In this document: positions 1-64,000 of the stretch, piece after piece | Layout of the letters: each line of letters starts with the position of its first letter | Numbering within the stretch: position 1 is the first letter of the stretch | Origin: Ostreococcus lucimarinus | Lineage: Eukaryota | Direction: 5' to 3' (one strand) | Length of the DNA: 64,000 nucleotides | Assembly (NCBI GenBank): GCA_000092065.1 | Contig: CP000591.1 | Program-made: the position numbers and the translations under genes | The notes under the pieces: model-generated | Database searches by the model: none | What the model was told of the DNA's origin: nothing | What the model saw: only the letters and a program-made list of their open reading frames with translations

Positions 1-7
1 AAGCGTC

Positions 8-241
8 ATGGAACTCGACCCACTTCTGGACGAGCTGATGCACACGAACGCTCGCGCCGAGATCAGCGCGCACGAACTCGCCGACGGTGTTCGCATCCTC
101 GCTCGGATGTGCCCCGAGTGGTGCACCATCGTTCACGCGCGGCACGGGGACGAAGAACTCTTTCGAATCGTCTCTCGCGACCCGGCGACGGCTCGCGTCG
201 CGCGCGCCAAACTCGCCAAGCTCTGCCGTGACGCCGCGTGA
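8..241 (+). CDS. Short ORF, possibly the C-terminal end of a gene that starts upstream of the window
   Basis: 77-codon ORF with GC3-rich codon usage ending 265 bp before the CDC73 start. No recognisable domain. Confidence 0.25.
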   Translation: MELDPLLDELMHTNARAEISAHELADGVRILARMCPEWCTIVHARHGDEELFRIVSRDPATARVARAKLAKLCRDAA

Positions 242-505
242 GCGTCGCGACGCAATATAGATTTTCACGCGTACAAATATTTCAGATATAGAATTTTTCA
301 TCGACGTCCACTTTCCACGCGCTGCCCGTCGCCGTCGTCTCCCGCCCGCGAGCCGTCGGCGCGCCGCCCTAATTCAATCAACTTCACTTCACCGCGCACG
401 GACGCGAGTGCGGTCGCGGGTCTAACTCGCTCCAGAGGTTGAAACGCGCGCGCACCGCGTCCTCGATCGCACGTCGCGCGCTATAACGCCTCACGCGCCG
501 CGAAC

Positions 506-1953
506 ATGGACCCTTTGCGTTTGATTAGAGATCATACCATCGCCGGTATAATCGCCGAGTGCGTCCTCGACGCGCCGCCGCTCACGCGCTCACGCGCCGC
601 GCGCCGCGCGGAAACGGTTCGAACGCGCGCGACTGACGATGGGCGCTCGAAACGGGACGTAGGTCGACGCACGACGATGAAAGGATTCACCTGAAGGATG
701 TCGACGTCGAGCTCCGGCGGACGACGGAGACGAATTACAGATCCAAGGCTGGGAACAAGCTGCTGAAGGTGGAGGCGATATGGTATTTCATCAAGTATCA
801 CGTTGCGAACCCCGACGCGGCGCACACGGCTTACATGAAGGCGGCGATCGCGGCGGGGTTCTCGACGCTGTCTATGTTGGATCGGAAAGATTTGATCGCG
901 TACTTGACGGGGGAGCGAGCTACGAGCGATCGAATCGATATCACCGTGCCGGTGATCGTGGATGAGGAGGGTGTGTCGACGGTTGACGCGAAACGCGCGC
1001 GCGAGGAAGACGAGGCGGAAGGCGTGCCGCGAGAGCGCGTGTTAAGAGATAGGAACTCAGTGCTTCGCGCGCCGAAGGATATGACGAGCGTGTTGGATTT
1101 CTTCGCGGCGCCGGAGGAGGAGAAGGAACGTTTAGAAGAGGAGAAGCAGCAGGCGGCTGATTTAGCCAAGGGGATTAAAAACCAGAGATATCGCGACGTG
1201 AAGGAGCAGGTGTTTTGGAGAGAGCACGTCGGGAGCGACTTTGATATGATGAATTTGGACACCAATGCGTCCTTCTTGAGTGGGCCCAAGCCACCCGTAG
1301 ACGACGGCACCGACATGTTGATGACGGACGCACGCGCGATGGAAAAACAGCCGACCGCACCGAGCGGTCCGTCGACTGCGAGTCGTGGAGGACCCGCTGC
1401 GGCCGCCAAGGCTCCGCGCAAGACATCAGGCAAACCGGGCGGCGTCCCGATCATCATCGTCCCCGCCGGGTTCAATCAAAAGGTCGTTCTCAACATGTTC
1501 AACGCCAAGGAGTTCTTGCAGGACGGCAAGTTTACGCAGTGGGATGTGGTGCAAAAAGGCGGCGCTAAAAAGTCAAGCTCCGTGTACATTTCGCGCACGT
1601 ACAAGCGCGACGGCGCCAAGGTCAAGTACGAAGTCACCGAAAAAGCCCCTCACAAACGTTCCGAAGACTGGGCCCGCGTCGCCGCGGTCTTCGTCCTCGG
1701 TGCTAAGTGGCAATTCAAAGACTGGCCCTTCCGCGGCGTCGAAGACGGTGATCTCGTCGAAACCTTCACCAAGATTCGCGGCTTTCACGCCCGCTTTGAC
1801 GGCGATCCCGAAGTCGACGTCGTCAAGACCTGGAACGTCAAGCCCATCACCATCAGTCGCACCAAGCGTCACGGCGATCGCGCCGCGTTCGAGTTCTTCT
1901 GGGACGAGCTCGATCGTCACCTCGCCCTTCGTAGCAGCGCCTTGAAGTATTAA
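506..1953 (+). CDS. CDC73: CDC73/parafibromin (Paf1 complex subunit), spliced. Exon 1 starts at ATG 506 (MDPLRLIRDHTIAG...). An intron of about 546/559-683 follows. Exon 2 runs to the stop at 1953.
   Basis: Exon 1 MDPL[RS].LRD.TI.G matches the plant CDC73 N-terminus. Exon 2 frame reads ...TETNYRSKAGNKLLKVEAIWYFIKYHV...LDRKDLIAYLTGERATS... and the C-terminal Ras-like domain PIIIVPAG...LNMFNAKEFLQDGKF...WDVV...DWARVAAVFVLGAKWQFKDWPF...FHARFDGD...KRHGDRAAFEFFWDELDRHL, as in parafibromin. The frame shift between the ORFs at 506 and 769 requires an intron; GT donors lie at 546 and 559 and an AG acceptor at 682-683. Confidence 0.8.
546..683 (+). other. Intron 1 of CDC73 (approximate boundaries)
   Basis: Frame change between the conserved N-terminal exon and the downstream exon. 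Candidate donors are GTATAA at 546 and GTGCGT at 559; the acceptor AG is at 682-683. The exact donor is not resolved. Confidence 0.5.
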
Positions 1954-2435
1954 TCGCCGCGTCCGCGGACGCGGACGCTTCCAAACGAAAACCCATCCCA
2001 AGTCGCTCACCTCGCGTCGCCGCGCGCGCGTGGTGACGTCGCGCCCCCGACGTCGACATCGCGCACACCGCGTCGCGCGCGACCGTCCGTCGCGCGTCGT
2101 CCGCTCGCAAACCGACGCGAGTTTTTCTCACCGTCCACCGCTCGCGCGCCCGCGCGCGAACGACGCGCGCGCGCCCGCACGGACGCGCGAACGCGACGCG
2201 CGCGCCGGGCGGCGACGAGGGCATCGCGTGACGACGCGCATCGCGACGGTTTTCGCGCGACACGCGCGCGTCGAGCGCGTGCGAAGGCGCGAACGCGCGC
2301 GAGCAGGCGCGCGCGAAGGAACCGCGAGAGTCGGCGCGCGCGGAGAGGCGAGAACCGGCGCGCGCGGGCGAGGAAGGCGCGGTGAAGACGCGGTGAAGGT
2401 TGATCGAATCAAAAAGCGCTCGAACGGGACGCGCG

Positions 2436-4301
2436 ATGGCGACGAAACCGGGCGCGTTGTATGACTTCCCGTGGGCGGAGTGGGGATCGATGAAGTATGC
2501 GGTGTTTTTGCCGTTCGTGGCGACGGTAGCGCTCGGAAAAGACGATGGGGATTCGTTTTGTTGGCACTTGTTGGCGATCGCGGCGCTGCGGTACGCGAGC
2601 GCGCAACTTTGGATAAGCTTGTCGCGAGTGCACGCGTGGACGAGGAAAACGCGGATACAAGCCAGAGGGATCGACTTTAAACAGGTCGATAGGGAGGATA
2701 ATTGGGATGATTACATATTGCTCCAAACGCTGGTGATCGCGCTCGTGCATTGGATGCCGGGATTGGGGTTTAATAATTTCCCGGCGACGAATGAAAAGAC
2801 GGCGGTGCAGCTGTTGTTGTTGCACGCGGGGCCGACTGAGTTCATTTATTATTGGCTGCATCGCGCGTTGCATCATCACAAATTGTACAGTGCGTATCAC
2901 TCGCATCATCACGCGAGCTTTGTCACCGAACCGATCACCGGGAGCGTGCATCCGTTCATGGAGCACTTGATGTACACCGCGAACTTCGCCATTCCGCTCA
3001 TCGGGACGTGGGCGCTCGGCGGCGGCTCCATCGCGATGTTTTACATGTACTTGCTCGGCTTTGACATGCTCAACGCCATCGGGCACTGTAACTTTGAGTT
3101 CATCCCGCGTTGGTTCATGAGACTGCCGCTGATGAAGTACTTGATTTACACGCCGAGCTATCATTCGTTGCACCACTCGCGCGTGCACACAAATTTTTGC
3201 TTGTTCATGCCGCTGTACGACCACGTGTACGGCACAGCGGATGTAACGAGCGACGAGTTGTACGAGAAGGCGATCAATGGGCGGGCGGTACCGGTCACGG
3301 CGCCTGATGTGGTGTTTATGGCCCACGGAACTGAGTTATTGAGCGTGTTCCACTTGCCTTTCATGTTGCGCAGCTTTTCGTCTCGCCCGTTTGTCTCGCA
3401 GTGGTGGCTGAAACCGTTTTGGCCGCTGTGCGTGCCTTTTGTGCTTGTGTTGCGAATGTTCGGCAAATCTTTCGTAGCCGATCGACACCGGCTCAAGACG
3501 TTGAACTGTGAGACGTGGGTGACGCCCGCGTGGGGGTTTCAATTCTTCATCAAGAGTGAATTTAATCACATCAACAGGAAGATTGAGGAGGCGATTTTGG
3601 ACGCCGATCGCGCCGGAGTGAAAGTCGTCGGCTTGGGAGCGCTGAATAAGAACGAGGCGCTAAACGGGGGAGGCGCACTGTTCGTCAACAAGCATGGGAA
3701 GTCTCTGAAGACGAGAGTCGTGCACGGGAACACGCTCACGGCGGCGGCGATTTTACAGAAAATCCCGAGCGAGTGCAAGGAAATTTTCCTCACGGGGGCG
3801 ACGTCCAAACTTGGACGAGCGATCGCTCTTTATTGCGTGGAGAGAGGCATGCGTGTGGTGATGTACACAACGAGCGAAGAGAGGTTCGAAAAGATCAGAA
3901 ATGAAGCGGCGAAGAAGGATCAGCATCTCCTCGTGCAATCTACGTCCCTGAGCGACGGGGCAAAGATAAAGGACTGGGTCATCGGCAAGCACTGCCCGGA
4001 GAAGGATCAAAATATGGCGCCGAGGGGCGCGATATTCCACCAGTTTGTCGTGCCGCCAATCCCCGAAACGCGAAAGGATTGCGTGTACACCGACCTGCCC
4101 GCGTTCAAGCTTCCTAAAGAGGCAAAAGACTTCCGGTCATGCGAGATGACGATGAAGCGTGGTCACATTCACGCGTGCCACGCGGGCGCCCTCGTGCACT
4201 CGCTAGAAGGCTGGGATCACCACGAAGTCGGTGCCATCGACCACACGCGCATAGATACTACTTGGGAAGCGGCGCTGAAGCACGGATTCGCCTTGGCTTA
4301 A
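2436..4301 (+). CDS. CER1/CER3 (WAX2)-like protein: fatty acid hydroxylase superfamily domain plus WAX2 C-terminal domain (putative very-long-chain aldehyde decarbonylase)
   Basis: His-box motifs HRALHHHKLYSAYHSHHHAS, HSLHHS and HVYGT lie in an N-terminal polytopic domain. The C-terminal region VVGLGALNKNEALNGGGALFVNKHGKSLKTRVVHGNTLTAAAIL is typical of the CER1/CER3 WAX2 domain. ATG at 2436 (MATKPGALYDFPW). Confidence 0.75.
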   Translation: MATKPGALYDFPWAEWGSMKYAVFLPFVATVALGKDDGDSFCWHLLAIAALRYASAQLWISLSRVHAWTRKTRIQARGIDFKQVDREDNWDDYILLQTLVIALVHWMPGLGFNNFPATNEKTAVQLLLLHAGPTEFIYYWLHRALHHHKLYSAYHSHHHASFVTEPITGSVHPFMEHLMYTANFAIPLIGTWALGGGSIAMFYMYLLGFDMLNAIGHCNFEFIPRWFMRLPLMKYLIYTPSYHSLHHSRVHTNFCLFMPLYDHVYGTADVTSDELYEKAINGRAVPVTAPDVVFMAHGTELLSVFHLPFMLRSFSSRPFVSQWWLKPFWPLCVPFVLVLRMFGKSFVADRHRLKTLNCETWVTPAWGFQFFIKSEFNHINRKIEEAILDADRAGVKVVGLGALNKNEALNGGGALFVNKHGKSLKTRVVHGNTLTAAAILQKIPSECKEIFLTGATSKLGRAIALYCVERGMRVVMYTTSEERFEKIRNEAAKKDQHLLVQSTSLSDGAKIKDWVIGKHCPEKDQNMAPRGAIFHQFVVPPIPETRKDCVYTDLPAFKLPKEAKDFRSCEMTMKRGHIHACHAGALVHSLEGWDHHEVGAIDHTRIDTTWEAALKHGFALA

Positions 4302-4460
4302 GCTTTCACGCTCTTGCATAATTTTTAGGATGACTTCGCCGAGGCTCTCGACATTACAGAGCCGATTCGGGGTTGTCCAGTCGCTCGCTTCACGCGATTT
4401 TGTAGCCATAGGGGCCTGCCCCGCAACTCATTGAAATTTCAACGCTAATGTTAATTCGCG

Positions 4461-4484
4461 AACGAACGAACGAACGACGGACGG
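4461..4484. repeat. (AACG)n microsatellite in the convergent 3' UTR region
   Basis: aacgaacgaacgaacgacggacgg. Confidence 0.6.
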
Positions 4485-4643
4485 GTCGAAATGCGCGTTT
4501 GCGCGACGCGCCCGCTACGTCGAAAACCTCAGGCGAGGGCTTTACTTTACTGGCCTGCGTTTGTGACTGAATGAATGATTTTATTTAAACAAAGTCCAAA
4601 GAGCTATACTTTACTTTATCTCAAGCTACTAGAGGCGGCAAAG

Positions 4644-5223
4644 CTAGTTGGCGAGCACTTCGCCCGTTTTCTTCAACACGCGAACCTTCTTGCCTCCCTC
4701 TTCCTTCGTGCCGATGCGCGACCGGACGGACTTCGCCTCGCTGTAGTGCATCACGTTGGAGTGATGAATCGGGAACTCACGCTGAATAATTTGTCCCGTC
4801 TCGCCTTCGCCGCGCGGCTTGACGTGCTTCGTCTTCACGTTAACATCCTTGCAGAGCACCTCCCCGGTCTTGGTGAAGACTTCCACCACGTTCGTCACCT
4901 TGCCTTTATCCGCCCCCGCGATGACGACGACCTTGTCGTTCGTCTTCACGTGCATCGGGATGCGCACCGGAAGTCCACGCGGCGTGAGCGCTTGCTTTTC
5001 CCACTTCTTCTTCGCCACGATTTCCATGCCGCTTCGGCGCGCCGCGGGCACCGGGCTCGAGACCTACGTCGTTCGCGTCGTGCGCGTCTGTCAGTCGTCG
5101 CTCGGGGGTGCTGATTCTAGCCTCAATCGCTTTTCCACCCTTCTCACGTCTCGCACGCGTCCCGCGCGCCACCGCACTGGACGCGTCGACGCGATTAATA
5201 CGCATCCACCGCGTACTCGTCAC
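4644..5223 (-). CDS. RPL24: Chloroplast-type 50S ribosomal protein L24 (uL24c). The mature part is 4644-5009. A putative transit-peptide exon at 5068-5223 would be joined through a 58-nt intron at 5010-5067.
   Basis: KKWEKQALTPRGLPVRIPMHVKTNDKVVVIAGADKGKVTNVVEV...KTKHVKPRGEGETGQII...IHHSNVMHYS...GKKVRVLKKTGEVL matches the plastid L24 KOW protein. The upstream ORF in another frame ends ...DAHDAND followed by GTAGGT, and the AG before AAGAAGTGG restores the frame. Alternatively the protein is unspliced from an internal ATG (MEIVAKKKW). Confidence 0.75.
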
Positions 5224-5612
5224 GGCGTCATCATAGCGCGTCGCGCGTCGTCGTCGTCGTCGCTGACGCTTCGCGCGCGCGTAAACCTAGGGCTTCGCGG
5301 TCGTCGCGATGCGTCGGCTCTATCGTCGCGCGCGACGCGCGCGGCAGCTCATCGACGACGCACCTTGTTAGAAGAAATAGCATTCGCGTTGAACGCGGCG
5401 TGGCGCGCCGAGAGGGCGTGAGAAGCCAACATGTCGACGCGGTGTTCAATGCGGCGTGACGTGGCGACGGCGGAGGGGTGTCGAAGGGCTGTAATCCGTG
5501 TTTTAAGTGGGATGCGCGCGAGACTGGACGCGTCGACGACGCGCAGACGACGCGGGCGCGGTTCGAGGGCTAGATTGCTATGAAAGACAATGTTTCTAGG
5601 ACGTCGCGTCGC

Positions 5613-6530
5613 TCAGGTGACGCGAACGATGAAATCGCACAGCGGGGCGAGTTGATTTTTCATCGCGCTGACGCGGTCGCACACGACGCCCGGGCGTCTC
5701 GAGGCTTTGGTAAAGGCGTCGAACGTGAACGTTTCCCCGGGTCTTTGACAGAGCGTACGGTACTTGTCGCGCTTTTTCTTTGCCACGGCGTTCGCGCGGC
5801 GCTGAGCGGCGGTGATTGCCATTTCGGGGAGGGAGCCGGCGTCGGCGGCGCGCGCCGCGTCGATTTCTCGTTCCAGACGTTTTCGAATGAAATCCGGTGG
5901 GTGCGCCGTGAGCTTCTCGCACTTGTTGCACGCGATCATGAGTGGGATCTTGCGCGTTTGAAACGATTCGTCGCTCAGGATGTCGAACAGGAACTTGGCG
6001 ACTTCCTTGCGTTCGCTCGCGAAGGACACGCTGTCCACGACGAAGACGACGGCGCGCGCCCGCGCCAACTCTCGCAGCGCTTCCTTGCGCAGCTTGGCGT
6101 GTCCTGGAACGTCCACGACGCGCACGTGCGACTTTGTCACCTCTCGCCCTCGGCTATTCTTCCCGACGACGACCGCGTCGCCGCACTCGTTCGCCTCGAC
6201 GCTCGTCGTCGTCCTGAAACGCTGCTCTCCGTACTTCAACCCCTGCCACAGCGCCGTCTTCCCGCAACCTTTACCGCCGAGCAGCAACACCGCGGGTTTA
6301 TACGTCTTCGAACGCGAGCCCGGACCGCTCGCGAGGGCGGCGAAGGCGCCACCGACGCCGAAAACGACGCGGAAAGCGACGACGATGGCCAGGAGCGTGA
6401 CGATCGCGACGAGCGCGTGCGCGGCGTTGGCGTCGTCGACGGCCAAACGGTGCGAGAGGACATCTCGCGCAAACGTGTGTGAGGTGTTGTACGCGTCGAC
6501 GGCGCGCGCGGTGAGGGCGGCGACGTCCAT
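5613..6530 (-). CDS. SRPRB: Signal recognition particle receptor beta subunit (Arf-like GTPase with an N-terminal transmembrane anchor)
   Basis: N-terminal hydrophobic segment ALVAIVTLLAIVVAF, then a P-loop LLLGGKGCGKTAL, DVPGH, NKCE. ATG at 6530. Confidence 0.75.
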   Translation of the reverse strand: MDVAALTARAVDAYNTSHTFARDVLSHRLAVDDANAAHALVAIVTLLAIVVAFRVVFGVGGAFAALASGPGSRSKTYKPAVLLLGGKGCGKTALWQGLKYGEQRFRTTTSVEANECGDAVVVGKNSRGREVTKSHVRVVDVPGHAKLRKEALRELARARAVVFVVDSVSFASERKEVAKFLFDILSDESFQTRKIPLMIACNKCEKLTAHPPDFIRKRLEREIDAARAADAGSLPEMAITAAQRRANAVAKKKRDKYRTLCQRPGETFTFDAFTKASRRPGVVCDRVSAMKNQLAPLCDFIVRVT

Positions 6531-6617
6531 GGGGCGTTGTGCGGGACGAAGCGCGAGACGACTGGCGACGGGCGAAACCGAACCGGCGAGCTAGCGGTGG
6601 GTACTAATACAACGCGC

Positions 6618-8825
6618 TCAGGACGCGTTCAGGATGGACTGTCGAAGTTGCGAAATCACCTGCGCGGGATTGGCGGCGCCGAAGACGGCGCTGCCGGCGA
6701 CGAGGACGTTGGCGCCGGCGCGCGCGCAGAGCTCGGCGGTGCTCGGATTGACGCCGCCGTCCATTTGAATGTCCAAGTCTGGATACCTCGCGCGGAGGGC
6801 GGAGACTTTGTCACACACCGCGGGGTTGAACTTTTGACCACCGAACCCGGGTTCGACGGACAAGCACAGGACCATGTCGACGAGACCGGCGTCGACGAGC
6901 TCGTACACGCCGCCGTCTTCGTCGCACGGCGTGGACGGTTTGCACGCCACGGCGGCGCGCATGCCGAGCGATCGAATGGTTTTGCAGAGCTCCTCTGCGG
7001 CGGTACCGCTGACAACTTCGATATGGAACGTCACGCTCGACGCACCGGCGGCGGCGAGCGCGGGAACGAGCGTCGCAGGATTGCTCACGCTCAAGTGACA
7101 ATCGAAGAACGCGTCGCGCGGGCCGACGCGTTTCGCCAAATCCGCCACCACGGGAGGACCGATGGTCAAATTAGGGACGAAATGTCCGTCCATGATGTCG
7201 ACGTGCAACCAATCAGCGCCTTCGTCGAGCATGCGGTTGACTTCGGAGGCTAAAGCGCCTTGGTCGGCCGCCAACAGTGACGGGCAAACGATGGCGCGTT
7301 TGGTCGTCGAAACCGCGGGCGCTCGGCGCGCGCCCCACGTCTCGCGGAATGACGGATATAGTCGTAGGTACGCGGCGTACACGTCGGCATACGCTGCGTG
7401 TGCCTCTGGGTTCGGACTGATGACGCGCGATTTGCGAACCATCGCCGCGACGGCTTCGCGCACGCTTCCAAACAACCCCGCGCCGAAGGCGGCGAGTATT
7501 GCGCAACCGAGCGCGGGGGCGTCCGAACACTCGGTGACGACATGCGGCACTCCCGTGACGTCGGCGTGAATCTGTAACCAAAGTTCGCTTCGCGTCGCCC
7601 CGCCGGCGATGACGACTTCCTTCGGTTCGTACCCTCCGCGGGTCATGGTTTCAAAAATCAATCGCGTACCGCAACACACGCCCTCCAAAATCGCACGGAA
7701 CACGTGCGCTTTCGAGTGCTTGAGCGTGAGACCGGAGATCACTCCGCGGCTGAGTGCGTCCACGTGCGGGGTTCGGTTGCCTTGAAAGTGGTCGAGCGCG
7801 ACGACGCCTTCGCATCCAGGCGGGATCGCGCTCGCTTCGCGGTTCATGTCGTCGTAAAACGAATCGCCGCCGCCGCATAAATTCTTAAACCAATTCACCA
7901 CGGACCCCGTGCTCGTCTGACCACCCTCGACGACGAACGGCGCGCTCTCCACGAGCGCGTTTCTATACGTCCCGAAGATACCCTTCGCGTGAAATTCCTC
8001 CTCCGCGACGCCCAAGTGCAGGTGCGACGAGCCCGTGATCAGCGCTAACTGCCCCGGTTCGATGACTCCCAGCCCGACCATTCCCACGAACGCGTCCGCG
8101 CCTCCCTGAATCACCTTCGTGCCCTCGAGCAACCCGCACGCCGCCGCCGCTCGTGCCGTCATCCCGCCCACCGCCGCGCCCATCGGTAATATCTCCTTCG
8201 GCCACTTTTCCACCAACTCCGCGCACCCAAGCTTTTCTAACATCGTCATCGGCGGTCTCCCGTCGCCGTCGAAGTGCCACCGCACGCCGACGTTGTTCAT
8301 CGACCCGCAGTACCGTCCCGTGAGCCACAGGTTTACGTAATCCTGATACTCGCAAATCATCGTCGCTCTGTCGTACCGCTCCCGGTCGTTTCGCTTCAGC
8401 CACAGCGCCTTGGGCACCATCCACTCCGCGCTCACCGGTCCCGCGCCCGCGCAGTTGACGCGAAGCGCGTCGTCTTCCGTCTCGACGCACGCCGTCGCCT
8501 CGTCGCTCGCGCGGACGTCCATCCACAGCACGCTGTTCCCGATCGCGTCGCCGCGCGCGTCGAGCGCGACGACCGAGCAGCACGTCGTGTCGACGCACAC
8601 GGCCGCGACGTCGCGCGCGTCGACGCCGCACAGGCGCCGCGCCTCGGCGATGGCGGTCGCGAGCCCGTCGAGCCACGACGCGGGGACTTGCTCGGCGCGA
8701 CCGGGCGCGGGGTGCGAGGTGGCGTACGGGACGTCGGCGAACGCGAGCGGGACGCCGGTGAGGGTGAAGACACCGGCGCGGATGCCGGTGGTGCCGCCGT
8801 CGACGCCGACGACGACGGGAGGCAT
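6618..8825 (-). CDS. Bifunctional protein: N-terminal FGGY-family pentulose (ribulo/xylulo) kinase fused to C-terminal ribulose-phosphate 3-epimerase
   Basis: N-terminal FGGY signatures VGVDGGTTGIRAGVF, LWMDVRA and GGQTSTGS...NWF. The C-terminal 220 aa, IVCPSLLAAD...HVDIMDGHFVPNLTIGP...FHIE...LSVEPGFGGQKF...DIQMDGGVN...GANVLVAGSAVF, is a complete RPE. One uninterrupted ORF of 735 codons with ATG at 8825. Confidence 0.8.
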   Translation of the reverse strand: MPPVVVGVDGGTTGIRAGVFTLTGVPLAFADVPYATSHPAPGRAEQVPASWLDGLATAIAEARRLCGVDARDVAAVCVDTTCCSVVALDARGDAIGNSVLWMDVRASDEATACVETEDDALRVNCAGAGPVSAEWMVPKALWLKRNDRERYDRATMICEYQDYVNLWLTGRYCGSMNNVGVRWHFDGDGRPPMTMLEKLGCAELVEKWPKEILPMGAAVGGMTARAAAACGLLEGTKVIQGGADAFVGMVGLGVIEPGQLALITGSSHLHLGVAEEEFHAKGIFGTYRNALVESAPFVVEGGQTSTGSVVNWFKNLCGGGDSFYDDMNREASAIPPGCEGVVALDHFQGNRTPHVDALSRGVISGLTLKHSKAHVFRAILEGVCCGTRLIFETMTRGGYEPKEVVIAGGATRSELWLQIHADVTGVPHVVTECSDAPALGCAILAAFGAGLFGSVREAVAAMVRKSRVISPNPEAHAAYADVYAAYLRLYPSFRETWGARRAPAVSTTKRAIVCPSLLAADQGALASEVNRMLDEGADWLHVDIMDGHFVPNLTIGPPVVADLAKRVGPRDAFFDCHLSVSNPATLVPALAAAGASSVTFHIEVVSGTAAEELCKTIRSLGMRAAVACKPSTPCDEDGGVYELVDAGLVDMVLCLSVEPGFGGQKFNPAVCDKVSALRARYPDLDIQMDGGVNPSTAELCARAGANVLVAGSAVFGAANPAQVISQLRQSILNAS

Positions 8826-8889
8826 GACGAGGGGGAGGCGCGCGAGGCGCGTTGAGCGGCGAGCGGCGAACGGCGACGACGCCGCGAAG

Positions 8890-11292
8890 TTACAAATCGT
8901 CGTCGGAATCGATCCAAGGCGGACGCGGGACGACGAGGGGATTGGGTTCGGGCGCGGCGTTCGGTTTGGCGGTGACGTGGACGTATCGGGAGAGTAAAGC
9001 GCCGCGGAGGATGTCGTCGTCGGCGACGGCGGCGGCGGCGGCGGCGCTCGGCGGTTCGGGGGCGTCGGCGAGGTCTGCGCGCGACGTCGGGTCGAACGAG
9101 CGTTCGGAGTCCGTCATCGCGATGATACTCGGCGGTATGGGAGCGTTTGTGAGGTCCTCGCTCGAGGCGGCGGCGGCGGCGGCGAGCCGACGCGCGCGAA
9201 GCGTCGCGGAGCCCAAGCGTCGATGGGACCTTTCCGACGCGGTTTCGCTCGTCGTGTCGCTCGTCGTCTTGAACTTTCGCCTAGGTTTCACGGACACGGC
9301 CTCAGAGGCTTCGGAATCGGAGTCGCCGCGCGTTGGTGACGGTGGATTCTTCGCGCGCGGCGCGGAAGCGCGAAGTCGCGGATTCTCGTTCGCCCGTCGC
9401 CACGCGTCTTCGAGTTCTTTTTGTTTGTCAGCCAGATCCATCAAGTCCAGGTTCAGCGTTCGGCTGATCTCTCGGATCTCCGTCGAGAGCGTATCCATGC
9501 GCTTCAGCAGGTCGTCGTCTGCGCCACTCGTCGTCGCGATGATGGATGCAATTTCTCTTCTCACCGCCTCTCTCGTCGCCGCCTCTTTCGTCGCCGCGTG
9601 CTCGATGTCTTCCTCCCATTTTTGCTCACGAACGTCGATAGCGAACTGGAGCTTGGCGAACTGTGCGTTCACTGACGCCATCTCACCTTTCGCTGCATCT
9701 AAGAGCTGCTGCGCCTCCTCGCACGTGATGGCGGTGTCGAGTTTTGCAAGGTGCGCGTCCGCGTCTACGGCGGCGGCGCGGTCGGCTTTCAGCTGTTCAA
9801 TTTCTTTCTCGAGCGCGACGACGTGCGCATCGTACGCACGCTTACTCGACTCCATGTGCTCGTTCAATCGATCCATCTCTTCGATCGCCTTCGACTCTAC
9901 GAACCGCACGCGCTCCGACGCCTTAGTGGCGAGCGACGCGTACTCTTCGCCGAATTTGTTCAACGCCTGTTCCATGCGCTCGATGACTTTACTCTTTTTT
10001 CGCCCGCTCGAACGTTCGGCTTCGAGCGCTTTTACGACTAACCGTAAATGTCTCGGCGCAGCATCGCGCTCGTGCGCGCGTAGCTCCGTCTCCGCGCCGA
10101 CTTCTAGACAGCCGAATGCGGCGAACGCGCACGGCTTGCTCGCCCCGACGCAAAAGAATTCTTGGTGGGCGTCAAACGCTCTCGTACGCACCATGGCGCG
10201 GCATCGAGGACAAGGCCGTCTAGACTCTTCACACTTCACCGCGTGTATCGATGCGTGCATTGCGTTAACCACGGCATCGCAGCTCGGACAGTGCCACGGG
10301 CGAAAGTCGCAATCTGTCCTGTGTGAGTCGATGGCGTCACGCTCGCATCCGTACAAGCAGCCGTTGCCGTCCTCGTGCTGCAAGTTAATAAATCCACACT
10401 TGATGTACTCCCGAGGGCAGATCTCACGGTGTTCGGCGAGCTCACGTCGTTTACCATCCCACTCGCACTCGTTCGGGCATTTCACGAGCGCGCTCGGGCA
10501 CGTCAACGCGTGCTGCGTCATCTTACAAAACGGCACAACGTCTTCGCAACCCTTGACGTCGCACTTCACCGACCGCCACGCGCATTCACTCACGTGACTC
10601 ACGTAGGCAATCTTCGTCACGATCGCGCCGCAGTAATCCCTCCCCTTTCGCGCCTCGTTCGCCTCGCACTCCACGCGCGAGTCGTACGGATACCAACATC
10701 GTCTCGGCACGAAGGCGCACTCGCGATCGTGCACGTCTCGTAAACGCAACCGAATACCGCTCTCACCGCACCCATCCGCCTTCCAGCACCACTCACTCGC
10801 GCCCTGCGCGTTTCGCTTCAACACCATCGCGCGTCTGCACAGCACGGGCAACGACTGAATCGCATCCTCGACCTCGGCGTCCTCCGCGAGCGCGTCCTCC
10901 GCGTCCTCCCTCGGCGCGCACTTCGCGCAATACGTCGTCCCGTTCTCCGCCACCACGGGCGACAGCATCACGTCTCGACACTGCGGACACACCAAGCTCG
11001 CGTGCGGAAACCCCACGAAAACCGTCGGCGCGTGTTCGAGCGCGTCGTCCTCCGCGGCTTCCTCCGCGTCGTCGCCGCGCGTCGCCGCCGTCGAATCCTC
11101 GCCCGCGGTCTCCATCCTCCCCGACGTCATCGCCGCCCCTCCGCGCGCGTCGACGCCATCCAGCGTCGCGCCCGCGTCGCGCCGCGCCCGTCCGAGCGCG
11201 CCGCGCGCCGTCCACGGCGTCGCGCGGTTCGTTGACATCCAAAAATCCGTTCCATTGCCTCGCGCGTCCCGAAGCCTCACGAGCCCGCCCAT
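8890..11292 (-). CDS. TRAF-type zinc-finger protein with a long coiled-coil and an S/R/A-rich C-terminus
   Basis: Cys/His clusters CPQCRDVMLSPVV..YCAKC, CPNECEWDGKRRELAEHREICPREYIKC and HRTDCDFRPWHCPSCDAVVNAMHASIHAVKCEE. Then a heptad-rich region (LEKEIEQLKADRAAAVDADAHLAKLD...). ATG at 11292. Confidence 0.6.
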   Translation of the reverse strand: MGGLVRLRDARGNGTDFWMSTNRATPWTARGALGRARRDAGATLDGVDARGGAAMTSGRMETAGEDSTAATRGDDAEEAAEDDALEHAPTVFVGFPHASLVCPQCRDVMLSPVVAENGTTYCAKCAPREDAEDALAEDAEVEDAIQSLPVLCRRAMVLKRNAQGASEWCWKADGCGESGIRLRLRDVHDRECAFVPRRCWYPYDSRVECEANEARKGRDYCGAIVTKIAYVSHVSECAWRSVKCDVKGCEDVVPFCKMTQHALTCPSALVKCPNECEWDGKRRELAEHREICPREYIKCGFINLQHEDGNGCLYGCERDAIDSHRTDCDFRPWHCPSCDAVVNAMHASIHAVKCEESRRPCPRCRAMVRTRAFDAHQEFFCVGASKPCAFAAFGCLEVGAETELRAHERDAAPRHLRLVVKALEAERSSGRKKSKVIERMEQALNKFGEEYASLATKASERVRFVESKAIEEMDRLNEHMESSKRAYDAHVVALEKEIEQLKADRAAAVDADAHLAKLDTAITCEEAQQLLDAAKGEMASVNAQFAKLQFAIDVREQKWEEDIEHAATKEAATREAVRREIASIIATTSGADDDLLKRMDTLSTEIREISRTLNLDLMDLADKQKELEDAWRRANENPRLRASAPRAKNPPSPTRGDSDSEASEAVSVKPRRKFKTTSDTTSETASERSHRRLGSATLRARRLAAAAAASSEDLTNAPIPPSIIAMTDSERSFDPTSRADLADAPEPPSAAAAAAVADDDILRGALLSRYVHVTAKPNAAPEPNPLVVPRPPWIDSDDDL

Positions 11293-11753
11293 GGCGCGCG
11301 CGCCGCGTCGCGCGTCGCGCTCGCGCGCGCTCGCGCGGTCCGTCGCGACGTCGCGGTTCGCGCGACGCCCGCGCGACGCGCGCGCGTCTGACGGTCGCGC
11401 GCCGGCGCACCGGCCTCGAGTCCCCCCGTTCTCGAATCAAGACTCGTCAAATGATGGGCGTTTCGAGTTTGATGGGCGTTTCGAGCGCGCAATACGTGGA
11501 GCGAGGCGCGCGCGCGCGGACGGCGCGAAGTCTCGCCTCAGTGCGCGTCGCGACGCCATCGCGCCGCCGACACGCCGCCGCGCGACGCGTCGATTTCCAC
11601 GCCACCGCGAGACGGCGCCGCGCGACCGCGAACGCCCTCGAGCGACGCGCATTCGAACGAATTCTCGAACCCTATTGATCCCCGCGATCGACCGCGCATT
11701 CCGTGGAATCGCATTCGCGACGCGTTCACCGACGAAACGCGCGATTCGGCGTC

Positions 11754-13492
11754 ATGTCGCTCACGAGCGATGAGATGAATTATTTGGTGTATCGATATTT
11801 GCTCGAAAGTGGGTTCACGCACGCGGCGTTCGCGCTCGGGAACGAGAGCTACGTCGATGGGCGAAAGTTGACCGACGGCCAACGCGAGGTTCCCCCGGGG
11901 GCGTTGATCTCGTTCGTGCAGAAGGGGTTGCAGTACTGCGAGCTCGAGGCGAATCTGAATGAGGTGCGTGAAGTGATGACGCGCGCGCGCGACGCGGGAG
12001 GCGGGCGGAACGGGGCGCGCGGGACGACGCGGGCGCGCGACGCGTCGACGCGCGCGAGCGAGGAAATGTTAAAAATTAAACGCGGACGAACGCGCGGCGA
12101 CGGTGCGCGGATGACTGACGGTGTCGGTGACGGTTTTATTTCGTTATGTAGGATGGTACGGATGTTGACGCCGATTTTAGCGTGCTGAGCGCTAAGGATT
12201 TGCTGTCGCTGAGCGTGGACGAGTTGAAGGAACTCGTCTCCGCGCGGAGAAATATGACAGAGGAGGAGCGCAAGGCATTGAGGGAGGAGGAAGAGAAGGA
12301 GGCGCGCGCCAAGGCGGAGGCGAATGGGATCAAGATCGAGAGTGATATTGAGCGAGAGATCAAGTCGGAGGAAGTGACGGTGTTGGATGGACACACGAGC
12401 GAGGTTTTCATATGCGCGTGGAACCCGACGAAGCAAATGCTGGCGAGCGGTAGCGGAGACAGCACGGCGCGGGTGTGGACCGTGCCGGCTGGGCCGTCCG
12501 GGCGCGAGGCACAGACGAAGTTGGCGAAGCCGAAGGTGCTGGATCACAAAGCGAGCGGTGATGGCGTCGAGGCGATGGATACAGACGAGAAGAGCGCGGC
12601 GCCCGACGGCAAGTCGATGCAAGGCGACGTCACCACGCTCGACTGGAACGCGGACGGTACTCTGCTCGCGACTGGCTCGTACGATGGCCAGGCACGCATT
12701 TGGGATACGAATGGCAAGCTAAAAATGAGCTTGAAGCATCACAAGGGCCCGATTTTCTCCCTCAAGTGGAACAAGACGGGCGACTGCTTGCTCAGCGGTT
12801 CCGTGGACAAGACGGCTATCGTGTGGGACGCGAAGACGGGCGACATGAAGCAGCAGTTCGCGTTCCACTCCGCGCCCACACTTGATGTGGACTGGCGAAG
12901 CCCCACGGAGTTCGCCACGTCTTCCATGGATCACTCCATCTACGTGTGCAAACTTGGGGACGACAAGCCCATCAAGGCGTTCAACGGGCACACTGACGAG
13001 GTGAACGCCATCAAGTGGGATCCGAGCGGAACGCTCCTCGCGTCTTGCTCGGACGACTTCACGGCAAAAGTGTGGAGCTTGAAGAAGGATACGTGCGTGC
13101 ACGACTTCAACGAGCACGAGAAGGAAATATATACCATCAAATGGAGCCCCACGGGCCCCGGCACGGAGAATCCCGACCTCCCGCTCCTTCTCGCCACCGC
13201 GTCGTACGACGCCACCATCAAGCTTTGGGACGTGGAGTCCGGTAAGTGTTTGCACACGTTGGAAGGTCACACTGACCCGGTGTACTCCGTCGCCTTTAGT
13301 CCCGACGGCAAGTACCTCGCGAGCGGTTCTTTCGATAAGCACTTGCACATTTGGAACGTAAAGGATGGGAGCTTGATGCGAACGTATCAAGGAGAGGGTG
13401 GTATTTTCGAGGTTTGCTGGAACAAGGAAGGGACCAAAGTCGCCGCTTGCTTTTCGAATAATAGGGTGTCTGTCCTGGATTTCGAGAATTAG
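11754..13492 (+). CDS. TBL1/TBLR1-like transducin-beta-like protein (LisH + WD40). Two exons, 11754-11963 and 12152-13492.
   Basis: Exon 1 [34 protein letters not shown]...[19 protein letters not shown] (LisH). Exon 2 [20 protein letters not shown]...[13 protein letters not shown]...[13 protein letters not shown] plus WD40 repeats to the stop. The junction ...CELEANLNE|DGTDV... reproduces the conserved TBL1 sequence. Confidence 0.85.
11964..12151 (+). other. Intron of the TBL1-like gene (188 nt, phase 0, GTGCGT...TGTAG)
   Basis: Donor GTGCGT at 11964 and acceptor AG at 12150-12151 join two ORFs in different frames into a contiguous conserved protein. Confidence 0.8.
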
Positions 13493-13568
13493 CGCGAGTT
13501 AGCGGAGAGAGAAGTTTTTTTAATTCGAATGGTCGATTCCAGAAAATTTCATTCCATTATTCATCGCA

Positions 13569-15401
13569 TCACGGCCGAGGCGTCGAATACACGTCCCACA
13601 GCGCGTGCGCGTCGTCGAGCGATTCCTGCGGTACCGCGCACACGTCCTTGATGAACGCTATCTTTCCATCATCGCATTTCCACTCCTCGAAACGCTCACG
13701 CAAGATGTGCCCCGTCATTTTCGTCCGCCGCGTGTCGTCTCTCAAGTGTTGCGAGACGAAGACGGCCCACTCGCACCGTCCTCGCTCAGGCATACCAAGA
13801 AGCTGCGTCGCGAAGGCGACGGTGATTTCGTCCGCCAACGCGTCCATGCCCTCGCCCTCTAGCACACCGATCGCGTTTAAGACGCCGAATAGGTGCCAAG
13901 CAAGCGACGCGTTCAAGACGTCATCCGAGTACGTGAGCGGGTGAAACGCCACGCGCACCTCCGCCGTGCTCGGCGACCCGCCTTCGTCCTCGGTGGACGC
14001 GGCGAGGGCGAGAATGTTGAACGCCACGTCGCGCAAGTGTGTCGCTTGGTTCGCGTCGAGTGCTTCGTAAGTCGCAACCGGCGGCAGCGGGTTCGCCGCG
14101 CGCTGTTGCGCGACGGCGTCGAGGTAGTTCTTCACCACGTCGCGCAGCGGCGACGTCGGTCCGGCGGCGAGCCACATGTGTAAGCCTAAGTTTTGATACC
14201 AACCCATCCCGTCATCGTCGCGCTCGACCTCACCGGCGAGAAGCTTGAATGCTTGCTCGCTGAACTCGTCGATGTACTTGCCCACCGACCCCGCGCGCCA
14301 GCGCGTGAGCTGTTGCTTGGCGTAGAACGCCACGTTTTTGCCGGCGCCGATTTGCGCCAAACACGTCGCCAAACGCGGATCTCCGTGCGCTGCCGCAGCG
14401 CGTGCAGCGCTCACGGTTCGACCACCGGCGACGTGCGTTAACGCCGCACGTCTACCGAACAGCTCTTCCTCGCAAGGCGCAGCGCGCGCGACTTGTTCTC
14501 GCAACCAAGCGCTCACGCCGGCGCGTCTTCGGTGCACCTCCGCCGCGGTGCCTCGAGACGCCCCGAGCTTGTCCTCGGCGAACAACTCACTCACGAGCGC
14601 CCACGCGCTGACTTCCGCCGCCGCGCGATCGCGCGCGACGACGTCGTCGCCATTACTATTCGCTAACGCCTCAACCACGGCCTCCAACTGTCGCAAGCAC
14701 GTCGCGGCGATGCCATACGGTTTCGATTCCGTCGACTCGCGCGAGCACGCCTGACGCAATCCCCCACTCGCGCGTCGCACCGACTGATCCAGGGCCACCT
14801 CCAGCGCACCCACGACGCCCGCAAACGTCATCTTCGTCCGAACCGCGCACGCGACGACGCCGTCGTCTCCGATCGCCGGCGTCGCCAACGCGCCGCGCGC
14901 GCCGAACGCGGCGCCGCGAGACCCCGCGAGCGCGCCGTACGCGTCCACCCCTCCCACCGACGCCTCCCGCGTCGCCGGCGCCGCGCGCGTCGACGCATAC
15001 CGCATCGACGCCGTCGCTCGCATCGCGTGTCCGAGCGCTCTCGCCATGGGCGGCGGCCGAGGCCTCGCGACCGCGTCGCCGCGCGCTTCGTTTGAATCCG
15101 TCTCCAACGCGCGCGCCTCATTTTCACCGTCATCCACGGATAAGAACGCCCCGAACGCGTCCGCGGTGGAGGTCTGACGCGCGCGCAACGCTTCGAGCGC
15201 GTCCTCGTGCGCGCGCAGCGCTTCCGCGGTGGCGCGCGAGTCGTAAAGGTCTACGATCGCATCGTCGCGCGCGTCTTCATCCATGAAATCGTCGCCGTCG
15301 ACGCGCTTCGCGAGACGACGCGCGCCGACGACGCCGAGCGGGACGTCGTCATCGTCCGAGACGTCGCTGTCGGCGTCGAGGAGACCGACGCGCGTGGCCA
15401 T
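13569..15401 (-). CDS. Conserved hypothetical protein (possibly a nucleoporin Nup96-like alpha-helical domain; identity not established)
   Basis: 610-codon ORF with an acidic N-terminus and a C-terminal helical region (ATCLAQIGAGKNVAFYAKQQLTRW...LAWHLFGVLNAIGVLEGEGMDALADEITVAFATQLLG). The nucleoporin assignment is only an impression. Confidence 0.45.
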   Translation of the reverse strand: MATRVGLLDADSDVSDDDDVPLGVVGARRLAKRVDGDDFMDEDARDDAIVDLYDSRATAEALRAHEDALEALRARQTSTADAFGAFLSVDDGENEARALETDSNEARGDAVARPRPPPMARALGHAMRATASMRYASTRAAPATREASVGGVDAYGALAGSRGAAFGARGALATPAIGDDGVVACAVRTKMTFAGVVGALEVALDQSVRRASGGLRQACSRESTESKPYGIAATCLRQLEAVVEALANSNGDDVVARDRAAAEVSAWALVSELFAEDKLGASRGTAAEVHRRRAGVSAWLREQVARAAPCEEELFGRRAALTHVAGGRTVSAARAAAAHGDPRLATCLAQIGAGKNVAFYAKQQLTRWRAGSVGKYIDEFSEQAFKLLAGEVERDDDGMGWYQNLGLHMWLAAGPTSPLRDVVKNYLDAVAQQRAANPLPPVATYEALDANQATHLRDVAFNILALAASTEDEGGSPSTAEVRVAFHPLTYSDDVLNASLAWHLFGVLNAIGVLEGEGMDALADEITVAFATQLLGMPERGRCEWAVFVSQHLRDDTRRTKMTGHILRERFEEWKCDDGKIAFIKDVCAVPQESLDDAHALWDVYSTPRP

Positions 15402-15528
15402 GGCGCGACGGCGTCTGCGGGGGACGACGCGCGACGCGGCGGTTCGGTCGCGGTTTCAAACGGTGGCGTCGCGCGGCGCGTGCGGTGCGTGTTTCCGCGG
15501 TGTCTGCGTTTGCTTGAATGAAATCACA

Positions 15529-18500
15529 TCACGGAGCGATGGTGTCTAAAGCCATGTAGGTATCGCACCAGGCGGTGTGCAGGGCGCTCGGTTCCGTCGC
15601 GTCGCGAATCGGCGGTACGCCGCGGCCGCGATACGCCGCGCGCGTGAGCTTTTCCACTTCCTCCGGCGGTCGTTCGTTCGCTAAGTTATCCCAATCGATG
15701 TCGCAGAGCAGCGCGGATCGCTTGACTAATGTGGCGTCGTGCATGCGGTCTTTTGGGTTGACCACGAGAAGCGCGCGAGCCAAGGCGACGGCTTTGGGAT
15801 CGGCGTCGCCGCGGAAGATCGTGGATAAATCGCACCGACAAATTGACTCGTACGTCTTGTGCGTGACTTTCATCCCGAACGGTGGCGTCCCGTTGAGTAA
15901 GTGCACGATGAACGTCCCGAGCGAAAACCAGTCCGCGCGTTCGTCGTGGCCGACGCCGCGAACGACTTCGGGCGCCATGTACGCCGCGGCGCCGCACGCC
16001 GTAAACGTCTTTCCGGGCGTGTCGTCCGTCACCGCGAGATGTTTAGCGAAGCGGAAGTCAGTCAACCGCAGCGCGCCGTGCTGATCGATCGTCATCGTCT
16101 CCGGGTCCATTCCTCGGAATACGATGTCCATGGCGTGGACGTACTCGAACACGAGCGTAAACGCGGCGACGTAGTACTTGACGACTTCGGGCTTGGAGCC
16201 GCCGCCGCACGCGATGACAGCTTCGAGCGCACATCTCGGCGCGAATGGGTACGGAATGGAGATGAAACTCGAGTCTTTCGATGGGATGGCGGGTATGGGA
16301 ATGAATGCCGGCGGCTTGGCTGAGCCCGCCGTGAGCATTGTGATGATGGCGCGCTCGCGCAACACGCCCTCGACTCGCGCGAGCGATTCTGTTCTCGCGA
16401 GCGAGATCTGCACCGTCGCCTCCTTAGACGCCCCCTTCGTTTCGCGCAAGTGACCGAGCAACGTCATGTACAGCGCCTCACGCGAGGCTCGCTCGTCGTC
16501 CCCGAAACTTAATCGCCGCTCGTGCGGATCTAAAGCGCGCTGGGGCGATCGGATGCGTTCCATCGACGACGATCGCTCGAGAGTGGCGCTCGACGTCCGC
16601 ACGATCGCCTCGGTTCCGGTGACGTTTGTTATATCGGTCAGCTTAACGCGCCATACCTCAACGTCGTCGCTGATGGCTTGAATATTAGTCGCACACGGCG
16701 CGCCACTTCTCGAGAGAAGCGCGCGTTCACCAAAATATTGCCCACTCGTCAACTTGAGCACCACCCTCGGCGTCTCGCTCTCGTCGCGCGCATTCGCACG
16801 CACGGTGCACGACACATCCCCCCTACTGATGATGTACATAGCATTTATCTGCTGTCCCTGACGCGCGATGAGCTCGCTTGTTTGAGCCTTTACGAGAGAT
16901 TTCCCGCGCTTATCGACGATGTTCGTGGCGATTCGGCGCAAGTCGCTGATGCTCACGGCTTTCAGCGCGTCCACGCCGCGCAGCGCGCTCGTGAGCGTGT
17001 TTACGCTCGGCTCGTCGTCCTCGCGCATGAGACGCGTGTAAGTGGCGAAGTCAAGCACCCAGAGGACCACGTCACTGTTCGCGGTGACGGTCTCGTGCGG
17101 ATTTTGGGCGTGCGCCATGCACTGTTCGTTGAAGCACATTCTGTCGCCGCCTTTGCCATACGTTCGCACCTTGACGGCTTCCTTCTTCTCCGCATTCTCG
17201 TCTCCCTCGTTCTCGACCCACGCGACGTTGTCGCGCCCCGTGAGAGTGCCACTCTGTACGGCATAAAGCGCACGCAGCGAATACTTGTCGTTTTGCGTCA
17301 CGACGACATCGCCGTCGTACACTCTTTTCCTGTACATCGCCTCCGCGACTTCGTTCAAAATCGCATCCGAGACGCCGATAAATAAGAATGATTGCTTGAG
17401 AATCGATAATAACGCCGATTTGTCCTCCGCGGTGGCGATGGACAGATCTCCCATCTGCTCTTCCAGTGAACCTCTCGTGTTGAACGAGATATCGGACGGT
17501 AAACCGTAAGGGTGCACCACGCGATAACTGCGGCGCGTTTGCATGGTGAACGACGGCACGACGCGACGTCGAGGTCTCGCCGACGTTGGGAACGGCGACG
17601 AGAGCTGGTTCGCGCGATCGGGAAAGTTGAACAGCGCACTGACGCTCACGGACTTTCTCGGCGTGACGGGATCGGGATCGGGATGGGTTTCGTCCGGGAA
17701 GTCTTCAATCAAGATGACGATGACGGTGATGTCGTCCGTGCGCGTCTCGTATTGAAGCCAGAGCTTGTACGATTCCACCACGAGCGCGATTGCGCTCTGC
17801 TGTGGATCGCTCGTCGCCATCGCGGCTTTGATCACGCTTGTGGACGGAATGAATTCGAAAACTCCATCTGAAGCGATCACGATCGCCTTCGTGTCTTTGT
17901 TCAAGCGCACGCGCTCGATTTCCGGCGTCGCGACGACGCCGATGCGCTCGGCGACGGCGTCGCCTATGGAACGAGTAAACGCCGTGCCAGGATACATCCC
18001 ATTCTTCGCCCACAGTCGCGGGGGATCGCCATCGTCGTCTTGCTCCGTCCCCCAACACTGCACGGTGGGATCTTTGAACCCCTCGAGCTGATCGAGCGTC
18101 ATCACGCGCGCGCCCGCCTTCTTCACCCGCTCGCACTCATCCGCGCGAAACGGCGTCTGATCCGAACTCAAATCCACCGTCTCCACCACAACCTCTCCCT
18201 TATCGTCCGCCTTCTCTATCCCCATCGTCGCCCGCGAGTCCCCCACGTTTATCACGTACAAATCCCTCCCCTTCACGTGCGCGATGATCCCCGTCGTCCC
18301 GCTCAACGAATCGTCCACCTCGCTCCTTCGCAGCGCCTCGTTCGTCGTTCGAAACGCCTCCTCGTACCCTTTCGCGTCCCCAAACTCTCGCTTCGCCATC
18401 TCCATCGGCACTCTCATCGCCGCGAACCTCGCGCACTCCGTTCCAAACTCCCCGTGTCCGTCGAAGACGCCGAAGACGCACTCGTCGTCGCGATCTCCAA

Positions 18501-18885
18501 ATCTCGCCTCGCTCACGTGCGCGTCCTGGTTCGCCTTGCTCAGCGCCTCTGGGTAGTACCCTCGCTGCGAGCACGCCGCGTATCGCATCGCGTACGACTG
18601 CGCGCGACCGCGTTCGTCCGTGAACGCCACTCGGACCGTCTTCGCGCCCTTGACGCCGGCGAGACGGGCGTTGTATTGCTCCTGCGTCAGCGGGCCGCCG
18701 CGCAGGCGCACTTGGTACCGCACGGGGGCGTCGTCCGTCGGATCGACGCATTCGTCGTCGTCGCGCGCGCGCGCGCGATCGGCGACGGGACGAACGGGGC
18801 GCGCGCGCGATGGAGACGCGGGCGCGCGAGGCGCCGCGTCGCGCGCGGCGCTCGCGGCGTCCGCGGCGGAGGACGCGCATCCCAT
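15529..18885 (-). CDS. Protein phosphatase 2C, two cyclic-nucleotide-binding-like domains and a protein-kinase-like (probably pseudokinase) domain, with an N-terminal MGC acylation motif
   Basis: PP2C motifs FGVFDGHGEFG, VGDSRA, ASDGVFE and DDITVIV. Two CNB-like domains (..YGKGGDRMCFNEQCM.., ..GQYFGERALLS..). The C-terminal kinase fold has YMAPE and DWFSLG, but FRGMDPET replaces HRDLKPEN, DFR replaces DFG and no VAIK lysine is evident. N-terminus MGCASS. Confidence 0.8.
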   Translation of the reverse strand: MGCASSAADAASAARDAAPRAPASPSRARPVRPVADRARARDDDECVDPTDDAPVRYQVRLRGGPLTQEQYNARLAGVKGAKTVRVAFTDERGRAQSYAMRYAACSQRGYYPEALSKANQDAHVSEARFGDRDDECVFGVFDGHGEFGTECARFAAMRVPMEMAKREFGDAKGYEEAFRTTNEALRRSEVDDSLSGTTGIIAHVKGRDLYVINVGDSRATMGIEKADDKGEVVVETVDLSSDQTPFRADECERVKKAGARVMTLDQLEGFKDPTVQCWGTEQDDDGDPPRLWAKNGMYPGTAFTRSIGDAVAERIGVVATPEIERVRLNKDTKAIVIASDGVFEFIPSTSVIKAAMATSDPQQSAIALVVESYKLWLQYETRTDDITVIVILIEDFPDETHPDPDPVTPRKSVSVSALFNFPDRANQLSSPFPTSARPRRRVVPSFTMQTRRSYRVVHPYGLPSDISFNTRGSLEEQMGDLSIATAEDKSALLSILKQSFLFIGVSDAILNEVAEAMYRKRVYDGDVVVTQNDKYSLRALYAVQSGTLTGRDNVAWVENEGDENAEKKEAVKVRTYGKGGDRMCFNEQCMAHAQNPHETVTANSDVVLWVLDFATYTRLMREDDEPSVNTLTSALRGVDALKAVSISDLRRIATNIVDKRGKSLVKAQTSELIARQGQQINAMYIISRGDVSCTVRANARDESETPRVVLKLTSGQYFGERALLSRSGAPCATNIQAISDDVEVWRVKLTDITNVTGTEAIVRTSSATLERSSSMERIRSPQRALDPHERRLSFGDDERASREALYMTLLGHLRETKGASKEATVQISLARTESLARVEGVLRERAIITMLTAGSAKPPAFIPIPAIPSKDSSFISIPYPFAPRCALEAVIACGGGSKPEVVKYYVAAFTLVFEYVHAMDIVFRGMDPETMTIDQHGALRLTDFRFAKHLAVTDDTPGKTFTACGAAAYMAPEVVRGVGHDERADWFSLGTFIVHLLNGTPPFGMKVTHKTYESICRCDLSTIFRGDADPKAVALARALLVVNPKDRMHDATLVKRSALLCDIDWDNLANERPPEEVEKLTRAAYRGRGVPPIRDATEPSALHTAWCDTYMALDTIAP

Positions 18886-19086
18886 GCGCGCGGCGAAGAG
18901 TGCGGCAACGGTTTGGATTTGGAGGCGAGCGGGACGGGACGCGCGAGACGAGACGCGATTCGAATGGATCGAGAGAACCGCGAGGGACGCGCGACGAAAA
19001 GCGCGGATAAGGTGATACTAAGGATGCTACGCGCGCGCGTTCGCGCGAGGGACGAGGGGCGTCGCGACGGCGGTGGACGGGACGAG

Positions 19087-22068
19087 CTAGAGCGCGTCGC
19101 GCAAGACGCCGTCGGCGCGGTACTTGTCCTTCTCGGCCTGCCGCGCTCGCGCCCTGTCGGGGTCGACGCGACGAATGCCTTGGATGCCCACGGTCGGGGG
19201 ACGACGCTCGCGTTCCCAAACTTCTTCTTCGTTGTCGATGTGGGTGGTGACGGAGAGCTTCGTGCCGCGTTTGGCGGCTTGTTCAATCTTTTCGCGAATG
19301 GCGTCGGATTGTAACGCGCTGAACGGGGCGGCGTCTTTTCCGCCGCCGGCGCCGCCGCTTTGGGAGCCGGACTTTCTAAAATCAAATACTTGTTTACCGC
19401 CGCCGCCGCCGCCGCCGTGCCACCCGCCAGCCTCCATGCTCAGACCGTTCGAGGCGATTTGTTGCAGCGACTGGTACACCGCCTCCACGTTCAACTCCAT
19501 GTTCAGTTGTTTCTCTTCAATCGTGTCGTTGCTGATGATGATGTGTGACACGTTCGACGCGGTGTCTTGGCCAACAACTTGCACTTCCTTGACAGCGATC
19601 ATGACTTGCGCGATTTGCTCTGAAATATTTACTATGTCGGCGTGCATTTGTTGCATCGCGAGCTTGATGGCGCCCATCGTCGCCCCGGGCGCCGCTCCCG
19701 AGACTGGTACATTCGTATCCTTGAATCCACCCGCTGTGACCGTTCCGATTGCACCAGCTTGCTCCCTCGCACGTCTTTTCGTATCCTCTTGGGCGCGTTC
19801 CTGCTGCAGCAACTCGCGCCAATTCGAGCACACGTTGCGCGTTGTTTCTTCTAAAAATCTTCGCATGTCGCACTCGCTCAACGCGATGCGCGCCATCTTT
19901 GGTTTGTTCAGCGCTTGTAGCGCGTGCAAAAACTCATCCTCGAAGTTACGCAATAGAGTCGGTTGATGTTGCGCGCAAATATCATAAAACACCGCGTGGT
20001 CCATGACGAGCGCCTCGACGTGTTTGTCAAACGGCATGGCGCACAACATGCCTTTATAGAACCCGGAAAGTAAACCGGGGTTGAGCACTGTGCCCGGGCC
20101 GCGGAGCAAACCTTTTTCTTCCGCGAGTTCGATTTGCTGTTCTCGCAATCGCTTGCGCTTGATTTTCTGTACGTGGGAGTGGTGGAATCCGGACGCCTCG
20201 TCGGGGGAATACGAAACTCTCCCGTTGAGCGTGATGATGAACTTATCCGCAAGTTCGTACGGATAGCATATACGTGCGCCTCGCGCGTACATGTGCGTAT
20301 CCATGGTACGACAGAGGATCTCTATCACAATCCCGTCGGGCTGCACCGTGCCATTGGCCTTTAAACCTATGGACAGCGCTTTACCGTAAATGTAAAAGTT
20401 GACGTCGGCGCGAATCGCCTCGGGGAGCGGTTGGATGATATCTCGGTTCACCAGTTTTTGAGGTTTCGCGGAAGCCTTGTAGTGCGACCGGACGCGCGAT
20501 TTCAATCCGTTTGGCATCTTGTGCTCGGACAAAAGTTCGCGTACGTGGTTCATGAGCACCGCGAAGCGATTCCCGGGCGAGTCTTCATCCATGGACATGT
20601 TCACGCCGGAGATGATGGCGGAAAATACAAAGCCCCCGGTGATCATCACGAGGATGGCTATGACGCGTTCATCGACAGTGGTCGGAACGACGTTACCGTA
20701 GCCTACCGTCGTGAGTGTTTGCACCGACCAAAACAACGCGGCAACGTACATTTCACTCTTGTGCGACTCTACACCGCTCGCGTCTTCGCGTTGAAAGTCG
20801 TACACGTAGGCGTACGCACACGCCATCCAGTGAGAAAGGAGCACTAAAAGCGCGAGCAAGCGCCCGAGAGTCACCATTTTATACACGCGCATAAGATTCT
20901 CTTGATAACGTTCCAAGATTCTACCCGTGCGCATCACGCGAAGTAGGCGCAGCATTTTGAACAAACGCAGCACCTCGGGCACTTGTGAATTCTCAGCCGC
21001 GGCGCCACACGCCGCCTCAGACTCCCACGAACACGTCAACGTGCCATCGATGCTGCGAGAAACGTAATCCACGGGGATTAGCGATATGGCGTCCGGAATG
21101 AACCAGCCTTTCAAGTAATGCTTTTGAATCTTCCACAAATTCGTCACGTAGTGAAAGTCGTCGTCATCGGCGCTCGTCTCCCAGTACGCCGTGAAGAAGT
21201 TGAAAAACATGTCAATGTAGAAATAAATATCGACCAGAAAATCCGCGACGTACCACAATCCGTACGACGGCTCGCTGAACCCGATGCGATAGGGCACGGA
21301 AATCGCGATGTACAGCAACAGGAAAATTTGTAGAAAATCCCAATACTGCCGCAGCTTCGTCGTCGGGTGCATGACGAATAACGATCTCGCCTCGTCGTCA
21401 TCGCCGTATTTCGCGATCGCCGAGGCTTCATCTTCGTCCTCATCGCTGTCCGCCGCGTTCCAATCGGCCTCGGACTCGTCGCCGTGATCCAAGAAATTTT
21501 CCAACCGGGTGGTATCAAACATCTTTTGCTTGTGCTTCTCCGACGCCGCCGCCGTCATCGCCGCCCTCGCCATCTTATTCTCATCTAACCGCCGCCTCGT
21601 GTCGCCCTCCTCCTTTTCGCGCAGCGCCTTCGCGCTCGTCGCCAACCCATGCTTCGCTCTCGCCGCGCTTCCCCGCGGCACGTTGACGATGCCCGCCTTC
21701 GCCGCCTCCTTCGCCCTTCGAATCGCATCCTTCACCTTCTCCGCCCGCGTCATCGCTCGCGTCCCGTTCGCCGCGTCGAGCTTTCCATCGCCATCCCCGC
21801 GCGCGCCCTCGTCGCTTCCCGCGCTGTCGTGCGCGCTCGCCGTCGTCGCGTCGCGCGCGTCGCTCGCGTTTGGTGTTGCGCCCGCGCCGAAGAATTCGTC
21901 GTCGGAATCGCCGTCGCGCGTCGCGCGCGTCGCGCGATCGCGCGTCTTCGCGCGCGCGCGCTCGGCGGCGGCCATCGCGCGCCTGCGCGGCGACGCGACG
22001 TCGCGACGACGCGGTGTGCGACGCGTCGCGCCGCGACCGACCGACCGACGCGCGCGTCCGTGCGCCAC
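19087..22068 (-). CDS. Voltage-gated K+ channel with a C-terminal cyclic-nucleotide-binding domain (EAG/KAT/AKT-like)
   Basis: Pore signature TTVGYGNVVP (GYG filter). S4-like segment LFKMLRLLRVMRTGRILERY. Six-transmembrane-helix topology. CNBD after the pore (RTMDTHMYARGARICYPYELADKFIITLNGRV). Long acidic and coiled-coil tail. Confidence 0.8.
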   Translation of the reverse strand: MAHGRARRSVGRGATRRTPRRRDVASPRRRAMAAAERARAKTRDRATRATRDGDSDDEFFGAGATPNASDARDATTASAHDSAGSDEGARGDGDGKLDAANGTRAMTRAEKVKDAIRRAKEAAKAGIVNVPRGSAARAKHGLATSAKALREKEEGDTRRRLDENKMARAAMTAAASEKHKQKMFDTTRLENFLDHGDESEADWNAADSDEDEDEASAIAKYGDDDEARSLFVMHPTTKLRQYWDFLQIFLLLYIAISVPYRIGFSEPSYGLWYVADFLVDIYFYIDMFFNFFTAYWETSADDDDFHYVTNLWKIQKHYLKGWFIPDAISLIPVDYVSRSIDGTLTCSWESEAACGAAAENSQVPEVLRLFKMLRLLRVMRTGRILERYQENLMRVYKMVTLGRLLALLVLLSHWMACAYAYVYDFQREDASGVESHKSEMYVAALFWSVQTLTTVGYGNVVPTTVDERVIAILVMITGGFVFSAIISGVNMSMDEDSPGNRFAVLMNHVRELLSEHKMPNGLKSRVRSHYKASAKPQKLVNRDIIQPLPEAIRADVNFYIYGKALSIGLKANGTVQPDGIVIEILCRTMDTHMYARGARICYPYELADKFIITLNGRVSYSPDEASGFHHSHVQKIKRKRLREQQIELAEEKGLLRGPGTVLNPGLLSGFYKGMLCAMPFDKHVEALVMDHAVFYDICAQHQPTLLRNFEDEFLHALQALNKPKMARIALSECDMRRFLEETTRNVCSNWRELLQQERAQEDTKRRAREQAGAIGTVTAGGFKDTNVPVSGAAPGATMGAIKLAMQQMHADIVNISEQIAQVMIAVKEVQVVGQDTASNVSHIIISNDTIEEKQLNMELNVEAVYQSLQQIASNGLSMEAGGWHGGGGGGGKQVFDFRKSGSQSGGAGGGKDAAPFSALQSDAIREKIEQAAKRGTKLSVTTHIDNEEEVWERERRPPTVGIQGIRRVDPDRARARQAEKDKYRADGVLRDAL

Positions 22069-22070
22069 AT

Positions 22071-22087
22071 CGTATGGGCAAACAGTA
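22071..22087 (-). promoter_or_regulatory. Fifth copy (reverse orientation) of the ACTGTTTGCCCATACG motif, in the K+ channel / IscA bidirectional promoter
   Basis: Plus strand reads cgtatgggcaaacagta; its reverse complement is tactgtttgcccatacg. Confidence 0.45.
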
Positions 22088-22159
22088 TAACGTTAATATA
22101 AACCATCGCCCCGACGCCGCGCCGTCGACGCGCGCGGCGCCGCGCACGCGCGCGCGCCG

Positions 22160-22594
22160 ATGTTCGCGCCCGCGACGCGCCGCGCGCTGACGCGCGCCGC
22201 GCGACGCGCGATGTGCGGCGCGCGCGCGTCCGTCGACGACGGACTGACGCTCACCGACGCGTGCGCGACGCGCCTGCGCGCCATCGCCGACGAAGACGGA
22301 AGCGCGCCCGCGCGCCTGCGGCTCGCCGTCGAGGGCGGCGGGTGCTCGGGGTTCAAGTACGAGTTCACCCTCGAGCGCGACGCGGCGACGGCGCGCGATA
22401 AGACGTTTCGAGCGGCGAACGGGGCGGAGGTGGTGGTGGATGCGATTTCGTACGAATTCGTCAAGGGGGCGACGATCGATTACGCGGAGGAGATGATCAA
22501 GAGCTCGTTCGAGGTGGTGAAGAATCCGCAGGCGGAGACGTCGTGCGGGTGCGGGGCGTCGTTCGGGGCGAAGGACGGCGCGTTCGGGGGGTGA
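22160..22594 (+). CDS. Iron-sulfur cluster assembly protein, IscA/HesB family
   Basis: LRLAVEGGGCSGFKYEFTLE ... SYEFVKGATIDYAEEM ... ETSCGCGASF with an R-rich presequence. ATG at 22160. Confidence 0.85.
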   Translation: MFAPATRRALTRAARRAMCGARASVDDGLTLTDACATRLRAIADEDGSAPARLRLAVEGGGCSGFKYEFTLERDAATARDKTFRAANGAEVVVDAISYEFVKGATIDYAEEMIKSSFEVVKNPQAETSCGCGASFGAKDGAFGG

Positions 22595-22778
22595 CGAGGA
22601 CGACGGAACGCGTCGGCGAACCGAAGACGGAAGCGCGGGAGGGGGCGCGGGGGGTAATTTTTTCTGTACCGCGCGGCGCACGGCGCGAGATTTAGGATAG
22701 GACTGCGATTGCAACACGACGATGGCTACGTTTACGAGACGACGACGGAGGGCTCGAGAGGGCTTCGATCGCGCGCGT

Positions 22779-23498
22779 CTACGCGGTCGCCGCGTCGATT
22801 TCCGCCGATACGCGCGCGGCGTCGCCCGCGGCGACGACGCGCGGCGTTCCCGCGGGAGGATCGCGACACATCTCCGGCCCAATCGTGGAATCGTCCACCA
22901 TGGTGAAGCACGGCACGTCCTTGAACTTGCCGTCGGCGTATTCGTGAATCTTTTTGACGCCGTCCAAAAACGGCAAGCTCACCATCGCCGCGAACTCGTG
23001 CACGCGCGCGCCGAGCTGATCGACGAGATTGAACCCCGCCAACGCCGTCCCACCCGTGGCGATCAAATCATCGATCAGAACCACGCGATCGCCCGCTTTG
23101 ACGCTCCCCAGGCGCATCACCGTCTCGTCCGTCGAATACTCGGTGACGTACGTCCCGCTCGACACCAGCACCCCCGGCAGCTTCCCAGCCTTGCGAATCA
23201 TCACGAACGGCACGTTCAGCGCCATCGCGATCGGCGGTCCGAACAGGAACCCTCGCGCGTCGAATCCCGCGATGTGCGTCGGTCCCGCCTCGCCCTGCGC
23301 GCGATACCTCGCGACGAACAGCTCCGTCACCGCGCGAAACACCTCGGGATTCTCCGTGATCCCGCTCACGTCGTAAAACGACGGCACGTCGTGCGGCGAG
23401 TACTCGGGTCCGTACCACGGCAGCGCCGCCGCGATCGCGCGCACCGCCGCGTCGTTTTGGTCCAAGCAAAAGTGATTTTCCCTGTCGCGCGCGCGCAT
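22779..23498 (-). CDS. APT: Adenine phosphoribosyltransferase
   Basis: IAGFDARGFLFGPPIAMALNVPFVMIRKAGKLPG...VLIDDLIATGGTALA is the PRTase type I signature. Confidence 0.85.
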   Translation of the reverse strand: MRARDRENHFCLDQNDAAVRAIAAALPWYGPEYSPHDVPSFYDVSGITENPEVFRAVTELFVARYRAQGEAGPTHIAGFDARGFLFGPPIAMALNVPFVMIRKAGKLPGVLVSSGTYVTEYSTDETVMRLGSVKAGDRVVLIDDLIATGGTALAGFNLVDQLGARVHEFAAMVSLPFLDGVKKIHEYADGKFKDVPCFTMVDDSTIGPEMCRDPPAGTPRVVAAGDAARVSAEIDAATA

Positions 23499-23724
23499 CC
23501 ATCCCGAACCGTCGTCAGCGCGTCGTTCGCGCGCGCGCGTCGTCGCGTCGCCGCGCGTCGATCGAGCGCGCGTTCGCGCTCGCGCGTCGCGCGCACCCGA
23601 GCGTTTTCACCGCGGGCGTCGCCATCGCGCGTGCGTCGTCGCGCGCGCGCGCGTCGAGGTGTGCCGACCGACGGCGTCGCCGCACGTCGCGACGCGCGTC
23701 GGACGCGCGCCGGACGCGCGCGCG

Positions 23725-24882
23725 ATGGCGTCGCGCGTCGCGTCGAGCGCGCGCGCGTCGTCGTCGCGCGTCGCGCGCGGCGAAGACGGCGCGAGGCGCG
23801 CGCGCGCGTCGGCGGTTTCGAGACGGCGCGCGGGCGCGGTCGGCGACGCGCGCGTGTGCGTCGAGACGGCGCTGCGCGACGACGACGAGACGTCGGGAGT
23901 CGCGGACGGGCCGGGGTGCTTCGCGCTCGAGGACGCGGCGGGCGCGGTGGTGTTCGTGGGGGGCGGGCGGCGCGCGCGGGACGCGCTGCGGGCGTACGCG
24001 GCGACGACGACGAGAGACGTCCGGAACGAGGTGTTCGTCGGCGCGGTCGAGACGCTGCCGAAGCGATCGAGATCGAGCGCGGTGCGAAACGCGATGAAGG
24101 CGATGCTCGAGGGGTTGGAGTACGCGCCGGAAGATAACGCGGCGGCGACGACGGCGGCGACGGCGGAAACCGTCGGATACGCGTTCTCGAGCGATCACCT
24201 GCGCGCGCTCGAGCGCGATGGGTACGTCGTCGTGGATGATTTGATATCGCAAGACGTCGCGCGGGCCGCCGCGGCGTCGGCGCGGGCGATGTACGATCGC
24301 GGGGTGATGCAGAATTTGCGACAAGAGGGCAGGGACGACGACGTCGCCGTGTTGGCGACGTCGAGCCTTCCGGCCGGGGACGAGTTCGCCGGCCTGCGGC
24401 CTTGCGTCGAGGCGTTGCTGCGCGTTCCGGACGATCTTCGACGCGTCGTCGCGCGCGTCGACGACGACGCGCTCGGTGCGGACGTCGTATCAAAAGTTCG
24501 CGCGTGTCGAGCCCCCGACCGCCTGATGCTCGCTCGATACGGCTCCGAGAGCTGTCGATACGTCCCGCATCTCGACAACGACCCCTCCGACGACGCGAAC
24601 GACGCCGGATCGCCCGGTTTACGACCATCGGACAGAGTGTTCACCCTGATCGCGTATTTGAACCCCGATTGGGACGCGACGCGCGGCGGTCGCTTTCGAG
24701 CCTATCGCCCCGGCGTCGCCGCCGACGCCGCCTCGCCGTCTGATTTCGTCGACATCGACCCGATTCTCGGCCGCGTCGTCGTCTTCGACGCCGCCAAGCT
24801 CTTGCACGAGGTTCGTCCGAGTTTTCACGACCGTTACGCCGTCACCGTGTGGACGCGCGGCGCAGAGCTTTTGCCCGCGTAG
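23725..24882 (+). CDS. EGL-9/PHD-type prolyl 4-hydroxylase (2OG-Fe(II) oxygenase; PhyA/HIF-P4H-like)
   Basis: C-terminal CRYVPHLDNDP...RVFTLIAYLNPDWDATRGGRFR...RVVVFDAAKLLHEVRPSFHDRYAVTVWT parallels the EGLN/PhyA catalytic core (HxD...H...R). First ATG at 23725 (the ORF-track start at 23659 is GTG). Confidence 0.7.
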   Translation: MASRVASSARASSSRVARGEDGARRARASAVSRRRAGAVGDARVCVETALRDDDETSGVADGPGCFALEDAAGAVVFVGGGRRARDALRAYAATTTRDVRNEVFVGAVETLPKRSRSSAVRNAMKAMLEGLEYAPEDNAAATTAATAETVGYAFSSDHLRALERDGYVVVDDLISQDVARAAAASARAMYDRGVMQNLRQEGRDDDVAVLATSSLPAGDEFAGLRPCVEALLRVPDDLRRVVARVDDDALGADVVSKVRACRAPDRLMLARYGSESCRYVPHLDNDPSDDANDAGSPGLRPSDRVFTLIAYLNPDWDATRGGRFRAYRPGVAADAASPSDFVDIDPILGRVVVFDAAKLLHEVRPSFHDRYAVTVWTRGAELLPA

Positions 24883-25019
24883 CTCCGGAGCCAGCCTTCC
24901 CGCCATATCCGATTGTCACGCGAGACTGCATTATTCGTCATCGCACGGCTCGACGCACCGCGCGCGCGCGCGCCGACGACCGCCCGAGCGAGACATCGCC
25001 CGCGCGCGCGTCGTCGCCG

Positions 25020-27506
25020 ATGTCGCGCGCCGACGCCGCGTCAGCGACGCCCGCGGCGCCGATTCCCGGTGACGAATTAATCGACGACGCGCCGTCGCCG
25101 ATCGACGCGACCGCGACCGCGACCGCGACCGCGACGGGACGCGCGCGCGACGCGGTCGCGAATGATGACTCGAGACCGACGACGAGCGCGTCGAGCGAGG
25201 ACTCGAACGCGACGATGGAGGACGTGAAAGCGTCGGACGTGGTCGAGAAGAAGATGTCGCTAAACGCGAGGCGGGTGGACCGCGGACGAACGGCGAACGG
25301 CGCGAACGCGACGGGCGCCGAACGAGGATCGAGACGACAACATGAGTCGAATAAGTTTTTGCCGTGGTTACCGGAGAGAGCGACGCTCGAGGGGACGCTC
25401 GAGAAGAAGGCGGAGGAGACGAGTTGGTTCGCGAGCGTCTTCGGCGGCGCGACGGATACTTGGAATTTGAGACACTTCATGCTGTACGAGGCGCACTTGT
25501 TTTGGGGGAAAGGATTCAGCACGATGCACGGGTACGGGACGATTTTGAGTGCGAAAGAGGCACCCGAACACGGACCTGCGGCGTTCGTGATCGAGATGAT
25601 GGCGGTGCCGAAGCGGTCGCTGCGTAGAAGTCTTCAGGAAAACGCCGACTTTATGGATCTCCTCTCGGGATTGTGCTGCAAGCCCGCGGGGTTCAAGACG
25701 ATGACTTTGCGCGCTGGAAGTCCGACGGATCGCGCGCGATGGATCGACGCGCTGCAACTGGGAATGACGAGCTCGCCGCTTTCGGCAAGAATGCCGCTTG
25801 AGTGCTCGGACGAGATCCCGCCGAGCCCGCGCGTTTCCACGGATAGCGATCGGTCCTCGCTTGATTTCAGTTTCGGGAACAAACACAAAAAGTACGAAGA
25901 ACCGCCGCCGCCGATGTCACCAGGTGCGGCGCCCGGGCGACTGTCTCAAAACGCTGCTCCGATCGACGATGAAGATGTTGGAAAATACGCCTTCAATTTG
26001 AGCGAGAACACAGGCGTCTCGAGCGGATTGCCGCCGCTGCCGAAGAAGGTGCTCGATCGTATCCCTTCGGCGCTCAAGAAGGGTTCGAGTTTTTCCACGT
26101 CGATAAACGTCAGGCGTAACTCTAGCGATGGAAACTCTAAGTCGGTGACGTTCAACGAGCACGTAGAGACGCAAGTGATCGCCAAGTCGCCGAGTAAACA
26201 CGGCCTCGCCGCGGCAGAGGAGACTGATAAAGAGTTCAGAACGCGCACGCGTCTTCTCCAAGCCGCGGGGAAGTTTAAGATCGCGGAGGAAGAGTTATCC
26301 ATAGGTGCTAAACTCGGTGTTGGGTCTTTTGGTGTCGTGCATCGCGCGAAGTGGAACGACACCGACGTCGCCTACAAAACCATGATTGCCGACAAAATGA
26401 ACGACGACACCATCAATGCCTTTGCGGAGGAGATTCGCATGATGCGCGCGTTGCGTCATCCAAACATCGTACTGTTCCTCGGTGCGGTGATTCAGCGGGG
26501 TCGAATGGGAATCGTTTCCGAGCTCATGAAGCGCGGAAACTTGGAGCAACTGTTGCACGGCAACGGTAAGTGGAGCGAGTCGCTTCGTAGCAATGGGATG
26601 CTTCGCAGACAAATGGCGGCGGATTGCGCGCGCGGGATGTTGTATTTACACTCCCTCGCCCACCCTGTTGTACATCACGACTTGAAACCGGCAAACTTGC
26701 TGGTCGATGCAAATTGGACACTGAAAGTGAGTGATTTTGGGATGAGCGAGTTGAAGAGCTACACGTACGGATCGAATTGCAAAGCTCCCGGGGGAACGCC
26801 CGAATGGATGGCGCCCGAGGCGCTTCGCGGCGACGACGTCAACGAGCTCTCCGACGTGTTTTCGTTCGGTGTCATTCTGTGGGAGCTCATCACCCTGAAT
26901 TTCCCGTGGGCCGATCTCTCGTCACCCGTGCAAATCGTCGCTCAAGTCGCGTTTTTGCACCGACGGTTGAAAATTCCGAGCTGGGTCGAGGACCCGATGG
27001 AGCAACTATTGCACGATTGCTGGACGCGTGAGACGGAGGCGCGACCAACGTTTGCGAGCATCGTCGAACGCCTCGTGGGCGATTACCCAGCCGCGTGGTC
27101 GCAAGGTAAAGAGTCGAAATCCGCCGAGCAAGAAGCGGCCGACATTCTCGCCCTGATGTCCAAAGACGACGGTTCCCCGACGTCGGCGATCGAAGACGAC
27201 GAATTCGTCGACGCTAGCGACGACATCGACGTCTCCGTCATCTCTGCCTTCGCCCCTCGCGGATTGGCCCCGATTCGCACCCCGACGCCCGTCCACGACG
27301 CCACCGCGTCCAGGACTCTCGGTTCCGAGGACGATTCCGCGGAGGAATCCAACTCGCTCGATTCCTCCGCCGAAGTCTCCGTCGCGAATTCCCCTCGTAA
27401 GCCCCCTCTCACCGCCAGCGTCGCCGCCAACGTCGGCGCTTTCCGCCCGAAGATCCTCTCGCCCCTCAAAACCCCTCGCGCGCGCGCCGGCGTCGCCGAG
27501 CCTTAG
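25020..27506 (+). CDS. Ser/Thr protein kinase (TKL/Raf-MLK-like) with an N-terminal PH-like region
   Basis: Kinase motifs GVGSFGVVHRAKW, VAYK, HHDLKPANLL, DFGMS and GTPEWMAPE. The N-terminal WNLRHFMLYEAHLFWGKG...DRARWIDALQLG is PH-like. ATG at 25020. Confidence 0.75.
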   Translation: MSRADAASATPAAPIPGDELIDDAPSPIDATATATATATGRARDAVANDDSRPTTSASSEDSNATMEDVKASDVVEKKMSLNARRVDRGRTANGANATGAERGSRRQHESNKFLPWLPERATLEGTLEKKAEETSWFASVFGGATDTWNLRHFMLYEAHLFWGKGFSTMHGYGTILSAKEAPEHGPAAFVIEMMAVPKRSLRRSLQENADFMDLLSGLCCKPAGFKTMTLRAGSPTDRARWIDALQLGMTSSPLSARMPLECSDEIPPSPRVSTDSDRSSLDFSFGNKHKKYEEPPPPMSPGAAPGRLSQNAAPIDDEDVGKYAFNLSENTGVSSGLPPLPKKVLDRIPSALKKGSSFSTSINVRRNSSDGNSKSVTFNEHVETQVIAKSPSKHGLAAAEETDKEFRTRTRLLQAAGKFKIAEEELSIGAKLGVGSFGVVHRAKWNDTDVAYKTMIADKMNDDTINAFAEEIRMMRALRHPNIVLFLGAVIQRGRMGIVSELMKRGNLEQLLHGNGKWSESLRSNGMLRRQMAADCARGMLYLHSLAHPVVHHDLKPANLLVDANWTLKVSDFGMSELKSYTYGSNCKAPGGTPEWMAPEALRGDDVNELSDVFSFGVILWELITLNFPWADLSSPVQIVAQVAFLHRRLKIPSWVEDPMEQLLHDCWTRETEARPTFASIVERLVGDYPAAWSQGKESKSAEQEAADILALMSKDDGSPTSAIEDDEFVDASDDIDVSVISAFAPRGLAPIRTPTPVHDATASRTLGSEDDSAEESNSLDSSAEVSVANSPRKPPLTASVAANVGAFRPKILSPLKTPRARAGVAEP

Positions 27507-27852
27507 CCGCCAGCCCTTTGTAAAGTTATAATTCGACTCGACGCCGCGACGCCGTCCCGTCCCGCCCAGTCCCACGCTCCCATCTTCACTCGACGCGTCA
27601 CAACGCCTCGGCCCGCGACGCGCCTCGCGCCGCCGCCGCACCGCGCGCGATGGACCCCTCGATGTTCACGCCCGAGATGATCGTGCGTCGCGACGCGCGA
27701 GCGCCGCGCCGCGACGCGAACGCGCGCGCGATGACGACCGCGACGCTTCGAAAGATCGCGCGACGCCGCGAACGCGCGCGCGACGCGAGCGAACGACTGA
27801 CGGAACGACGGATCGCGCGACTTGAACGCGAACGCAGGCGCAAGCGCAACAG

Positions 27853-29241
27853 ATGATGTCGAACATGACGCCCGAACAGATGGCGCAGATGCAACGCATG
27901 GCGGGGTCGATGGGCCTCGGCGCGCCGCCGGGCGCGGCGGAGGCGATGAAAAATATGACGGCGGAGGACATGCGACGAGCGGCGCAAGAGATGGGGAACA
28001 TGACGCCGGAACAGTTGAAGACGCAGTACGAACAGGCGCAGGGACACGCGAAAGCGAGCGCGGATTATCGATACGCGGGGAGCGAGACGCTGAAGAAGGA
28101 GGGGAATAAACTCGTGGGAGAGGGGAAACACGCGGATGCGGTGGAGAAGTACGCGCGAGTGAAGGAAAACTTGAAGGATGATGTGAACGCGGCGGCGAAG
28201 ACGCTGCGGTTGTCGTGCATGTTGAACATGGCGCTTTGTTTTAACAAGATTGGGAAGCACGACGGGGCGATTAGCGAGTGCACCGAGGCGCTCGAGCTCG
28301 AACCGCGGAGCTTGAAGGCGTACTATCGACGCGGACAAGCGTACGTGGCGAAGGGTGAGCTCGAACAAGGTGTGAATGATTTGATGCGGGCGAATAAGCT
28401 CAGTCCTGGAGATGAGACAGTGGCGGGAGAGCTCGAAGCAGCCGTCAAGCGCATGGAATCGCAAGGATTAGCCGTGCCGGCCGCCGCGCCGGAATTCGAC
28501 CATCCCGAGGCGGCGCCCACGACGAGCGCCGGCTCGAGCGGTAGTGCGATGCCGGGGATGCCTGGGATGCCGACGCTCACGCCTGATGTTCAAGCACAGG
28601 TGAGCGCGATGATGAGCGACCCGAACGCCATGGAGCAAATGTCGTCGATGATGGGCAACTTGTCCGACGATCAAATCGAGCAGATGGCGGCGACGAATCC
28701 CATGATGGCGGGCATGGACCCGGATCACGTGAAAAAGGCAGCGGGCATGATGAAGAACATGAAGCCGGAGACTATGCAAAGCATGATGAAGATGGCGCAG
28801 AGCATGGGCACGGAGGGCGGGAAAGGCTTCGACCCGAACGACCCCGAAATGATGTCCAAGATGCAAAAGGAGTTGAACAACCCGGAGATGCGCGAGGCCA
28901 TGGTTGAAATGATCCAGGGTATGGATTCGGAGTCTTTGAAGGAGATGTCCAAGAGCATGGGCATGACGATGGACGACGCGCAAGCTGAGCAAGCGGTCAA
29001 CGCTCTCAAGAACATTTCGCCAAAGACCATGGAACGGATGCTCTCAATGGCTTCCGTCGCGGGCGGGATCTACAGTCGATTCAAGCGACCGATCGATTGG
29101 GCTATGCGCAACAAGCGCACGGCGCTCAGCATCTTTGTCGTGTTCACGGCCATGGGGACGACGTACGTGCTGCGATGGTGGCGTCGCCGCGGAGGAGCCG
29201 TGGAAGCGGCTGACAACCAAACCTCGACCTCAACGTTTTAA
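27853..29241 (+). CDS. Tail-anchored TPR protein with Met-rich flanking repeats (OEP61/TPR7- or Sgt2/Tom-receptor-like co-chaperone)
   Basis: Three TPR motifs (LKKEGNKLVGEGKHADAVEKY...AYYRRGQAYVAKGELEQGVNDLMRANKLSP). Extremely Met-rich N- and C-flanks (MTPEQMAQMQRMAGSMG..., MMSDPNAMEQMSSMMGNL...MMKNMKPETMQSMMKMAQSMG). A single C-terminal transmembrane segment TALSIFVVFTAMGTTYVL followed by RWWRRRGG. Confidence 0.65.
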   Translation: MMSNMTPEQMAQMQRMAGSMGLGAPPGAAEAMKNMTAEDMRRAAQEMGNMTPEQLKTQYEQAQGHAKASADYRYAGSETLKKEGNKLVGEGKHADAVEKYARVKENLKDDVNAAAKTLRLSCMLNMALCFNKIGKHDGAISECTEALELEPRSLKAYYRRGQAYVAKGELEQGVNDLMRANKLSPGDETVAGELEAAVKRMESQGLAVPAAAPEFDHPEAAPTTSAGSSGSAMPGMPGMPTLTPDVQAQVSAMMSDPNAMEQMSSMMGNLSDDQIEQMAATNPMMAGMDPDHVKKAAGMMKNMKPETMQSMMKMAQSMGTEGGKGFDPNDPEMMSKMQKELNNPEMREAMVEMIQGMDSESLKEMSKSMGMTMDDAQAEQAVNALKNISPKTMERMLSMASVAGGIYSRFKRPIDWAMRNKRTALSIFVVFTAMGTTYVLRWWRRRGGAVEAADNQTSTSTF

Positions 29242-29270
29242 TGCTATCCTTCGTGTCAACAATTACATTC

Positions 29271-32214
29271 CTAATCGCTCGTGTGGACGATGCACTGACG
29301 GGCAGCGTCGTACGAGAAGTGCGAGTTTCTGAAGGCTGAACTGCCGTAAAACGGCGCCAAATCCTCGATGCCGTACGCTCTCGCCTTGCTCTCGAGATCG
29401 CGGCAACGCACTGTCGTCGTCTGACCCGCGGTATCCGCTTGACTGTTCGGCTTGGCGCCGACATTTTCCCAGCGCATCGTTTCCCGAAGTAGTCCGCGAA
29501 GAATTTCGAGGAGCAAAGCGTCGTAGTCGCGATGGAAGTGCGTGTATCGCGCAAACTTCTTCTGCAGGGTCTTTTGCACGGATTGCTTTTGAGTGCCGAT
29601 GAAAGACTGCAGCATGCATCCAATCGCAGCGTCGATGTCATCAGCCGATACTTGCTGGCTAAGTCGCATCGCCGCTCGAGCTTCACTCATTCGGATGATG
29701 GACTCGATGTGACGCACGGCGACGGGCATGCCTTCACGCGTCACAGACTCCTTTCGCAATTCGGCGTAGACTCGTTGAATCTTCGGCAAGTCTTGCTGAT
29801 TTAGCTTTGGGCGACATTCTTTTTTCGCGTACGAAATATACTTGCGCAACAATTTTTGATCAATCGGCTCGATGTCGTCGTCGTCATTTTCCCCAAATGG
29901 ATTCTGCAACGGCGCTTCCGGATCGTCTTCAAATCTCGGATGGCACTTGACGTGGGAGTGTACCACGAACTTAGCGAGCCTTTCATCTAAGACAGGGTCA
30001 ATAACGTCGCGAACGACGCAAAGAATATCGAAGCGGGAAAGGATTGGATCCGTCAGTTCAACGTTGTCGCTGAACGTCTTGGACGAATCGTATCGACCGC
30101 CGATGGGGTTCGCTGCGGCGATGACCGAGCATCTCGCTTGTAAAGAAGTCACAATACCAGCCTTGGAGATAGATATGGATTGCTGCTCCATTGCCTCGTG
30201 AATGGAGACGCGATCTTGCTCGTTCATCTTATCGAATTCGTCAATGAGGCACACACCGCGATCGGCGAGCACGAGGGCGCCGCCTTCCAGCACAAACTCG
30301 CGAGTCACCGGATCTTTGTGCACGGCAGCTGTTAAACCGACCGCAGACGCGCCTTTACCAGTGGTGTACACGGCGCGACCCGCGGTGGCTTGTGTGTACT
30401 TCAAAAACTGTGATTTCGCAACACCGGGATCCCCGAGCAACAACATGTTGATGTCGCCGCGCAATCGCGTCTTGCCCTTGACGAACTTTTCTTGACCGCC
30501 AAACAGCGCAAATGCGATACCCATCTTGATATCTTCGTGCCCGTGAATGGACGGCGCGATAGACTTCATGATGCGTCGAACGATTTTGGGATCACGGCTG
30601 AGCTTTCTGATGTCCTCGCGATCTTCATCCGTGAGATTGCCCGACGAGTACAAATCTCCTTTTCGTTTGACGTAATTCGCCTCGATGTACGTCGTGAATA
30701 CGGGAAATCCCTGCTGACGCGTGTTCAGCGACGCTTCGAAGTTATTTGTGTACACCCCGGTGACTTCAATCTCGTCACCCGGTTTCGCCATGTCAATCAA
30801 GTCGTTCAACACGATAACCTCTTTACTTCGCGGAATGCGGCCAGCCGGAACGCTTCCCGGAGATTCCTGCAACGTCAACTTCTGGTAGTTGCGATACACC
30901 GTCTTTGCGGAGTTAATCTGCCATCTACCTTTTTGATGGCACTCCGGGCAGGCATTCGGGCGCTCCTCTTCTCTGCTACTATTTTGGAAGATTGGACCGA
31001 CGTTGTACGAACACACCATGCACGTGTACGTCACATTTTTCAGTTGCGGAAACACACCCGTGCGTCGCGTCACGACACCGCTGACGCGAATCAATGAGTT
31101 TAAGTGCGATTGGCGAATATCACGAATAGCGTCCTCGACGGGCAAATCCACGATTCGCACGAACACGTCGGGATGAATGTCGCCGTACGACGGGTAAAGC
31201 TTCAACACTTCGGTGAGCGCGACTTCGTCGAATAGATCGAGCATGTCCTTCGGCGCGTCCGCGACCCAAACCGCGATCAGAGACTCACTCTTCGCCAGGT
31301 GCATGTAACTGATTTCCAAACTCTGCAAGTTGTTGTTGCACATCTCGCGAATCTTTTTGTGATAAAGCGACCGCCCGGCTTCGTCGACTTGTCCTTTGCG
31401 CAAAAACCGACTCAAACGCTTGCGAATCTCCACCTTCGTGCGATCCTTCGTGATCCACTCGCGAAGAGGGCAATCGTACACGTCAATGTTCACGTCGAAT
31501 TCCTCGTCATCGTCTTCCATGTCCCCATCTGCGGCGCGATCCGCGGCCCTTCGCCTTCGCGCCTGCCGCAACCATTCGTCCTCGCCCTCCTCGAGCGCCC
31601 GCGGCCGCACCCGACCCGCGCGTCGTCCACCACGATCTTCATAAATATCCCGCTGTTCCATCAACTCTTCCGCGCGCAATCGCGCCTCGAGTTCGGCCTC
31701 CGCATCGTACTCTTCGTCCTCCTGCGCCAGTCCCGCCTCTTCGTACTGGTCCAAGTGCGGCATCACTTGGTAATCCCTACGCCGTACGAAAATAACGCGT
31801 TCCTCACGTTCGTCAGTCGCGCGATCCGACGCTCACTCCATCCCCACCGTCGCGTCTCGCCCCGCGCGCCGCCCTTGGCGCGTCTTCCCCGCTCTCGCGT
31901 CGTCCGCGCGCGAGCGACAGCTCGAAATTCAAATATTCAAACCCGCGTCCCGTCCCCGTTCTCGCCCTCGCGCGTCGCGCGTCGCTCGCGTCGCTCCCGC
32001 ACCGTTCCATGTCGTTCATCAAATCCTCTCCATCGCTCTCGTCGTCGCTCCCGCGCGAGTCCTCGCTCGCGTCGCCGTCGCTCGCCCCGACGTCGTCGCG
32101 CTGATCGTGATGCGGCACGAACGGATCGTCCGCGCCCGCGCGCTCGAACGCGTCCCGCGCGTCGTCGTACGCGTCCGAGGCGTCGTCGCGGTCATCGCTA
32201 TCGCTCGTCGCCAT
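29271..32214 (-). CDS. MCM2: DNA replication licensing factor MCM2. Two exons, 32214-32003 and 31776-29271 (minus strand), about 905 aa.
   Basis: Exon 2 carries the MCM box (Walker A GDPGVAKSQ, IDEFDKM, arginine finger SRFD) and a Zn finger. Exon 1 (ATG 32214, MATSDSDDRDD...GEDLMNDME) is the acidic Ser-rich N-terminus. The splice ...DMER|DYQVMPHLDQYEEAGL reproduces the conserved MCM2 N-terminal motif. Confidence 0.9.
31777..32002 (-). other. Intron 1 of MCM2 (226 nt, phase 2, GTGCGG...CGTAG on the minus strand)
   Basis: Needed to join the two conserved MCM2 segments, which lie in different frames. It contains TTTGAATATTTGAATTTCGAG. Confidence 0.8.
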
Positions 32215-32454
32215 CGCGGCGCGCGCGCGTCGTCGCGTCGCGTCGCGTCGCGCGTCGTCGAGTGTCGCGCGCGCGTTTGAATTCGCATCACAGCTCGACG
32301 CGCGCGCGACGCGCCGGCGACGCGCCTTCGGCGAGCGCGCGCGCGGCGAGCGCGAGCGAGCGACGTCGCGCGCGCGCGCGCCGCGCGAGGACGAAACCGC
32401 GCGCGAGGACGACGAGGCGCGCGATCGCGGATCGCGAATCGCGACGCGCGGGCG

Positions 32455-33147
32455 ATGGAAACGAAACGCGTCGTCTTCGTGTCGCTGAAACCGTCGTCGA
32501 CGGCGAGCGATGATCAACACGCGTCGAGGAACGCGCGACGGAAGCGCGCGCTCGGGATCGAGGAGAGGGCGACGTGGGAGGAGTTTGTGAGCGCGGCGTG
32601 CGCGCGGTTGCAAATCGCGGGCGCGCGGGCGGTGTATCACGCGAGCACGGGCGAACGCGTGCACGGGATAGAGGACGTGCAAGACATTGAAGATTTAATC
32701 GTCGAGGAGGATGAGAGCGCGCGGATGATGACGAGCGGCGCGACGCCGGGGGTGAGCCCGTTGCGAACGCCGAACGGACGCGCGAACGGGGCGACCGCGC
32801 GCGGAACGCCGGGAAGGGATTACGACGGTGATTACGACGACGACGATGGAAAGAGTAAACCGCGAAGGATGTCGGTGCTGTTGTCGAGCCTCGTACCGGG
32901 ACTCGGCAGCGCGGTGGGCGACGGGGCGTTGAGGAAACTGGACAGCGCGTTGGACGCGGCGGAGCGCGGCGACGACGACGGCCGATCGAAGAATCATCGC
33001 GTGCCGACGCGCAAGCCCGTGGGCGCGCGAAAGACGTTGAAGCGAAAGAAGCGCTTGAATAGGCGCGCGGCGGCGTTGTTGCTGATCGTGTTCGTCGGTA
33101 CGTTGGTGTACGTCTTCGGTCGACGCTTTGAAGACGCGCCGTTCTAA
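32455..33147 (+). CDS. Hypothetical tail-anchored protein (N-terminal ubiquitin-like/PB1-like fold?)
   Basis: 230-codon ORF from ATG 32455 with a C-terminal hydrophobic anchor AAALLLIVFVGTLVYVFG. It is divergent from MCM2. Confidence 0.5.
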   Translation: METKRVVFVSLKPSSTASDDQHASRNARRKRALGIEERATWEEFVSAACARLQIAGARAVYHASTGERVHGIEDVQDIEDLIVEEDESARMMTSGATPGVSPLRTPNGRANGATARGTPGRDYDGDYDDDDGKSKPRRMSVLLSSLVPGLGSAVGDGALRKLDSALDAAERGDDDGRSKNHRVPTRKPVGARKTLKRKKRLNRRAAALLLIVFVGTLVYVFGRRFEDAPF

Positions 33148-33245
33148 TAGTCTAGTTGTAAAACAGTCGTCATTGCGTCGCGTTCGCGACTTTGTCTCGG
33201 CGCCTCCGCGCGGTGCGCATCGCGCGAACGCGTAGCGCGCGACGC

Positions 33246-34175
33246 ATGCGCTCGTTCGGCGCGCCGTCGACGTCGGCGGCTCGTCCAACGCACGTCAGGA
33301 CGAAAAGTGCACCCAGACACAAATCCCGCTCGCGCGCCGCGCCGCGCGCCGCGGACGACCCGCAGGCGTGGGAACGGTTTTATCTCACGCACAGTAAAGA
33401 CGGCGCCAAAGGACACGACGTCGGGGCGTTCAAAGATCGGCATTACCTCCGGAAAGCGTTCGGGGAACTGGTGGACGAAGAAGCGCGCGCGGCGCCGGAG
33501 ACTTTTCGCCCGGCGCTTCGCCCGAGCGAGCTCCCAGACGTGGACGAAACGCGCAAAATCGATGTTTTGGAGCTCGGGTGTGGGGTCGGGAACTCGGTGT
33601 TTCCGCTTTTGAGGGCGAATTTAAACATGCGAGTCGTGGCGGTGGACTGTTCGCCGACGGCGATTGCGGCGGTTCGCGCGAACCCGGAGTTCGATGCGCG
33701 ACGACTTCGCACGCACGTCGTCGATGCGAGCGCGCGTCGTTCGATGGAGAGTTGCGTTGACGACGCATCGGTCGACGCCGTGACCGCGGTGTTCTTTCTT
33801 TCCGCGCTCACGGCGAACGGGTTGCGAAACGCCGCTGAGGAAATTCGGCGCGTGCTACGTCCGAATGGTGTACTTTTATTTCGAGATTACGCGAGAGGGG
33901 ACGTTAAGAACGCAGATGCGTCGTCGCAGTTTGTGCCGGGCGAACGCATCGATGAGAATGCGTCTTTGTCGTCGACGTCGAACGAGCAAACGTACCGCCG
34001 TTCCGACGGCACGCTCGCCGTCTTCTTCGACGAAGACGAGTTAAACGACGTGTTTGCATCCGTCGGGTTGGTGGGCGAGTGCGAAATAGTCACGCACTCA
34101 ATCACGAACCGCAAGCTAGGAGTGACGATGGATCGAAAGTTTGTGCAAGGGCGGTTCGTGAGGCTCGCAGGGTGA
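33246..34175 (+). CDS. METTL2/METTL6-like S-adenosylmethionine-dependent methyltransferase
   Basis: WERFY...KDRHYL then SAM motif I VLELGCGVGNSVFPLL, then VLLFRDYARGD. First ATG at 33246. Confidence 0.75.
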   Translation: MRSFGAPSTSAARPTHVRTKSAPRHKSRSRAAPRAADDPQAWERFYLTHSKDGAKGHDVGAFKDRHYLRKAFGELVDEEARAAPETFRPALRPSELPDVDETRKIDVLELGCGVGNSVFPLLRANLNMRVVAVDCSPTAIAAVRANPEFDARRLRTHVVDASARRSMESCVDDASVDAVTAVFFLSALTANGLRNAAEEIRRVLRPNGVLLFRDYARGDVKNADASSQFVPGERIDENASLSSTSNEQTYRRSDGTLAVFFDEDELNDVFASVGLVGECEIVTHSITNRKLGVTMDRKFVQGRFVRLAG

Positions 34176-34222
34176 GTCGTTTGAATATAGATTTGTCATT
34201 TACATCTGTAGCGATCCCTATC

Positions 34223-35764
34223 TCACGCCGCAACCGATTGAGCGTTCGCGTCGCCGAGCACCGCCTCGCTCGCAGTCGGCGGGGCGAGGATCTTCCTGCT
34301 CTCGTGGAAGTATTGATGCGGCGTGTGCACGCCCGCCTCGATTTCGACGCCGTCGTGAATCGCCGCAAACGTCATACCGCACGCGATTTGGTAGTGCATA
34401 TTCGTCGCCTTCTCGACAATCGCGTGCGACTTAGCACCAGAGATTTTCAACGTACCGAGCAACTCGTGCAAACGTGCGCCGTTATCCTTGACGCCAGACG
34501 TGAGCGTCTTGAACGGACAACCGTGCGCGTCCTTCACGCCCGGATCCGCTGCGATGCACTGACCGCACGCGTGCGGGGTGTAGTTGACGCGCTTCCCTTC
34601 CTTACCGTACGCGTGTCTGATACCATACGCGTAATCTTTTTCAAACTTCTCCGCGGAGCATTTCGGGTGCTTTGTGAACTCTGTCTTCCAAAACACGAGC
34701 GCCTGGTCCAGAGGCAAGCCGATGCCCTTCAAATACAGTTGCAGTTGTCGTCGACCGCCGTGCGTCAGGTGATGATCTTTCTTGAGCGCCTTGTAAAGCT
34801 GGCGCATGCACAGCGGGAAAGACTCTTGCGTGGCTTCGATGCCGGCGATCGACATCGTGCCGTCTTCGCCTTGGAAATCGTACCCGCTTCCCGATCGACG
34901 GTTGTGCACAGATTTCAAAAGCGGCGTCAAACGGTGAGCCTCCTTCTTTTCAAACTTGTTGAAGAGCGTGATGGCTTCGGCGACCATCTTGTTCAGCATC
35001 GTCTTAAACCGACCGAACACGAGTTGATCGAGGGTTTCTTTACGAATCCACGCGTTTCCGCCGATCAAGTACGCCCGTCTCGACTTGACGAGCGGGCACA
35101 CCTCTTCGAAACCGACGACGAACCAACGCGACGCCTCGCTCGCCGCTTCCTCGCACATCCTCTGGTACTCCATCGTCCCGAGCTTACCATCTTTACTGAG
35201 ACTTCGACGCATCTGCCTATACTCGTGGTCCGCCATCAAGACGTCCCGCAAATCGTCCCGTCTCTCCCGCACTTCCTTCTCGCTCGCCCGCGCGTAATCG
35301 TTAAACCCATTCGTCCGCATAAACTCCATCTTCGCGTCCAAACTCAGCTCACCGTACCGATACTTGAACAACTCCAACTCGTTCTCCCGAAACCATCGCC
35401 TGTGTTCTTCGCTTCGACAGCTCGCCAACCTCAACAAAAAATGACTCGTCGCGTCTCTCGCCGCGCCCTCCGCGTCAAACGTCCCCCCCGTCGTCCGTCG
35501 CATGTTATATTCCTCCTCCGCGCTCGCGATCGCCCGTTTCAATTCCTCATCCTTCTTCCCACCGCTTCGCGCGTCGTCGATCGCCCGCAAGACGCCGTAC
35601 CGATCCATCGCCGCGCGCTCCAGGTACTCGATGGAGCGTTCGTCATCCGGCGCGGTGTTGTACGCGTCCAACCGCGCCGCGTTTCCGCCGTACTTTCGCT
35701 CGAGCGCGGTCTTGGCGCGCGCTTCCGCTTTCTCTCGATTCGTGCGCAGCGCGCCGAAGACCAT
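34223..35764 (-). CDS. PRIM2: DNA primase large subunit (PriL/PRIM2)
   Basis: PLCMRQLYKALKKDHHLTHGGRRQLQLYLKGIGLPLDQALVFW...HACGQCIAADPGVKDAHGCPFK is the Fe-S cluster domain of the eukaryotic primase large subunit. ATG at 35764. Confidence 0.85.
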   Translation of the reverse strand: MVFGALRTNREKAEARAKTALERKYGGNAARLDAYNTAPDDERSIEYLERAAMDRYGVLRAIDDARSGGKKDEELKRAIASAEEEYNMRRTTGGTFDAEGAARDATSHFLLRLASCRSEEHRRWFRENELELFKYRYGELSLDAKMEFMRTNGFNDYARASEKEVRERRDDLRDVLMADHEYRQMRRSLSKDGKLGTMEYQRMCEEAASEASRWFVVGFEEVCPLVKSRRAYLIGGNAWIRKETLDQLVFGRFKTMLNKMVAEAITLFNKFEKKEAHRLTPLLKSVHNRRSGSGYDFQGEDGTMSIAGIEATQESFPLCMRQLYKALKKDHHLTHGGRRQLQLYLKGIGLPLDQALVFWKTEFTKHPKCSAEKFEKDYAYGIRHAYGKEGKRVNYTPHACGQCIAADPGVKDAHGCPFKTLTSGVKDNGARLHELLGTLKISGAKSHAIVEKATNMHYQIACGMTFAAIHDGVEIEAGVHTPHQYFHESRKILAPPTASEAVLGDANAQSVAA

Positions 35765-35824
35765 GGCGGCGTCGCCGCCGTCGTCGCGCGTCGCCGTGTC
35801 GCGCGATCGTCGAGCTGTCGCCGC

Positions 35825-36039
35825 GTCGCGATTTCAAATTTCGTGGCGTCGGCGCCGCGCGCGGTGCGATTTCGAGGGTCGGCCTCGCGCACCGCGCACT
35901 GTTTACCCATACGCGCGTCGCGATTTCAAATTTCGTGGCGTCGGCGCCGCGCGCGGTGCGATTTCGAGGCGTCGGCGCCGCGCGCGGTGCGATTTCGAGG
36001 GTCGGACCTCGCGCACCGCGCACTGTTTACCCATACGCG
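35825..36039. repeat. Tandem duplication (about 92 bp unit x2, the second copy carrying an internal 31-bp re-duplication) in the primase/36129-gene bidirectional promoter
   Basis: Unit gtcgcgatttcaaatttcgtggcgtcggcgccgcgcgcggtgcgatttcgagggtcgg[c/a]cctcgcgcaccgcgcactgtttacccatacgcg at 35825-35916 and 35917-36039. Each copy carries TTTCAAATTTCG and CACTGTTTACCCATACGCG. Confidence 0.85.
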
Positions 36040-36128
36040 TCAACGCGCGGACGCGGCGCGACGCGCGACGCGCGCGCGCACGTCGCGACGCGCGCGCGAC
36101 CGCGACCGCGACCGCGCGGCGACGCGCC

Positions 36129-37364
36129 ATGTCCGCGGCGCTGGCGGAGACGATCGCGCGCGACGCCGCGGACGGACGCGCGGGCGAGTACGACCTCGCG
36201 GGATTCGGCGAGGCGTGGGTCGACGCGCTCGTCGAGGCGGCGTTCGCGACGCCGACGCGCGCGAAAGGAGGGTTTTACGCGTCGTGCAAGTTCATCGTCG
36301 GCGGCGGGAAGAAGACGCGGGCGAAGTACGACGATGAGGTGGTGAAACACTTGACGGCGGCGCTGCGCGCGAGGGGGTTCGAGGACGACAGAGGCGCGAG
36401 CGCGTGCGAGGCGTGCCAAGGGACGTATAAGTACCAGCACGACACGGATAAGGATTTAAAATACTTGCACGTGTTTCCGAGGGTGACGCACGAGGCGGAG
36501 GGGGGGGAGGCGGCGGCGGCGGCGGGCGGGACGCAGTCGCCCGAGTATCGCGCGTGCGCGTGCGATTTGGAGGAGTTCGAGCGATTGGTGGAGATGTATT
36601 GTCCGAGCTTTTCGCAAAAGCGCGCGCTGTTGCGCAGGATGAAGGTGATGGAGCACGCGCTCGGGGCGCTGGAACAAAAGGTGATCGCGATGGAGAGCTT
36701 GAATGATCGCGAGCAGACGATGTACGACTCGATGGTTGAAGTCGCGGCGAAGATTGAGTTCTTACAACAGGCGCTGGACGACATGATCAAGAAGGGTCGA
36801 TTGACGAAAGGCGAACAAGGAGAAATCGTCGAAGATTTGGAGCTCAAGCTCGAAGATTTGAACCTGATGGTGAACGAGGCGAACGAGGAGGGGAAGCCGA
36901 AGCGCGCGGAGATGCTCGAGAGCAAGAAGGAAATCGTCGTCAAGAAGATTGACTCGGTGCGCGCGAAACCTCCAATCGTGTACACGGTGCCGCACGAACG
37001 CGAACTTTTGGACTTGAAGAAGGAGCTGAACTCGCTGAAAAAAATTGCCGCACAATCGAAAGGAAAGTTGATGAGCGGTGCGGACGCGGCGAAGTGCGCG
37101 AATATTCCCAAGCTCGAAGAGCGCATAGCGAATTTGGAAAACTCCGAGGAAAAAGGATGGTACGAGGACGAATGCCGAGCGCTTCTCTTTCCACCGGTCG
37201 CCGAAAAGAAAGCACCGGCGAAGGCCAAGGCGAGTGGCGCCAAAACCAATTCGGGATGGCTCACCAAGGCGGCAAAGGGCGGATCGCGCGGCGGAGGTGG
37301 ATCCGCGAAAGCTTCGTCGACTCGTGGTCCTTCCAACCCGTTCGCGATGCTCGGCGACGATTAG
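36129..37364 (+). CDS. Hypothetical coiled-coil protein
   Basis: ATG at 36129 (MSAALAETIARDAADG...). Heptad-rich central region (LEQKVIAMESLNDREQTMYDSMVEVAAKIEFLQQALDDMIKKG...). The upstream part of ORF 35502 is antisense to the primase gene and is not coding. Confidence 0.6.
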   Translation: MSAALAETIARDAADGRAGEYDLAGFGEAWVDALVEAAFATPTRAKGGFYASCKFIVGGGKKTRAKYDDEVVKHLTAALRARGFEDDRGASACEACQGTYKYQHDTDKDLKYLHVFPRVTHEAEGGEAAAAAGGTQSPEYRACACDLEEFERLVEMYCPSFSQKRALLRRMKVMEHALGALEQKVIAMESLNDREQTMYDSMVEVAAKIEFLQQALDDMIKKGRLTKGEQGEIVEDLELKLEDLNLMVNEANEEGKPKRAEMLESKKEIVVKKIDSVRAKPPIVYTVPHERELLDLKKELNSLKKIAAQSKGKLMSGADAAKCANIPKLEERIANLENSEEKGWYEDECRALLFPPVAEKKAPAKAKASGAKTNSGWLTKAAKGGSRGGGGSAKASSTRGPSNPFAMLGDD

Positions 37365-37411
37365 CATATAGCGGGTGTTTATATATCACAACATTCATCA
37401 AAATGTGCGTA

Positions 37412-40400
37412 TCAACGTTCACTGTGGTGTCTGGGCGGTCGAAACGGCAAAGGTTCGACGTTCCAAATCTTCGCCGCGTACTCCCGAATCGTGCGATCGG
37501 ATGAAAACATCCACATCGAACACGCAGCTTCGATGCACTTTGCGGTCCACTTCTCTTCGTACTGATACGCCGCATCGGCTTCTGCAATCGCCCCTAGATA
37601 CGACGGAAAATCATGCGCGGTGAGGTAGACGTCTTTCCTCGGATCGATGGCGTCCAAGAGCTGGTTGTACGCTCCGTCGTCCGGCTTGCCGAAGATGCCG
37701 GCGCGAATCATTCCCATGGCGCGGTGAAGACGAGGATCAATTTTTGGTGGGTCGTGCGCCATCTTGCGTCGAATCGCCGCGACTTGATCCGCCTTCGCGC
37801 CAAACGTGAACATGTTATGCTCGCCAATCGCTTGTTCTATCTCGATGTTCGCCCCGTCCATTGTACCCACGATCAATCCGCCGTTCATGACGAACTTCAT
37901 GTTCCCGGTGCCGCTCGCCTCCATACCCGCAGTGGAGATGTGTTGCGAGATATCACTCGCGGGAATGAGAATCTCCGCTAGAGACACGTTGAAGTTGGGA
38001 ACGAACACCACCTTGAGTAAGTCACGACACGCCGCGTCGGAGTTCACGACTTCAGACACGGCGCATACGAGCATGACAAGATTTTTCGCCATGACGTATC
38101 CGGGCGCAGCTTTGCCGGCGATGATGTGCACGCGCGGCACCATTGTTTTGCGCTGTTCGGGCGTAGCCTGCGTGATTTCGGCGTAGCGGTGCACGATTCC
38201 AAGGACATTCAACAACTGGCGCTTGTATTCGTGTATGCGTTTGATTTGCATGTCGAACAAGGCGTTGGGATCGACGCGGATATTCATCGAACGGTACAGC
38301 CATTCCGCAAGCGCTTGCTTGTTCGTTTGCTTGGCCGCGCGCCAACGCTGTCGAAATTGCGGATCTTGCGCCATCGTCTTGATCGGCTCGAGTCGCTTGA
38401 GATCGTTTACCCACCCAGGGCCGACCATGCCCGTGTAAATGCTCGCGAGCGCTGGATTCGCTTGCAACAGCCATCGTCGCGGCGTGACACCATTCGTCAC
38501 GTTGATGAACTTTTCTGGCCACATCAACAAAAAGTCGGGGAATAGCAAAGACTTCAAAAGCTTGGTGTGGATCATCGCCACCCCGTTTACGGTGTGCGAC
38601 CCGATGACGGCTAAGTTGGACATGCGTACCATCTTGGGTGATGACTCTTCGATGATACTCATCGACGACATGCGCGCGGTGTCGTTTGGCCACATCTTTT
38701 GAACCTCAAGCAAAAACCGGTGGTTGATTTCGTAAATGATTTGCATGTGTCGCGGCAAGAGCTCGGTGATCATCGGCACCGGCCACTTCTCCAGTGCCTC
38801 CGGGAGAATGGTGTGGTTGGTGTACGCGAAGACTTTTCTCGTTATTTCCCACGCCTCGTCCCAAGGTAGACGCTCGATGTCGAGGAGCAAACGCATGAGT
38901 TCGGGAATAGCAATCGCCGGGTGCGTGTCGTTGAGCTGTATCGCCACCTTGTCCGGCATATTCTTCATCGTCGTAGACCCACGACCGACGTTCTTCTTGA
39001 AACGTCTATAGATGTCTTGTAAAGTCGCGCTGACGAAGAAGTATTGTTGCTTCAATCGCAAACGCTTACCTTCTTCCGTGGCGTCGTTCGGGTACAGCAC
39101 TGACGTGATACTCTCGCAACGTTCCTTCGCCTCGACCGCGCCGTAGTAATTACCGGCGTTAAACGAGGCGAGATTGAATTCGTGCGATGGCTTGCTACTC
39201 CACAGTCGCATATTGTTGGTGTTGTACGTACCGTAGCCTGGAATCGGGGTATCGTACGCCTGCGCCATGACGACTTCGCCGCCCTCCCACGCGTACAACG
39301 TGTTCCCGTCCGGATCTTGAAACTCTCGAACGTGGCCGAATAAACGAACCGGGTACTGCACGTCTAATCGTTCAACTTCCCACGGGTTCCCATCGGTAAG
39401 CCAATAATCTGGAAACTCCACTTGTTTACCATTCACGATTCTTTGCTCAAACATTCCGTACTTGTAGCGAATGCCGTACCCCCACGCGGGATAATTTTGC
39501 GTCGCGAGCGTGTCCAAGAAACAAGACGCCAAGCGCCCCAGACCCCCGTTCCCGAGCGCTGGCTCTTTTTCCTCTGACATGATATCTTCCAAATCGTATC
39601 CAATCTGCCGCAAAGCCTCGGCGTAGGCGCCTCGTAACCCGAGATTTGAGACGGCATTGCCGAGCGAGCGGCCGATTAAAAATTCGAGCGACAGATAGTA
39701 CACTTTCTTCGCCCCTTTCTTGGCCGAATACTGCTGCGTGTCCGTCCATCGCTCGATCAATCGATCTCGCACCGAGTGCGCGGTGGCTTGATAAAACGAG
39801 CTCGTATCGAGCTTGTACCTCCTTCGCGCGAGCGTATACTCCACGTGCCGCACCAACGATCGCTGCAAACTCGCCACGTCGTTTGGCAAGTACGTGCTCG
39901 ATAGCTTCCACAACAACTCCTTGTGCGCCAAGTGATCGACGCCCATCTCTGCATCGTCGACGTACTGACGCGGGCGATCGAGGATCGTCGTCGCGCTCTC
40001 CAAGAACGATGACTCGGTCACGTCCGCGCGATCGCTTTCCATATCCACGCTAAACGAATCCAGCTGCCCGAGCGAGTCTTTCCTCCGATGCTGCAACAAA
40101 GACGCTCCGCTCGACCGTGGACTGTGCAAGCTCACCGGCGGTCGCCCTCGATGATGATTCTGATGTTGTTGGTACTGATATCCACCCCTGTCGACGCCCA
40201 CGATCACGGGCATACCCGTCTCGTCGTCCCCTCGCGCGTACGATCCCGCGCCGCTCCTCGCCATCCGACCGCCGTACGCGCTCGACGTCGACGAGTCGTT
40301 CTCCTGCGCCAGATTCGCCCGCAAGCTCTGTTCGAGCCACGCGTCCACGCGCGTGTTTTGCCCGCTCGCCACGGACGAGCCCGGCTTCCGCCTCGCGCTC

Positions 40401-40792
40401 GTCGTCGTCGTCGTCGTCGCGTCTGGCTGTCGCGCCGCCAACCGCAGGCGCGTCATCAGCGTCAGCTCTTCGCTCGACCCCACGTCGCGCGTTCGCCCTC
40501 CCGCGAACGCCCCGCGCGCGAACGACGTATCCGCGGCGTCGTGCGCCGCGCCTTCGTCGTCGCCCGTCGCGTCGCGCCCCGTCGTCGTCGTCCCGTCGCG
40601 ATGCCGATGCGTCGGCGTCAACCTCTCCGGCGCGCTCCTCGCGAACGCCGCGTCCCAGAACGTCTTCGCGTCGCGCGGGCGCGCGTCGTCGTCGTCGAAC
40701 GCGACGTCATCGCGCGGCATCGCGTCGCGCGCGCGCGCGCCGTCGTCGCGCGCAGATCTCTGAAGAATTTGGATGACGGTAACCGTCGCCAT
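37412..40792 (-). CDS. Alpha-1,4-glucan (starch/glycogen) phosphorylase with an N-terminal extension of about 280 aa
   Basis: About 830 aa of GT35 phosphorylase homology (LSLEFLIGR, NGGLGRLA, pyridoxal-phosphate region MKFVMNGGLIVGTMDGANIEI, C-terminal TIREYA..IW). ATG at 40792. Confidence 0.9.
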   Translation of the reverse strand: MATVTVIQILQRSARDDGARARDAMPRDDVAFDDDDARPRDAKTFWDAAFARSAPERLTPTHRHRDGTTTTGRDATGDDEGAAHDAADTSFARGAFAGGRTRDVGSSEELTLMTRLRLAARQPDATTTTTTSARRKPGSSVASGQNTRVDAWLEQSLRANLAQENDSSTSSAYGGRMARSGAGSYARGDDETGMPVIVGVDRGGYQYQQHQNHHRGRPPVSLHSPRSSGASLLQHRRKDSLGQLDSFSVDMESDRADVTESSFLESATTILDRPRQYVDDAEMGVDHLAHKELLWKLSSTYLPNDVASLQRSLVRHVEYTLARRRYKLDTSSFYQATAHSVRDRLIERWTDTQQYSAKKGAKKVYYLSLEFLIGRSLGNAVSNLGLRGAYAEALRQIGYDLEDIMSEEKEPALGNGGLGRLASCFLDTLATQNYPAWGYGIRYKYGMFEQRIVNGKQVEFPDYWLTDGNPWEVERLDVQYPVRLFGHVREFQDPDGNTLYAWEGGEVVMAQAYDTPIPGYGTYNTNNMRLWSSKPSHEFNLASFNAGNYYGAVEAKERCESITSVLYPNDATEEGKRLRLKQQYFFVSATLQDIYRRFKKNVGRGSTTMKNMPDKVAIQLNDTHPAIAIPELMRLLLDIERLPWDEAWEITRKVFAYTNHTILPEALEKWPVPMITELLPRHMQIIYEINHRFLLEVQKMWPNDTARMSSMSIIEESSPKMVRMSNLAVIGSHTVNGVAMIHTKLLKSLLFPDFLLMWPEKFINVTNGVTPRRWLLQANPALASIYTGMVGPGWVNDLKRLEPIKTMAQDPQFRQRWRAAKQTNKQALAEWLYRSMNIRVDPNALFDMQIKRIHEYKRQLLNVLGIVHRYAEITQATPEQRKTMVPRVHIIAGKAAPGYVMAKNLVMLVCAVSEVVNSDAACRDLLKVVFVPNFNVSLAEILIPASDISQHISTAGMEASGTGNMKFVMNGGLIVGTMDGANIEIEQAIGEHNMFTFGAKADQVAAIRRKMAHDPPKIDPRLHRAMGMIRAGIFGKPDDGAYNQLLDAIDPRKDVYLTAHDFPSYLGAIAEADAAYQYEEKWTAKCIEAACSMWMFSSDRTIREYAAKIWNVEPLPFRPPRHHSER

Positions 40793-41366
40793 CTCGCGGC
40801 GCGATGTCGACGCGCGCGCCCGCGTTCGTCGCCGTCGTCGGCGCGGAGAGCGCGCCGGTGTTCGTCGCGTCGCTCGGCGCGCGCGAGGGCGCGAACGAAG
40901 CGTGCGTGACGCGCGCGAGCGCGGGATTTCGTCTCGACCGCGCGCGCGACGAGACGACGAGACGACGAGACGACGTCGACTGACGGCGAACTCGCGCGTT
41001 TCGTCGCGCAGCGCGCACGCGTCGCGCGCGCACGCCGCGCTGGACGCGATCGACGCGAAACTCGGCGCGATGACGACGGAGAGCGCGACGAGGTACTTGG
41101 GGGAGTGTCACCGCGCGCACGACGGCGTGTGCTACGGGTACGCGACGCGGTCGAGGGCGAGGATGGTGCTCGCGTACGAGGAAGACGCGAGCGAGGAGAC
41201 GGTGAGGAAGGATTTTGATTATTTAGCGACGGCGTACGCGGAGGCGGCGTGCGATGCGTTCGGGGAGATTGGGGGGAGGACGACGAGCGAGCGGTTTCGC
41301 GAGCGATGCGAAGCGTTGGGATCGGACGCGCGGCGGCGCGAGGAGGGGACGGGCGGTGGTGGGTGA
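40773..41366 (+). CDS. Possible small hypothetical protein (low confidence)
   Basis: 197-codon ORF with an R-rich N-terminus and a more complex C-terminal 80 aa (MTTESATRYLGECHRAHDGVCYGY...FDYLATAYAEAACDAFGEI...). It fills the 770-bp gap between the phosphorylase and LysRS genes. It could be a composition artefact. Confidence 0.25.
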   Translation: MTVTVAISRRDVDARARVRRRRRRGERAGVRRVARRARGRERSVRDARERGISSRPRARRDDETTRRRRLTANSRVSSRSAHASRAHAALDAIDAKLGAMTTESATRYLGECHRAHDGVCYGYATRSRARMVLAYEEDASEETVRKDFDYLATAYAEAACDAFGEIGGRTTSERFRERCEALGSDARRREEGTGGGG

Positions 41367-41567
41367 GCGTCGGCGCGACGCGCGTGGATTTCGCGTGATT
41401 TCGCGAATGGAGTGGTTTAGGAGTCAGCATGAAGACGGGGTTAGCGATTGTTTGACGCATGAGACCAGAGTTTAGTTTTGCGCAAGGGACGTTTTAGTGA
41501 GAAACCAAAGTTTAAAATGATTACATGTCGTAGCGCCGCTAAGAATATATATACTCTCGCGTATGAC

Positions 41568-43421
41568 TTACGAGTCTTGCTTCTTAAGAAGCGGGAACGC
41601 GATGACGTCGCGAATCGACGGCGAATTCGTGAGAAGCATGACGAGACGATCGACGCCGAGACCCATACCCGCGGTCGGGGGCATGCCGTACTCGAGCGCG
41701 GCGACGAAATCTTCATCCATTTCGACGTCGTACGCCTCGTCTTCGAGCGCTTTGAGTTCGTCTTTACCACTCGCCGCCGCCGCTTCGCGCTGCGCCGCGC
41801 TCGTTTTCGCGTGCGTCACCATCTGCGCCTCGAGGCGTTTACGTTGATCGATGGGATCGGTCAACTCGCTGAACGAGTTCGCGAGCTCGCGACCGACGAC
41901 GAAGAGCTCGAACCGTTCGGTGACTCCCGGTTTACTACGGTGCGGTTTCGCGAGAGGAGAAATCTCGAGCGGGTGGTCGAGAACGAACGTGGGCTGAATC
42001 AAATCGCTTTCGCACGCGGCTTCAAACATTTCGTTCAGCACGTGACCGACGCTCGCCGCCAACTTGACACCTTTGATGCCTTCCCCAGCTTTCTTAGAGT
42101 GCGCCTTGAGCGCGGGAATTGCCGCTGCCTTGGCTCCTTCCAAGTCATCCCCGAACGCCATGACGTCTACGCCCGTGGCTTCCTTGACTAGATCGTTCAT
42201 CGGCGCCCGGCGCCACGGGCGTTGGCTCAAATCAATCGTCACGTCGCCGTAAGGAATCGTCAGCGTCCCGCACGCCTTCATCGCGCATCGACAAATCATC
42301 TCTTCCGTGAGCTCCAACATGTCCGTGACGTCGGCGTACGCCTGATACACTTCTATGGACGTAAACTCCGGGTTGTGTCGCGTGCTCAAGCCTTCGTTGC
42401 GAAACACGCGTCCGAGCTCGTACACGCGTTCGAAACCGCCGACGACGAGTCGCTTGAGATGCAACTCGGTGGCGATACGAAGCGTGAGCTGCATGCCGAG
42501 CGCGTTGTGGAAGGTGTTGAAGGGCTTCGCGTCCGCGCCGCCCGCTTGCGTGTGCAGCACGGGCGTCTCCATCTCCAAAAACCCGTCGTCGTCGAGCATT
42601 CGACGAATGGTGGAGATGATGTTCGAGCGCGCCTTGAACGTGTTTCGCACCTCGGGCGACACGATCAAGTCCACGTATCGCTGCCGGTATCGCTTCTCCA
42701 CGTCCTGCAATCCGTGCCACTTATCCGGCAACGGCAGCAGCGCCTTTGTCAACATTTGCACCTTGGCCGGCACGATGGACAGCTCCCCCTTATCGCTCCT
42801 TTTCACGCTCCCGTGCACGCCGATGATGTCCCCGACGTCCACGAGTTCCGTGATCATCTCAAACGCCCCCGGGCTCGTCTCATCCAACCGTTTCTTATCG
42901 CAAAACAACTGCACGCTTCCCCGTTCGTCCACCAGCGACAAAAACGCCAACTTCCCGAACGACCGCTTCGCCATCACCCTTCCGCACACCGCCTCGCTCG
43001 AGCCCTCGATCTCGACCCCGTTCTCCAATCCTTCGTGTTCCCTCTGCAGCGCATCGCAATATTTCGTGCGATCGAACCGGTAATCGAATCCCCGCTGTCC
43101 GAGCGCGCCGAGCGCGTCCAGCTTTTGCGCGCGCAGCGCCTTGACCTCCTCGGGCGAGCTCGTCACCCCGCTCGCGTCTCGTCCGCCGCCCTCGCCGCGC
43201 TTTCGATTCCCCGCGCCGCCGTCGCGCTTTTTATTCGTTCCCGCGTCGCTCGCGCGCGCGCGCGTCCTCGTCGTCGCGCCTCGTCGTCGCGTCGTCGCCG
43301 CCGTCGCCGTCGCGCGCGCGCTCTCGCGCTCGCTCGCGCGCGTCGACGCCCGCGGGCGCGCCGCGAGCGACGCGCGCGGCGTCGAGACCGTCCTTCGCGC
43401 GAACGCGCGCGCGAGCAGCAT
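41568..43421 (-). CDS. KARS: Class II lysyl-tRNA synthetase with an N-terminal organellar-type presequence
   Basis: [10 protein letters not shown]...[23 protein letters not shown] and motif 3 [13 protein letters not shown]. An anticodon-binding OB fold is upstream. The R/A/S/T-rich N-terminal 90 aa resembles a transit peptide. Confidence 0.85.
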
Positions 43422-43551
43422 GCTCCGCGTCGCGCTCTGCGCGCGGCGCCGCGACGGATTCGCGCGCGCTCGACTCGAGGTTTTCGGTGCGACGAATCGT
43501 CACACCGCGACGCGCGCGCGTCGCGAAAGCGCGCGCGAATCCGTCGAAACG

Positions 43552-44199
43552 ATGGCGCTCGTCACGCTGTCGGTGTACGACATCAAGCACGCGGAGAACG
43601 CGCGGATATCGAGCGCGGTGACGTCGCTGAACACGCTGACGAGAAACGCGCTCAACGTCGGTGGCATCTTCCACGGCGGCGTCGAGGTGTTCGGCGACGA
43701 GTGGAGCTTTGGGTACTGCCCGGAGGGCTCGGGCGTGTATCGATGCAACCCGCGGATGAATCCGATGTACGAATACCGCGAGTCGGTGCCGCTGGGGGTG
43801 ACGTCGCTGTCGCCGGCGCGCGCGAGCGCGGCGGTGGCGGCGCTGCGCGCGCAATGGCGAGGGAGCGATTACGAGGTGCTGGAGAGGAATTGTAATCACT
43901 TTTGTGAGGCGCTGTGCGAGGCGCTCGGGTGCGAGGGACCGCCGGAGTGGCTGAACGCGTTCGCGAATAACGCGAACAAGGCGCGAGGGGCGTACCAGAG
44001 CGCGGTGAGCGGGGTGGAGAGCGCGTACGAGAGCGCGGTGAGCGGCGTCGCGGGCGCGTGGGCGTGGCTCGCGAGCGGCGGGGGGACGTCGGCGTCGAGT
44101 TACGCGAGCGCGTTGGAGAGCGAGGGCGAGCGCGAGGGCGGCGTGGTGGACGGGCCGCGCGCGGACGACGACGACGCGCGGCGCGGCGCGCGAGAGTAG
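43552..44199 (+). CDS. PPPDE/DeSI-family (DUF862) cysteine peptidase (deSUMOylating isopeptidase-like)
   Basis: HGGVEVFGDEWSFGY...GVYRC...NCNHFCEALCEALG shows the His and Cys catalytic dyad context. ATG at 43552. Confidence 0.75.
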   Translation: MALVTLSVYDIKHAENARISSAVTSLNTLTRNALNVGGIFHGGVEVFGDEWSFGYCPEGSGVYRCNPRMNPMYEYRESVPLGVTSLSPARASAAVAALRAQWRGSDYEVLERNCNHFCEALCEALGCEGPPEWLNAFANNANKARGAYQSAVSGVESAYESAVSGVAGAWAWLASGGGTSASSYASALESEGEREGGVVDGPRADDDDARRGARE

Positions 44200-44330
44200 C
44201 GCGTCGCGGTCGTCGTCGATGCGTTCGAGCGCGTTCGAGCGCGACGCGGATGAAACATCGCGGTGGATGTATTTCTTGGTCGTCTCTTTCGCTCGCGCGT
44301 CGTCGGCAGTAGTCAGGGTTGAAGCGCTGT

Positions 44331-44345
44331 TATAGATAGATTTGG
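44331..44345 (+). promoter_or_regulatory. Tandem GATA motif (TATAGATAGATTTGG) about 35 bp upstream of the LHC start codon
   Basis: GATA/I-box-like elements are typical of light-regulated LHC promoters. This is a sequence observation only. Confidence 0.25.
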
Positions 44346-44378
44346 TAGTTCGGCGTCCCGCACAACGCGCCTCGCGTC

Positions 44379-45476
44379 ATGCTTTCGCGCGGTCTCGTCT
44401 CGACGTCTCGAGCGTCTGTCGCCCGCGCGCGCGCGCCTGCGAGACAACAGCGCGCGACGACGTCGCGCCGCGCGTCGATCGTCCGTCGAACCGCCGCGCG
44501 CGCGACGAACGACGACGATAAAGCGTCGTCTTCTCAAGATGTCCCGGACGACGAACCGACGCCCGCGGTCGGCGACACGGACGTCAACAGCGCGCTAGGC
44601 GACGTCATCAGCTCGCCGTTGTTTTACGTCACGTTCGGCGTCGCCGGCGGCGTCGGACTGGTGCGCGCGCTCGGGGAGAACGCGAGCTTTCTGCTGAGCG
44701 CGGCGCCGGTGGTCTTGCTCACGGTGATTTCGAAGACGTCGTTCGGCGAGTCGCTGATGAAGAATATCGACGACCAACGACCGGCGTTGGTGGCGGAGAA
44801 GGCGCGAAGGGAAAACGAACGCGCGCGAGCGCGGGAGAGAAGTTCGCTGTACGGCGCGCGGCGAGTGAAATTTTTGGGAGACGCGGAGTACGAGTATCCG
44901 GCGCACTTGGACGGCTCGCTGTGCGGCGACGCGGGATTCGATCCGCTCGGGCTCGGGAAAGATGATTTGCCGCGCATGCGCGAATTAGAACTCTTGCACG
45001 CGCGTTGGGCGATGTTGGGAATCGTTGGTGTGGCGGTGCCAGAGCTTTTAGAGCGCTACGGCGTGGCAGATTTGGGCGAGCCGGTGTGGTGGAAAGTCGG
45101 CGCGGCGAAGATGAATAGCGACGTCTCGCTCGATTACTTTGGCTTGCAAGGTTTTCATATCGCCGGCGGATCGGGGATAGCCATCATCGCGGCGTGCCAG
45201 GTTGTGTTGATGGGCGGTCCAGAGTACGCGCGGTACGTCGGGATCGACTCGCTCGAGCCGGTGGGCGTTTACCTCCCGGGCGACAAAGATTATCCTGGCG
45301 GCGCGCCGTTTGATCCGTTCAAGATTTCCGACGACGCCGACGAGTTCGAAAAACAAAAGGTCATGGAGATTAAGCACGGACGCTTAGCCATGATCGCCAT
45401 GCTCGGAGTCGCCGCGCAAGCATTCGTCACGCGCGCGGGGCCGATCGAAAACTTAGCGAGTGTGTTTAGCGGTTGA
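44379..45476 (+). CDS. Light-harvesting complex (chlorophyll a/b-binding, LHC superfamily) protein with a 130-aa N-terminal extension
   Basis: LHC helix motifs ELELLHARWAMLGIVG and EIKHGRLAMIAMLGVAAQAFV. GFDPLGL. ATG at 44379. Confidence 0.85.
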   Translation: MLSRGLVSTSRASVARARAPARQQRATTSRRASIVRRTAARATNDDDKASSSQDVPDDEPTPAVGDTDVNSALGDVISSPLFYVTFGVAGGVGLVRALGENASFLLSAAPVVLLTVISKTSFGESLMKNIDDQRPALVAEKARRENERARARERSSLYGARRVKFLGDAEYEYPAHLDGSLCGDAGFDPLGLGKDDLPRMRELELLHARWAMLGIVGVAVPELLERYGVADLGEPVWWKVGAAKMNSDVSLDYFGLQGFHIAGGSGIAIIAACQVVLMGGPEYARYVGIDSLEPVGVYLPGDKDYPGGAPFDPFKISDDADEFEKQKVMEIKHGRLAMIAMLGVAAQAFVTRAGPIENLASVFSG

Positions 45477-45517
45477 AAATTGATTCTTGATTAAAAAGAC
45501 GAGAACGCGCGTTTCGG

Positions 45518-47146
45518 TTACACGCTCTCGACACCGAACGGCTCGTTCGCATCCGGTGCGGGGGGCTCATCGAACGCCGGCACCTCGGGCATCGCTTCGG
45601 GCGCCGGTATTTCTTCATCGGGCTCGTCCGCCTTGACTTTGACGTCCTCGTAACCCAAGTCAATCTTGCTGAACATGCCTCCGAAAATCTTCGCGTCCTT
45701 CTTCGCCTGATGCGCCTCGAGCGCTTTCAAGCGCGTCAACATTCGCGTGGCCTCGGCGTGCGATTCATCTGCTTCCAATATTTTCTTCAACGAACGACGT
45801 GATTCGTCGTACTCTTGTAACTCCATCGCCGCTTGCGCGAAGCGATAGAGCGCTTTTTCGTTCGACCCTTCAATCGCGAGCGCCTTTTCGCTTGACTTGC
45901 GAGCGCTCATCCACGACTTGGTTTTGATGGCCACCGCCGCGGAGTTCAAATTCAAGCTGAGCTTGAGCTTCTTGCTCGCTTGCTTCTCCTCATCAGAGAA
46001 CGACTCGTCCATTTCGACGAACTTCAACGCCGCGTCGTACTTCTTCGTAGCGCGCGCAAACTTACCACCCTTGTACGCGTCGTTCCCGCTCGTCTTGTAT
46101 TTTTCCGCCGCCTCAATCTTTTCCGCGTTGTTCATCGACCATTGCTCCTTGGCGCGCTCGAGTTTGGTCATTTTGACCGTGTACTCGGTCCCATCCGCCA
46201 GCTTCACCAGCGCCTTTTCGTTCAGCTTCATCATCGCGATCGCGCTCTCGAGCTCATCCGGGACGTGCTCGTCGCCGACGACGATTTCGTGCGCCGGCTT
46301 GGTCTCCGTCGTCGCGCCGCCGACGCGCTTTTCGTACTCAATCTCGCACTTCGCCCCATCGTTCGGCGTCTCGTACCCTTCACCTTCCTCCAAAATCTTT
46401 TTCGTCGCCCCCTCGACGCCGTTCACGGCGACCACCGCGTGAATCGCGTCGAGCATCAACTCCACCACCGCGCCGTCCTTCGCCGTCGTCAACCCCTCGG
46501 CGTACGCTTCGCTCAGCGTCACCCGCGCCGTCTCCCCCCGCTTCATCTTCAGCAGCGCCGCGCGCACGCCCTCGCACGGCGCGTCTCCATTCGCCGCCAA
46601 CGAAAACGTCCGCGTCGTCTTCGCCACGAGCGTCTCGTCTCCCGTCCTCGTCTTCGCCTCCATCGTCGCCGTCGCCTCGTCCTCCGCGCTCGGGCTCGCG
46701 TATCCCTCGCCCTCTCTCACCGTCTCCTTCATCACCCCCCCATCGCCGCACAGATCCCTGTGCGACTTGAACGACAGCAATTCCACGTCAAATATCAGCG
46801 TCGCGCCGCCGGGAATCTTCGGCGGCGCCCCTCGATCGCCGTACGCGTACTCCGGCGCGCACGTCAGCGTCGCCCGTTCGCCGACGCGCATCGTCGCCAC
46901 GCCGACGTCCCACGCGTCGATCACCTCGTGTTTTCCCAGCGTGAACGTGAACGCCTCGTCGCGCTCGCGCGAGGAATCGAACGTCTCGCCCGTCGCGAGC
47001 GAGCCGACGTAGTGCACGGTGACGGCGTCGCCCTTTTCGGGCGCGCGCGCGTCGGGCGGCGCGGGCGTCGCGATGCGTTTCGTGACGCCGCCGTCGCCGA
47101 CGGGCGAGACGTCGACGGCGTCGACGGCGTCGTCGGCGGTCGTCAT
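45518..47146 (-). CDS. Large FKBP-type peptidyl-prolyl isomerase with three FKBP domains and a TPR domain (FKBP62/ROF1-like)
   Basis: Three FKBP repeats (GDAVTVHYVGSL..GETFDSS, ..MRVGERATLTCAPEYAYGDRGAPPKIPGGATLIFDVELL..). TPR repeats (AAEKYKTSGNDAYKGGKFARATKKYDAALKF...). A charged C-terminal tail. Confidence 0.85.
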   Translation of the reverse strand: MTTADDAVDAVDVSPVGDGGVTKRIATPAPPDARAPEKGDAVTVHYVGSLATGETFDSSRERDEAFTFTLGKHEVIDAWDVGVATMRVGERATLTCAPEYAYGDRGAPPKIPGGATLIFDVELLSFKSHRDLCGDGGVMKETVREGEGYASPSAEDEATATMEAKTRTGDETLVAKTTRTFSLAANGDAPCEGVRAALLKMKRGETARVTLSEAYAEGLTTAKDGAVVELMLDAIHAVVAVNGVEGATKKILEEGEGYETPNDGAKCEIEYEKRVGGATTETKPAHEIVVGDEHVPDELESAIAMMKLNEKALVKLADGTEYTVKMTKLERAKEQWSMNNAEKIEAAEKYKTSGNDAYKGGKFARATKKYDAALKFVEMDESFSDEEKQASKKLKLSLNLNSAAVAIKTKSWMSARKSSEKALAIEGSNEKALYRFAQAAMELQEYDESRRSLKKILEADESHAEATRMLTRLKALEAHQAKKDAKIFGGMFSKIDLGYEDVKVKADEPDEEIPAPEAMPEVPAFDEPPAPDANEPFGVESV

Positions 47147-47243
47147 GTCGCGCGGCGTCGCGCGTTCGATCGAGTCGCGGGCGCGGGCGGGCGCGATCGC
47201 GCGTCGCGGTGTGCGGGGACGCGCGTCGGTCGATGTGATTAAT

Positions 47244-47275
47244 CTTCTAGAAACATCCGCCGCGTCGGCGCGGCG
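47244..47275. promoter_or_regulatory. Heat-shock-element-like inverted GAA repeat (TTCTAGAA) followed by a perfect 8-bp-stem hairpin (CCGCCGCG-TCGG-CGCGGCGG), about 100-130 bp upstream of the FKBP gene
   Basis: gattaatcTTCTAGAAacatCCGCCGCGtcggCGCGGCGGattaatt lies between the FKBP start codon (47146) and the upstream gene's stop (47278). Confidence 0.35.
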
Positions 47276-47277
47276 GA

Positions 47278-49095
47278 TTAATTCGGGTCGTCGTCGTCGG
47301 CGGAGGGCGGTGATTCGGCGCGCGCGAGCTCGATGGCGTCCATGTCTTCGCTGACTCGGCGCAGGGCGGCGCGCATGCGCTCGGCGTAGGAGACGCCGGA
47401 ATCGTCGTCGGCGGCGTCGTCGTCGGCGGCGTCGTCGGCGGCGAAATCGTTCACGGCGAGCAAGACCTCGTCCACGGCGGTGGATTCGTCGATGTCTTTC
47501 ACGCGCTTGACCTTTCGAACGACGTCTTGGAATAAGACGTTGACGTCGCGCGATATCGATGGGTCGCGCCGCATGGCGTCGACGACGTCGCGACCCATGC
47601 GTCGCTTTTTCCTCGCCAACATGTTTTTAAACGCGGCGGCTTGCGCCCTGCGAACGGTGTCCGGATCGGGCGGGCCGGCGCCGCGCGCGGGCGCGGCGTC
47701 GCCGAGCGCGCGCTCGATGAAACGCGTCATCGTGTTCCGTTGATGGATGATGTACATGGCGTCCGCGACGTAGCCGCCGACGATCGGGGCGAACACGCCT
47801 CCGGTGACGACGAAGGCGAGCGATTGCGAGACGAAGAGCAATCGACTGCGGCTGCCGTCCAAAAAATCTTTCACGCTCTTTCCGCGCAGGATGTTTTCGA
47901 ACGCGCGCGTCTCCGCGACGTTCGGCGCTTCGTTTGCGGACAGCGGCGACGACGACTCGTCGTCCGCGGCGGCGTCGGGCTTCTTCTCCCAAAACTTGAG
48001 CGACGGTTTCTTCGTCTTTTCGGCGCTCGCCTTGATGTCGTCCTCGCTCACCGGCACCAACTTTTGTTTGCCCGTCACCTTGTTCCGCTCCACTCTGAAC
48101 GCCTGCACGCGCGTTTGTCTCTGCACGCGTCGCAAACGCGCCTCGAGGACGAGGTACACGCCGAACGCCGCCGCCGCCTTGGCCGGGGCGTCGACTTCGT
48201 ACGGCTCGAACCCCGCCTCGACGGCGCGGTCGGCGAGCCACTTGGCGAGCAAACCCAAAACCACTCCGCGCTCGAGCATCTCGTCCGCGACTCGCGCGGT
48301 GAGCGCGACGGACGCGTCCATCCAAAACGGCATGCTTCTGCACGGATTATTCAGCGTCTCCTCTTCCTGATACCTCGACAGCGGCTCAAAGTACCGCTCG
48401 AGCGCCGACGCCTCGCGAACCTCCCCCGACGCCTCCTCGCGCGCCTCGTTCGTCGCCTCCGCGCGCGCGGTCCAATCGACCCCCATCACCAACGCGTCGT
48501 AAATCGCCGTCGGCGCCGCGAACGCCAATCCGATCGACGCCGCGCGCGCGAAATCCATCGCCTCGCCCCCCGTCCCGGCGCCGAAATCGCCAAACGCGCT
48601 CGCGCCCGCGGCGTACGCCAAGCACACCGCCAGCGTCCCTTTCACCCCTCCCACGGCCACCAACAGCGACAGATACTCTCGCATCATCGCCTTCTCCGGC
48701 GTTTCCGACGACGACGCGTCCGCGCCGTCGGCATCCGATTCGCGCGGCGTCTCGCCGCGTCCCGACGCCGCCGTCGAATCCCCGCGCGCGCGCGTCGTCG
48801 ACCTTCGCGCCGCCGACGCCCGGTCCATCGCCTCGGTCGCGCCCGCGCTCGACGCGCGCGCGTCCTCGTCGCCCTCCGTCGCGTCGTCGTCGTCCAGCGA
48901 CTCGCCGAGGACGCTGCGCAGCGCGTCGAACGTCCCGCTCGGCGACGCCGACGCGAGCGACTCGTCCTCGTCGTCCTCGCGCGTCGCGCGCGCGCGCCGG
49001 TTCGCGACGCCGCGCGCGCGGCGCGCTCGACGCCGGCGCGCGCTCGGGCGTCGCGCGAGCGCGCGCGCGGGCGCGCGCGTCGCGCGCGGCGCCAT
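47278..49095 (-). CDS. Hypothetical membrane protein with an R/A-rich presequence (organelle-targeted?)
   Basis: ATG at 49095 (MAPRATRAPARALARR...). Hydrophobic segments (EYLSLLVAVGGVKGTLAVCLAYAAGASAF..., LLFVSQSLAFVVTGGVFAPIVGGYV). The far upstream part of ORF 47278-50004 is antisense to the SH3BP5-like gene and was discarded. Confidence 0.55.
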   Translation of the reverse strand: MAPRATRAPARALARRPSARRRRARRARGVANRRARATREDDEDESLASASPSGTFDALRSVLGESLDDDDATEGDEDARASSAGATEAMDRASAARRSTTRARGDSTAASGRGETPRESDADGADASSSETPEKAMMREYLSLLVAVGGVKGTLAVCLAYAAGASAFGDFGAGTGGEAMDFARAASIGLAFAAPTAIYDALVMGVDWTARAEATNEAREEASGEVREASALERYFEPLSRYQEEETLNNPCRSMPFWMDASVALTARVADEMLERGVVLGLLAKWLADRAVEAGFEPYEVDAPAKAAAAFGVYLVLEARLRRVQRQTRVQAFRVERNKVTGKQKLVPVSEDDIKASAEKTKKPSLKFWEKKPDAAADDESSSPLSANEAPNVAETRAFENILRGKSVKDFLDGSRSRLLFVSQSLAFVVTGGVFAPIVGGYVADAMYIIHQRNTMTRFIERALGDAAPARGAGPPDPDTVRRAQAAAFKNMLARKKRRMGRDVVDAMRRDPSISRDVNVLFQDVVRKVKRVKDIDESTAVDEVLLAVNDFAADDAADDDAADDDSGVSYAERMRAALRRVSEDMDAIELARAESPPSADDDDPN

Positions 49096-49119
49096 GATGT
49101 GACACCGCGACGCGGCAGC

Positions 49120-50328
49120 ATGGCGCCGACGCCGCGCGCGGGCGAGCGCGACGGCGCCGACGCGGCGCGCGACGACACCGCGCGCGCGCCGGCGCGCGAG
49201 AGGGAGACGGCGAAGCCGGCGCCGCGCGAGGAGGGCGCGAACGATGGCGTCGGTGCGATGCGCGAATTCAACGACGACGACGAGGACGCGACGACGACGG
49301 CGACGGCGGCGACGCGCGACGCGATCGAGCGCGAAACGACGGCGTCGACGACGCCGGTGACGCCGGAGACGCGCCTGCTGGGCGAACGCCTGGACGCGCT
49401 GGACGAAGAGGCGGAGCTGACGGTGGAGTCGTTTCTGAGGGCGAAGTTCGACGCGGCGACGACGACGACGACGGATTTCGAGAGCGCGTCCGGACGGTCG
49501 GAGAGCGATGCGGGCGGAAGAGGCGAACGCGTGGACGACGCGGAGACGCTGTACGCGCGAGATACGGATTTGGAGGAGGCGGAGGAGGTGGACCCGCGCG
49601 TGGGCGACGCGCTGGACGAGTTGAACGATTCCATGACGGAGTGCAACGGGTTGGAAAACGCGCTGCAAGAGGCGAGGAAGGCGCGCTCGAGGACGCAAAC
49701 GGTGGCGAGAAAGAGACTGGATTCGGTGGCGGCGAGGTTGTCGTCGAGCGTCATGACGGCGGTGCCTGTGTTTCACAAGCGAGCGTTGGCGCAGCTGTAT
49801 CAGGTGCGAAGCATCGAGGCGCTGCGGGCGTACGAGAGCGCGCACGACGCGCACGAACGCGCGAAGAAGCGGAACGATGAGCTCGAGCGCGAGCTCGTGG
49901 CGAGTAGCGGTAAAGTAGACATCGAGCTCATGGAGGTGTGCGCGGAGGCCATGCGCGAGGTTTCTGAGACGACGGCGGTGAAGCTCCGAGCGACCGAGGT
50001 GCACGAGCGCAACACGCGACGCGCCGTCGAGGCCACCGCCGAAGCGGCCGGTCTCGAGCGCGAGCGCACGAGCGCGGTGAAAAAGGCTCTCCCGTGGTTC
50101 AACGCTAAAGCTTTGGGCGAGGCGGAGTGCGCGCAGGCGGACGAACGCGTGAGCGAATTAAAACTCGCCGTTCGCCAAGCCAAGGCGAGATACGAAGCCG
50201 CGCTCCGCGCGTTGAACGAAATCAGCGAGGAAGTGCACGCCCGTCGCGAGGCGCGCAAGCTCGCGCGCGAGGCTTCAGCTCTAGATATCAGCGCCGTTCC
50301 CGAGATCGAACGGGAGGAAGGCGTGTAA
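49120..50328 (+). CDS. SH3BP5-like coiled-coil protein (Rab11 GEF family)
   Basis: EEVDPRVGDALDELNDSMTECNGLENALQEARKARSRTQTVARKRLDSVAARL ... AKARYEAALRALNEISEEVHARREARKL parallels SH3BP5 (EEVDPRIQGELEKLNQ..., LNEISEEIHERR...). The upstream part of ORF 47641 is antisense to the preceding gene. Confidence 0.7.
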   Translation: MAPTPRAGERDGADAARDDTARAPARERETAKPAPREEGANDGVGAMREFNDDDEDATTTATAATRDAIERETTASTTPVTPETRLLGERLDALDEEAELTVESFLRAKFDAATTTTTDFESASGRSESDAGGRGERVDDAETLYARDTDLEEAEEVDPRVGDALDELNDSMTECNGLENALQEARKARSRTQTVARKRLDSVAARLSSSVMTAVPVFHKRALAQLYQVRSIEALRAYESAHDAHERAKKRNDELERELVASSGKVDIELMEVCAEAMREVSETTAVKLRATEVHERNTRRAVEATAEAAGLERERTSAVKKALPWFNAKALGEAECAQADERVSELKLAVRQAKARYEAALRALNEISEEVHARREARKLAREASALDISAVPEIEREEGV

Positions 50329-50481
50329 ATTATTGTAGATAATCGTAGTTGCGAGTTGCGCGCCGAAAACCGTCGCGGAAAACCTGCTCGAGGTCAATGC
50401 GGCGATTTCCCGCACACGTCGTCGGCGCACGCGCGCGCGCGTCCGACACCGCTCGGACGCACGCCGGGCGTTCGAGCAAAC

Positions 50482-52440
50482 ATGCTCGCGCTTCCGCGCG
50501 CGAGCGTCATCGACGCGCGCGTCGCGCGGCGCGCGAACGCGCGGCGCGCGAACGCGCGGCGCAAACTTTCGGCGGCCCGCGGAGGAAACGCTGGGCCGTT
50601 ATCCGCGTCCCGCGACGCGCGCTCGACGCGCGCTCGAGGCGACGCGCGATGCGGCGACGCGCGCGCGAGCTTCTCGACGGCGTCGACGCCCGAAGCGGCG
50701 ATGCGCGGCGCGATGACGCGAGTGAGAGGCGATTTCGTCCTCGCGCGGGCGGAGAGCCGAGGCGTCCGCGGCGCGCCCGGCGGGTCGACGCACCAATCCG
50801 AGCGCTCGGCGCAAGGAAAAACGCAGAAAGAGACGAGAGTTGCCGTGAGGGTGGCCGCGCTCGTGTTTGGCGCGGTCGTGACGTCGGTGGCGTTCGCGGC
50901 TCGAGCGAGCGGAGCGTTGGCCAAGGTTGGCGCGCAGGTGGCGGCGGCGAACAAACAAGTCGGATCCATGGTGCTCACCGCGGGCGTGCTTTTGGTCATG
51001 TCGGCGTTTTTTTCGTTAGCGGAAACGTCCATCACGACGTTGTACCCTTGGAAAGTGCGAGAGTTGGCGGATCAGGAAGGTTCGACGGGCGGGGTGTTTC
51101 AGATTATGCGCAAGGACGTGACGAGATTTCTCACGACGATTTTGATAGGGACGACATTTTCTGGGATCATGGCCACCGCGCTCATTACGGAGGCTGCATT
51201 GATACTATATGGCGATGGTGCGACGACCGCGGTGACGGTGGCGCTGACGATCGTGATGCTGGTGTTTACAGAAATCGCTCCGAAGAGCGTGGCGGTGCAG
51301 CACGCCACGGTGATTGCACGCGTCATCGCGAAACCCATTTACTTGCTCTCCTTCGTCGTCTACCCGCTCGGTCGAACGTGTCAAATCGTTGTGAACGCCA
51401 TGTTTGCCCTTTTCGGTCTCAAAACTTCCGCTGAGCCGTTTGTGAGTGAAGAAGAGTTGAAACTCGTCCTCGCCGGGGCGACGAAGAGCGGCGAAGTGGA
51501 GAGCGCGGAGAAGGATATGATTCAAAATGTGTTGGATCTCGAAGAGACGGTCGTGAGAGATGTGATGACACCGCTCGTGCAAGTGCACGGCGTGCGAAGC
51601 GATGCCACATTGGCTGAATTTCGTACGGAATGGATCGAGCACAAGTACTCTCGCGTGCCGGCGTGGGAGGATCGCGTGGACAACATCGTGGGCATTGTTC
51701 GAGCGAATCAAATCATGCAGCTCGGAATAGAAAGAGATCTTCGCCCGGAGCAAAGTAAGGAACTCGAAGACGTCCTCGTCCAGGATGTCATGCTTCGTGA
51801 CACTTATTTTGTTCCCGAAAGCATGTCCGTGAGTAAACTCCTTCGCGAGCTCATGCAGCGCAAGTCTCACATGTGCGTCGTGGTGAATGAATTTGGCGGC
51901 ACTGTAGGTATCGCCACACTTGAGGATTGCGTGGAGGAGATCGTCGGTGAAATCTATGACGAAGAGGATAGTCAAAAGGCAAACGCGGATGAGGATGAGC
52001 AAGATGCGACGCCGTTCATTCGCGAGGTGGGACAGGGGGCGTATCTCGTAGACACTCGCGCGGCGCTATGGAAATTGGCGGATGAGTTGTCGCTGGACAT
52101 TCCCGAGTCGCCTCTGTACGAAACTGTGGGTGGTTTCGTGTGTGATTTATTCGGATCTATTCCCGACGTCGGGGCGTCGATCACGACAACGTTTGAGCAC
52201 GTCGAGGACGAGGACGCTAGTTCGGATGACGAGAGCGACGGCGAGACTGATGGGCTCGAATTCGACGGCATCACGCAGCGAGAAGTCGTGGTGACGGTCA
52301 CGGACGCGGATACGAGACGAGTTAATGAAATTCGTGTGCAAATAAAACGCTCTGGAAATTCTATACCCCCGGAAGATTCGGACGACGAAGAGTCGGGATG
52401 GGGCGATAGAAAACCAAAGTTCGCATCCCAGGCTGCGTAA
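50482..52440 (+). CDS. DUF21-CBS-CorC/HlyC transporter-associated protein (CNNM/CorC family, plastid CBSDUFCH-like)
   Basis: DUF21 transmembrane domain (LLVMSAFFSLAETSITTL..., ...VFTEIAPKSVAV). CBS pair (VRDVMTPLVQVHGV...; VQDVMLRD...). CorC_HlyC C-terminus (AYLVDTRAALWKLADELSLDIPESPLYETVGGFVCDLFGSIP). ATG at 50482. Confidence 0.8.
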   Translation: MLALPRASVIDARVARRANARRANARRKLSAARGGNAGPLSASRDARSTRARGDARCGDARASFSTASTPEAAMRGAMTRVRGDFVLARAESRGVRGAPGGSTHQSERSAQGKTQKETRVAVRVAALVFGAVVTSVAFAARASGALAKVGAQVAAANKQVGSMVLTAGVLLVMSAFFSLAETSITTLYPWKVRELADQEGSTGGVFQIMRKDVTRFLTTILIGTTFSGIMATALITEAALILYGDGATTAVTVALTIVMLVFTEIAPKSVAVQHATVIARVIAKPIYLLSFVVYPLGRTCQIVVNAMFALFGLKTSAEPFVSEEELKLVLAGATKSGEVESAEKDMIQNVLDLEETVVRDVMTPLVQVHGVRSDATLAEFRTEWIEHKYSRVPAWEDRVDNIVGIVRANQIMQLGIERDLRPEQSKELEDVLVQDVMLRDTYFVPESMSVSKLLRELMQRKSHMCVVVNEFGGTVGIATLEDCVEEIVGEIYDEEDSQKANADEDEQDATPFIREVGQGAYLVDTRAALWKLADELSLDIPESPLYETVGGFVCDLFGSIPDVGASITTTFEHVEDEDASSDDESDGETDGLEFDGITQREVVVTVTDADTRRVNEIRVQIKRSGNSIPPEDSDDEESGWGDRKPKFASQAA

Positions 52441-52505
52441 GCTCGACGAGCGTTCGCATTGTATAAGCGCTTTGTTGTAAAACCAAACAGGCGGCAGTAA
52501 AATCA

Positions 52506-53606
52506 TCAATCCAAGTCGTTCAACCACGTGACGACGTCGTAAAAAAGCGCTTCCGATGTCTCACGCTCGATGAAATGATCGACTCCGTTCAACTTCCATT
52601 GCTCGACATCGACGTTGTTCTCGCATCGGTCGTACTTCGCCTTGGCGACGCGCACTTCGACGCTGTTGCCATCCGCGGGCAGGGTGTCCATGCTCTTGGC
52701 GACGACGTTCGAGCAATCCATGGCCTTACCCAGCGTGCTGAACGAATCGTCCGCCGATGGAAACGGTATGCCTCGAGCGTTCACACCTCCATCGATAGGT
52801 ACAGTGTGATCGTCGGTGCCGTGCACGAGGAGCACGTTTGTTTCGCCGCTCTTTGGACGACATCTGGACGCATCAGAAAACGTACCACCCGCGAGAGACA
52901 CGACGCCGCGGAAGAGTTCGGGCTTTTCGCACGCCAAGCGGCTCGCCATGAAACCTCCAGTAGCGATTCCAACGACGTAAATGCGCTTTTCATCGACGTT
53001 GAATTCCTTCTTCGCGGCGGCGACGACTTCTAGAATGTACTTTACGTCGAGGTCGTCCGTCGCCGAGATCTCTGGCAGCGCTACGGCGTCACTTCCATCC
53101 CACGCGCGGCACTCAAACTCTGGACTGTCTCGTGCGAGGATTCCCGTGATCCACGATCCGAACAGTCTGTCTTGCGAATTCGGTGAACTTTCCTGAAGGT
53201 TACACAGTACACACTCGCGCGTCGTGCGGGGAGCTCGCGGCGCCAAGTAAATCCAATTACGGTCGAGCGCGGCTTCTCGTAGCCCGCTTTGGACGAGCGT
53301 TTGCTGCCGGCGACGGGCGATACCCAATCGGTTACGCACGGCTGGCACGTTTCGCATGGACTCGAGCTTGAGCGTTTGCTGCGCGTCGTCGGACAAGCAA
53401 TATCCGTGAAGGAAGACCAGCAAAGGCCTTGCTTCTGAGCCATCGTACCTCGAAGACGTCAACGCACGCACGTCCACGGTGGTGCTCAGTTGAGCCTTGA
53501 AGTCGGCGTCTCCCGCACGGCAGCTCGCGCACAGAGTGAGCAGTAAAGTGAGAATGAGAAACATTTGGAGGAGCGAACGTCGAAGAATGAAGTCCATCAC
53601 TATCAC
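52506..53606 (-). CDS. Secreted alpha/beta-hydrolase esterase (PHB-depolymerase-type esterase family)
   Basis: Signal peptide MDFILRRSLLQMFLILTLLLTLCASCRA. LVFLHGYCLSDD. Nucleophile-elbow position reads VGIATGGFMA, with Thr (codon ACT) where Ser is expected. Downstream LVHGTDDHTVP. Confidence 0.6.
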   Translation of the reverse strand: MIVMDFILRRSLLQMFLILTLLLTLCASCRAGDADFKAQLSTTVDVRALTSSRYDGSEARPLLVFLHGYCLSDDAQQTLKLESMRNVPAVRNRLGIARRRQQTLVQSGLREAALDRNWIYLAPRAPRTTRECVLCNLQESSPNSQDRLFGSWITGILARDSPEFECRAWDGSDAVALPEISATDDLDVKYILEVVAAAKKEFNVDEKRIYVVGIATGGFMASRLACEKPELFRGVVSLAGGTFSDASRCRPKSGETNVLLVHGTDDHTVPIDGGVNARGIPFPSADDSFSTLGKAMDCSNVVAKSMDTLPADGNSVEVRVAKAKYDRCENNVDVEQWKLNGVDHFIERETSEALFYDVVTWLNDLD

Positions 53607-53726
53607 GAGCCGTCTCTTTCGTCGTCTCGAACAACCTCGTCCTCACGAACGCACTTGTTCTTTGGTAGTATTCCAACCCGCTAAAATCCCGCTAATTATT
53701 CGTGCATGTAATGACGCTCACTAAAA

Positions 53727-54686
53727 TCAATTCGAAGACGCGCACGGCGACTCGTCGCTCTCCAACGCGTTCCCGCACTCGGCGTCGCGCAGAGTCTCGC
53801 TCACCCCGCATTGACGAAAGCAAGGCGACGCAAACGCCGGATCAGCCTCCACCGAAGGCGGTGTCGCGCCGTACGTAAACTGGCATTCAAATGTCTCGTA
53901 ATTTGGTGTCAACGTCACCGGCAAGCCAATCTCTTCCGTAAAAAACTTTTGCGTCGGATGCTTGCAAACGTTCGCGCAAACCGCGGCGCACCCGGTTTCC
54001 TCGAGAACGCGACATCGTTTCAACAAAACGCCCTGCTTATACCCCGCCCGCACTTTCGGCGCACCGATCATCGCCGCGAAAACACTCGTCGACACGTCAT
54101 CGCTCACGTCTAGCGCGACATCCTCCGGCGCGTCGTTCACCTCCGCCTCGCCGACGAGCCACGGCAACAACATCGGAGTCACCGCCGCGGCGTGCCGAGC
54201 CGCGAACCATTTCGGGAACAACCGCAGAAATCCCCCGAACGCACCCGCAAAGCCGGGCGGCGCGCAATTTCGTATGATCATCAACCCCTTCGCTCGCGTC
54301 TCGCGCGCGCCCGAGCTCTCGCGCACTAATCGCAGGCACGCGTCCCGCACGTCCGCGAAGTCGTCGCCGTCGTCGCCGCGTGCTTTTCGTCCCGGCGTCA
54401 ACTCGCGCTCCATGACCGACGCGAACGCCCTGAGAAACGCCCTGTCGACGAACGAAGTCTTGTAGTCGGGTTTCGGCGTGCTCGGACCGGCGCGTTCGCG
54501 TCGAAGGTCTCTGGGCGTCGTCTCCGGGCCTCGGTCGGTAGATGACGCAGCCGGTGACGTCCGCGACGTTCGGCGACTATTTTCGGCGCGCGCGCGCGGG
54601 CTCGCGCGCGTGCGGCGACGCGAACGCGCGCATGCGTGACCGCCCGGCGCGGACGAGGACGCGGCGCGCGAGGACGCCGCGCGCAT
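53727..54686 (-). CDS. D27-like beta-carotene isomerase (DUF4033) with an R-rich transit peptide
   Basis: FLRLFPKWFAARHAAAVTPMLLPWLVGEAEV...VLLKRCRVLEETGCAAVCANVCKHPTQKFFTEEIGLPVTLTPNYETFECQFTYG matches the DWARF27/DUF4033 Cys pattern. Confidence 0.65.
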   Translation of the reverse strand: MRAASSRAASSSAPGGHACARSRRRTRASPRARAENSRRTSRTSPAASSTDRGPETTPRDLRRERAGPSTPKPDYKTSFVDRAFLRAFASVMERELTPGRKARGDDGDDFADVRDACLRLVRESSGARETRAKGLMIIRNCAPPGFAGAFGGFLRLFPKWFAARHAAAVTPMLLPWLVGEAEVNDAPEDVALDVSDDVSTSVFAAMIGAPKVRAGYKQGVLLKRCRVLEETGCAAVCANVCKHPTQKFFTEEIGLPVTLTPNYETFECQFTYGATPPSVEADPAFASPCFRQCGVSETLRDAECGNALESDESPCASSN

Positions 54687-54761
54687 GGTGACGGTCGCGC
54701 GCGGGAATGTGAGGCGCCGTCCGCCCGTCTACAACGCTAAAGAGCCTAAAGAGCTATGTGT

Positions 54762-56594
54762 CTACTTACGGTCGTACGCAGTGCGCTCGAACTTGTTGCC
54801 GAGGACGGCGTACGCTTTTTGAGCGAGTTGAAACCGCTCGGCGGCGCGCTTCTTGGCCGAGGCGTCGCCGGCGACCTTGTCGGGATGCGTCTCGAGCGCG
54901 ACGAGCCGAAACGCGGCTTTAATTTCTTCCTCCGTCGCGTGCCCGAGCTTGGCGTCGAGGCGAAGGGTCTTGTAGAAGCCGTGGATGTCGCGAGAGAAAC
55001 CGGGATGGCGTCCGCTGGGGGCGCCGTGCGCGTCGTCGCCGCGCGAACGCTTCCAGTTGGCGCCGTACTTGCGCTCCATCTCCGCCTCGCGTCTCGCGGC
55101 TTCGTCCGCGAGGTGCGCGCGCTCTTCCATCTCGTGTCGCATCTCTTGACGCTCGCGGAATCGGAATATTTGTGTCTCTAGAATGCTGTACGCCCACGCG
55201 CGACGTTTATCCGGATCCCAGCGCATCTTGTCCGTCTCTCGCCATCGTCGCCATTCGGCGTCGTCGCGTCGTCGCTGGACGCTCTCGTCCATCCACTCGC
55301 TGTTCCCTACTGATCGCATCGCACGCGCAAACGCGCGTTCCTCGTCGTGCACGCGCACGGCGTCAATTTTATCTTGACGCATCTTCGGCACCTGACGCGC
55401 GAGCACCGCCGCGCCCGCCGCCGCGACGGCGGACGCCAACGCGCCTTGGCCGAGAAAAAAATACGCGCTCTCGGGCCACACGTACGCGGCGATACTGGCG
55501 GGAATCGCGACCGCGCTGAACGCGAGGGCGCGCGCCTTGTGGTCACAAATCAAATCATCGCTCACGACGAGGCCCGTGACGCCGCACACGACGGCTTCGC
55601 GCGGCTGTTGAATAATCTTGTTTGCGTTTTCGTCGACGACGTACCCGTGCTCGAAGGACACGTACCACACCGGATGATAGACCGCGTACACGTCTCTCGA
55701 CAGCGTCGTGAACTCGACGCATATGTCTCGCGTCGACGTCGCGCCCTTGTGTTTCTTCATCAGCTCCTCCGAGGCCTCCGCGCGCGCCACATCTCGCATG
55801 CGCGCCGCGGCGAGCGACAACGCCATGCTTCGCCTCATCTCAAACGGCTCGACCACCGTCCCTTCCGGCGCCTTCGCGCGCGCGCGCGCCCAATCCATCG
55901 CGTCGAAATCGTTCGGATCAAAGCTCACGCACGCCCCGGGCAGCAAACGATCCACGAAATCCCTCCTGTGCGCGAAACTCGCGCATATTTGACTCGCCCT
56001 CGTCGTCGCGTCGAACCGCGTCGTCTTCGCCGCCGTCCCGCTTCGCACCCAACTCCCCCCCACCTCCACCGATCCCGCGCACGACGTCTCCGCCGTGACG
56101 TCGAACACCCAATACGGCGCGTACGCCGCCCGAAACGTCGGTTCGCGCGCGCCGTCCCGGCCGCGAACGCGCCGCGGCCGCGCGCCTCGACTTCGCAACC
56201 ACCGCCGCAGGGCGTCCCGCGCGTCGCGCTCGTCGCGCTCGAACGCGCGCCCTCGCGCGCCGCGCGGTCCCGACGCGCGTCCCGCGCGCGCGTCGCGCGT
56301 CGCCGCCGTCGTCGAGTCGCGCGAGTCGTCGCGCGTCGCGCGGCCGCGCCGCGCGTCGAATCCCCATCGCGTCGCCGTCGTCGCGCGTTCGCGCGCGAGC
56401 GCGCGCGTCGCGGCGGCGGCGACGCGACGCGCGCGCGCCCGCATCGCGCGCCGTCGCCTGGCGCCGTCGCCGCGCCGCGCCGGCCGTCGCGCCGCGCGCG
56501 CGTCGCGCGCGGGCGTCGCGCGCGTCGGCACCGCCAACCCTCGCGTCACTACATACCGCGAAACACACGCTAAACACGCGCGCGCGACGCGCAT
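54762..56594 (-). CDS. DnaJ (J-domain) protein with a C-terminal J domain and an R-rich presequence
   Basis: C-terminal DIHGFYKTLRLDAKLGHATEEEIKAAFRLVALETHPDKV...AAERFQLAQKAYAVLGNKFERTAYD (HPD motif). First ATG at 56594; the ORF-track start at 56636 is GTG. Confidence 0.7.
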   Translation of the reverse strand: MRVARACLACVSRYVVTRGLAVPTRATPARDARAARRPARRGDGARRRRAMRARARRVAAAATRALARERATTATRWGFDARRGRATRDDSRDSTTAATRDARAGRASGPRGARGRAFERDERDARDALRRWLRSRGARPRRVRGRDGAREPTFRAAYAPYWVFDVTAETSCAGSVEVGGSWVRSGTAAKTTRFDATTRASQICASFAHRRDFVDRLLPGACVSFDPNDFDAMDWARARAKAPEGTVVEPFEMRRSMALSLAAARMRDVARAEASEELMKKHKGATSTRDICVEFTTLSRDVYAVYHPVWYVSFEHGYVVDENANKIIQQPREAVVCGVTGLVVSDDLICDHKARALAFSAVAIPASIAAYVWPESAYFFLGQGALASAVAAAGAAVLARQVPKMRQDKIDAVRVHDEERAFARAMRSVGNSEWMDESVQRRRDDAEWRRWRETDKMRWDPDKRRAWAYSILETQIFRFRERQEMRHEMEERAHLADEAARREAEMERKYGANWKRSRGDDAHGAPSGRHPGFSRDIHGFYKTLRLDAKLGHATEEEIKAAFRLVALETHPDKVAGDASAKKRAAERFQLAQKAYAVLGNKFERTAYDRK

Positions 56595-56671
56595 AAATCC
56601 AGTCCGACCGCGGTGATTCGTGACGCTCGACAACACCCTCGCGATTCCGCGACGCGACGCGGTTCGCCGAG

Positions 56672-58312
56672 ATGGCGCGACGACGCGGACCGCGACGCCG
56701 CGGGGACGGCGACGACGACGAGTCGACCCCGCTCGTCGCTCGCGGGCGCGGGTCGACGACGCCGGCGACGGTGACGCGGGTGACGCTTTTAGTGTTGGTC
56801 GCGATGGGCGTCGTCGGCGCGTCGACCGCGCCGCGTCGACGATTCTCGGCGCGAGTCGGCGTTTTCAAGAAGGGATTGAAAACGGTGACGAGCGCGGCGA
56901 GCGGGGTGGCGAGCGCGTGGTCGAAGACGGGCGACGCCGCGTGGACCAGGGCGGAAAATCTCTCTAAAAACGCGCGTAAAAAGGTTGGCGCCGAGTTGAC
57001 GGCGGCCATGCAATCCGGGCACCAAGAGATTTTTAAGCAATACGACGAGGCGTCGGGGTGGTCCCAGCAAGCGGCGAATCAAGTTGCGGGAGAGGCGACA
57101 GAACTCGGGGACGACGTCGAGAAGACGGCGAAGATGATTGCCGAGTTCCTCGACGGTTATAAATGCGACATCGGCGTCAAAGACTTGAAGAAGACCGTTG
57201 ACGATATTAAAAACGCGGTCGGCTCAAACTCTTTGAAATCCATGTACGACAAGGTGACGGGATCTCCGAATAGGTATTTCAAGAACATGGACGACTTGGC
57301 TTGCCAGATGATGTGGGATACGTCTGGATTCGCGCAAGCTGCATCCGTGATGGAGGCTTTCATCGAGTTGGCCAAGGATAAGTGTCCGCTCGTCGTCAAG
57401 GGTTCGAGTAAGCCCGCTTTCACCTATGGTTTCTCCGTCTCGGGTGACATTGTCGGCGTCGTACTCAGCGCCGGTCGCTCTGGCGAAGTCGGTCTCGGCA
57501 TCGACTTGTCTGGCCAAAAGTTTTGCTACGCTGGCCATTGCGTCTACTCGGGCTTCACCTTGGATGTACCTCAAGTGGGTGTGGACTTCAACGTCGTTGT
57601 CTCCGGTTGGAAGTCGATGTCAGACGTGTCTGGTCGGTCGAACATGATGGCTTTCGGCTTGAGTGGCGAGTTACCAGACTCCGCCATCCCAGATTTTGAC
57701 GTTGATCTCACGCTCGTCACCGGCGGCGCCAAGATGAGCAACATATTGGGCGTCTCCAAGGCGTTAGGCGTCGGTCAAGACGCGTCTGAGCTGCCGGTGA
57801 CGGGCAGCTTCGCCAAGGGTACGTGTATAACTCCTTGGTGCGTCACGTATGAAGGAGGTTCGTGCGCCGGTGATCCGGGAGAAGGGCGCGATTTCAAGTG
57901 CTATATCTCCAGACATTCGTCGTTCCGGCTTCCTGCTCCCTTTGCGGGTCAAACCGTTCAAGACCGATGGGATTACTACAATCGCAAATCGGAATCGGGC
58001 AAAAAGATGCGCAAAGAAATCGAATCGAATAATGACAAGTATCCGATTTACGAAGGGTGCGAGTTCGGCGACGCCGAGATGGAGTGTTACTACGACAAGT
58101 TCTACGCCAAGGCTCATCCAAAGGATTACGACGACATCGAGAAAAAAGTGAACAAAGAATCTTGCAACGGCTTCTCCTCTGACTCTGAATGCTCCAAGAA
58201 TCGCCGCGAGAGGATCATCGAGAAGAAGGTGAGCCGCGCCAAGGCTGATTTCTTCAAAGATAAGGGTGGCTGGAAAAACGAACCGACTTCTTACGCGAAG
58301 TGCGGCATTTAA
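56672..58312 (+). CDS. Hypothetical type II membrane / secreted Cys-rich protein
   Basis: ATG at 56672. N-terminal charged segment, then TM VTLLVLVAMGVVGAS. Many Cys in the ectodomain (CDIGVKDL, CQMMWD, CYAGHCVYSGF, CITPWCVTYEGGSCAGDPGEGRDFKCY...). Confidence 0.55.
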   Translation: MARRRGPRRRGDGDDDESTPLVARGRGSTTPATVTRVTLLVLVAMGVVGASTAPRRRFSARVGVFKKGLKTVTSAASGVASAWSKTGDAAWTRAENLSKNARKKVGAELTAAMQSGHQEIFKQYDEASGWSQQAANQVAGEATELGDDVEKTAKMIAEFLDGYKCDIGVKDLKKTVDDIKNAVGSNSLKSMYDKVTGSPNRYFKNMDDLACQMMWDTSGFAQAASVMEAFIELAKDKCPLVVKGSSKPAFTYGFSVSGDIVGVVLSAGRSGEVGLGIDLSGQKFCYAGHCVYSGFTLDVPQVGVDFNVVVSGWKSMSDVSGRSNMMAFGLSGELPDSAIPDFDVDLTLVTGGAKMSNILGVSKALGVGQDASELPVTGSFAKGTCITPWCVTYEGGSCAGDPGEGRDFKCYISRHSSFRLPAPFAGQTVQDRWDYYNRKSESGKKMRKEIESNNDKYPIYEGCEFGDAEMECYYDKFYAKAHPKDYDDIEKKVNKESCNGFSSDSECSKNRRERIIEKKVSRAKADFFKDKGGWKNEPTSYAKCGI

Positions 58313-58777
58313 GACGCGCGTTCCACCGCGGGCGCGCGCGCCGCACGATTTTGCCGACGACGCTGTAAATAATATTGAAATCATCGCTCGCGTCCGCGCC
58401 CCCGTCGTCGTCGTCGTCGCCTTTCCCCGCGTCCGTCCGCGTCCATCCTTCGTCGCGGCGCGCCTGCATTCACAATAAATTCGTCATGATGCCGTTACGC
58501 ACAGTCAGAATACGCCATTTGACGCGTATAACGCGCATGTCCGCACATGGCGCAAACGCCGAGGCGATTAGGGCACGCGCGATCGACGCGAATTATGCGC
58601 ACCGCACATTCCCGCGCCGCGCGCGACGAACGCGCGGATTCGCGCGACGACGCCGTCGACGCGCGCGTTCGTGGGAGACGCCTCGCGGCCGGGCACCGTT
58701 CGAAACGATCGCGAACGCGCGACGCGAAAAACGGACGTCGATCGCGTTCGCGACGGCGGAATCATAAGAGTCGTTTG

Positions 58778-58799
58778 TTTGAATTTCGGATTCGAATCC
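58778..58799. promoter_or_regulatory. TTTGAATTTCG element abutting a perfect 12-bp palindrome GGATTCGAATCC, about 290 bp upstream of the chromatin-protein gene
   Basis: tcgtttgTTTGAATTTCGGATTCGAATCCgagcg. The same 11-mer occurs in MCM2 intron 1 and, as TTTCAAATTTCG, twice in the primase promoter. Confidence 0.4.
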
Positions 58800-59078
58800 G
58801 AGCGACGCGAGCGCGCGCTCTCGGCGAGCGGGAGCGGCGGGCGAGCGAGAGCGAATGGCGAGGAGTGCGTGGACGCGGCGAGGCGATGCGAGGCGCGCGA
58901 GAGCGAGGACGAGGGCGCGGGGGGGGAAGGACGGGGCGCGCGCGACGACGCGCGTCGCGCGCGACGCGCGCGAAGAAAGACGACGACGACGCGACGACGA
59001 CGACGCGACGACGACGACGATCGCGGGACTGACGAGGGCGTTGATGTGCGCGCGCGCGCAGGCGTCGGGAGCGGCGCG

Positions 59079-60023
59079 ATGCCGGCTTCGGCGGAAGATT
59101 CCATCGGGTGGTACCTGAGCTTGTACTGGCCGGCGATGAATAAGGAGTTCAAGGGCGTGGTGCAAAAGTACGATCACGATTCCAAGCATCACACGGTGAA
59201 GTGGGATAACGCGCCGAAAGGGAGCGATGGCGTGACCGAGGTTGATTTGACCGAGGGCGAGTTGACGTGGTTGAAGGCGCCGGAGAAGCCCGTGAAGAAG
59301 GCCGCGAAGGGCAAGCCGGCGGCGGCGAAAGCGAAACCCAAAGCGTACAAGGAGTACGATGCCTTGGAGACCATGGATGATTTGGAAGCGCGATTCACGG
59401 GCAAAACGACCAAGGCGGTGGCGTTTCAAGTGTTGAAGAACAGCGGCGTAAACGGGATGACGCTTCAAGAAATAGTCGACGAGTCGCAAAAGCTTGGGCT
59501 TCGGGACTGGACGCAGTGCAAACAGCCAAAGACGACCATCAACGTGTGCGTGAGTCAAGATTCGGCGTTTGTGAAGATTTCTCCCGGACGCGTGGGTTTG
59601 CGCATCAACGGCGCGCAAACGAGAGACGCTTCGCAAGAACCCAAGCACGTGAAGGCGTCGGGCGCTTCGAAAAAGCGTGGGCGTCCGCCGAAGACGGGCG
59701 AGGCCAAGCCGAAAAAAGTGCAACGTCAAGAACCGCAACACTGGGAGCGCAAGCCTCCGATTGATTTGTCGATTGAGGTGTACACGAGCAACAACACGCA
59801 CGTGACCAACGCGCCAATCTCAGTTGCGTACAACGTTACCATTAAGGCTTTGAAAAAGGCCATCTCGAATAACACCAAGGGCATGCTCAAGCCGCACTAT
59901 CAGCAACTTTACCACGATAACCGAAACATCGGTATGGATGAGGATGCGTTTTTGGTGCACGCGGTTCGCCCGCACAAATTTGAGCGCACGCTCGATTTGA
60001 AGCTCGTCATCAGCGATCAGTAG
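59079..60023 (+). CDS. Chromatin-associated protein: Tudor-like domain + HARE-HTH domain + AT-hook + C-terminal ubiquitin-like region
   Basis: IGWYLSLYWPAMNKEFKGVVQKYDHDSKHHTVKWDNAPKG...VTEVDL (Tudor-like). AVAFQVLKNSGVNGMTLQEIVDESQKLGLRDWTQCKQPKTTINVCVSQDSAFVKISPGRVGLR (HARE-HTH). KKRGRPPKTG (AT-hook). ATG at 59079; the upstream part of ORF 58671 is not coding-like. Confidence 0.65.
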   Translation: MPASAEDSIGWYLSLYWPAMNKEFKGVVQKYDHDSKHHTVKWDNAPKGSDGVTEVDLTEGELTWLKAPEKPVKKAAKGKPAAAKAKPKAYKEYDALETMDDLEARFTGKTTKAVAFQVLKNSGVNGMTLQEIVDESQKLGLRDWTQCKQPKTTINVCVSQDSAFVKISPGRVGLRINGAQTRDASQEPKHVKASGASKKRGRPPKTGEAKPKKVQRQEPQHWERKPPIDLSIEVYTSNNTHVTNAPISVAYNVTIKALKKAISNNTKGMLKPHYQQLYHDNRNIGMDEDAFLVHAVRPHKFERTLDLKLVISDQ

Positions 60024-60166
60024 ACACTACAACAGTGACAGCGGTAACAGGCACATCATAGCCCGCGCGACAACACCAGGCGGAAATCTAATCATCGATC
60101 ATGTGTCGCGCGCGTTGTAAATCGAATATTCCATAAACGACTTCGTCTCGAGTTGAATTACAACGT

Positions 60167-61570
60167 CTACGCCGCGACAGCCATCATGCCGCGCAAAACG
60201 AGCTCGCGAAGCGCCCAAGTGGGCTTGGTGTACTTTCGCCCGTCTTTGGTGGTATACTCCTTATCCACCAACTGCATGGCCCAAAGGTAGTGGACGGATT
60301 GAATGTCGTCCTCGGCGCCCTCGACGACGGCGCCGGATTTGTCGCGAACGCAGTTGATTTGTTGGCAACTAAAAGTCAGCACGACGAGGGGCTCGTTTTC
60401 CATCAAACGAACTTCCATGAGCTCGACTTCACTTAAATCTAAGATCCTCGGATCCACGTGCTGTCCTTCGTGCTTCCAAAGGTTCATCTGCCCGGATAAC
60501 CGCTCGAGCATTTCGCTCGAAATATTCGTTTGCTTCAACGCCTCGACGTCGCCCTTGAGGTAGGCGCCGAGAACTTTGGGAATATCTCTGCGCACTTCGG
60601 CGATAAAATCGTTAATGTTAAACATCGGATCTCGCTGACGAATCATGCGATACGCCTCGCCTTGCTCGGTCTCGCTGAACAGGTTATCCTGAAAGTCTTG
60701 AATGCGGTGCACCACGGGCGAGTCGCTCGTCTCCCATCGTTCGCGCATATCCTCCGCCAGCTCCGCCCCCTTGGCGTACGGCGCGGTCTTCTTCAACCCC
60801 TCGAGCTTATCGAACGCGCTCGCGATCCCGAGCTTGGACTTCACCCCTCCCCACAACTTTCCGAACGCGCTCGGTTTCGGCGCCGCCGTCGTCGCCACCG
60901 CCGTCGTCCCGTCGTACGGTTCAAACATCGCCTCATCGTACCCCGCCGCCTTCCTTCGCTCCGCCGCCGCGTCCCCCGGATCCATCATCGCCAACCGATA
61001 CTCCTCCTTCACCGCATCGATCGCCATCGCCGCGAATCCGCTCGGCGTCGTCCACGACTTTTTCCCCCCCGCCCTCGCGTCGCCCGTCGCCGCCGCCGCC
61101 GCCCGTCGTCCCGCCTTCCGCGCCGCCTCGCCCGCCTCCCTCGCCGCGTCGTCCACCGCGTCGACGTCGATGCCCGACGCTCTCGCGCGCGCCCGCATCT
61201 CCGCCGCCGCCTCCGCCGCGTACGTCGTCGCCCGCGCGCGTAAATCATCGAATCCCCGCGCGTCCGATCGCGTCGACGTCTTCCCCGTCGCCTCGCTCGC
61301 CGCGTCGCGCGGCGCGCGCGAGCGGCGCGTCGCGTCGCCGTCGTCGCGCGTCGCGTCGCGCGCGCGCGCGTCGTCGCGCTTGAGCGCGCGCGCGGACGCG
61401 CGAAGCGACGACATCGCGCGCGCGCGCGTCGCGTCGGCGCGCGTCGTCGCGCTCGAACGCGGCGCGACGCGCGCGAGCGCGCTCGAGCGCGACGCGACGC
61501 GCGCGAGCGACGCGTCGCCGAGCGCGCGCGCGCTCAGGCGCGCGAGCGCGCGTCGCGCGCGCGTCGCCAT
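60167..61570 (-). CDS. TIM44: Mitochondrial import inner-membrane translocase subunit TIM44
   Basis: C-terminal Tim44 domain (FIAEVRRDIPKVLGAYLKGDVEALK...HEGQHVDPRILDLSEVELMEVRLMENEPLVVLTFSCQQINCVRDKSG...VHYLWAMQ). R/A-rich presequence from ATG 61570 (MATRARRALARLSARALG). Confidence 0.8.
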   Translation of the reverse strand: MATRARRALARLSARALGDASLARVASRSSALARVAPRSSATTRADATRARAMSSLRASARALKRDDARARDATRDDGDATRRSRAPRDAASEATGKTSTRSDARGFDDLRARATTYAAEAAAEMRARARASGIDVDAVDDAAREAGEAARKAGRRAAAAATGDARAGGKKSWTTPSGFAAMAIDAVKEEYRLAMMDPGDAAAERRKAAGYDEAMFEPYDGTTAVATTAAPKPSAFGKLWGGVKSKLGIASAFDKLEGLKKTAPYAKGAELAEDMRERWETSDSPVVHRIQDFQDNLFSETEQGEAYRMIRQRDPMFNINDFIAEVRRDIPKVLGAYLKGDVEALKQTNISSEMLERLSGQMNLWKHEGQHVDPRILDLSEVELMEVRLMENEPLVVLTFSCQQINCVRDKSGAVVEGAEDDIQSVHYLWAMQLVDKEYTTKDGRKYTKPTWALRELVLRGMMAVAA

Positions 61571-61609
61571 GGCGGCTCGAAGTGACGCGGCGACGCGGCG
61601 CGCACTTCG

Positions 61610-63157
61610 ATGCGCGCGCGCGCCGTCGCGCGATGCGCGCGGCGCGTCGTCGGCGCGGACGCGCGACCGGACGCGCGACCGCGACCGCGCGCGGCGTCGC
61701 GTCCGCGCGCTCAAGCGCGACGACGACGCGACGAGGACGCGCATCGCGCGACGGCGCGCGGCGGCGACGCGCGCGCGCTCGGCGCGCTCATGCGCTGGCT
61801 GCGCGCGCGCGGCGTCGAAGCGTCGCGCAAGACGCAGTTCGCGCGCGGACGCATGGGCGTCGGCGGCGTCGCGATCGAGGACATGGCGCAGGGGGAGGTG
61901 ATTTTCTCGCTGCGAATGCGAGACGACGACGACGCGCCGATCGCGCTGACGACGACGGAGGTCGAGAACGAGCGCGGACCGCTGCGAACGCTGGCGAAGA
62001 TGGTGAACGCGACGAGGCTGACGAGTAGGTACGCTGGGGTGATCGAGGACGAGTGGGGATTTCCGTTGGATTCGACGCGCGCGGCGACGCTGGCGCTGGC
62101 GCTGGCGCGGGAAGTCGAGCTGGGGGACGACGCGTACTGGCGCGCGTACGTCGATTTGTTGCCTCGAGAGGTGGATAGCTTGCAGATGTGGGACGATGAC
62201 GAGCTCGAGGCGCTGCAGGGGTCGAGATTGATCGAAAGGGCGCGGCGAAGACGCGCGCTGGTGCGACGGGAATACGAAGCGACGCGCGAGGCGTTGGGGG
62301 CGACGGCGCCGTCGTACGAGTCGTTTCGATGGGCGTACGCCACCGTGCTCGCGCGCGCGTTCGTGCTTCCAGATTTGAACTGCATGGCGCTGTTGCCGGG
62401 ATTAGATTTGTACAATTCCGCGCGCGACGCGGAAAAGTGTACGGTGGAGCGACTCGGGCACGTCGAAGACGACGACGACGAAGACGACGACGAGGACGTC
62501 GCGTTCGCGAACGAGGGCGAAGCGCAAGTCACGCTTCGCGTCGGTATCGGTGGCGCGGCGGCGGGAACGCAGCTGTTTCACGATTACGCCGACCACACCT
62601 CGGGCGGGGCGTTGCTCGAATTCGGTTTCGTGTACCACGGCGAACGCGAGCGAGGCTCGGGCGTGGACGCCGTCGAGACGAGTCTTGTGCGCGCGTACGA
62701 CGCACTCGACGCGCGTTCGCGCGCGTTTCTCGCCGAACGCGTGTTCGGTGCGTTCAACGTGCGCACCAGCCTGACGTTTGAGCTCTCGAACGTGGGTGGC
62801 GTGTACAAACCCGCCCTTCGCGGCGCCGCGTGCGTTCCGCTCGAAATGTGGCGCGCCGCGAGGGCGTTGGCGCTCTCGCCCGAGCGCGCGCTCCCGGCGT
62901 CGTTAGACGACGTCTTGGACGAAGACACCGAAATTCGAGCGCGTCGCATCATCCTCGACGCTCTCAAAGCCGAGCGCGCGCGCTACGCCGCGACGTCGAT
63001 CGAGGAAGACGTCCGCGCGCTTCGCCTCGCGCTCGACGCCGGCGCCGCCGCGCGTCGAACCGCCGCCGCGCTCGACGTGCGCGTCGGCGAGAAATCCCTC
63101 CTCGACGACGTCATCACCGATTTAGAAACGAACGCGCGACGCGCACGGCGCGGATAG
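61610..63157 (+). CDS. SET-domain protein-lysine methyltransferase (Rubisco LSMT / SETD3-SETD6-like) with an R-rich transit peptide
   Basis: ALMRWLRARGVEASRKTQFARGRMGVGGVAIEDMAQGEVIFSL...AYWRAYVDLLPREVDSLQMWDDDELEALQGSRL...FRWAYATVLARAF...LLPGLDLYN parallels LSMT (FWKWLQEEGV...TEGLGLVA...). ATG at 61610. Confidence 0.75.
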   Translation: MRARAVARCARRVVGADARPDARPRPRAASRPRAQARRRRDEDAHRATARGGDARALGALMRWLRARGVEASRKTQFARGRMGVGGVAIEDMAQGEVIFSLRMRDDDDAPIALTTTEVENERGPLRTLAKMVNATRLTSRYAGVIEDEWGFPLDSTRAATLALALAREVELGDDAYWRAYVDLLPREVDSLQMWDDDELEALQGSRLIERARRRRALVRREYEATREALGATAPSYESFRWAYATVLARAFVLPDLNCMALLPGLDLYNSARDAEKCTVERLGHVEDDDDEDDDEDVAFANEGEAQVTLRVGIGGAAAGTQLFHDYADHTSGGALLEFGFVYHGERERGSGVDAVETSLVRAYDALDARSRAFLAERVFGAFNVRTSLTFELSNVGGVYKPALRGAACVPLEMWRAARALALSPERALPASLDDVLDEDTEIRARRIILDALKAERARYAATSIEEDVRALRLALDAGAAARRTAAALDVRVGEKSLLDDVITDLETNARRARRG

Positions 63158-63213
63158 CTCTCGACGTGGTAAACTAGTAAACATATTTATTCGTACATCG
63201 CTCGACGGCGTCG

Positions 63214-63549
63214 TCACGCGCGCGCGTCGTCGTCGTCGTCGTCCTTCGCCTCCCCCCTCCCCTCCTCCGGCTCGTACTCCACGCGCAGCAGCGCCTCCAG
63301 GCTCTCTCGCTTATACATCAGCGCGTCCCGTTCCTTATCGATGTCCCACGCCTCGCTCGGGTCGTCCGTCCGTCGCCATCGCTTATTCTCCTCGACCCGT
63401 CGTCGCTCATCCTCATCCCAGATCTCATCGTCGTCTTTCTTCGACCACGCGCGCGCGATCGTCGACGTCCCGGTCCCGCGCGCGCGCGCGATCCATCGCG
63501 GCGCGCGCGCGACGACGCGGCACCGCGGCTTCGTCGTCGTCGGCGGCAT
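63214..63549 (-). CDS. Small hypothetical protein (R-rich presequence, acidic C-terminus)
   Basis: 111 codons, ATG at 63549. No recognisable domain. Its promoter region carries E2F-like sites. Confidence 0.4.
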   Translation of the reverse strand: MPPTTTKPRCRVVARAPRWIARARGTGTSTIARAWSKKDDDEIWDEDERRRVEENKRWRRTDDPSEAWDIDKERDALMYKRESLEALLRVEYEPEEGRGEAKDDDDDDARA

Positions 63550-63634
63550 CGACGAGTGCGGCGGCGTCGACGCGCGCGCGGATCGCGCGGCGCGCGTCGA
63601 AAATCGGTCGCGTACTGTTTGCCCACACGCGACG

Positions 63635-63647
63635 TTTTCGCGCCAAA
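63635..63647. promoter_or_regulatory. Canonical E2F-type site TTTTCGCGCCAAA (copy 1)
   Basis: Matches TTTSGCGC and the DHFR-type TTTCGCGCCAAA element. It lies between two divergent genes. Confidence 0.5.
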
Positions 63648-63702
63648 TTCATTGACATGTCGCCTCGCACATCGGTCGCGGACTGTTTGCCCATACGCGA
63701 CG

Positions 63703-63715
63703 TTTTCGCGCCAAA
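63703..63715. promoter_or_regulatory. Canonical E2F-type site TTTTCGCGCCAAA (copy 2)
   Basis: Identical 13-mer in the second repeat copy, 12 bp upstream of the ATG at 63727. Confidence 0.5.
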
Positions 63716-63726
63716 TTCATTGACAA

Positions 63727-64000
63727 ATGTCGCCTCGACGACGCGGACGCGCGACGACGACGCCGGCGCCGACGCGAGAGCGCGTCGCGACGACGGACGC
63801 GACGGCGCGACGGGAGGCGGCGATGACGGCGCGCGCGACGCGCGAGCGCGACGACGGCGCGCGGGCGACGACGGACGAGGGCGGCGCGCGGGCGACGACG
63901 GACGAGGATCGCGCGCGGCTGACAAAGTATTGGTTGCGACGACGGTGCTCGACGGGATCGCACGCGAGCGAGGCGACGGAGGTGGGGATGCTGACGGGAG
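63727..64000 (+). CDS. 5' end of a gene continuing beyond the window (unknown product)
   Basis: ATG at 63727, open to the window end (MSPRRRGRATTTPAPTRERVATTD...RARLTKYWLRRRCSTGSHASEATEVGMLTG). It lies immediately downstream of the E2F-containing direct repeat. Confidence 0.4.
   Translation, partial: MSPRRRGRATTTPAPTRERVATTDATARREAAMTARATRERDDGARATTDEGGARATTDEDRARLTKYWLRRRCSTGSHASEATEVGMLTG

Follow-up and report, generated by a model that had tools for sequence, protein, structure and literature searches.

Why would a wall-less marine picoalga, which has no cuticle, carry an enzyme of the kind that makes cuticular wax alkanes in land plants, and what would this enzyme produce there? The question is raised by positions 2436–4301 of a 64,000-nucleotide stretch of Ostreococcus lucimarinus DNA, hereafter the window. 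An initial annotation of the locus had recognized a CER1/CER3 (WAX2) homologue and regarded its substrate and product as unknown. We propose that positions 2436–4301 encode the O. lucimarinus CER1/3, one membrane protein that would by itself carry out the two reactions of the alkane pathway of plants, most likely converting DHA-CoA to C21:6. We place the probability of this reading at about 0.87.

The reading frame and its surroundings

The coding sequence is a single unbroken ORF on the plus strand, without introns, running from the ATG at 2436–2438 to the stop codon at 4299–4301. Both the ORF list and an identical database translation indicate that it is complete, with 621 amino acids plus the stop. 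A longer, TTG-initiated ORF begins at position 2400 and contains 12 extra upstream codons. We consider the ATG at 2436 to be the true start because the N-terminus that follows it, MATKPG..., is kept in homologues of diatoms, mosses and streptophyte algae. Three database entries from O. lucimarinus CCE9901, a wall-less marine prasinophyte, have exactly this translation (XP_001420263.1, ABO98556.1 and UniProt A4S4G4), which bears out the earlier description of the host as a cuticle-less marine picoalga. The records for XP_001420263.1 and A4S4G4 are labelled "predicted protein" (RefSeq) and "fatty acid hydroxylase domain-containing protein". Several members of the protein's cluster carry the name "sterol desaturase/sphingolipid hydroxylase", which stems from automatic JGI naming.

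The window is nuclear DNA of O. lucimarinus. Its ORF for SRP receptor beta matches O. lucimarinus A4S4G6 without a single difference, that for plastid L24 shares a 90% cluster with O. lucimarinus A4S4G5, and the UniProt accessions of CER1/3 (A4S4G4), L24 and SRP receptor beta are consecutive. The neighbours are unrelated housekeeping genes, namely CDC73, plastid L24, SRP receptor beta, a sugar-kinase/ribulose-phosphate-epimerase fusion and Nup96; further neighbours encode a PP2C-cNMP-kinase protein, an ion channel, an MCM protein and starch phosphorylase. Pfam scans of the surrounding ORFs gave no sign that CER1/3 belongs to a cluster of lipid or hydrocarbon genes, or to an operon-like context. 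As a side observation, several RefSeq models in the window look shorter than the corresponding uninterrupted ORFs, among them starch phosphorylase (876 versus 1126 aa) and L24 (127 versus 135 aa).

Two modules in one chain and their family

The N-terminal part of the protein contains a FA_hydroxylase domain (PF04116, aa 129–267, positions 2820–3236, plus strand, as are all features below), the presumed membrane di-iron module of CER1-type conversion of aldehyde to hydrocarbon. Its Pfam match (E = 2.8e-18) scores 67 bits against a curated cut-off of 31. Toward the C-terminus lies the CER1-like_C/WAX2 domain (PF12076, aa 450–618, positions 3783–4289; E = 3.8e-60), which reaches 202.8 bits where 28.3 would suffice. 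Both scores are well over their cut-offs, and the resemblance is therefore not due to chance. Three His boxes are present in the N-terminal module: HRALHHH (aa 142–148, positions 2859–2879), HSHHH (aa 155–159, positions 2898–2912) and HSLHH (aa 243–247, positions 3162–3176). Together with end-to-end homology to plant CER proteins, these features uphold the initial assignment of a full-length, two-domain member of the CER1/CER3 family.

The C-terminal region (aa ~290–621, positions 3303–4298) resembles acyl-ACP reductase (AAR) and would be the CER3-type module converting acyl-CoA to aldehyde. It includes a putative NADPH-binding motif, GATSKLG (aa 454–460, positions 3795–3815), and a putative acyl-thioester catalytic cysteine, Cys581, within HACHAG (codon at 4176–4178). 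In an alignment of 20 homologues, H142, H146, H243, H246, H247 and C581 are invariant, as are G454, T456, S457, K458 and G460. Position 455 is Ser instead of Ala in four sequences, and Leu/Ile exchange occurs at position 459 in one. A weak SDR likeness is found at the start of the C-terminal domain, in the form of a sub-threshold adh_short match (aa 449–515) and NCBIfam SDR matches. These SDR-type matches reflect the dinucleotide-binding beginning of this domain.

The AAR likeness emerges from profile comparison. The single protein, searched against the PDB, matched nothing beyond the N-terminal part of SDR proteins, and this weakly (E about 0.1); AAR came into reach only with a profile built from 20 diverse homologues. 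When this profile was compared with all PDB sequences, its top match was the cyanobacterial AAR 6JZU/6JZQ (E = 1.8e-6). In the profile alignment, GATGDIG of AAR aligns with GATSKLG of CER1/3, and C581 lies opposite the AAR cysteine for which entry 6JZZ has Ser. Thus, an aligned catalytic Cys and a glycine-rich nucleotide-binding motif, the two marks of an AAR-like fold, are both present. Together with the profile match, they support the published proposal of a thioester intermediate, NADPH reduction and an aldehyde product. The identity between the C-terminal module and AAR is just 15–16%, and the two systems differ in organization. Cyanobacterial AAR is a soluble, stand-alone enzyme that uses acyl-ACP and passes its aldehyde to ADO, an unrelated soluble di-iron protein, whereas the CER1/3 reductase shares one chain with the membrane His-box domain, and its substrate is believed to be acyl-CoA. 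The resemblance to AAR has already been published (Wang 2019, Chaudhary 2021 and Kojima 2024, as cited in PMC13326499).

AlphaFold models the N-terminal module as a helical domain in which long hydrophobic helices occur. A model of this domain by itself (pLDDT 81.7) had no significant neighbour in a PDB fold search, and the resemblance to Scs7p reported in the literature was not reproduced in either sequence or fold searches. At the level of the PF04116 superfamily, CER1/3 shares HX3H/HX2HH/HX2HH boxes with yeast Scs7p and sterol C4-methyl oxidase/C5-desaturase. Unlike CER1/3, those members hydroxylate or desaturate and have no WAX2 domain.

Homology searches recovered full-length homologues (120 matches listed), among them land-plant proteins of bryophytes and angiosperms, some named CER3, GL1 or aldehyde decarbonylase, which cover 100% of the query at 48–62% identity. 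PF12076 accompanies every match listed that covers the C-terminal region; among the 120, six appear without it, one being a fragment and the other five lacking a precomputed PF12076 annotation. Assignment to the sterol desaturase, C4-methyl oxidase or sphingolipid hydroxylase class was considered and rejected, given the WAX2 domain and the names of the matches, which are CER, GL1 and aldehyde decarbonylase.

The position of the protein relative to CER1 and CER3 can be judged from its active-site motifs and from a tree. In a table of motifs from 20 sequences, the complete algal-type boxes HRALHHH and HSHHH occur in the O. lucimarinus protein, in the other algal sequences, in one Physcomitrium sequence and in one sequence designated "SM000176". 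Boxes 1 and 2 are degraded in four land-plant sequences, which comprise Rhododendron CER3 and the closest Marchantia and Physcomitrium sequences. Here box 1 reads HKCFHNN or HRALHTN and box 2 reads HSLHH or HSFHH, so that the middle His of box 2 is absent in these four most CER3-like sequences. The cysteine is kept in 20/20 sequences, the CER3-like ones included. In a neighbour-joining tree (583 ungapped columns, 100 bootstraps), the O. lucimarinus protein and three close environmental or NCBI homologues, presumed to be from Mamiellophyceae, form a clade with 100% bootstrap. The protein lies among the algal sequences, apart from the CER3-like group of Rhododendron, Marchantia and Physcomitrium.

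The complete His boxes and the tree position rule out membership of the land-plant CER3 (WAX2) clade. No sequence named CER1 is present among the 120 matches listed. Proteins of the CER1 type retain their His boxes, have a divergent C-terminal domain that catalysis does not require, and depend on CER3; this type is argued against by the conserved Cys/NADPH site, which is essential in the O. tauri orthologue. A published tree likewise sets the CER1, CER3 and CER1/3 groups apart (PMC13326499). Judged by its sequence, the O. lucimarinus protein is of the unduplicated CER1/3 type and is the orthologue of neither CER1 nor CER3, because it combines full His boxes, the NADPH motif and the catalytic Cys in one chain.

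Arabidopsis CER1 and CER3/WAX2 share the FA_hydroxylase plus WAX2 architecture and end-to-end homology with CER1/3, and the same two-step route, from acyl-CoA through aldehyde to the Cn-1 hydrocarbon, has been proposed for the land-plant and algal proteins. The division of labour differs. In land plants two paralogues share the work, CER1 contributing the His boxes and CER3 the Cys/NADPH site, and they act on C24–C32 acyl-CoAs to supply a secreted cuticular wax (PMC13326499). In contrast, algal CER1/3 has both active sites in one chain, needs no partner and yields an intracellular polyunsaturated C21 alkene (PMC13326499).

The O. tauri orthologue and the predicted product

An orthologue from the sister species O. 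tauri (strain RCC4221), with the same two domains as the O. lucimarinus protein, has been characterized by Baca-Porcel et al. (New Phytol 2026, PMC13326499; bioRxiv, October 2025). According to that study, the sole hydrocarbon of O. tauri is C21:6 (all-cis-3,6,9,12,15,18-heneicosahexaene), and six independent CRISPR knockouts of OtCER1/3 lost it completely with an unaltered fatty-acid profile. The authors judged DHA to be very likely the origin of C21:6. When expressed alone in yeast, OtCER1/3 produced C15:1, C17:1 and C17:0, and its activity was abolished by each of the mutations H142A, H155A, H243A, A455N/T456L and C581A. AtCER3 rescued the C581A mutant, while the His mutants were not rescued. 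OtCER1/3 interacted with itself in a split-ubiquitin assay and was able to heterodimerise with AtCER1 and AtCER3. Five algal CER1/3 proteins, each tested singly in yeast, all gave hydrocarbons. The same paper treats as hypotheses that an aldehyde is the intermediate, that a metal centre is present and that the enzyme resides in the ER (PMC13326499). That Ostreococcus has such a homologue was published as early as Sorigue et al. 2016, and Wang 2019 and Chaudhary 2021 placed it as the ancestor from before the CER1/CER3 duplication (all as cited in PMC13326499).

The O. lucimarinus protein aligns with O. tauri XP_003081883.2 at 549 of 621 identical positions (88%), with 72 substitutions and no gaps, and both proteins are 621 aa long and fall in the same 90% cluster. 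Since the alignment has no gaps, residue numbers carry over directly. All six residues essential in OtCER1/3 (H142, H155 and H243 of His boxes 1, 2 and 3, A455 and T456 of the NADPH motif, and C581) are found at the same positions in O. lucimarinus, and the blocks flanking them are identical in the two species. The species of origin, the single-copy status and the six matching residue numbers suggest that XP_003081883.2 corresponds to the published OtCER1/3 construct.

We infer that O. lucimarinus makes the same C21:6 product as O. tauri, because the two species are congeners and because Ahmann et al. 2011 (as cited in PMC3877907) described from O. lucimarinus a Δ4-desaturase, the enzyme of the last step to DHA. 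The proposed preference for DHA-CoA is drawn from the knockout and not from enzymology, because OtCER1/3 made only C15–C17 products in yeast. A literature search for CER1 together with "lucimarinus" found no paper. The substrate and product, which the initial annotation had called unknown, can no longer be so described, given that the 88%-identical O. tauri orthologue is required for C21:6 (PMC13326499). Its suggestion of yeast expression together with a CER1 partner has likewise been overtaken: algal CER1/3 alone suffices, as already reported (PMC13326499), and no partner is needed because algal CER1/3 carries both the CER3-type reductase and the CER1-type decarbonylase activity. Essentially all of the experiments that it had proposed, namely phylogeny, yeast expression and gene-linked GC-MS, are already in the literature.

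In the mechanism that we propose, CER1/3 would act as a single membrane protein, probably located in the ER and probably a homodimer. The C-terminal module (aa ~290–621) would first form a thioester between Cys581 and the acyl chain of a fatty acyl-CoA; a hydride from NADPH, bound at GATSKLG 454–460, would then release a fatty aldehyde. The N-terminal module, with its three His boxes presumably holding a di-metal centre, would then remove C1 of the aldehyde to give the Cn-1 hydrocarbon. The main cellular substrate would most likely be DHA-CoA (22:6), and the product the intracellular C21:6 alkene heneicosahexaene. For the O. lucimarinus protein, we infer the ER location as well as the thioester and di-metal chemistry.

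Several other readings deserve consideration. The chemistry may be the same but directed to another substrate or product in O. lucimarinus, such as C15–C17 alkanes or alkenes, or to the release of aldehydes or alcohols in place of C21:6. The 72 of 621 residues that differ from the O. tauri protein would be compatible with this, but the species are congeneric, a Δ4-desaturase is described from O. lucimarinus, and the two proteins do not differ in any catalytic motif or in the residues directly around it; we regard this reading, the main rival, as unlikely. It is less probable still that the protein has one activity only, as a CER3-like reductase or a CER1-like decarbonylase, and requires a second protein as in land plants. 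The land-plant paradigm is indeed a CER1/CER3 heterodimer, and the ability of OtCER1/3 to pair with AtCER1 and AtCER3 (PMC13326499) fits such an arrangement. However, each of the five algal CER1/3 proteins was active alone in yeast, and mutations in either domain abolished activity (PMC13326499). In addition, both motif sets are intact in the O. lucimarinus protein, the gene is reported to be single-copy in Ostreococcus, and tblastn detected no second CER1/3 copy within the 64-kb window.

Two further readings have a very small probability. A sterol desaturase, C4-methyl oxidase or sphingolipid hydroxylase with an unrelated dehydrogenase tail could be imagined, as PF04116 is common to those enzymes and JGI names several cluster members accordingly. 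The strong PF12076 match (202.8 bits) and the plant CER homology over 100% of the length stand against it, as does the knockout of the orthologue, which loses its hydrocarbon with the fatty-acid profile unaltered (PMC13326499). The initial annotation had itself considered the combination of a sterol-desaturase-like N-terminus with a C-terminus outside the WAX2 family; the C-terminus was found to lie within PF12076, and this reading is already effectively refuted. An inactive relic or pseudogene is just as improbable, and nothing in its favour came to light. The reading frame is unbroken and no essential residue has been lost; the same protein, letter for letter, turns up in an MMETSP transcriptome and on over 200 environmental contigs, and homologues across the Mamiellophyceae are 74–88% identical to it. 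A bifunctional CER1/3 that most likely converts DHA-CoA to C21:6 is thus the reading that we adopt.

Relation to FAP and significance of CER1/3

The relation to the photoenzyme FAP adds a functional context. The initial annotation had remarked that microalgal hydrocarbon production is otherwise attributed to FAP, which agrees with the literature in that CER1/3 and FAP are mutually exclusive across 99 green-algal genomes, and each of four Ostreococcus genomes has one CER1/3 and no FAP (PMC13326499). The Mamiellophyceae are reported to be without FAP. The two enzymes are functional counterparts: FAP converts a fatty acid to the Cn-1 hydrocarbon in algae, and in vitro it makes the same C21:6 from DHA (PMC13326499). 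Unlike CER1/3, FAP is an unrelated, light-driven, soluble plastid flavoenzyme of the GMC family, with free fatty acids as its substrate (PMC13326499). CER1/3 would take the place of FAP, which is absent from the Ostreococcus genomes examined.

A separate observation concerns diatoms. Homologues from Cylindrotheca closterium and Nitzschia are 63–67% identical to the O. lucimarinus protein, compared with 56% for Pyramimonas and 60% for Tetraselmis. In the neighbour-joining tree, the diatom sequences form a clade with four Ostreococcus-type sequences and one MMETSP sequence (100% bootstrap), ahead of other green algae. The Cylindrotheca gene is intronless and lies on a 154-kb genome contig with a diatom-like GC content of 46–48%; because of this contig size and composition, we do not attribute it to contamination, and we regard the diatom homologues as genuine nuclear genes. 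The identities and the 100% bootstrap grouping suggest a transfer from prasinophytes to raphid pennate diatoms. Such a transfer is a tentative proposal, somewhat doubtful at present, and the transferred gene might encode an enzyme behind the C21:6 long known from some diatoms. Chaudhary 2021 had already drawn attention to two-domain proteins in both diatoms and cryptophytes (summarised in PMC13510223).

The gene at positions 2436–4301 is explained, and the function of its orthologue was already known from the O. tauri work of 2025–2026. The practical value of the present analysis is an upgrade, by orthology, of the annotation of XP_001420263.1/A4S4G4. The broader interest of CER1/3 is twofold. 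As the unduplicated form from which the wax-alkane machinery of plants descends, it has evolutionary interest, and it is a light-independent alternative to FAP for hydrocarbon synthesis in algae. Both points were established experimentally in O. tauri in 2025–2026.

Reductase module and start sites of CER1/3

The reductase module of the Ostreococcus CER1/3 protein extends well beyond its Pfam annotation. A fold resembling that of cyanobacterial acyl-ACP reductase (AAR) spans approximately 330 residues (window 3303-4298, + strand), and 295 of the 340 AAR residues could be aligned with the module. The Pfam CER1-like_C match (aa 450-618) is about 160 residues shorter than this fold. Therefore, the Pfam model covers only the C-terminal half of the module.

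For Ostreococcus-like CER1/3, several gene calls from metagenomes exceed the 621 aa of the O. lucimarinus protein by 25-32 residues, as in the environmental relatives P0002, P0005, and P0007 (646-653 aa). The additional length probably reflects upstream alternative starts selected by prokaryotic gene callers. Such starts would resemble the TTG at window 2400, upstream of O. lucimarinus CER1/3.

Neighboring reading frames and gene models

The starch phosphorylase ORF (window 37412-40792, - strand) encodes 1126 aa with no interruption, and public data contain an identical sequence. The named O. lucimarinus RefSeq protein in the same cluster, XP_001420443.1, has only 876 aa. Compared with the intact ORF, this model is probably truncated by loss of its N-terminal part. 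For plastid ribosomal protein L24 (window 4644-5051, - strand), the ORF counts 135 aa from its first ATG and the RefSeq model XP_001420431.1 has 127 aa, a small disagreement over the start codon.

Two neighboring ORFs join several domains in a single chain. The first (window 6618-8825, - strand, 735 aa) combines an FGGY sugar kinase, represented by both its N- and its C-terminal domain, with a ribulose-phosphate 3-epimerase. Its relatives carry the JGI name "ribulokinase/ribulose-phosphate 3-epimerase", and an exact sequence look-up listed no NCBI accession for the full-length fusion protein. The second (window 15529-18885, - strand, 1118 aa) unites PP2C phosphatase, cyclic-nucleotide-binding, and protein kinase domains.

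An ATG-initiated ORF of 620 aa (window 35502-37364, + strand) matched no Pfam family at E <= 1e-5. Since other long ORFs overlap it on both strands, this ORF may not represent a gene. Several overlapping long ORFs also occur on both strands at window 22001-24000 and 48001-50000, as is to be expected of GC-rich sequence; each of these 2 kb stretches has approximately 71% GC, compared with the window mean of 62%.

CER1/3 in raphid pennate diatoms

CER1/3 genes without introns are present in raphid pennate diatoms (proteins P0031, P0027, and P0040), including Cylindrotheca closterium (L001:8001-9863, contig CAKOGP040002325.1, GCA_933822405.4). Their occurrence in diatoms was previously recorded by Chaudhary (2021), according to the summary in PMC13510223. 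The contigs that carry the diatom genes are large and host-like in GC, and the gene products share 63-67% identity with the Ostreococcus protein. In the neighbor-joining tree, the diatom and Ostreococcus-type sequences fall within one clade with 100% bootstrap, ahead of other green algae. Taken together, these sequence comparisons suggest a transfer of CER1/3 from a prasinophyte to diatoms, and point to the diatom protein as a candidate enzyme for the diatom C21:6 hydrocarbon.

Follow-up and report, generated by a model that had tools for sequence, protein, structure and literature searches.

A conserved fusion of a ribulokinase-like FGGY kinase and a ribulose-phosphate 3-epimerase module in Ostreococcus lucimarinus

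In the L-arabinose pathway, the product of the L-ribulokinase AraB, L-Ru5P, is passed to the 4-epimerase AraD and not to ribulose-phosphate 3-epimerase (RPE); to our knowledge AraB is never fused to RPE. In the Bacillus halodurans enzyme (3qdk), L-ribulose is liganded by the main chain of Ala96 and by Lys208, Asp274 and Glu329 (PMC4880283). In a second group of FGGY kinases, human FGGY and its yeast orthologue are reported to have been identified as D-ribulokinases (cited in PMC5714238). For the epimerase, the literature on CrRPE1 describes a metal-binding and catalytic tetrad (His72, Asp74, His105 and Asp216) and three conserved methionines (Met76, Met107 and Met178) that stabilise the 2,3-enediolate. 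The Chlamydomonas reinhardtii paralogue RPE2 (Cre02.g116450) is a predicted cytosolic RPE (bioRxiv 10.1101/2022.09.29.510120), and the literature that we found mentions neither a kinase domain in RPE2 nor any test of the protein.

We analyzed a stretch of 64,000 nucleotides of O. lucimarinus DNA (contig CP000591.1), which matches strain CCE9901 and is referred to here as the window. Its minus strand contains one unbroken ORF of 735 codons that begins with ATG and encodes a protein of 735 aa. The features of this gene and its borders are as follows.

6618 to 8825, minus strand: complete, single-exon fusion gene, recognized by its ORF and three Pfam domains; stop codon at 6618-6620
8073 to 8813, minus strand: FGGY_N domain, aa 5-251 (Pfam PF00370, 93.3 bits, gathering cutoff 28.8, E 2.3e-26)
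7482 to 8045, minus strand: FGGY_C domain, aa 261-448 (Pfam PF02782, 132 bits, gathering cutoff 27, E 3.1e-38)
7293 to 7346, minus strand: inter-module linker, about aa 494-511 (alignment and AlphaFold2 model)
6621 to 7298, minus strand: RPE-family (beta/alpha)8 module, aa 510-735 (Pfam PF00834, NCBIfam NF004076 and a match to rice 1h1y)
8826 to 8889, minus strand: intergenic spacer of 64 bp between a TRAF/Sina zinc-finger gene (8890-11292) and the fusion ATG
6531 to 6617, minus strand: spacer of 87 bp that separates the fusion gene from the downstream SRP-receptor beta gene (5613-6530)

The sequence-only reading, made before this analysis, had proposed a single-ORF fusion of an FGGY kinase and an RPE-family protein, and this was borne out: one frame, uninterrupted by any stop codon between the domains, holds three domains with the catalytic residues of both halves intact. 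Upstream of the start codon, no in-frame ATG, GTG or TTG was found back to the preceding stop. Metagenome contigs encode the identical 735-aa protein in the same gene neighbourhood, and full-length homologues were recovered at 100% and at 71-78% identity. GC3 is 0.82 in the kinase half and 0.78 in the RPE half, as compared to 0.75-0.82 in the neighbouring genes, indicating a native rather than a chimeric gene. No further FGGY or RPE copy was found in the 64-kb window. Collectively, the fusion is a genuine, conserved and nucleus-encoded gene of O. lucimarinus.

One observation could be taken to suggest that adjacent genes were mis-joined by assembly or read-through, or that the locus is a pseudogene. 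The exact 735-aa product has no NCBI or UniRef accession among 40 of the 169 members of its 90% identity cluster, unlike the products of neighbouring genes (that of the SRP-receptor beta gene is identical to O. lucimarinus XP_001420432.1), so the reference gene model may differ. We consider an artefact effectively refuted by the unbroken frame, the same ORF on independent metagenome contigs, the size of the cluster, the many genomes and transcriptomes with full-length homologues at 44-78% identity, the strong purifying selection on catalytic residues and the native codon composition.

The window also encodes a TRAF/Sina zinc-finger protein (the preceding same-strand ORF, 8890 to 11292, of 800 aa), the SRP receptor beta subunit, plastid L24, a CER1-like protein and CDC73. 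These flanking genes are unrelated to the fusion, and an operon-like linkage at the Ostreococcus locus was rejected. The distance to the preceding gene had been given as only 65 bp; it is 64 bp, and such spacing reflects the compact Ostreococcus genome. The 64-bp spacer must contain the promoter and 5'UTR of the fusion gene.

We then surveyed the distribution of the architecture. Fusions of kinase and RPE occur in more than 100 protein clusters across the Chlorophyta (Mamiellophyceae, Trebouxiophyceae, Chlorophyceae, Pedinophyceae and Pyramimonadophyceae) and in the stramenopile Tribonema, always with the kinase preceding the RPE. A fused form in other Mamiellophyceae, which the sequence-only reading had suggested looking for, is thus present there and beyond. 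The architecture is neither rare nor unrecorded, and the JGI pipeline already names it 'ribulokinase/ribulose-phosphate 3-epimerase'. The statement that it is not known as a characterized enzyme agrees with our searches, which found no characterization in the literature and no such architecture in the PDB. Transcript-derived MMETSP/CAMPEP proteins marked 'type:complete' (P0029, P0049, P0067 and P0118) contain all three domains, showing that the fusion is a single transcript in other algae.

The N-terminal half belongs to the FGGY carbohydrate kinase family, as both PF00370 and PF02782 exceed their gathering thresholds and the characteristic loops and catalytic base are present. FGGY_N carries the phosphate loop D9-G-G-T12-T and the sugar-pocket residues C82, W101 and R182-W183-H184. 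FGGY_C carries the sugar loop E300-G-G-Q-T-S, the segment Q348-G-N-R-T-P and the ATP loop G408-G409, which are invariant in 48/48 fusions. D244, the catalytic base, precedes FGGY_C by a short distance (window 8094-8096) and aligns with Asp274 of 3qdk. Among the 48 fusion proteins, which are divergent, R182 and E300-GGQ are invariant, and D9-G-G-T12-T, D244 and G408-G409 show little or no variation.

The top-scoring NCBIfam model for this half was the ribulokinase PRK04123. A glycerol or gluconate kinase, either of which would have weakened the proposed pathway logic, is excluded by scores far under the respective cutoffs (GlpK, 121.9 vs 590.35 bits; GntK, 146.6 vs 648.55 bits). The description of the kinase as pentulose-kinase-like stands. 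The cutoffs of the specific classes were all missed, namely those of L-ribulokinase AraB (NF003154/TIGR01234, 275.3 vs 428 and 226.6 vs 583.25 bits), xylulokinase XylB (TIGR01312/NF011601, 256.6 vs 380.25 and 132 vs 912 bits) and the FGGY-type pentulose kinase/D-ribulokinase model TIGR01315 (212 vs 408.7 bits, matched in two stretches). Since every curated equivalog cutoff was missed, 'ribulokinase' is a nearest-neighbour label only.

In a structural comparison using Foldseek, the best matches were Yersinia 3l0q/3gg4, together with the L-ribulokinase 3qdk; XylB, GntK, LsrK and GlpK ranked lower. The kinase shares the two-domain FGGY fold with 3qdk (E 4e-41, TMt 0.82), but the two are only 26-27% identical. 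The L-ribulose ligands Ala96, Lys208, Asp274 and Glu329 of 3qdk align with C82, R182, D244 and E300, such that the Asp and Glu are identical and the AraB Lys is replaced with Arg. These elements are also found in the D-ribulokinase-type 3gg4, and so are no guide to the stereochemistry of the sugar. With the FGGY/Ydr109c family, to which 3gg4 and 3l0q belong, the kinase shares a pentulose-kinase type, the top structural match, the Lys/Arg-Trp and E-G-G-Q pocket elements and the same proposed role in salvage of free D-ribulose. However, the comparison with human FGGY made in the sequence-only reading does not extend to family membership: the TIGR01315 score falls well short, the kinase is not an orthologue, the FGGY/Ydr109c enzymes are standalone proteins without RPE, and a neighbour-joining tree, which carries no support values and was used for coarse grouping only, places the kinase in a clade apart from 3gg4. 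Judged from these comparisons, the kinase appears to represent a separate, uncharacterized ribulokinase-like clade that keeps counterparts of the sugar ligands of L-ribulokinase.

The same data bear on whether the kinase could instead be a D-xylulokinase within an otherwise identical bifunctional enzyme. Free D-xylulose (with xylitol, arabitol or xylose as possible sources) would then be phosphorylated to Xu5P, part of which RPE would convert to Ru5P and RPI onward to R5P, thereby balancing the pentose-phosphate pool. The XylB model scores nearly level with the ribulokinase model (256.6 vs 275.3 bits). Moreover, several bacterial relatives carry the name 'xylulose kinase' in databases, and those at loci L004 and L008 adjoin Zn-dependent polyol dehydrogenases that could make xylulose. 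We nevertheless regard this as unlikely. The pocket is nearer to those of AraB and the Yersinia FGGY-type enzyme, the Lys/Arg and the Glu, here R182 and E300-GGQ, are lacking in XylB 5vm1 (and in 3ifr), and the XylB structures 2itm/5vm1 rank behind 3l0q/3gg4/3qdk. The database names ('FGGY-family carbohydrate kinase' in Alphaproteobacteria, 'ribulokinase/xylulose kinase' in Spirochaetota and KSB3) are automatic. Finally, since Xu5P is already a transketolase substrate, fusion to an epimerase would be less obviously useful to a xylulokinase.

The C-terminal half matched Ribul_P_3_epim (PF00834) over aa 513-715 with 196.9 bits (cutoff 21.1, E 3.1e-58) and exceeded the cutoff of the RPE subfamily model NF004076 (185.8 vs 165 bits), but narrowly missed the rpe equivalog TIGR01163 (198.8 vs 212.6 bits). 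It is closer to the rice cytosolic enzyme 1h1y (242 bits, 55.6% identity) and to human 3ovp (48.3% identity) than to the potato chloroplast enzyme 1rpx (147 bits). It further resembles cytosolic RPE in length, TIM-barrel secondary structure, the His/Asp/His/Asp tetrad, the GFGGQ and DGG motifs and the lack of a transit peptide: the protein begins at position 2 of the FGGY_N model and has no N-terminal extension. By these sequence criteria the RPE half is of the cytosolic type, and the missing extension is what suggests a cytosolic location for the whole fusion. Entry of its product directly into the Calvin pool, as had been proposed, is unlikely given the absence of a transit peptide and the cytosolic type of the RPE half. 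The module differs from cytosolic RPE in being bound to a 500-aa kinase, in its score below the rpe equivalog cutoff and in the replacement of two methionines.

The sequence-only reading had described a complete RPE with all hallmark motifs. The motifs that it quoted are present, in the strings HVDIMDGHFVPN, VEPGFGGQ and IQMDGGV, but the methionine triad is altered and the module is not fully canonical. The metal-binding and catalytic tetrad (H541, D543, H577 and D689) is invariant in 48/48 fusions, and the phosphate loops GFGGQ, DGG and GS as well as S516/L518 are canonical. At the positions of the three methionines, however, Ostreococcus retains only M545 (1/3), with S579 and L655 at the other two. 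The middle position is never Met in the 48 algal fusions (S in 16, A in 15, C in 13, V in 3 and I in 1), and the third is L in 39 and M in nine. All of the reference RPE structures with displayed alignments (7/7) have M/M/M.

To place the kinase in a wider context, we inspected its bacterial relatives and their gene neighbourhoods. Standalone bacterial kinases that are 36-49% identical to the kinase half of the algal protein fall into the same clade of the neighbour-joining tree. A scan of bacterial and archaeal genomes seeded with a standalone relative, which was not exhaustive, returned only kinases of about 500 aa and no full-length prokaryotic fusion. Spirochaetota have kinases of this subfamily that adjoin RPE-family genes. 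The two genes overlap by 4 bp at loci L005 and L034, are divergent at L036 and are separated by a gap of 1.2 kb at L040; the order in linked pairs is RPE then kinase. The neighbour at L005 exceeds the RPE subfamily cutoff, and a tblastn search of the bacterial loci with the algal RPE half matched the adjacent gene there only. For some bacterial kinases there is translational coupling with an RPE-family gene, although, in contrast to the algal enzyme, the two are separate polypeptides. This linkage is independent of the algal fusion and supports a functional pairing of the two activities.

In many other bacterial relatives, the genes linked to the kinase belong to AcoABC-like TPP/lipoyl modules, encode SorC regulators or are BtpA/M29 sgc-like. 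The closest ones, from marine Alphaproteobacteria (47-49% identity, identical pocket signature), lie in a SorC-regulator/AcoA-AcoB-AcoC/kinase operon that is conserved in four genera. Relatives in KSB3 and in one further genome are likewise flanked by Aco-like E1alpha, E1beta and lipoyl genes. The alphaproteobacterial operons are not ribitol or arabinose operons, and this setting hints at a different or additional kinase substrate. That bacterial kinases of this subfamily adjoin either RPE-family genes or acetoin-dehydrogenase-like TPP modules is a new observation.

The loss of the middle methionine from kinase-linked RPEs is likewise new. It is replaced in 4/4 of the bacterial kinase-linked RPE genes (A, A, E and A), and so none of the kinase-linked RPEs examined (48 algal, 4 bacterial) retains it. 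The change looks convergent: the algal module shares 56% identity with rice cytosolic RPE and only 25-33% with the bacterial neighbours.

These results raise the question of whether the two modules act on a non-canonical ketose, such as a 1-deoxy-pentulose (e.g. 1-deoxy-D-xylulose), another methyl-ketone sugar or a hexulose. Under such a scheme the 'RWH / EGGQTS' FGGY kinase and the methionine-poor RPE would constitute an unrecognized two-enzyme module for a ketose other than D-ribulose and the Ru5P-Xu5P pair. AcoAB cleaves alpha-hydroxy methyl ketones. A 1-deoxy-pentulose, as one candidate, may feed a salvage route to DXP; in bacteria, an AcoABC-like complex may instead split it into acetyl-CoA and glyceraldehyde-3-phosphate. 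The fused domain would in that case act as a Rosetta stone for assigning a function to the whole kinase clade. The apparently convergent replacement of a methionine that the seven reference structures and CrRPE1 all keep, and the occurrence of identical-pocket kinases within AcoABC (acetoin-dehydrogenase) operons, are consistent with this proposal. We consider it quite unlikely, as the RPE half scores above the RPE subfamily cutoff and is very near to bona fide cytosolic RPE, its tetrad, phosphate loops and S516/L518 are canonical, and the Aco linkage may equally mean cleavage of Xu5P itself.

Next, we considered how the modules are joined. The AlphaFold2 model (pLDDT 91.2, pTM 0.71) is confident within each module, while aa 499-509 have pLDDT below 50. 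The Ostreococcus linker, predicted to be disordered, is the shortest in the fusion family; in alignments of other algae, up to about 60 variable, low-complexity residues occupy this position, conserved in neither length nor sequence. The 'channelled' entry of pentulose that had been claimed is unsupported, since the predicted disorder provides no evidence for tunnel-type channelling. With a short flexible tether, any kinetic gain would instead come from proximity and a 1:1 stoichiometry.

The fact that a flexible linker gives no geometric coupling could also mean that the fusion is a convenience of co-expression, in which a housekeeping cytosolic RPE of the oxidative PPP is attached to a kinase from an unrelated pathway. 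By sequence, the RPE half is an orthologue of the cytosolic RPE of plants and animals, and the Chlamydomonas literature treats RPE2 simply as a cytosolic PPP epimerase. Nevertheless, this explanation is highly improbable in light of the retention of both fusion and domain order over very deep algal divergences, the independent bacterial adjacency of kinase and RPE with overlapping start and stop codons, and the alteration of the epimerase active-site lining in concert with kinase linkage.

We therefore favour, as the probable reading of the sequence data, a bifunctional cytosolic enzyme that combines a pentulose kinase, probably for D-ribulose, with a 3-epimerase. The N-terminal module (aa 1 to ~493), a ketose kinase of the FGGY family that uses ATP and belongs to the ribulokinase-like clade, would most likely phosphorylate the terminal hydroxyl of a free 2-ketopentose, for which D-ribulose is the most parsimonious candidate. 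The epimerase module (aa ~510-735), presumably descended from a eukaryotic cytosolic RPE, would then invert C3 of the kinase product through a metal-stabilised enediolate (Ru5P <-> Xu5P). Possible sources of free pentulose are the dephosphorylation of pentose phosphates and the oxidation of pentitols, and the enzyme would feed it back as Xu5P into the pentose-phosphate pool of the cytosol. Which sugar is used, which way the flux runs, where the protein resides and what physiological role the fusion plays are what we infer here.

If this activity is correct, green algae would possess a cytosolic pathway dedicated to bringing free pentulose back into the pentose-phosphate pool, a salvage function carried out in animals and yeast by an unrelated FGGY clade. 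The 'cytosolic RPE' of the Chlamydomonas literature would then be bifunctional across the Chlorophyta, which would matter to metabolic models of algal carbon flux; RPE2 itself was compared by description only, and C. schloesseri and Edaphochlamys, which are closely related to C. reinhardtii, carry the fusion. The fusion would also serve as a functional anchor for a large FGGY subfamily that is abundant in marine Alphaproteobacteria and Spirochaetota, and the loss of triad methionines from kinase-linked RPEs would bear on enediolate stabilisation or on a new specificity. The Ostreococcus gene, being intronless and having the shortest linker, offers a convenient expression construct.

Inspection of the ORF listing revealed that the gene is a single intron-free 735-codon frame on the minus strand with an ATG start, and no in-frame start was found by this inspection between the preceding stop in the frame and the fusion ATG. 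The frame carries three Pfam domains, and the single-ORF fusion of an FGGY sugar kinase with ribulose-phosphate 3-epimerase (RPE) proposed in the sequence-only reading is real.

5613..6530, minus strand: SRP receptor beta gene, downstream neighbor, beginning 87 bp past the fusion stop
6618..8825, minus strand: fusion ORF
aa 5-251, minus strand: FGGY_N domain (E 2.3e-26)
aa 261-448, minus strand: FGGY_C domain (E 3.1e-38)
6621-7298, minus strand: RPE module, Ribul_P_3_epim domain at aa 513-715 (E 3.1e-58)
8890..11292, minus strand: TRAF/Sina zinc-finger gene, upstream neighbor, its stop 64 bp before the fusion ATG

GC3 is 0.82 in the kinase portion and 0.78 in the RPE portion, in line with the neighboring genes (0.75-0.82), so the gene is native and not a chimera. 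The fusion is genuine and conserved: in a search of 5.8 billion proteins, all three domains occurred in more than 100 clusters at identities from 100% down to 44%. Taxa named among the members are Chlorella, Micractinium, Parachlorella, Nannochloris, Tetradesmus, Scenedesmus, Monoraphidium, Raphidocelis, Chlamydomonas spp., Volvox, Pleodorina, Tetrabaena, Haematococcus, Dunaliella, Sanguina, Cymbomonas and a pedinophyte, plus one from outside the green algae, the xanthophyte stramenopile Tribonema minus. In an exhaustive search of 1.84 billion proteins, the kinase preceded the RPE in 10/10 further long representatives. Four transcriptome-derived homologs flagged 'type:complete' (P0029, P0049, P0067 and P0118) contain the full set of domains, which documents transcription as one mRNA in algae other than Ostreococcus. 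Beside these data, the explanation of the fusion as an artefact is effectively excluded. The Tribonema protein (P0053, NCBI JKP88DRAFT_258094; 48% identity) nests within chlorophyte sequences in a rough tree, and gene transfer from a green alga may have occurred. Longer metagenome homologs were also seen (P0224, 885 aa; P0228, 1275 aa; P0244, 1429 aa), with N-terminal extensions of about 90 aa or much longer bodies; the extra length could represent targeting peptides of other algal lineages, added domains or gene-model errors.

The fusion gene itself is not a discovery, because the architecture is already present and automatically named in public databases. A JGI pipeline name, 'ribulokinase/ribulose-phosphate 3-epimerase', covers members including the 735-aa Ostreococcus form, while the remaining automatic names differ from one another ('carbohydrate kinase', 'glycerol kinase', 'ribulose-phosphate 3-epimerase'). 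Both FGGY kinases and RPEs are textbook enzymes. No description or test of the fusion was found in the literature searched, nor any PDB chain spanning both halves, in agreement with the earlier statement that the architecture is not known as a characterised enzyme. RPE2 (Cre02.g116450) appears in the Chlamydomonas literature only as a predicted cytosolic RPE (bioRxiv 10.1101/2022.09.29.510120).

By sequence, the kinase half is assigned unambiguously to FGGY, and it reaches none of the NCBI curated cutoffs of the seven FGGY models compared.

Scores of the kinase half against curated FGGY models
Ribulokinase PRK04123: 275 bits vs cutoff 428
XylB: 257 bits vs cutoff 380
L-ribulokinase TIGR01234: 227 bits vs cutoff 583
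Pentulose kinase TIGR01315 (human FGGY/yeast Ydr109c type): 212 bits vs cutoff 409
LsrK: 166 bits vs cutoff 528
GntK: 147 bits vs cutoff 649
GlpK: 122 bits vs cutoff 590

Human FGGY is a D-ribulokinase according to a second-hand statement in PMC5714238. Because every cutoff was missed, that of TIGR01315 included, the likeness to the human enzyme held as a resemblance and failed as orthology. The best structural matches to an AlphaFold2 model of the fusion (pLDDT 91.2) were 3l0q/3gg4, a Yersinia FGGY-type kinase, and the L-ribulokinase 3qdk, ahead of XylB, GntK, LsrK and GlpK. The L-ribulose ligands of 3qdk, Ala96, Lys208, Asp274 and Glu329 (PMC4880283), align with C82, R182, D244 and E300 of the fusion. 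R182, E300 and the adjoining G-G-Q were present in 48/48 fusion proteins and D244 in 47/48, whereas the Lys/Arg and Glu of this pocket are missing from XylB 5vm1 and from 3ifr. The kinase is therefore best described as ribulokinase-like. The pocket residues, as aligned, neither tell D- from L-ribulose nor rule against xylulose, and we regard D-xylulose as a rather unlikely substrate.

The exhaustive search also returned standalone relatives of about 500 aa at 40-47% identity, far nearer than any characterised FGGY kinase and likewise under every curated cutoff. Members were identified in bacterial and archaeal genomes by a scan and subsequent tblastn. Identity to the algal kinase was 47-49% in Alphaproteobacteria, 42-43% in Luteococcus, 40% in Spirochaetota and 36% in Pseudoramibacter. 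A rough NJ tree grouped all fusion kinases with the alphaproteobacterial set, apart from 3qdk, 3gg4, 5vm1 and 3ifr, and the alphaproteobacterial kinases share the full fusion pocket signature (R-W-H, QGGADA, S..H, G.Y, EGGQTS, QGNRTP).

Two types of partner recur beside these bacterial kinases: an RPE-family gene and an acetoin-dehydrogenase-like (Aco-like) TPP module composed of E1alpha, E1beta and a lipoyl protein. The loci, designated by L numbers, are as follows.

L005, 4715-5383: RPE-family gene, 4-bp overlap with kinase start
L034, 4351-5004: RPE-family gene, 4-bp overlap with kinase start
L036, 4226-4930, minus strand: RPE-family gene, divergent from kinase, 70 bp apart
L040, 2123-2818: RPE-family gene, 1.2 kb from kinase
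L006, 4001-9482; L007, 4283-9470; L032, 4173-10491; L033, 4594-10491: Aco-kinase operons, Alphaproteobacteria
L035, 4513-9425; L037, 3985-8781: similar Aco-like arrangement, KSB3 and one other genome

The kinase-epimerase linkage thus recurs independently in bacteria, and the RPE neighbor at L005 exceeds the curated RPE subfamily cutoff with a score equal to that of the algal module (185.3 vs 185.8). This adjacency supports, independently and at the level of genes, the kinase product as the substrate of the epimerase. We consider it highly improbable that the fusion serves mere co-expression. The Aco-like operon is conserved as SorC-type regulator/AcoA/AcoB/AcoC/kinase in four marine alphaproteobacterial genera, and its E2 exceeds the AcoC equivalog cutoff. 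We speculate that its substrate is pentulose-5-phosphate or 1-deoxy-pentulose-5-phosphate, cleaved by the TPP enzyme. Zn-dependent polyol dehydrogenases adjoin the kinase at L004 and L008, and BtpA-family, peptidase-M29 and DeoR genes recur beside spirochaete kinases (L005:1319-6933, L039:1026-5539, L040:91-5539, L041:813-5208), a setting that we take to resemble the uncharacterised sgc cluster of E. coli. Some of the latter loci also carry ureidoglycolate-lyase-like and cupin genes. No classical ribitol, arabitol or arabinose operon was found among the bacterial contexts examined.

Rice cytosolic RPE shares 55.6% identity with the RPE half and scored 242 bits, versus 147 for the potato chloroplast enzyme and 155 for the cyanobacterial enzyme; the RPE half derives from the eukaryotic cytosolic isoform. 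Given this type and the lack of an N-terminal extension, the simplest reading is a cytosolic location, not direct entry into the Calvin pool envisaged earlier. All 48 fusions examined (48/48) keep the His/Asp/His/Asp tetrad (H541, D543, H577, D689), and the protein is one conserved polypeptide with two intact active sites. We propose that the kinase would phosphorylate a free 2-ketopentose at the expense of ATP and that the epimerase would then act at C3, feeding the cytosolic pentose-phosphate pool. As the kinase substrate we favour D-ribulose, because its product, ribulose-5-phosphate (Ru5P), is what RPE acts on along the direction of oxidative pentose-phosphate flux, and because transketolase uses xylulose-5-phosphate (Xu5P), not Ru5P, and the plastid Xu5P/phosphate translocator of plants carries Xu5P.

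In canonical RPEs, 'conserved methionine residues (Met76, Met107, Met178)' stabilise the enediolate. M/M/M was seen in 7/7 reference RPEs with alignments displayed (rice, human, Toxoplasma, S. pyogenes, potato, 7sbj and 7u5y), while the Ostreococcus fusion has M545/S579/L655. Across the 48 fusions, the first position was F in 26, M in 12, C in 7, V in 2 and T in 1; the middle position was S in 16, A in 15, C in 13, V in 3 and I in 1, with Met in none; and the third was L in 39 and M in 9. The four bacterial kinase-linked RPE genes read C/A/L, C/A/L, M/E/M and A/A/L, so that the middle Met is replaced in 48/48 algal fusions and 4/4 bacterial neighbors. Since the bacterial and algal versions are only 25-33% identical, the change looks convergent. 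It may alter specificity, lower efficiency or be neutral. Chiefly on its account we retain the hypothesis that kinase and epimerase act on a non-canonical ketose, which we consider unlikely beside the D-ribulose route.

No member of the family has a shorter linker than the Ostreococcus protein (about aa 494-511); its counterpart in other algae is variable, of low complexity and up to about 60 residues long. Residues 499-509 of the AlphaFold2 model have pLDDT below 50, and its pTM is 0.71. The linker thus gives no indication that the two modules share a fixed interface or a tunnel, and the channelling claimed earlier was not supported. The supportable gains of fusion are proximity and obligatory 1:1 expression.

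The tight gene spacing is the ordinary compactness of the Ostreococcus genome, and the neighbors are functionally unrelated. The product of 8890-11292 (minus strand; 800 aa) has weak TRAF-type and Sina-type zinc-finger matches, and its C-terminal half is long, charged and probably coiled-coil. The SRP-receptor protein is identical to O. lucimarinus CCE9901 XP_001420432.1, which places the window in that genome or in one of a nearly identical strain, and has NCBI/UniRef accessions of this species; by contrast, the exact 735-aa product came from metagenome/ENA sources only, among 40 of 169 cluster members. The neighboring L24 gene (4644-5051) has a reference model of 127 aa versus a 135-aa ORF. 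From this accession pattern and length mismatch, the reference annotation at the fusion/L24 locus may hold different gene models. Long antisense or off-frame ORFs of up to 581 aa lie over the real genes (6537-7253, 8274-8855 and 8852-10597, all on the plus strand, and others); their translations are of low complexity and rich in Arg/Ala/Ser, and they are typical high-GC artefacts.

Follow-up and report, generated by a model that had tools for sequence, protein, structure and literature searches.

The minus-strand open reading frame at positions 15,529–18,885 of the window, a 64,000-nt stretch of Ostreococcus lucimarinus DNA (contig CP000591.1), is by homology the Ostreococcus orthologue of the clade-L PP2C proteins, which include At2g20050/PP2C19, MpPP2C19, rice 'PKG' and Medicago DLM1. 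It is probably a lipid-anchored, competent PP2C phosphatase joined to a PKG-derived cassette that is non-catalytic and still under selection. The initial annotation had likewise suggested a phosphatase with degenerate sensor and pseudokinase modules rather than a cGMP-dependent kinase, and the sequence, the predicted fold and land-plant genetics all support that view, the inactivity of the kinase being a prediction. Most of the degeneracy is not special to the alga. It belongs to the whole family and its pseudokinase nature is already in the literature, the Arabidopsis kinase-like domain having been described as 'predicted to be catalytically inactive' (2026 Plant Cell, PMC13017905).

The gene is a single exon encoding 1118 aa plus a stop, a model supported by the open reading frame list, an identical protein, colinear homologues and synteny. 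Public assemblies hold one identical protein (P0001) and eight syntenic orthologues of 63–74% identity, so the gene is no artefact. The gene order Ion_trans – PP2C-CNB-kinase gene – Nup96 is conserved (L001, L002 and L004), and the 70%-identity cluster includes O. tauri XP_003081891/Q00Z65. From its MGC N-terminus the frame runs through PP2C, CNB-A, CNB-B and an AGC-kinase fold. Pfam places PP2C at residues 117–360 (E = 2e-28), cNMP_binding in two stretches (E = 6e-15, the best one at 666–754) and Pkinase at 886–1051 (E = 3e-22), the latter matching profile positions 84–255 only, which is the C-lobe. The AF2 model (mean pLDDT 77.8) contains a complete bilobal kinase fold, and in Foldseek the human PKG R-C complex 7lv3 ranks first (E = 7e-28). 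Pfam, AF2 and Foldseek agree on the order first proposed for this interval, with PP2C, two CNB domains and an AGC kinase-like domain in one polypeptide.

Matches to named members (Brassicaceae At2g20050-type proteins, Chlamydomonas, Klebsormidium and mosses) gave E values of 1e-130 to 1e-165 and identities of 32–39%, with a query coverage of mostly 85–95% (58–99% among the matches listed). Arabidopsis PP2C19 and its orthologues have the MGC, PP2C, CNB, CNB, AGC-kinase-like order in common with the Ostreococcus protein, are colinear with it over about 90% of the length at 32–36% identity (E ~1e-137), and share the (F/Y)RG and DFR motifs, the PP2C flap and the retained T-loop Thr. The Ostreococcus clade differs from them in its beta-3 Val, in lacking the Gly of the CNB-A phosphate-binding cassette (PBC), and in carrying a 25-aa CNB-A insertion and a MALDTIAP extension. 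Chlamydomonas CHLRE_10g443550 and Cymbomonas CYMTET_7243 resemble the Ostreococcus protein in architecture, in a presumably dead catalytic loop, in DFR and in the MGC start. Residue states were tabulated for 119 members of the family, which range from chlorophytes to angiosperms; nine of them form the Ostreococcus clade and 110 lie outside it.

The N-terminal MGCASS (18,868–18,885, minus strand) has Gly2 directly after Met1, Cys3 as a small, uncharged residue available for palmitate, and Ser6. The consensus for N-myristoylation and S-palmitoylation that had been recognised there is present, and acylation is predicted from this motif. An MGC start occurs in 103 of the 119 members, a distribution that makes it ancestral to the Viridiplantae PP2C-CNB-kinase family and no innovation of the Ostreococcus protein. 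Arabidopsis PP2C19 is located at the plasma membrane (PMC13017905, PMC11775391). With an N-terminal VENUS tag, which makes it not myristoylatable, it is still found there and complements the mutant (PMC11775391), so membrane location may depend mainly on something other than MGC.

The PP2C (PPM) catalytic domain spans residues 96–395 (17,701–18,600, minus strand), as delimited by Pfam, alignment to PPM1K, invariant motifs, pLDDT and dN/dS. The metal-binding aspartate motifs were originally read as complete, and the PPM1K alignment bears this out (NQD121, D142GHG, GD216SR, SD340G, D384D). NQD, DGHGE, GDSRA, ASDG and TDDIT are all kept and are invariant or nearly so across the family, as are the metal-coordinating acids of active PPM enzymes that they contain (D121, D142, D216, D340 and D384/D385). 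The flap, LDQLEG.KDP..QCWG.E.DDDGDPPRLW, is family-specific, with invariant columns from L264 to W292. The domain is modelled mostly with pLDDT above 90 and has a dN/dS of 0.12–0.13. The protein is predicted to be a catalytically competent PPM/PP2C phosphatase that is probably lipid-anchored.

The C-terminal two-thirds would represent a PKG-derived cassette, in which a basic, inhibitor-like segment is followed by the two CNB domains and an AGC kinase fold, and whose kinase function appears to be gone. PKG (PDB 7lv3, 5dyk) and PKA R/C are the closest structural and sequence matches to the CNB-CNB-kinase part, and the likeness includes the basic inhibitor-like segment upstream of CNB-A, the AGC tail, the RD-pocket and the T-loop Thr. 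PKG, however, is without a PP2C domain, and its intact Gly-loop, VAIK Lys, HRD Asp, Asn, DFG and PBC Arg/Thr are all gone in the Ostreococcus protein. The basic linker RPRRRVVPSFTMQTRRSYRVVHPY (residues 437–460; 17,506–17,577, minus strand) is the counterpart, in the family alignment, of the family-wide motif ..RRxxSKxKRA[AS]IE.. / ..SRARLRAIE... It lies at what we take to be the inhibitor (pseudo)substrate place of PKA-R/PKG and resembles RRxA/S-I, and may be an inhibitor-like segment; with a pLDDT of 30–42 it has no confident placement in the AF2 model, which leaves docking unsupported.

CNB-A (residues 486–625; 17,011–17,430, minus strand) was delimited by Pfam cNMP_binding, alignment to PKA RII and Foldseek matches to PKG/PKA-R, and contains the insertion of about 25 aa that is specific to the clade. 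CNB-B (residues 626–765; 16,591–17,010, minus strand) rests on Pfam cNMP_binding, pLDDT (90–96) and dN/dS. Both have the beta-roll fold, judging by the two PF00027 stretches and the matches to PKA-R/PKG CNB domains, and both are constrained (dN/dS 0.13–0.14 for CNB-A, 0.14–0.18 for CNB-B). In a canonical PBC the Gly-Glu pair contacts the ribose and the Arg binds the cyclic phosphate. The cassette of CNB-A, FNEQCMAHAQNPHETVTA (17,080–17,133, minus strand), is degenerate: when FNEQCMAHAQNPHETV is set against FGELALMYNTPRAATI of PKA RII-alpha, the Gly is replaced by Asn586, next to a retained Glu587, and the Arg by Pro596 or, with the alignment anchored on the Pro, by His597, so that no Arg is found in either register. 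The cassette of CNB-B, FGERALLSRSGAPCATNI (16,681–16,734, minus strand), retains Gly719-Glu720, and comparison of FGERALLSRSGAPCATN with FGELALVTNKPRAAS of PKA RII-alpha shows Arg replaced by Cys731. The earlier observation that both CNB domains lack the conserved Arg therefore holds in the PKA RII and family alignments. The PBC-A Gly is present in all 110 other members and is Asn in all nine of the clade; the Arg position of CNB-B is Cys in the same nine and Arg in 33 of the 110 others, all of them algae. Chlorophyte, prasinophyte and basal streptophyte algae have the PBC Arg in both CNB domains, and the chlorophyte and prasinophyte members, which unlike the Ostreococcus clade have canonical cassettes (FGELALMYxKPRAATV and FGERALLxxAKRAANV) and K/R at beta-3, could, on these residues, still sense cNMP.

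It is conceivable, if unlikely, that the degenerate CNB domains sense another ligand or an intrinsic peptide, as in the KCNH CNBHD, and that the protein is ligand-dependent without being cNMP-dependent. The beta-roll folds are confidently predicted and conserved, and the altered cassettes FNEQCMAHAQxPHETV and G(A/T)PCATNI are almost invariant within the clade, which suggests a newly selected surface rather than drift. Such conservation could, however, equally reflect packing between domains.

The kinase-like domain has an N-lobe (residues 801–890; 16,216–16,485, minus strand), comprising beta1–beta5 and the alphaC helix and defined by AF2, Foldseek, the residue table and dN/dS, and a C-lobe (residues 891–1060; 15,706–16,215, minus strand), which rests on the Pfam Pkinase match and in phmmer searches of the PDB matches RSK, PKA and PKG (E ~1e-27). 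Foldseek superposes the whole part on PKA/PKG catalytic domains over 291–294 columns with an rmsd of 2.6–3.1 Å, and the N-lobe is modelled with pLDDT of 62–91. In the phmmer alignments IVFRGMDPET falls on IVYRDLKPEN and DFRFAK on DFGLSK. The remnant of the catalytic loop is thus FRGMDPET in place of YRDLKPEN (16,096–16,119, minus strand; D166 to G925, K168 to D927, N171 to T930), and DFG is replaced by DFR (16,051–16,059, minus strand), in which Asp943 is kept and G186 has become R945. The absence of a beta-3 Lys had also been reported, and can be refined: the PKA K72 position aligns with Val825, adjoining Gln826, in ATVQIS (16,402–16,419, minus strand). A GxGxxG Gly-rich loop was not found by alignment or in the AF2 model, where the beta1-beta2 turn is TLLGH with a single Gly. 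Five elements of active kinases, the Gly-loop, beta-3 Lys, HRD Asp, Mg-binding Asn and DFG Gly, are accordingly absent.

The scaffold is retained, and beyond the APE motif (E973) noted previously includes alphaC Glu844, D985 (D220) and R1047 (R280); E973, D985 and R1047 are invariant. The activation segment KTFTACGAAAYMAPE (15,967–16,011, minus strand) has both APE and the T-loop Thr962 (PKA T197), whose partners Arg924 (R165) and Lys948 (K189) are also conserved; we assume these equivalences from established PKA numbering. An AGC-type C-terminal tail (residues 1061–1118; 15,532–15,705, minus strand; dN/dS 0.08–0.28) reaches a W-x-x-x-Y end, followed by the clade-specific MALDTIAP.

Family-wide, the D166 position is G in 110 members, S in seven, A in one and T in one, so that G or S stands there in 117 of the 119 and the catalytic Asp in none. 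Asn occupies the N171 position in just two, and Arg the G186 position in 113, whereas D184, E208, D220, R280 and T197 are kept. Of the 110 other members, 84 have K and 24 have R at the K72 position, where all nine of the Ostreococcus clade have Val. The question of whether algal orthologues share the substitutions therefore has a divided answer: they do for the catalytic loop and DFR, while loss of the beta-3 Lys, of the CNB-A Gly and of both PBC Arg residues together is restricted to the clade. On this distribution (F/Y)RG, DFR and the lack of Asn171 and of a Gly-loop, which together make up the pseudokinase signature, are ancestral to the whole Viridiplantae family, and the clade-only losses affect features that other green algae keep. 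These losses make canonical ATP binding, and likewise cAMP/cGMP binding, unlikely in the Ostreococcus protein.

Every folded domain has a dN/dS of 0.08–0.21 in comparisons between species whose synonymous sites are near saturation. The N-lobe, with 82–85% amino acid identity between species and a dN/dS of 0.08–0.09, is as conserved as the phosphatase domain. This purifying selection indicates that the cassette still works, most likely non-catalytically, and it bears on the improbable idea that only PP2C matters and that the remaining domains, CNB and kinase-like, are slowly decaying relics without function. In its favour, the PP2C domain by itself rescues the Arabidopsis mutant, as it does that of Medicago DLM1 (bioRxiv 10.1101/2025.04.28.650909), and Ostreococcus and angiosperms have, step by step and independently of each other, lost residues needed for ligand binding and catalysis. 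The cassette is dispensable in land plants for the phenotypes tested, a result that says nothing positive about its role. Decay is, however, hard to reconcile with the low dN/dS in CNB-A, CNB-B, both lobes and the tail, with an architecture kept from chlorophytes to angiosperms, or with the near-invariance of R924, K948, T962, APE, D985 and R1047; Ostreococcus genomes are also compact, and a useless 2 kb would be unlikely to persist.

Lower still in our estimation is a genuine atypical cyclic-nucleotide-dependent kinase with non-canonical catalysis, for example via Asp927 or the DFG Asp943. The fold is complete, D943, E844, APE and T962 are conserved, and Asp927 is invariant in the clade; certain proteins without the HRD Asp keep weak activity. 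Automatic annotation labels the O. tauri orthologue and copies from metagenomes 'cGMP-dependent protein kinase' and 'PKG-Ib', and rice 'PKG', of the same family, is described in a summary of the original work as having a kinase activity that cGMP stimulates and a phosphatase activity that it inhibits (Shen 2019, summarised in PMC11638329). The retained DFG Asp, alphaC Glu and T-loop Thr, together with the rice report as summarised there, count against the reading preferred here. Opposed to catalysis are the joint absence of the Gly-loop, K72, D166, N171 and DFG Gly, and the absence of both PBC Arg residues. In PKA, Lys168 contacts the gamma-phosphate; Asp927 lies at this position, which is Ser in 90 of the 110 other members, and so does not represent a conserved substitute base. 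Kinase-domain mutants and deletions also complement in Arabidopsis and in Medicago (bioRxiv 10.1101/2025.04.28.650909 for the latter).

That the losses merely reflect mis-registration or a faulty gene model can practically be dismissed: the N-lobe is very divergent and left out of the Pfam Pkinase match, but three independent alignments give a single register, the AF2/Foldseek superposition covers both lobes, the open reading frame is uninterrupted and colinear with its orthologues, and among 145 of the domain's best-scoring relatives, mostly canonical kinases, 126 show in that register both the HRD Asp and the DFG Gly (typically YRDLKPEN and DFG). Alignment with At2g20050-type proteins and PKG upholds the substitutions of the VAIK Lys, HRD Asp and DFG Gly.

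For a phosphatase carrying a non-catalytic cassette, the following course of events may be proposed. The catalytic base, Mg-binding Asn, Gly-rich loop and DFG Gly would have disappeared before the divergence of green algae from land plants, and the Ostreococcus lineage would further have lost the ATP-anchoring beta-3 Lys, both phosphate-binding Arg residues of the CNB domains and the PBC Gly of CNB-A. The R165/K189/T197 phospho-Thr pocket is intact, and the cassette most likely regulates the phosphatase or provides docking without catalysis of its own, for instance as an intramolecular latch or a substrate scaffold, perhaps switched by T-loop phosphorylation. The land-plant substrates are NPH3/NRL proteins, and a plasma-membrane phosphatase role on phototropin-pathway substrates is so far described only for Arabidopsis and Marchantia (PMC13017905). 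We know of no report of NPH3/NRL proteins from prasinophytes. The regulatory pseudokinases JAK JH2, STRAD and KSR are precedents for a kinase fold that remains selected after catalytic loss while joined in one chain to, or paired with, an active enzyme; the Ostreococcus protein differs from them in that its in-cis partner is a PP2C phosphatase and not another kinase.

The ORF at nt 15529–18885 (minus strand) is uninterrupted and encodes a protein of 1118 aa that starts with MGCASS. Pfam places a PP2C domain at residues 117–360 (E = 2e-28), cNMP_binding matches in two stretches (E = 6e-15) and a Pkinase domain at residues 886–1051 (E = 3e-22), the last covering only profile positions 84–255, i.e. 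the C-lobe. Among proteins of known structure, those closest to the C-terminal part are PKG I, RSK and PKA. A full-length AlphaFold2 model based on a 72-sequence family alignment (mean pLDDT 77.8, pTM 0.60) contains a complete bilobal kinase fold, with beta1–5 and alphaC at residues 804–886 followed by the C-lobe helices. Foldseek ranked the human PKG R-C complex 7lv3 first (E = 7e-28). It superposed the kinase part on catalytic domains of PKA and PKG at 2.6–3.1 Å (about 292 columns) and matched the N-terminal part to PP2C structures. Because Pfam, AlphaFold2 and Foldseek agree with the domain order, the PP2C-2xCNB-kinase architecture proposed in the initial annotation is real. The PP2C module had also been described as keeping its metal-binding motifs, and this is upheld by alignment with PPM1K and by family conservation: NQD, DGHGE, GDSRA, ASDG and TDDIT are all present and are invariant or nearly so in the family.

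The kinase-like domain has lost its catalytic residues. A phmmer alignment to RSK sets IVFRGMDPET on IVYRDLKPEN and DFRFAK on DFGLSK. In PKA numbering, the catalytic Asp D166 is replaced by Gly925, K168 by Asp927, N171 by Thr930 and the DFG Gly, G186, by Arg945. No beta-3 Lys is identifiable, as had been reported, the residue aligned with K72 being Val825 of ATVQIS, and GxGxxG is absent from the beta1-beta2 turn. Retained are the alphaC Glu844, the DFG Asp943, the APE motif, Asp985, Arg1047, and the T-loop Thr962 with its partners Arg924 and Lys948. The possibility that the subdomains had been mis-registered was examined using 145 of the 150 best matches from an exhaustive phmmer search with the pseudokinase domain alone. 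Asp at HRD and Gly at DFG occur together in 126 of the 145 (typically as YRDLKPEN and DFG); the register is therefore sound, and the Lys, the Asp and the DFG Gly are absent from the window protein. That search yielded no boundary between dead and live relatives; the divergence of the Ostreococcus domain is such that ordinary AGC kinases reach the same scores as other family members.

Both CNB domains lack the phosphate-binding Arg of the phosphate-binding cassette (PBC), again in agreement with the initial annotation. Aligned with PKA RII-alpha, FNEQCMAHAQNPHETV of CNB-A falls on FGELALMYNTPRAATI, with Gly changed to Asn and no Arg left, while FGERALLSRSGAPCATN of CNB-B falls on FGELALVTNKPRAAS, with Arg replaced by Cys731. 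The altered PBC sequences are almost invariant within the Ostreococcus clade. CNB-A of this clade also contains an acidic insertion (about 25 aa; ..DNVAWVENEGDENAEKKEAVK.., residues ~546–570, window ~17176–17250, minus strand; pLDDT <50), and its members have an 8-aa C-terminal extension, MALDTIAP (15532–15555, minus strand). The extension follows the W-x-x-x-[YFW] motif, which forms the C-terminal end in every other family member.

Marine metagenome assemblies contain an identical protein, and eight further clusters are 63–74% identical; the resulting nine clusters behave like orthologues in a genus-level Ostreococcus clade. The 70% cluster holds the Ostreococcus tauri protein XP_003081891/Q00Z65, annotated as 'cGMP-dependent protein kinase' or 'putative PKG-Ib'. 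Beyond the nine, identity falls to about 36%, within a large Viridiplantae family of the same architecture that has members in Chlamydomonas, Volvox, Cymbomonas, Chlorokybus, Klebsormidium, mosses, ferns, gymnosperms and angiosperms. The next-closest marine relative (P0183, in the cluster of P0013; contig L005), from a green alga and also at about 36% identity, lies among other neighbours on a contig of 55% GC; it retains Arg in both PBCs, and its beta-3 residue is likewise Arg.

Key columns were read from an alignment of 119 full-length members, nine from the Ostreococcus clade and 110 others; among the 120 matches listed, none came from monocots, rice included. The catalytic Asp is absent from all 119 (D166 position: Gly 110, Ser 7, Ala 1, Thr 1), Asn is found at N171 in two, and the DFG Gly position is Arg in 113, while the DFG Asp, APE, D220, R280 and T197 are conserved. 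Other states set the Ostreococcus clade apart from these 110 others. At the beta-3 Lys position the nine Ostreococcus clusters have Val and the others mostly Lys (84) or Arg (24). The PBC-A Gly is Asn in the nine and Gly in 110/110, and the PBC-A Arg is Pro in the nine and Arg (50), Leu (56) or Gly (4) in the others. The PBC-B Arg is Cys in the nine and is retained in 33 of the 110, all of them algae. Whether algal orthologues share the substitutions thus has a divided answer: loss of the catalytic Asp is common to all, and the losses of the beta-3 Lys and the PBC-A Gly and the joint loss of both PBC Arg residues are, among the algae in the set, confined to the Ostreococcus clade.

Arg in both PBCs is found in chlorophyte, prasinophyte and basal streptophyte algae (KPRAATV, AKRAANV). 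From bryophytes to gymnosperms mostly only the first PBC Arg is retained, and all angiosperms in the set (e.g. P0053, P0063, P0094 and P0100) have Leu in PBC-A (KPLQASV) and a PBC-B without Arg. Since most green algae keep Arg in both PBCs and it is lost in Ostreococcus and in angiosperms, the sensors have degenerated at least twice, independently in Ostreococcus and in seed plants/angiosperms. The angiosperm Leu at PBC-A bears on whether 'plant PKG' binds cGMP canonically, rice being outside the set.

The C-terminal PKG-derived cassette (basic linker, CNB-A, CNB-B and kinase-like domain) is not decaying, and every folded domain is under purifying selection. Nei-Gojobori dN/dS values for the window gene against two orthologues, approximate because dS is near saturation (0.7–2.7), were 0.12–0.13 for PP2C, 0.13–0.14 for CNB-A, 0.14–0.18 for CNB-B, 0.08–0.09 for the pseudokinase N-lobe and 0.15–0.21 for its C-lobe. 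Amino acid identity of the N-lobe (82–85%) is comparable to that of the PP2C domain.

An intact PPM active site is combined with a catalytically stripped AGC kinase fold and two CNB folds that lack the Arg for phosphate binding. These residue states support the earlier proposal of a phosphatase with degenerate sensors and a pseudokinase rather than a cGMP-dependent kinase, and the non-catalytic cassette would most likely serve as an intramolecular regulator or docking platform. The opposite reading, an active cGMP-dependent kinase, has counter-evidence on its side in the rice protein, for which cGMP-stimulated kinase and cGMP-inhibited phosphatase activities are described (Shen et al. 2019, as cited in PMC11638329). 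In Arabidopsis, CNB (G565A, G707A) and kinase-domain (D923N, T937A) mutants of PP2C19, as well as deletions, all complement, and Medicago DLM1 behaves in the same way (bioRxiv 10.1101/2025.04.28.650909). At2g20050 is PP2C19, a clade-L PP2C; at the plasma membrane it and PP2C35 dephosphorylate NPH3 and other NRL proteins, and pp2c19 mutants of Arabidopsis and Marchantia are impaired in chloroplast accumulation (Sullivan et al., PMC13017905).

The MGC N-terminus is shared by 103 of the 119 members, plus four with over-extended gene models. Given this motif and the plasma-membrane location of Arabidopsis PP2C19, the protein may plausibly be anchored to the membrane via myristoyl-Gly2 and palmitoyl-Cys3. 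PP2C19 carrying VENUS at its N-terminus still localises to the plasma membrane (PMC11775391), and no account of PP2C19 acylation turned up in a literature search.

The phospho-Thr pocket of the pseudokinase (15967–16119, minus strand), made up of the HRD Arg R924, the Lys189-equivalent K948 and Thr962 in a TFTxCG...APE context, is nearly invariant across the 119 members despite the lost catalytic Asp, which suggests that T-loop phosphorylation may still switch the domain. A basic linker, RPRRRVVPSFTMQTRRSYRVVHPY (17506–17577, minus strand; residues 437–460), lies about 30–40 residues upstream of CNB-A, which we take to be the position of the RRxA/S-I inhibitor (pseudo)substrate site of PKA-R and PKG. 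The basic segment is conserved family-wide, as KRA[AS]IE in algae, (SR)ARLRAIE in land plants and TRRSYRV here, and may be the relic of an autoinhibitory segment for the pseudokinase cleft. The conserved linker and the nearly invariant pocket hint at a surviving R:C-type latch. A farther-reaching reading is advanced tentatively and judged rather unlikely: the whole 'plant PKG' family would be a membrane PP2C under a dead latch of this type, its nucleotide pockets (ATP and cNMP) lost in Ostreococcus and in parallel in angiosperms, and switched by T-loop phosphorylation or protein partners, not by cGMP. The latch would be built from the RRxA/S-I-like linker, the CNB domains and the pseudokinase cleft, in a cassette that has lost its pockets yet is as constrained as the phosphatase. 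The latch is offered as a hypothesis because AlphaFold2 places the linker without confidence (pLDDT 30–42). If the family-wide reading is true, plants and green algae would lose their main candidate for a cGMP-dependent kinase.

What was noticed in the window gene is normal for a known and widely conserved family, to which the gene belongs as an orthologue; the main point, a kinase-like domain predicted to be inactive, is already published for Arabidopsis. No paper devoted to the combination of pseudokinase, PP2C and cyclic nucleotide-binding came out of a literature search, the orthologue is given no special place in the O. tauri kinome paper, and the algal data and family-wide residue table were not found in print. 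That table (0/119 with the catalytic Asp; the PBC Arg pattern) may help the debate on whether plants have PKG. Judged by sequence, the database label 'cGMP-dependent protein kinase' of the window protein and its O. tauri orthologue is almost certainly wrong, and the corrected annotation is a PP2C phosphatase that carries a cassette of CNB and pseudokinase domains. What Ostreococcus adds is modest and lineage-specific: the beta-3 Lys is missing, as are both cNMP sites. Compact and genetically tractable, Ostreococcus offers a natural 'double-dead' variant for questions of cassette function.

The upstream neighbour (19087–22068, minus strand) encodes a K+ channel of the CNBD family (993 aa), whose selectivity filter reads TTVGYGN. 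In PDB the channel resembles those of the EAG/HCN/AKT type (E = 3e-30), with an alignment reaching the C-linker/CNBHD, and its CNB-like domain looks degenerate too because Pfam finds Ion_trans alone. Downstream (13569–15401, minus strand) lies an ordinary gene for a Nup96-type nucleoporin (PF12110, E = 4e-59), syntenic in relatives. The order K+ channel, window gene, Nup96 recurs on the Ostreococcus-like contigs of P0002, P0006 and P0009, the three relatives that were checked (GC 58–62%). A functional link to the channel on this basis was rejected, as the whole region is syntenic among close genomes. The metagenome models P0002 and P0004 carry 9–43 extra residues before the conserved MGC, giving lengths of 1127 and 1161 aa where the NCBI O. 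tauri protein has 1118 aa; these residues are probably over-extensions by prokaryote-style gene callers.

Follow-up and report, generated by a model that had tools for sequence, protein, structure and literature searches.

We show by comparison of orthologous loci that the hexamer TTTGAA has been kept by purifying selection at three genes in Mamiellophyceae-like picoalgae of two or more genus-level lineages, and it was present in all of the related species that were compared. The genes encode MCM2, the large subunit of DNA primase and a DNA-binding HARE-HTH protein, and all three identities were confirmed by Pfam. TTTGAA at these genes is very probably a real gene-control site similar to those by which animals and plants time their cell-division genes, and it is a conserved CHR-like cis-element, that is, an element of a known kind. 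The analysis followed an earlier note on the window (the whole 64,000-nucleotide stretch of DNA that was analysed), whose shared element and CHR match were borne out, whereas its TTTCG extension to an 11-mer, its likeness to MSA elements, its two primase copies and its Tudor domain were not.

Recurrent words in the window

The earlier note described a TTTGAATTTCG-type word common to the promoter and first intron of MCM2, the gene for the large subunit of primase and the HARE-HTH gene, and this recurrence is indeed non-random. All of the quoted sequences were found in the window, and the MCM2 promoter match (GCGTTTGAATTCGC) spans 32273-32286 and not 32275-32286, starting 2 nt earlier than had been noted. 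The exact 11-mer TTTGAATTTCG occurs twice (MCM2 intron, 31923-31933; HARE-HTH promoter, 58778-58788) against an expectation of 0.08 in the window, and none of 100 shuffles gave two occurrences. When one mismatch is allowed there is no excess (2 versus 1.74 expected in the window). The primase word TTTCAAATTTCG, found in the promoter at 35832 and 35924, is not the same as TTTGAATTTCG and has only the TTTSAA core in common with it. None of the orthologues has the TTTCG extension, and the 11-mer was accordingly rejected as the functional unit. What the species have in common is the hexamer TTTGAA, mostly as TTTGAA(A/T), which is present in both orientations and is often paired.

Sites at the three genes

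MCM2 has its ATG at 32214-32212, and boxes are found in both its first intron and its promoter:

31777-32002, minus strand: MCM2 intron 1 (226 nt; GTGCGG donor, ACTGAC branch-like site, TAG acceptor)
31936-31941, minus strand: TTTGAA box A of MCM2 intron 1, on the MCM2 sense strand
31928-31933, minus strand: TTTGAA box B of MCM2 intron 1, the first 6 bases of the 11-mer at 31923-31933
31912-31922, minus strand: companion word AGCTGTCGCTC of MCM2 intron 1, 5 nt 3' of box B
32276-32281, plus strand: TTTGAA box of the MCM2 promoter (TTCAAA in MCM2 sense), inside GCGTTTGAATTCGC and 62-67 nt upstream of the ATG
32290-32297, minus strand: companion word CGAGCTGT, separated by 8 nt from the MCM2 promoter box

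On the coding strand intron 1 reads gggTTTGAAtaTTTGAAtttcgag. The two intron boxes and their companion word form the composite TTTGAA-N2-TTTGAA-N5-AGCTGTCGCTC, and the same composite is present in the primase promoter of the L002 species. Both lineages have intron 1 at the same position. The orthologues L002, L008 and L009 likewise contain boxes in the intron, and in L002, L005, L010, L014 and L109 promoter boxes are located 40-133 nt upstream of the ATG. No intron box was found in the L005 orthologue, no promoter box was found in L009 and the L008 promoter contains TTTAAA only, which indicates that the placement of the boxes is fluid. The MCM2 introns of different species are unalignable (38-59% identity after MAFFT) and the boxes are nevertheless kept.

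The primase gene shares a bidirectional promoter with an unknown gene, and the following features were located there:

35832-35838, plus strand: proximal box, TTTCAAA as written and TTTGAAA on the primase sense strand, ~70 nt upstream of the start codon at 35764
35924-35930, plus strand: second TTTCAAA box, a product of tandem duplication
35810-35821, plus strand: companion word TCGAGCTGTCGC beside the proximal box; the same 12-mer is in the MCM2 intron
35810-36039, plus strand: tandem duplication in the primase/unknown-gene bidirectional promoter, with a unit of roughly 92 bp

The primase word had been counted twice, and both copies are present, but they are not two independent sites. The copy starts of the duplication are 92 and 31 nt apart and a 33-nt block at 35883-35915 is identical at 36007-36039; because both boxes lie inside this one ~92-bp tandem duplication they represent one independent event. 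In four other species primase boxes are found 144-196 nt upstream of the ATG. The gene keeps its box despite having a different upstream neighbour: in the window's genus this is unk417, and in group B it is a C2H2 zinc-finger gene.

The HARE-HTH promoter contains two boxes upstream of an inferred gene start:

58778-58783, plus strand: TTTGAA box, 72-77 nt ahead of the putative ATG (58855)
58791-58796, plus strand: TTCGAA, the second TTYRAA box, in the middle of the palindrome GGATTCGAATCC
58855-58864, plus strand: putative first coding exon ATGGCGAGGA (10 nt)
58865-59060, plus strand: putative 5' intron (GTGCGT...ACTGAC...CAG)

The 11-mer at 58778-58788 adjoins the palindrome (58788-58799). 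With the putative first exon and 5' intron, the reading frame would join the ORF that ends at 60023. The Tudor domain that had been assigned to the protein was not confirmed, as only a weak SH3-like match and an AT-hook match were obtained. The orthologues L018, L020 and L022 have one upstream TTTGAA each.

Conservation of TTTGAA among picoalgae

We compared syntenic loci of roughly ten uncultured, related picoalgae, for which the closest named relative is Micromonas commoda (69% LysRS identity). The target segments were the MCM2 5' regions, the primase large subunit promoters and the HARE-HTH promoters, three target genes in all. TTTGAA or TTCAAA was found in 17 of the 17 target non-coding segments versus 7 of 90 other non-coding segments. 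With the discovery window left out, the box is conserved in 14/14 orthologous target regions versus 4/63 others (Fisher p = 3.6e-12), and among non-target segments of at least 150 bp from the other species the word occurs in 3 of 32. Box density is 2.4/kb in target and 0.3/kb in other segments. One of the seven box-bearing non-target segments proved to be coding.

None of seven control hexamers of the same composition was enriched in the target regions. In an unbiased ranking of hexamers TTTGAA was the top non-repetitive word and the sole hexamer present in every target segment. The flanking non-coding DNA is unalignable among the orthologous loci. All 28 boxes in the target regions are TTTGAA/TTCAAA, with TTCGAA and TTTAAA occurring additionally at the same places. 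Thirteen of 22 boxes extend to TTTGAAA (a form of TTTSAAA), and positions +6 and +7 are A/T-rich against a background of 62-65% GC. The boxes are located either in intron 1 or 40-200 nt ahead of the start codon, and both orientations relative to the gene occur.

A single TTTGAAA was also observed 55 nt upstream of the Nup96 gene, which means that the target gene set is not purely one of replication.

Partner words and the search for further sites

The words that accompany the boxes are lineage-specific, with AGCTGT(C) in the genus of the window and GGCCCA/GTGCCCAC in its sister group. AGCTGT is within 30 bp of the box in 6 of 14 clusters versus a background of 2.6%, the partner-word statistics being post hoc. 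GGCCCA and G(T/G)GCCCAC are found beside the TTTGAA boxes of the group-B primase and MCM2 promoters (5 versus 0 in other segments).

In order to find further target genes, the composite TTTGAA-N-TTTGAA-N-AGCTGTCGC was scanned for in 241 million metagenome records. The only genuine matches were the MCM2 intron of the window species and the primase promoter of the L002 species. The 45 remaining matches were unrelated sequences without other Mamiellophyceae-like context, and many of them were a single medium-GC sequence that recurs in assemblies of gut and similar origin. The one match that was inspected closely, L081, had looked promising but was rejected as an algal site, since it codes for a bacterial radical-SAM protein. 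When viral contigs were scanned in a pilot with a looser 19-base pattern, 32 matches were obtained, which were on low- to medium-GC contigs and did not resemble the algal sites.

Near-identical copies at unrelated loci, of the kind that a dispersed repeat, MITE or introner would leave, were not found in the metagenome records, and the restriction of the composite to two algal sites indicates that it is not a dispersed repeat. No Rfam match was found in the window, where the only hits were sub-threshold miRNA models on CG-rich palindromes (32192-32334), and no intronic snoRNA or other RNA family was found. The inverted repeats near the boxes were CG-rich low-complexity palindromes only and are uninformative.

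A proposed mechanism and its alternatives

Tandem-CXC proteins (LIN54/TSO1/TCX/CHT7) are the DNA-binding subunit of MuvB/DREAM-type complexes. The biochemical consensus of LIN54 is TTYRAA with invariant TT and AA, TTTGAA is the commonest CHR, and the DNA-contact tyrosines of LIN54 are conserved in Arabidopsis TSO1 and soybean CPP1 (PMC4974476). The CHR likeness proposed in the earlier note agrees with this, as all of the target boxes fit TTYGAA/TTYRAA and have T1, T2, A5 and A6 invariant. Chlamydomonas CHT7, which has a LIN54-like CXC domain, binds a 27-mer from the CDKA1 promoter with TTTGAATTTC in vitro; binding of the CXC domain to TTTGAA is specific in vitro, and the domain was reported to be dispensable for the in vivo activities of CHT7 (bioRxiv 10.1101/2023.10.23.563394). 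The motifs of CXC proteins are enriched near the transcription start sites of Arabidopsis TCX5 targets (bioRxiv 10.1101/2025.11.02.686075). No CXC-type ORF was found in the fetched loci, and none is expected in so little sequence.

The explanation that we favor, with a probability of roughly 0.55 for the whole of it, is that the TTTGAA box is a promoter-proximal site of proliferation-type genes that is read by a CXC protein. The core TTTGAA, extended as TTTGAA(A/T)(T/A) and often as the near-palindrome TTTSAAA, would be bound by a sequence-specific transcription factor, and the box would act in either orientation, commonly as a pair 8-45 bp apart. The factor may be a tandem-CXC protein of the LIN54/TSO1/TCX/CHT7 family that reads the minor groove. 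The box would cooperate with a partner site, which would be AGCTGT(C) for the window's genus and, for the sister group, the TCP site-II-like word GGCCCA/GTGCCCAC, and box and partner together may restrict transcription to a proliferative or S-phase window. A bolder proposal, which we regard as doubtful, is that the G1/S programme (MCM2, primase and more) is wired via paired CHR-type boxes and not via E2F, with a MuvB/LIN54-like CXC factor and its partner acting also from intron 1.

It is possible, if only tentatively so, that the box is bound by a factor other than a CXC protein, either a dimer on TTTSAAA or a reader of the box plus AGCTGT, in which case no tie to the cell cycle is required. 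The extension of 13 of the 22 boxes to TTTGAAA with A/T-rich +6 and +7 positions in GC-rich surroundings, the AGCTGT within 30 bp in 6 of 14 clusters, the resemblance of the ACAGCT/CAGCTG part to E-box or TALE sites, and the box at Nup96, which is not a replication gene, are all consistent with such a factor. On the other hand, the hexamer is exactly the commonest CHR and its variants TTCGAA and TTTAAA are permitted by TTYRAA, and we know of no other plant or algal transcription factor consensus that fits the box equally well.

It is unlikely that the boxes are general core-promoter or nucleosome-excluding A/T elements without gene-set specificity, for which A/T-rich words would simply be rare in a GC-rich genome. 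Their position near gene starts, their A/T flanks and the roughly 2-fold higher density of TTYGAA in non-coding than in coding DNA of the window would fit such an element, but the word is present in just 7 of 90 other non-coding segments (3 of 32 of at least 150 bp in other species) and the A/T-rich control hexamers of the same composition were not enriched in the targets. An RNA-level signal, that is a 5'-UTR or intron element for splicing, stability or translation, is less probable still: several boxes belong to MCM2 intron 1 and others may be part of 5' UTRs, but the placement shifts between promoter and intron among species, no structured RNA family was matched and the occurrence of boxes in both orientations favors DNA rather than RNA as the molecule that is recognized. 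A short A/T-rich word that recurs by chance, or a fragment of a dispersed repeat or MITE near these genes, would be in keeping with the lack of excess of the 11-mer at one mismatch, with the duplicated primase copies and with the many 11-mers that recur by chance within 64 kb, but it is effectively refuted by the 14/14 versus 4/63 outside the window together with the control hexamers. The restriction of the composite to two algal sites and the lack of Rfam matches also speak against it.

Significance

Ostreococcus, Micromonas and their relatives in the Mamiellophyceae serve as models for a eukaryotic cell cycle that is minimal and light-gated. The conserved 6-7 bp box at MCM2 and primase provides a handle that can be mutated, and luciferase reporters exist for Ostreococcus. 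In uncultured picoalgae the box could also serve for the sequence-based prediction of the S-phase regulon. Should the boxes replace E2F sites, the RB-E2F-DREAM network would have been rewired in a streamlined genome with a minimal eukaryotic cell cycle.

Comparison with known elements

A search of the available literature found no published S-phase motif for Ostreococcus or Micromonas; Monnier 2010 described ~50 co-expressed S-phase genes and reported no motif (PMC2850359). The likeness to plant MSA elements that had been suggested did not hold, as the MSA core AACGG is unlike TTYGAA and neither the target regions nor the window as a whole had a match to YCYAACGGY. MSA elements are read by MYB3R.

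The E2F site is the canonical cis-element of plant and animal MCM and primase genes. Like it, the TTTGAA box is promoter-proximal, is found at replication genes and starts with TTT(C/G), but it does not have the CGC core. The strict E2F consensus TTTSSCGC was not found in any non-coding part of the target regions, its single match (L010) being in MCM2 coding sequence, and the lax form WTTSSCSS was not found in the MCM2 or primase regions of the window. TCP site II (TGGGCY / GGNCCCAC) is associated with plant proliferation genes such as PCNA. It is resembled by the GGCCCA and G(T/G)GCCCAC that flank group-B boxes, as a partner site and not as the TTTGAA element. Neither the window nor its genus has it, and no TCP motifs were found in the window's target regions.

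The sites of plant and algal tandem-CXC proteins (CPP/TSO1/TCX, CHT7) are closer, since they belong to the green lineage and TTTGAA is bound by the CXC domain of CHT7. Plant TCX targets differ in having E2F and MSA motifs as well, neither of which was found at the picoalgal boxes. Animal CHR elements are found at G2/M genes, usually with a CDE that is often 4 nt upstream. In contrast, the picoalgal boxes mark replication genes that are G1/S-type by function and have no adjacent CDE or E2F-like site; in addition, the boxes are often paired, may be located in the first intron, have other partner words and occur in a prasinophyte green alga in which the CXC reader is putative. The picoalgal boxes are nevertheless like the animal CHR in having an identical core, in being promoter-proximal and conserved at cell-proliferation genes, and in forming a pseudo-symmetric site that suits both orientations.

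TTTGAA boxes in the window

The window has a GC content of 62% and is gene-dense (about 33 genes), and every sequence quoted in the earlier note was found in it. The hexamer TTTGAA, referred to here as the box in either orientation (TTCAAA), occurs in the non-coding 5' regions (target segments) of the genes encoding MCM2, the primase large subunit and a HARE-HTH protein. The relevant features are as follows.

29271-31776, 31777-32002 and 32003-32214, minus strand: MCM2 exon 2, intron 1 and exon 1
Within MCM2 intron 1, MCM2 coding strand: TTTGAA pair, gggTTTGAAtaTTTGAAtttcgAGCTGTCGCTCgcg
32273-32286: MCM2 promoter element, GCGTTTGAATTCGC
34223-35764, minus strand: primase large subunit gene
35832 and 35924: primase upstream element, TTTCAAATTTCG
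58778: HARE-HTH promoter element, TTTGAATTTCG, fused to the palindrome GGATTCGAATCC
29242-29270, 33148-33191, 34176-34222, 52441-52505, 53607-53726 and 60024-60166: low-GC 3' spacers

With the coding start placed, by inference, at 58855, the HARE-HTH boxes would lie 59-77 nt upstream of the ATG. As we read the sequence and its orthologues, this gene appears to have a 10-nt first coding exon at 58855 (ATGGCGAGGA) and a 196-nt intron (58855-59060 in all); the donor would be GTGCGT, the acceptor CAG and the branch-like site ACTGAC. The ATG-GTG arrangement of the start is also present in an orthologous locus (L022), and MCM2 intron 1 likewise has an ACTGAC towards its 3' end. The palindrome (58788-58799) has on both strands GATTCG, a word similar to GATWCG, the site bound by LUX in plants. 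GATTCG/(AATCG)n repeats are also present in MCM2 promoters (window 32420-32444; L005 3500-3560), and the enrichment of GATTCG was not significant (23 vs 27, p = 0.09).

The primase element was counted twice in the earlier note, and both copies belong to a single tandem duplication (35810-36039). This duplication sits in the bidirectional promoter of primase and a 411-aa gene without known function; its copy starts are 92 nt apart, and it includes a 31-nt sub-repeat (ATTTCGAGGCGTCGGCGCCGCGCGCGGTGCG) and a 33-nt block (35883-35915) that is identical at 36007-36039. L001, a Logan assembly of the same species, breaks exactly at this repeat.

TTTGAAA also occurs once on the minus strand at 15455-15461, within the 127-bp promoter of Nup96 and 55 nt 5' of its start codon. 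This distance is within the range of the MCM2 boxes; Nup96 may be a further target, which hints at a target set broader than replication genes. Another TTTGAA (window 34180-34185; L009 1233) lies in the short spacer where the methyltransferase and primase genes converge at their 3' ends. Short 3' intergenic spacers of low GC (34-48%) often carry TGTAA/TTACA, and TTGTAA-type words are enriched in non-target (mostly terminator) segments (17 versus 0 in target segments), a pattern that fits UGUAA, the polyadenylation signal of green algae.

Conservation and specificity

Orthologous loci were taken from metagenome assemblies and belong either to the window's genus (MCM2 83-85% amino-acid identity; L002-4, L005-7, L008, L009) or to a sister group, group B (about 68%; L010-13, L014, L015-17, L109). 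LysRS identity to Micromonas commoda, the best named relative, is 69% for the window and 74-75% for group B, and these are therefore Mamiellophyceae-level lineages. The order primase - methyltransferase - small gene - MCM2 is kept in all MCM2 orthologue loci, and the position of MCM2 intron 1 in all except L109. In the window this block (29271-40792, with a SAM methyltransferase) is syntenic across two genus-level lineages, as seen in the window, L002, L005, L008-L010, L014, L015 and L109. Its small gene (about 170-230 aa) has no Pfam match, is always divergent from MCM2 and has a promoter in common with it.

The box is conserved and constrained in position. It was found in the MCM2 5' region and primase promoter of every species examined, and both orientations occur; three HARE-HTH orthologues (L018, L020, L022; 61-71% identity) each have a single TTTGAA a short distance upstream of the gene start. 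Representative arrangements are as follows.

L002 primase promoter: TTTGAAattttTTTGAAaaAGCTGTCGCTC, the composite also present in the window's MCM2 intron
L009 MCM2 intron: TTTTCAAAagtgtCGAGCTGTCccgacgTTTGAA
L010 primase promoter: TTTGAA-N22-TTTGAAA
L014, L017 and L109 primase promoters: TTTGAA-N15-TT(T)CAAAA
L010 MCM2 promoter, 44-67 nt 5' of the ATG: TTCAAAA-N16-TTTGAAA

The flanks converge on TTTGAA-A/T-T/A, with TTTGAAA, a near-palindrome (TTTSAAA), in 13/22. The TTTCG extension proposed earlier is not kept in the orthologues; the exact 11-mer occurs twice in the window versus 0.08 expected, with no excess there when one mismatch was permitted. The element is better described as a TTTGAA(W) box, which often comes in pairs and is accompanied by partner words.

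Conservation was followed for the three gene families MCM2, primase large subunit and HARE-HTH, with non-coding segments delimited by called genes. Within the DNA examined the box is specific to these genes, being present in 17/17 target versus 7/90 other segments; one of the seven other matches (24657) falls inside a 2OG-oxygenase coding exon. With the window left out, the counts are 14/14 versus 4/63 (Fisher p = 3.6e-12), or 22 boxes in 9.2 kb versus 4 in 12.5 kb. The enrichment is also specific to the sequence. None of seven hexamers with matching composition, used as controls, was enriched, and in an unbiased 6-mer ranking TTTGAA was fourth and the sole word found in all target segments; the three words ranked over it were GACGAC-type words, which come from microsatellites or acidic coding sequence, and CCGACC, which is repeated locally.

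Alternative explanations

Unchanged inheritance does not by itself account for the boxes, since MCM2 introns align at only 38-59% identity between species. The control hexamers and the rarity of the box in other non-coding segments argue against a general promoter feature. The non-coding parts of the target regions contain neither a canonical E2F site (TTTSSCGC) nor an MSA site, and the likeness to MSA elements drawn in the earlier note was mistaken because the MSA core is AACGG. There was no match to an Rfam family. Matches to miRNA precursor models at 32192-32334 were sub-threshold (best 28.8 bits, gathering score 142), coincide with palindromic, CG-rich DNA that surrounds the box of the MCM2 promoter, and were judged compositional artefacts.

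Partner words

The MCM2-primase interval holds all four copies of CGAGCTGT in the window, and three of them have a box no more than 25 bp away. The fourth (35417-35424, minus strand) falls inside the coding part of the primase gene, about 340 nt downstream of the ATG, and may be there by chance or be an intragenic instance of the partner word. In the window's genus, 6/14 box clusters have an AGCTGT no more than 30 bp away, versus a background of 2.6% (post hoc test); the word is absent from group B, whose target segments contain GGCCCA / G(T/G)GCCCAC (5 versus 0 in other segments). Group B primase promoters have the common layout GGCCCA(C) - N15-25 - TTTGAA - N15-22 - (T)TTSAAAATC - N6-12 - GTGTGCC(C/T)AC (L010 4990-5090; L014 5240-5340; L017 2340-2420; L109 1600-1680), and the MCM2 boxes of L010 likewise have GTGGGCAC-like words in front of them.

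The composite TTTGAA-N1-6-TTTGAA-N1-6-AGCTGTCGC was scanned against 241 million metagenome records, which gave 53 matches and no additional target genes. Eight were algal, four from the MCM2 intron of the window species and four from the primase promoter of the L002 species; the others were unrelated sequences. As only these two algal sites were matched, the composite is not a dispersed repeat but a module that is rare and specific to its sites.

Comparison with known systems

The observation is real, and the earlier reading of the box as CHR-like (cell cycle genes homology region) is the best available; the hexamer is the commonest CHR and fits the biochemically defined LIN54 consensus TTYRAA. 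LIN54 reads TTYRAA pseudo-symmetrically in the minor groove with two tyrosines, which are kept in Arabidopsis TSO1 and soybean CPP1 (PMC4974476). In Chlamydomonas, the CXC domain of CHT7 binds in vitro a CDKA1-promoter fragment with TTTGAATTTC (bioRxiv 10.1101/2023.10.23.563394). From the consensus fit and the CHT7 precedent we infer that a putative CXC protein (MuvB/DREAM-like) reads the box, and the output would be cell-cycle regulation. Such a protein may act jointly with a partner specific to the lineage in controlling the transcription of replication genes; the group B words GGCCCA / G(T/G)GCCCAC are likened to the TCP site II.
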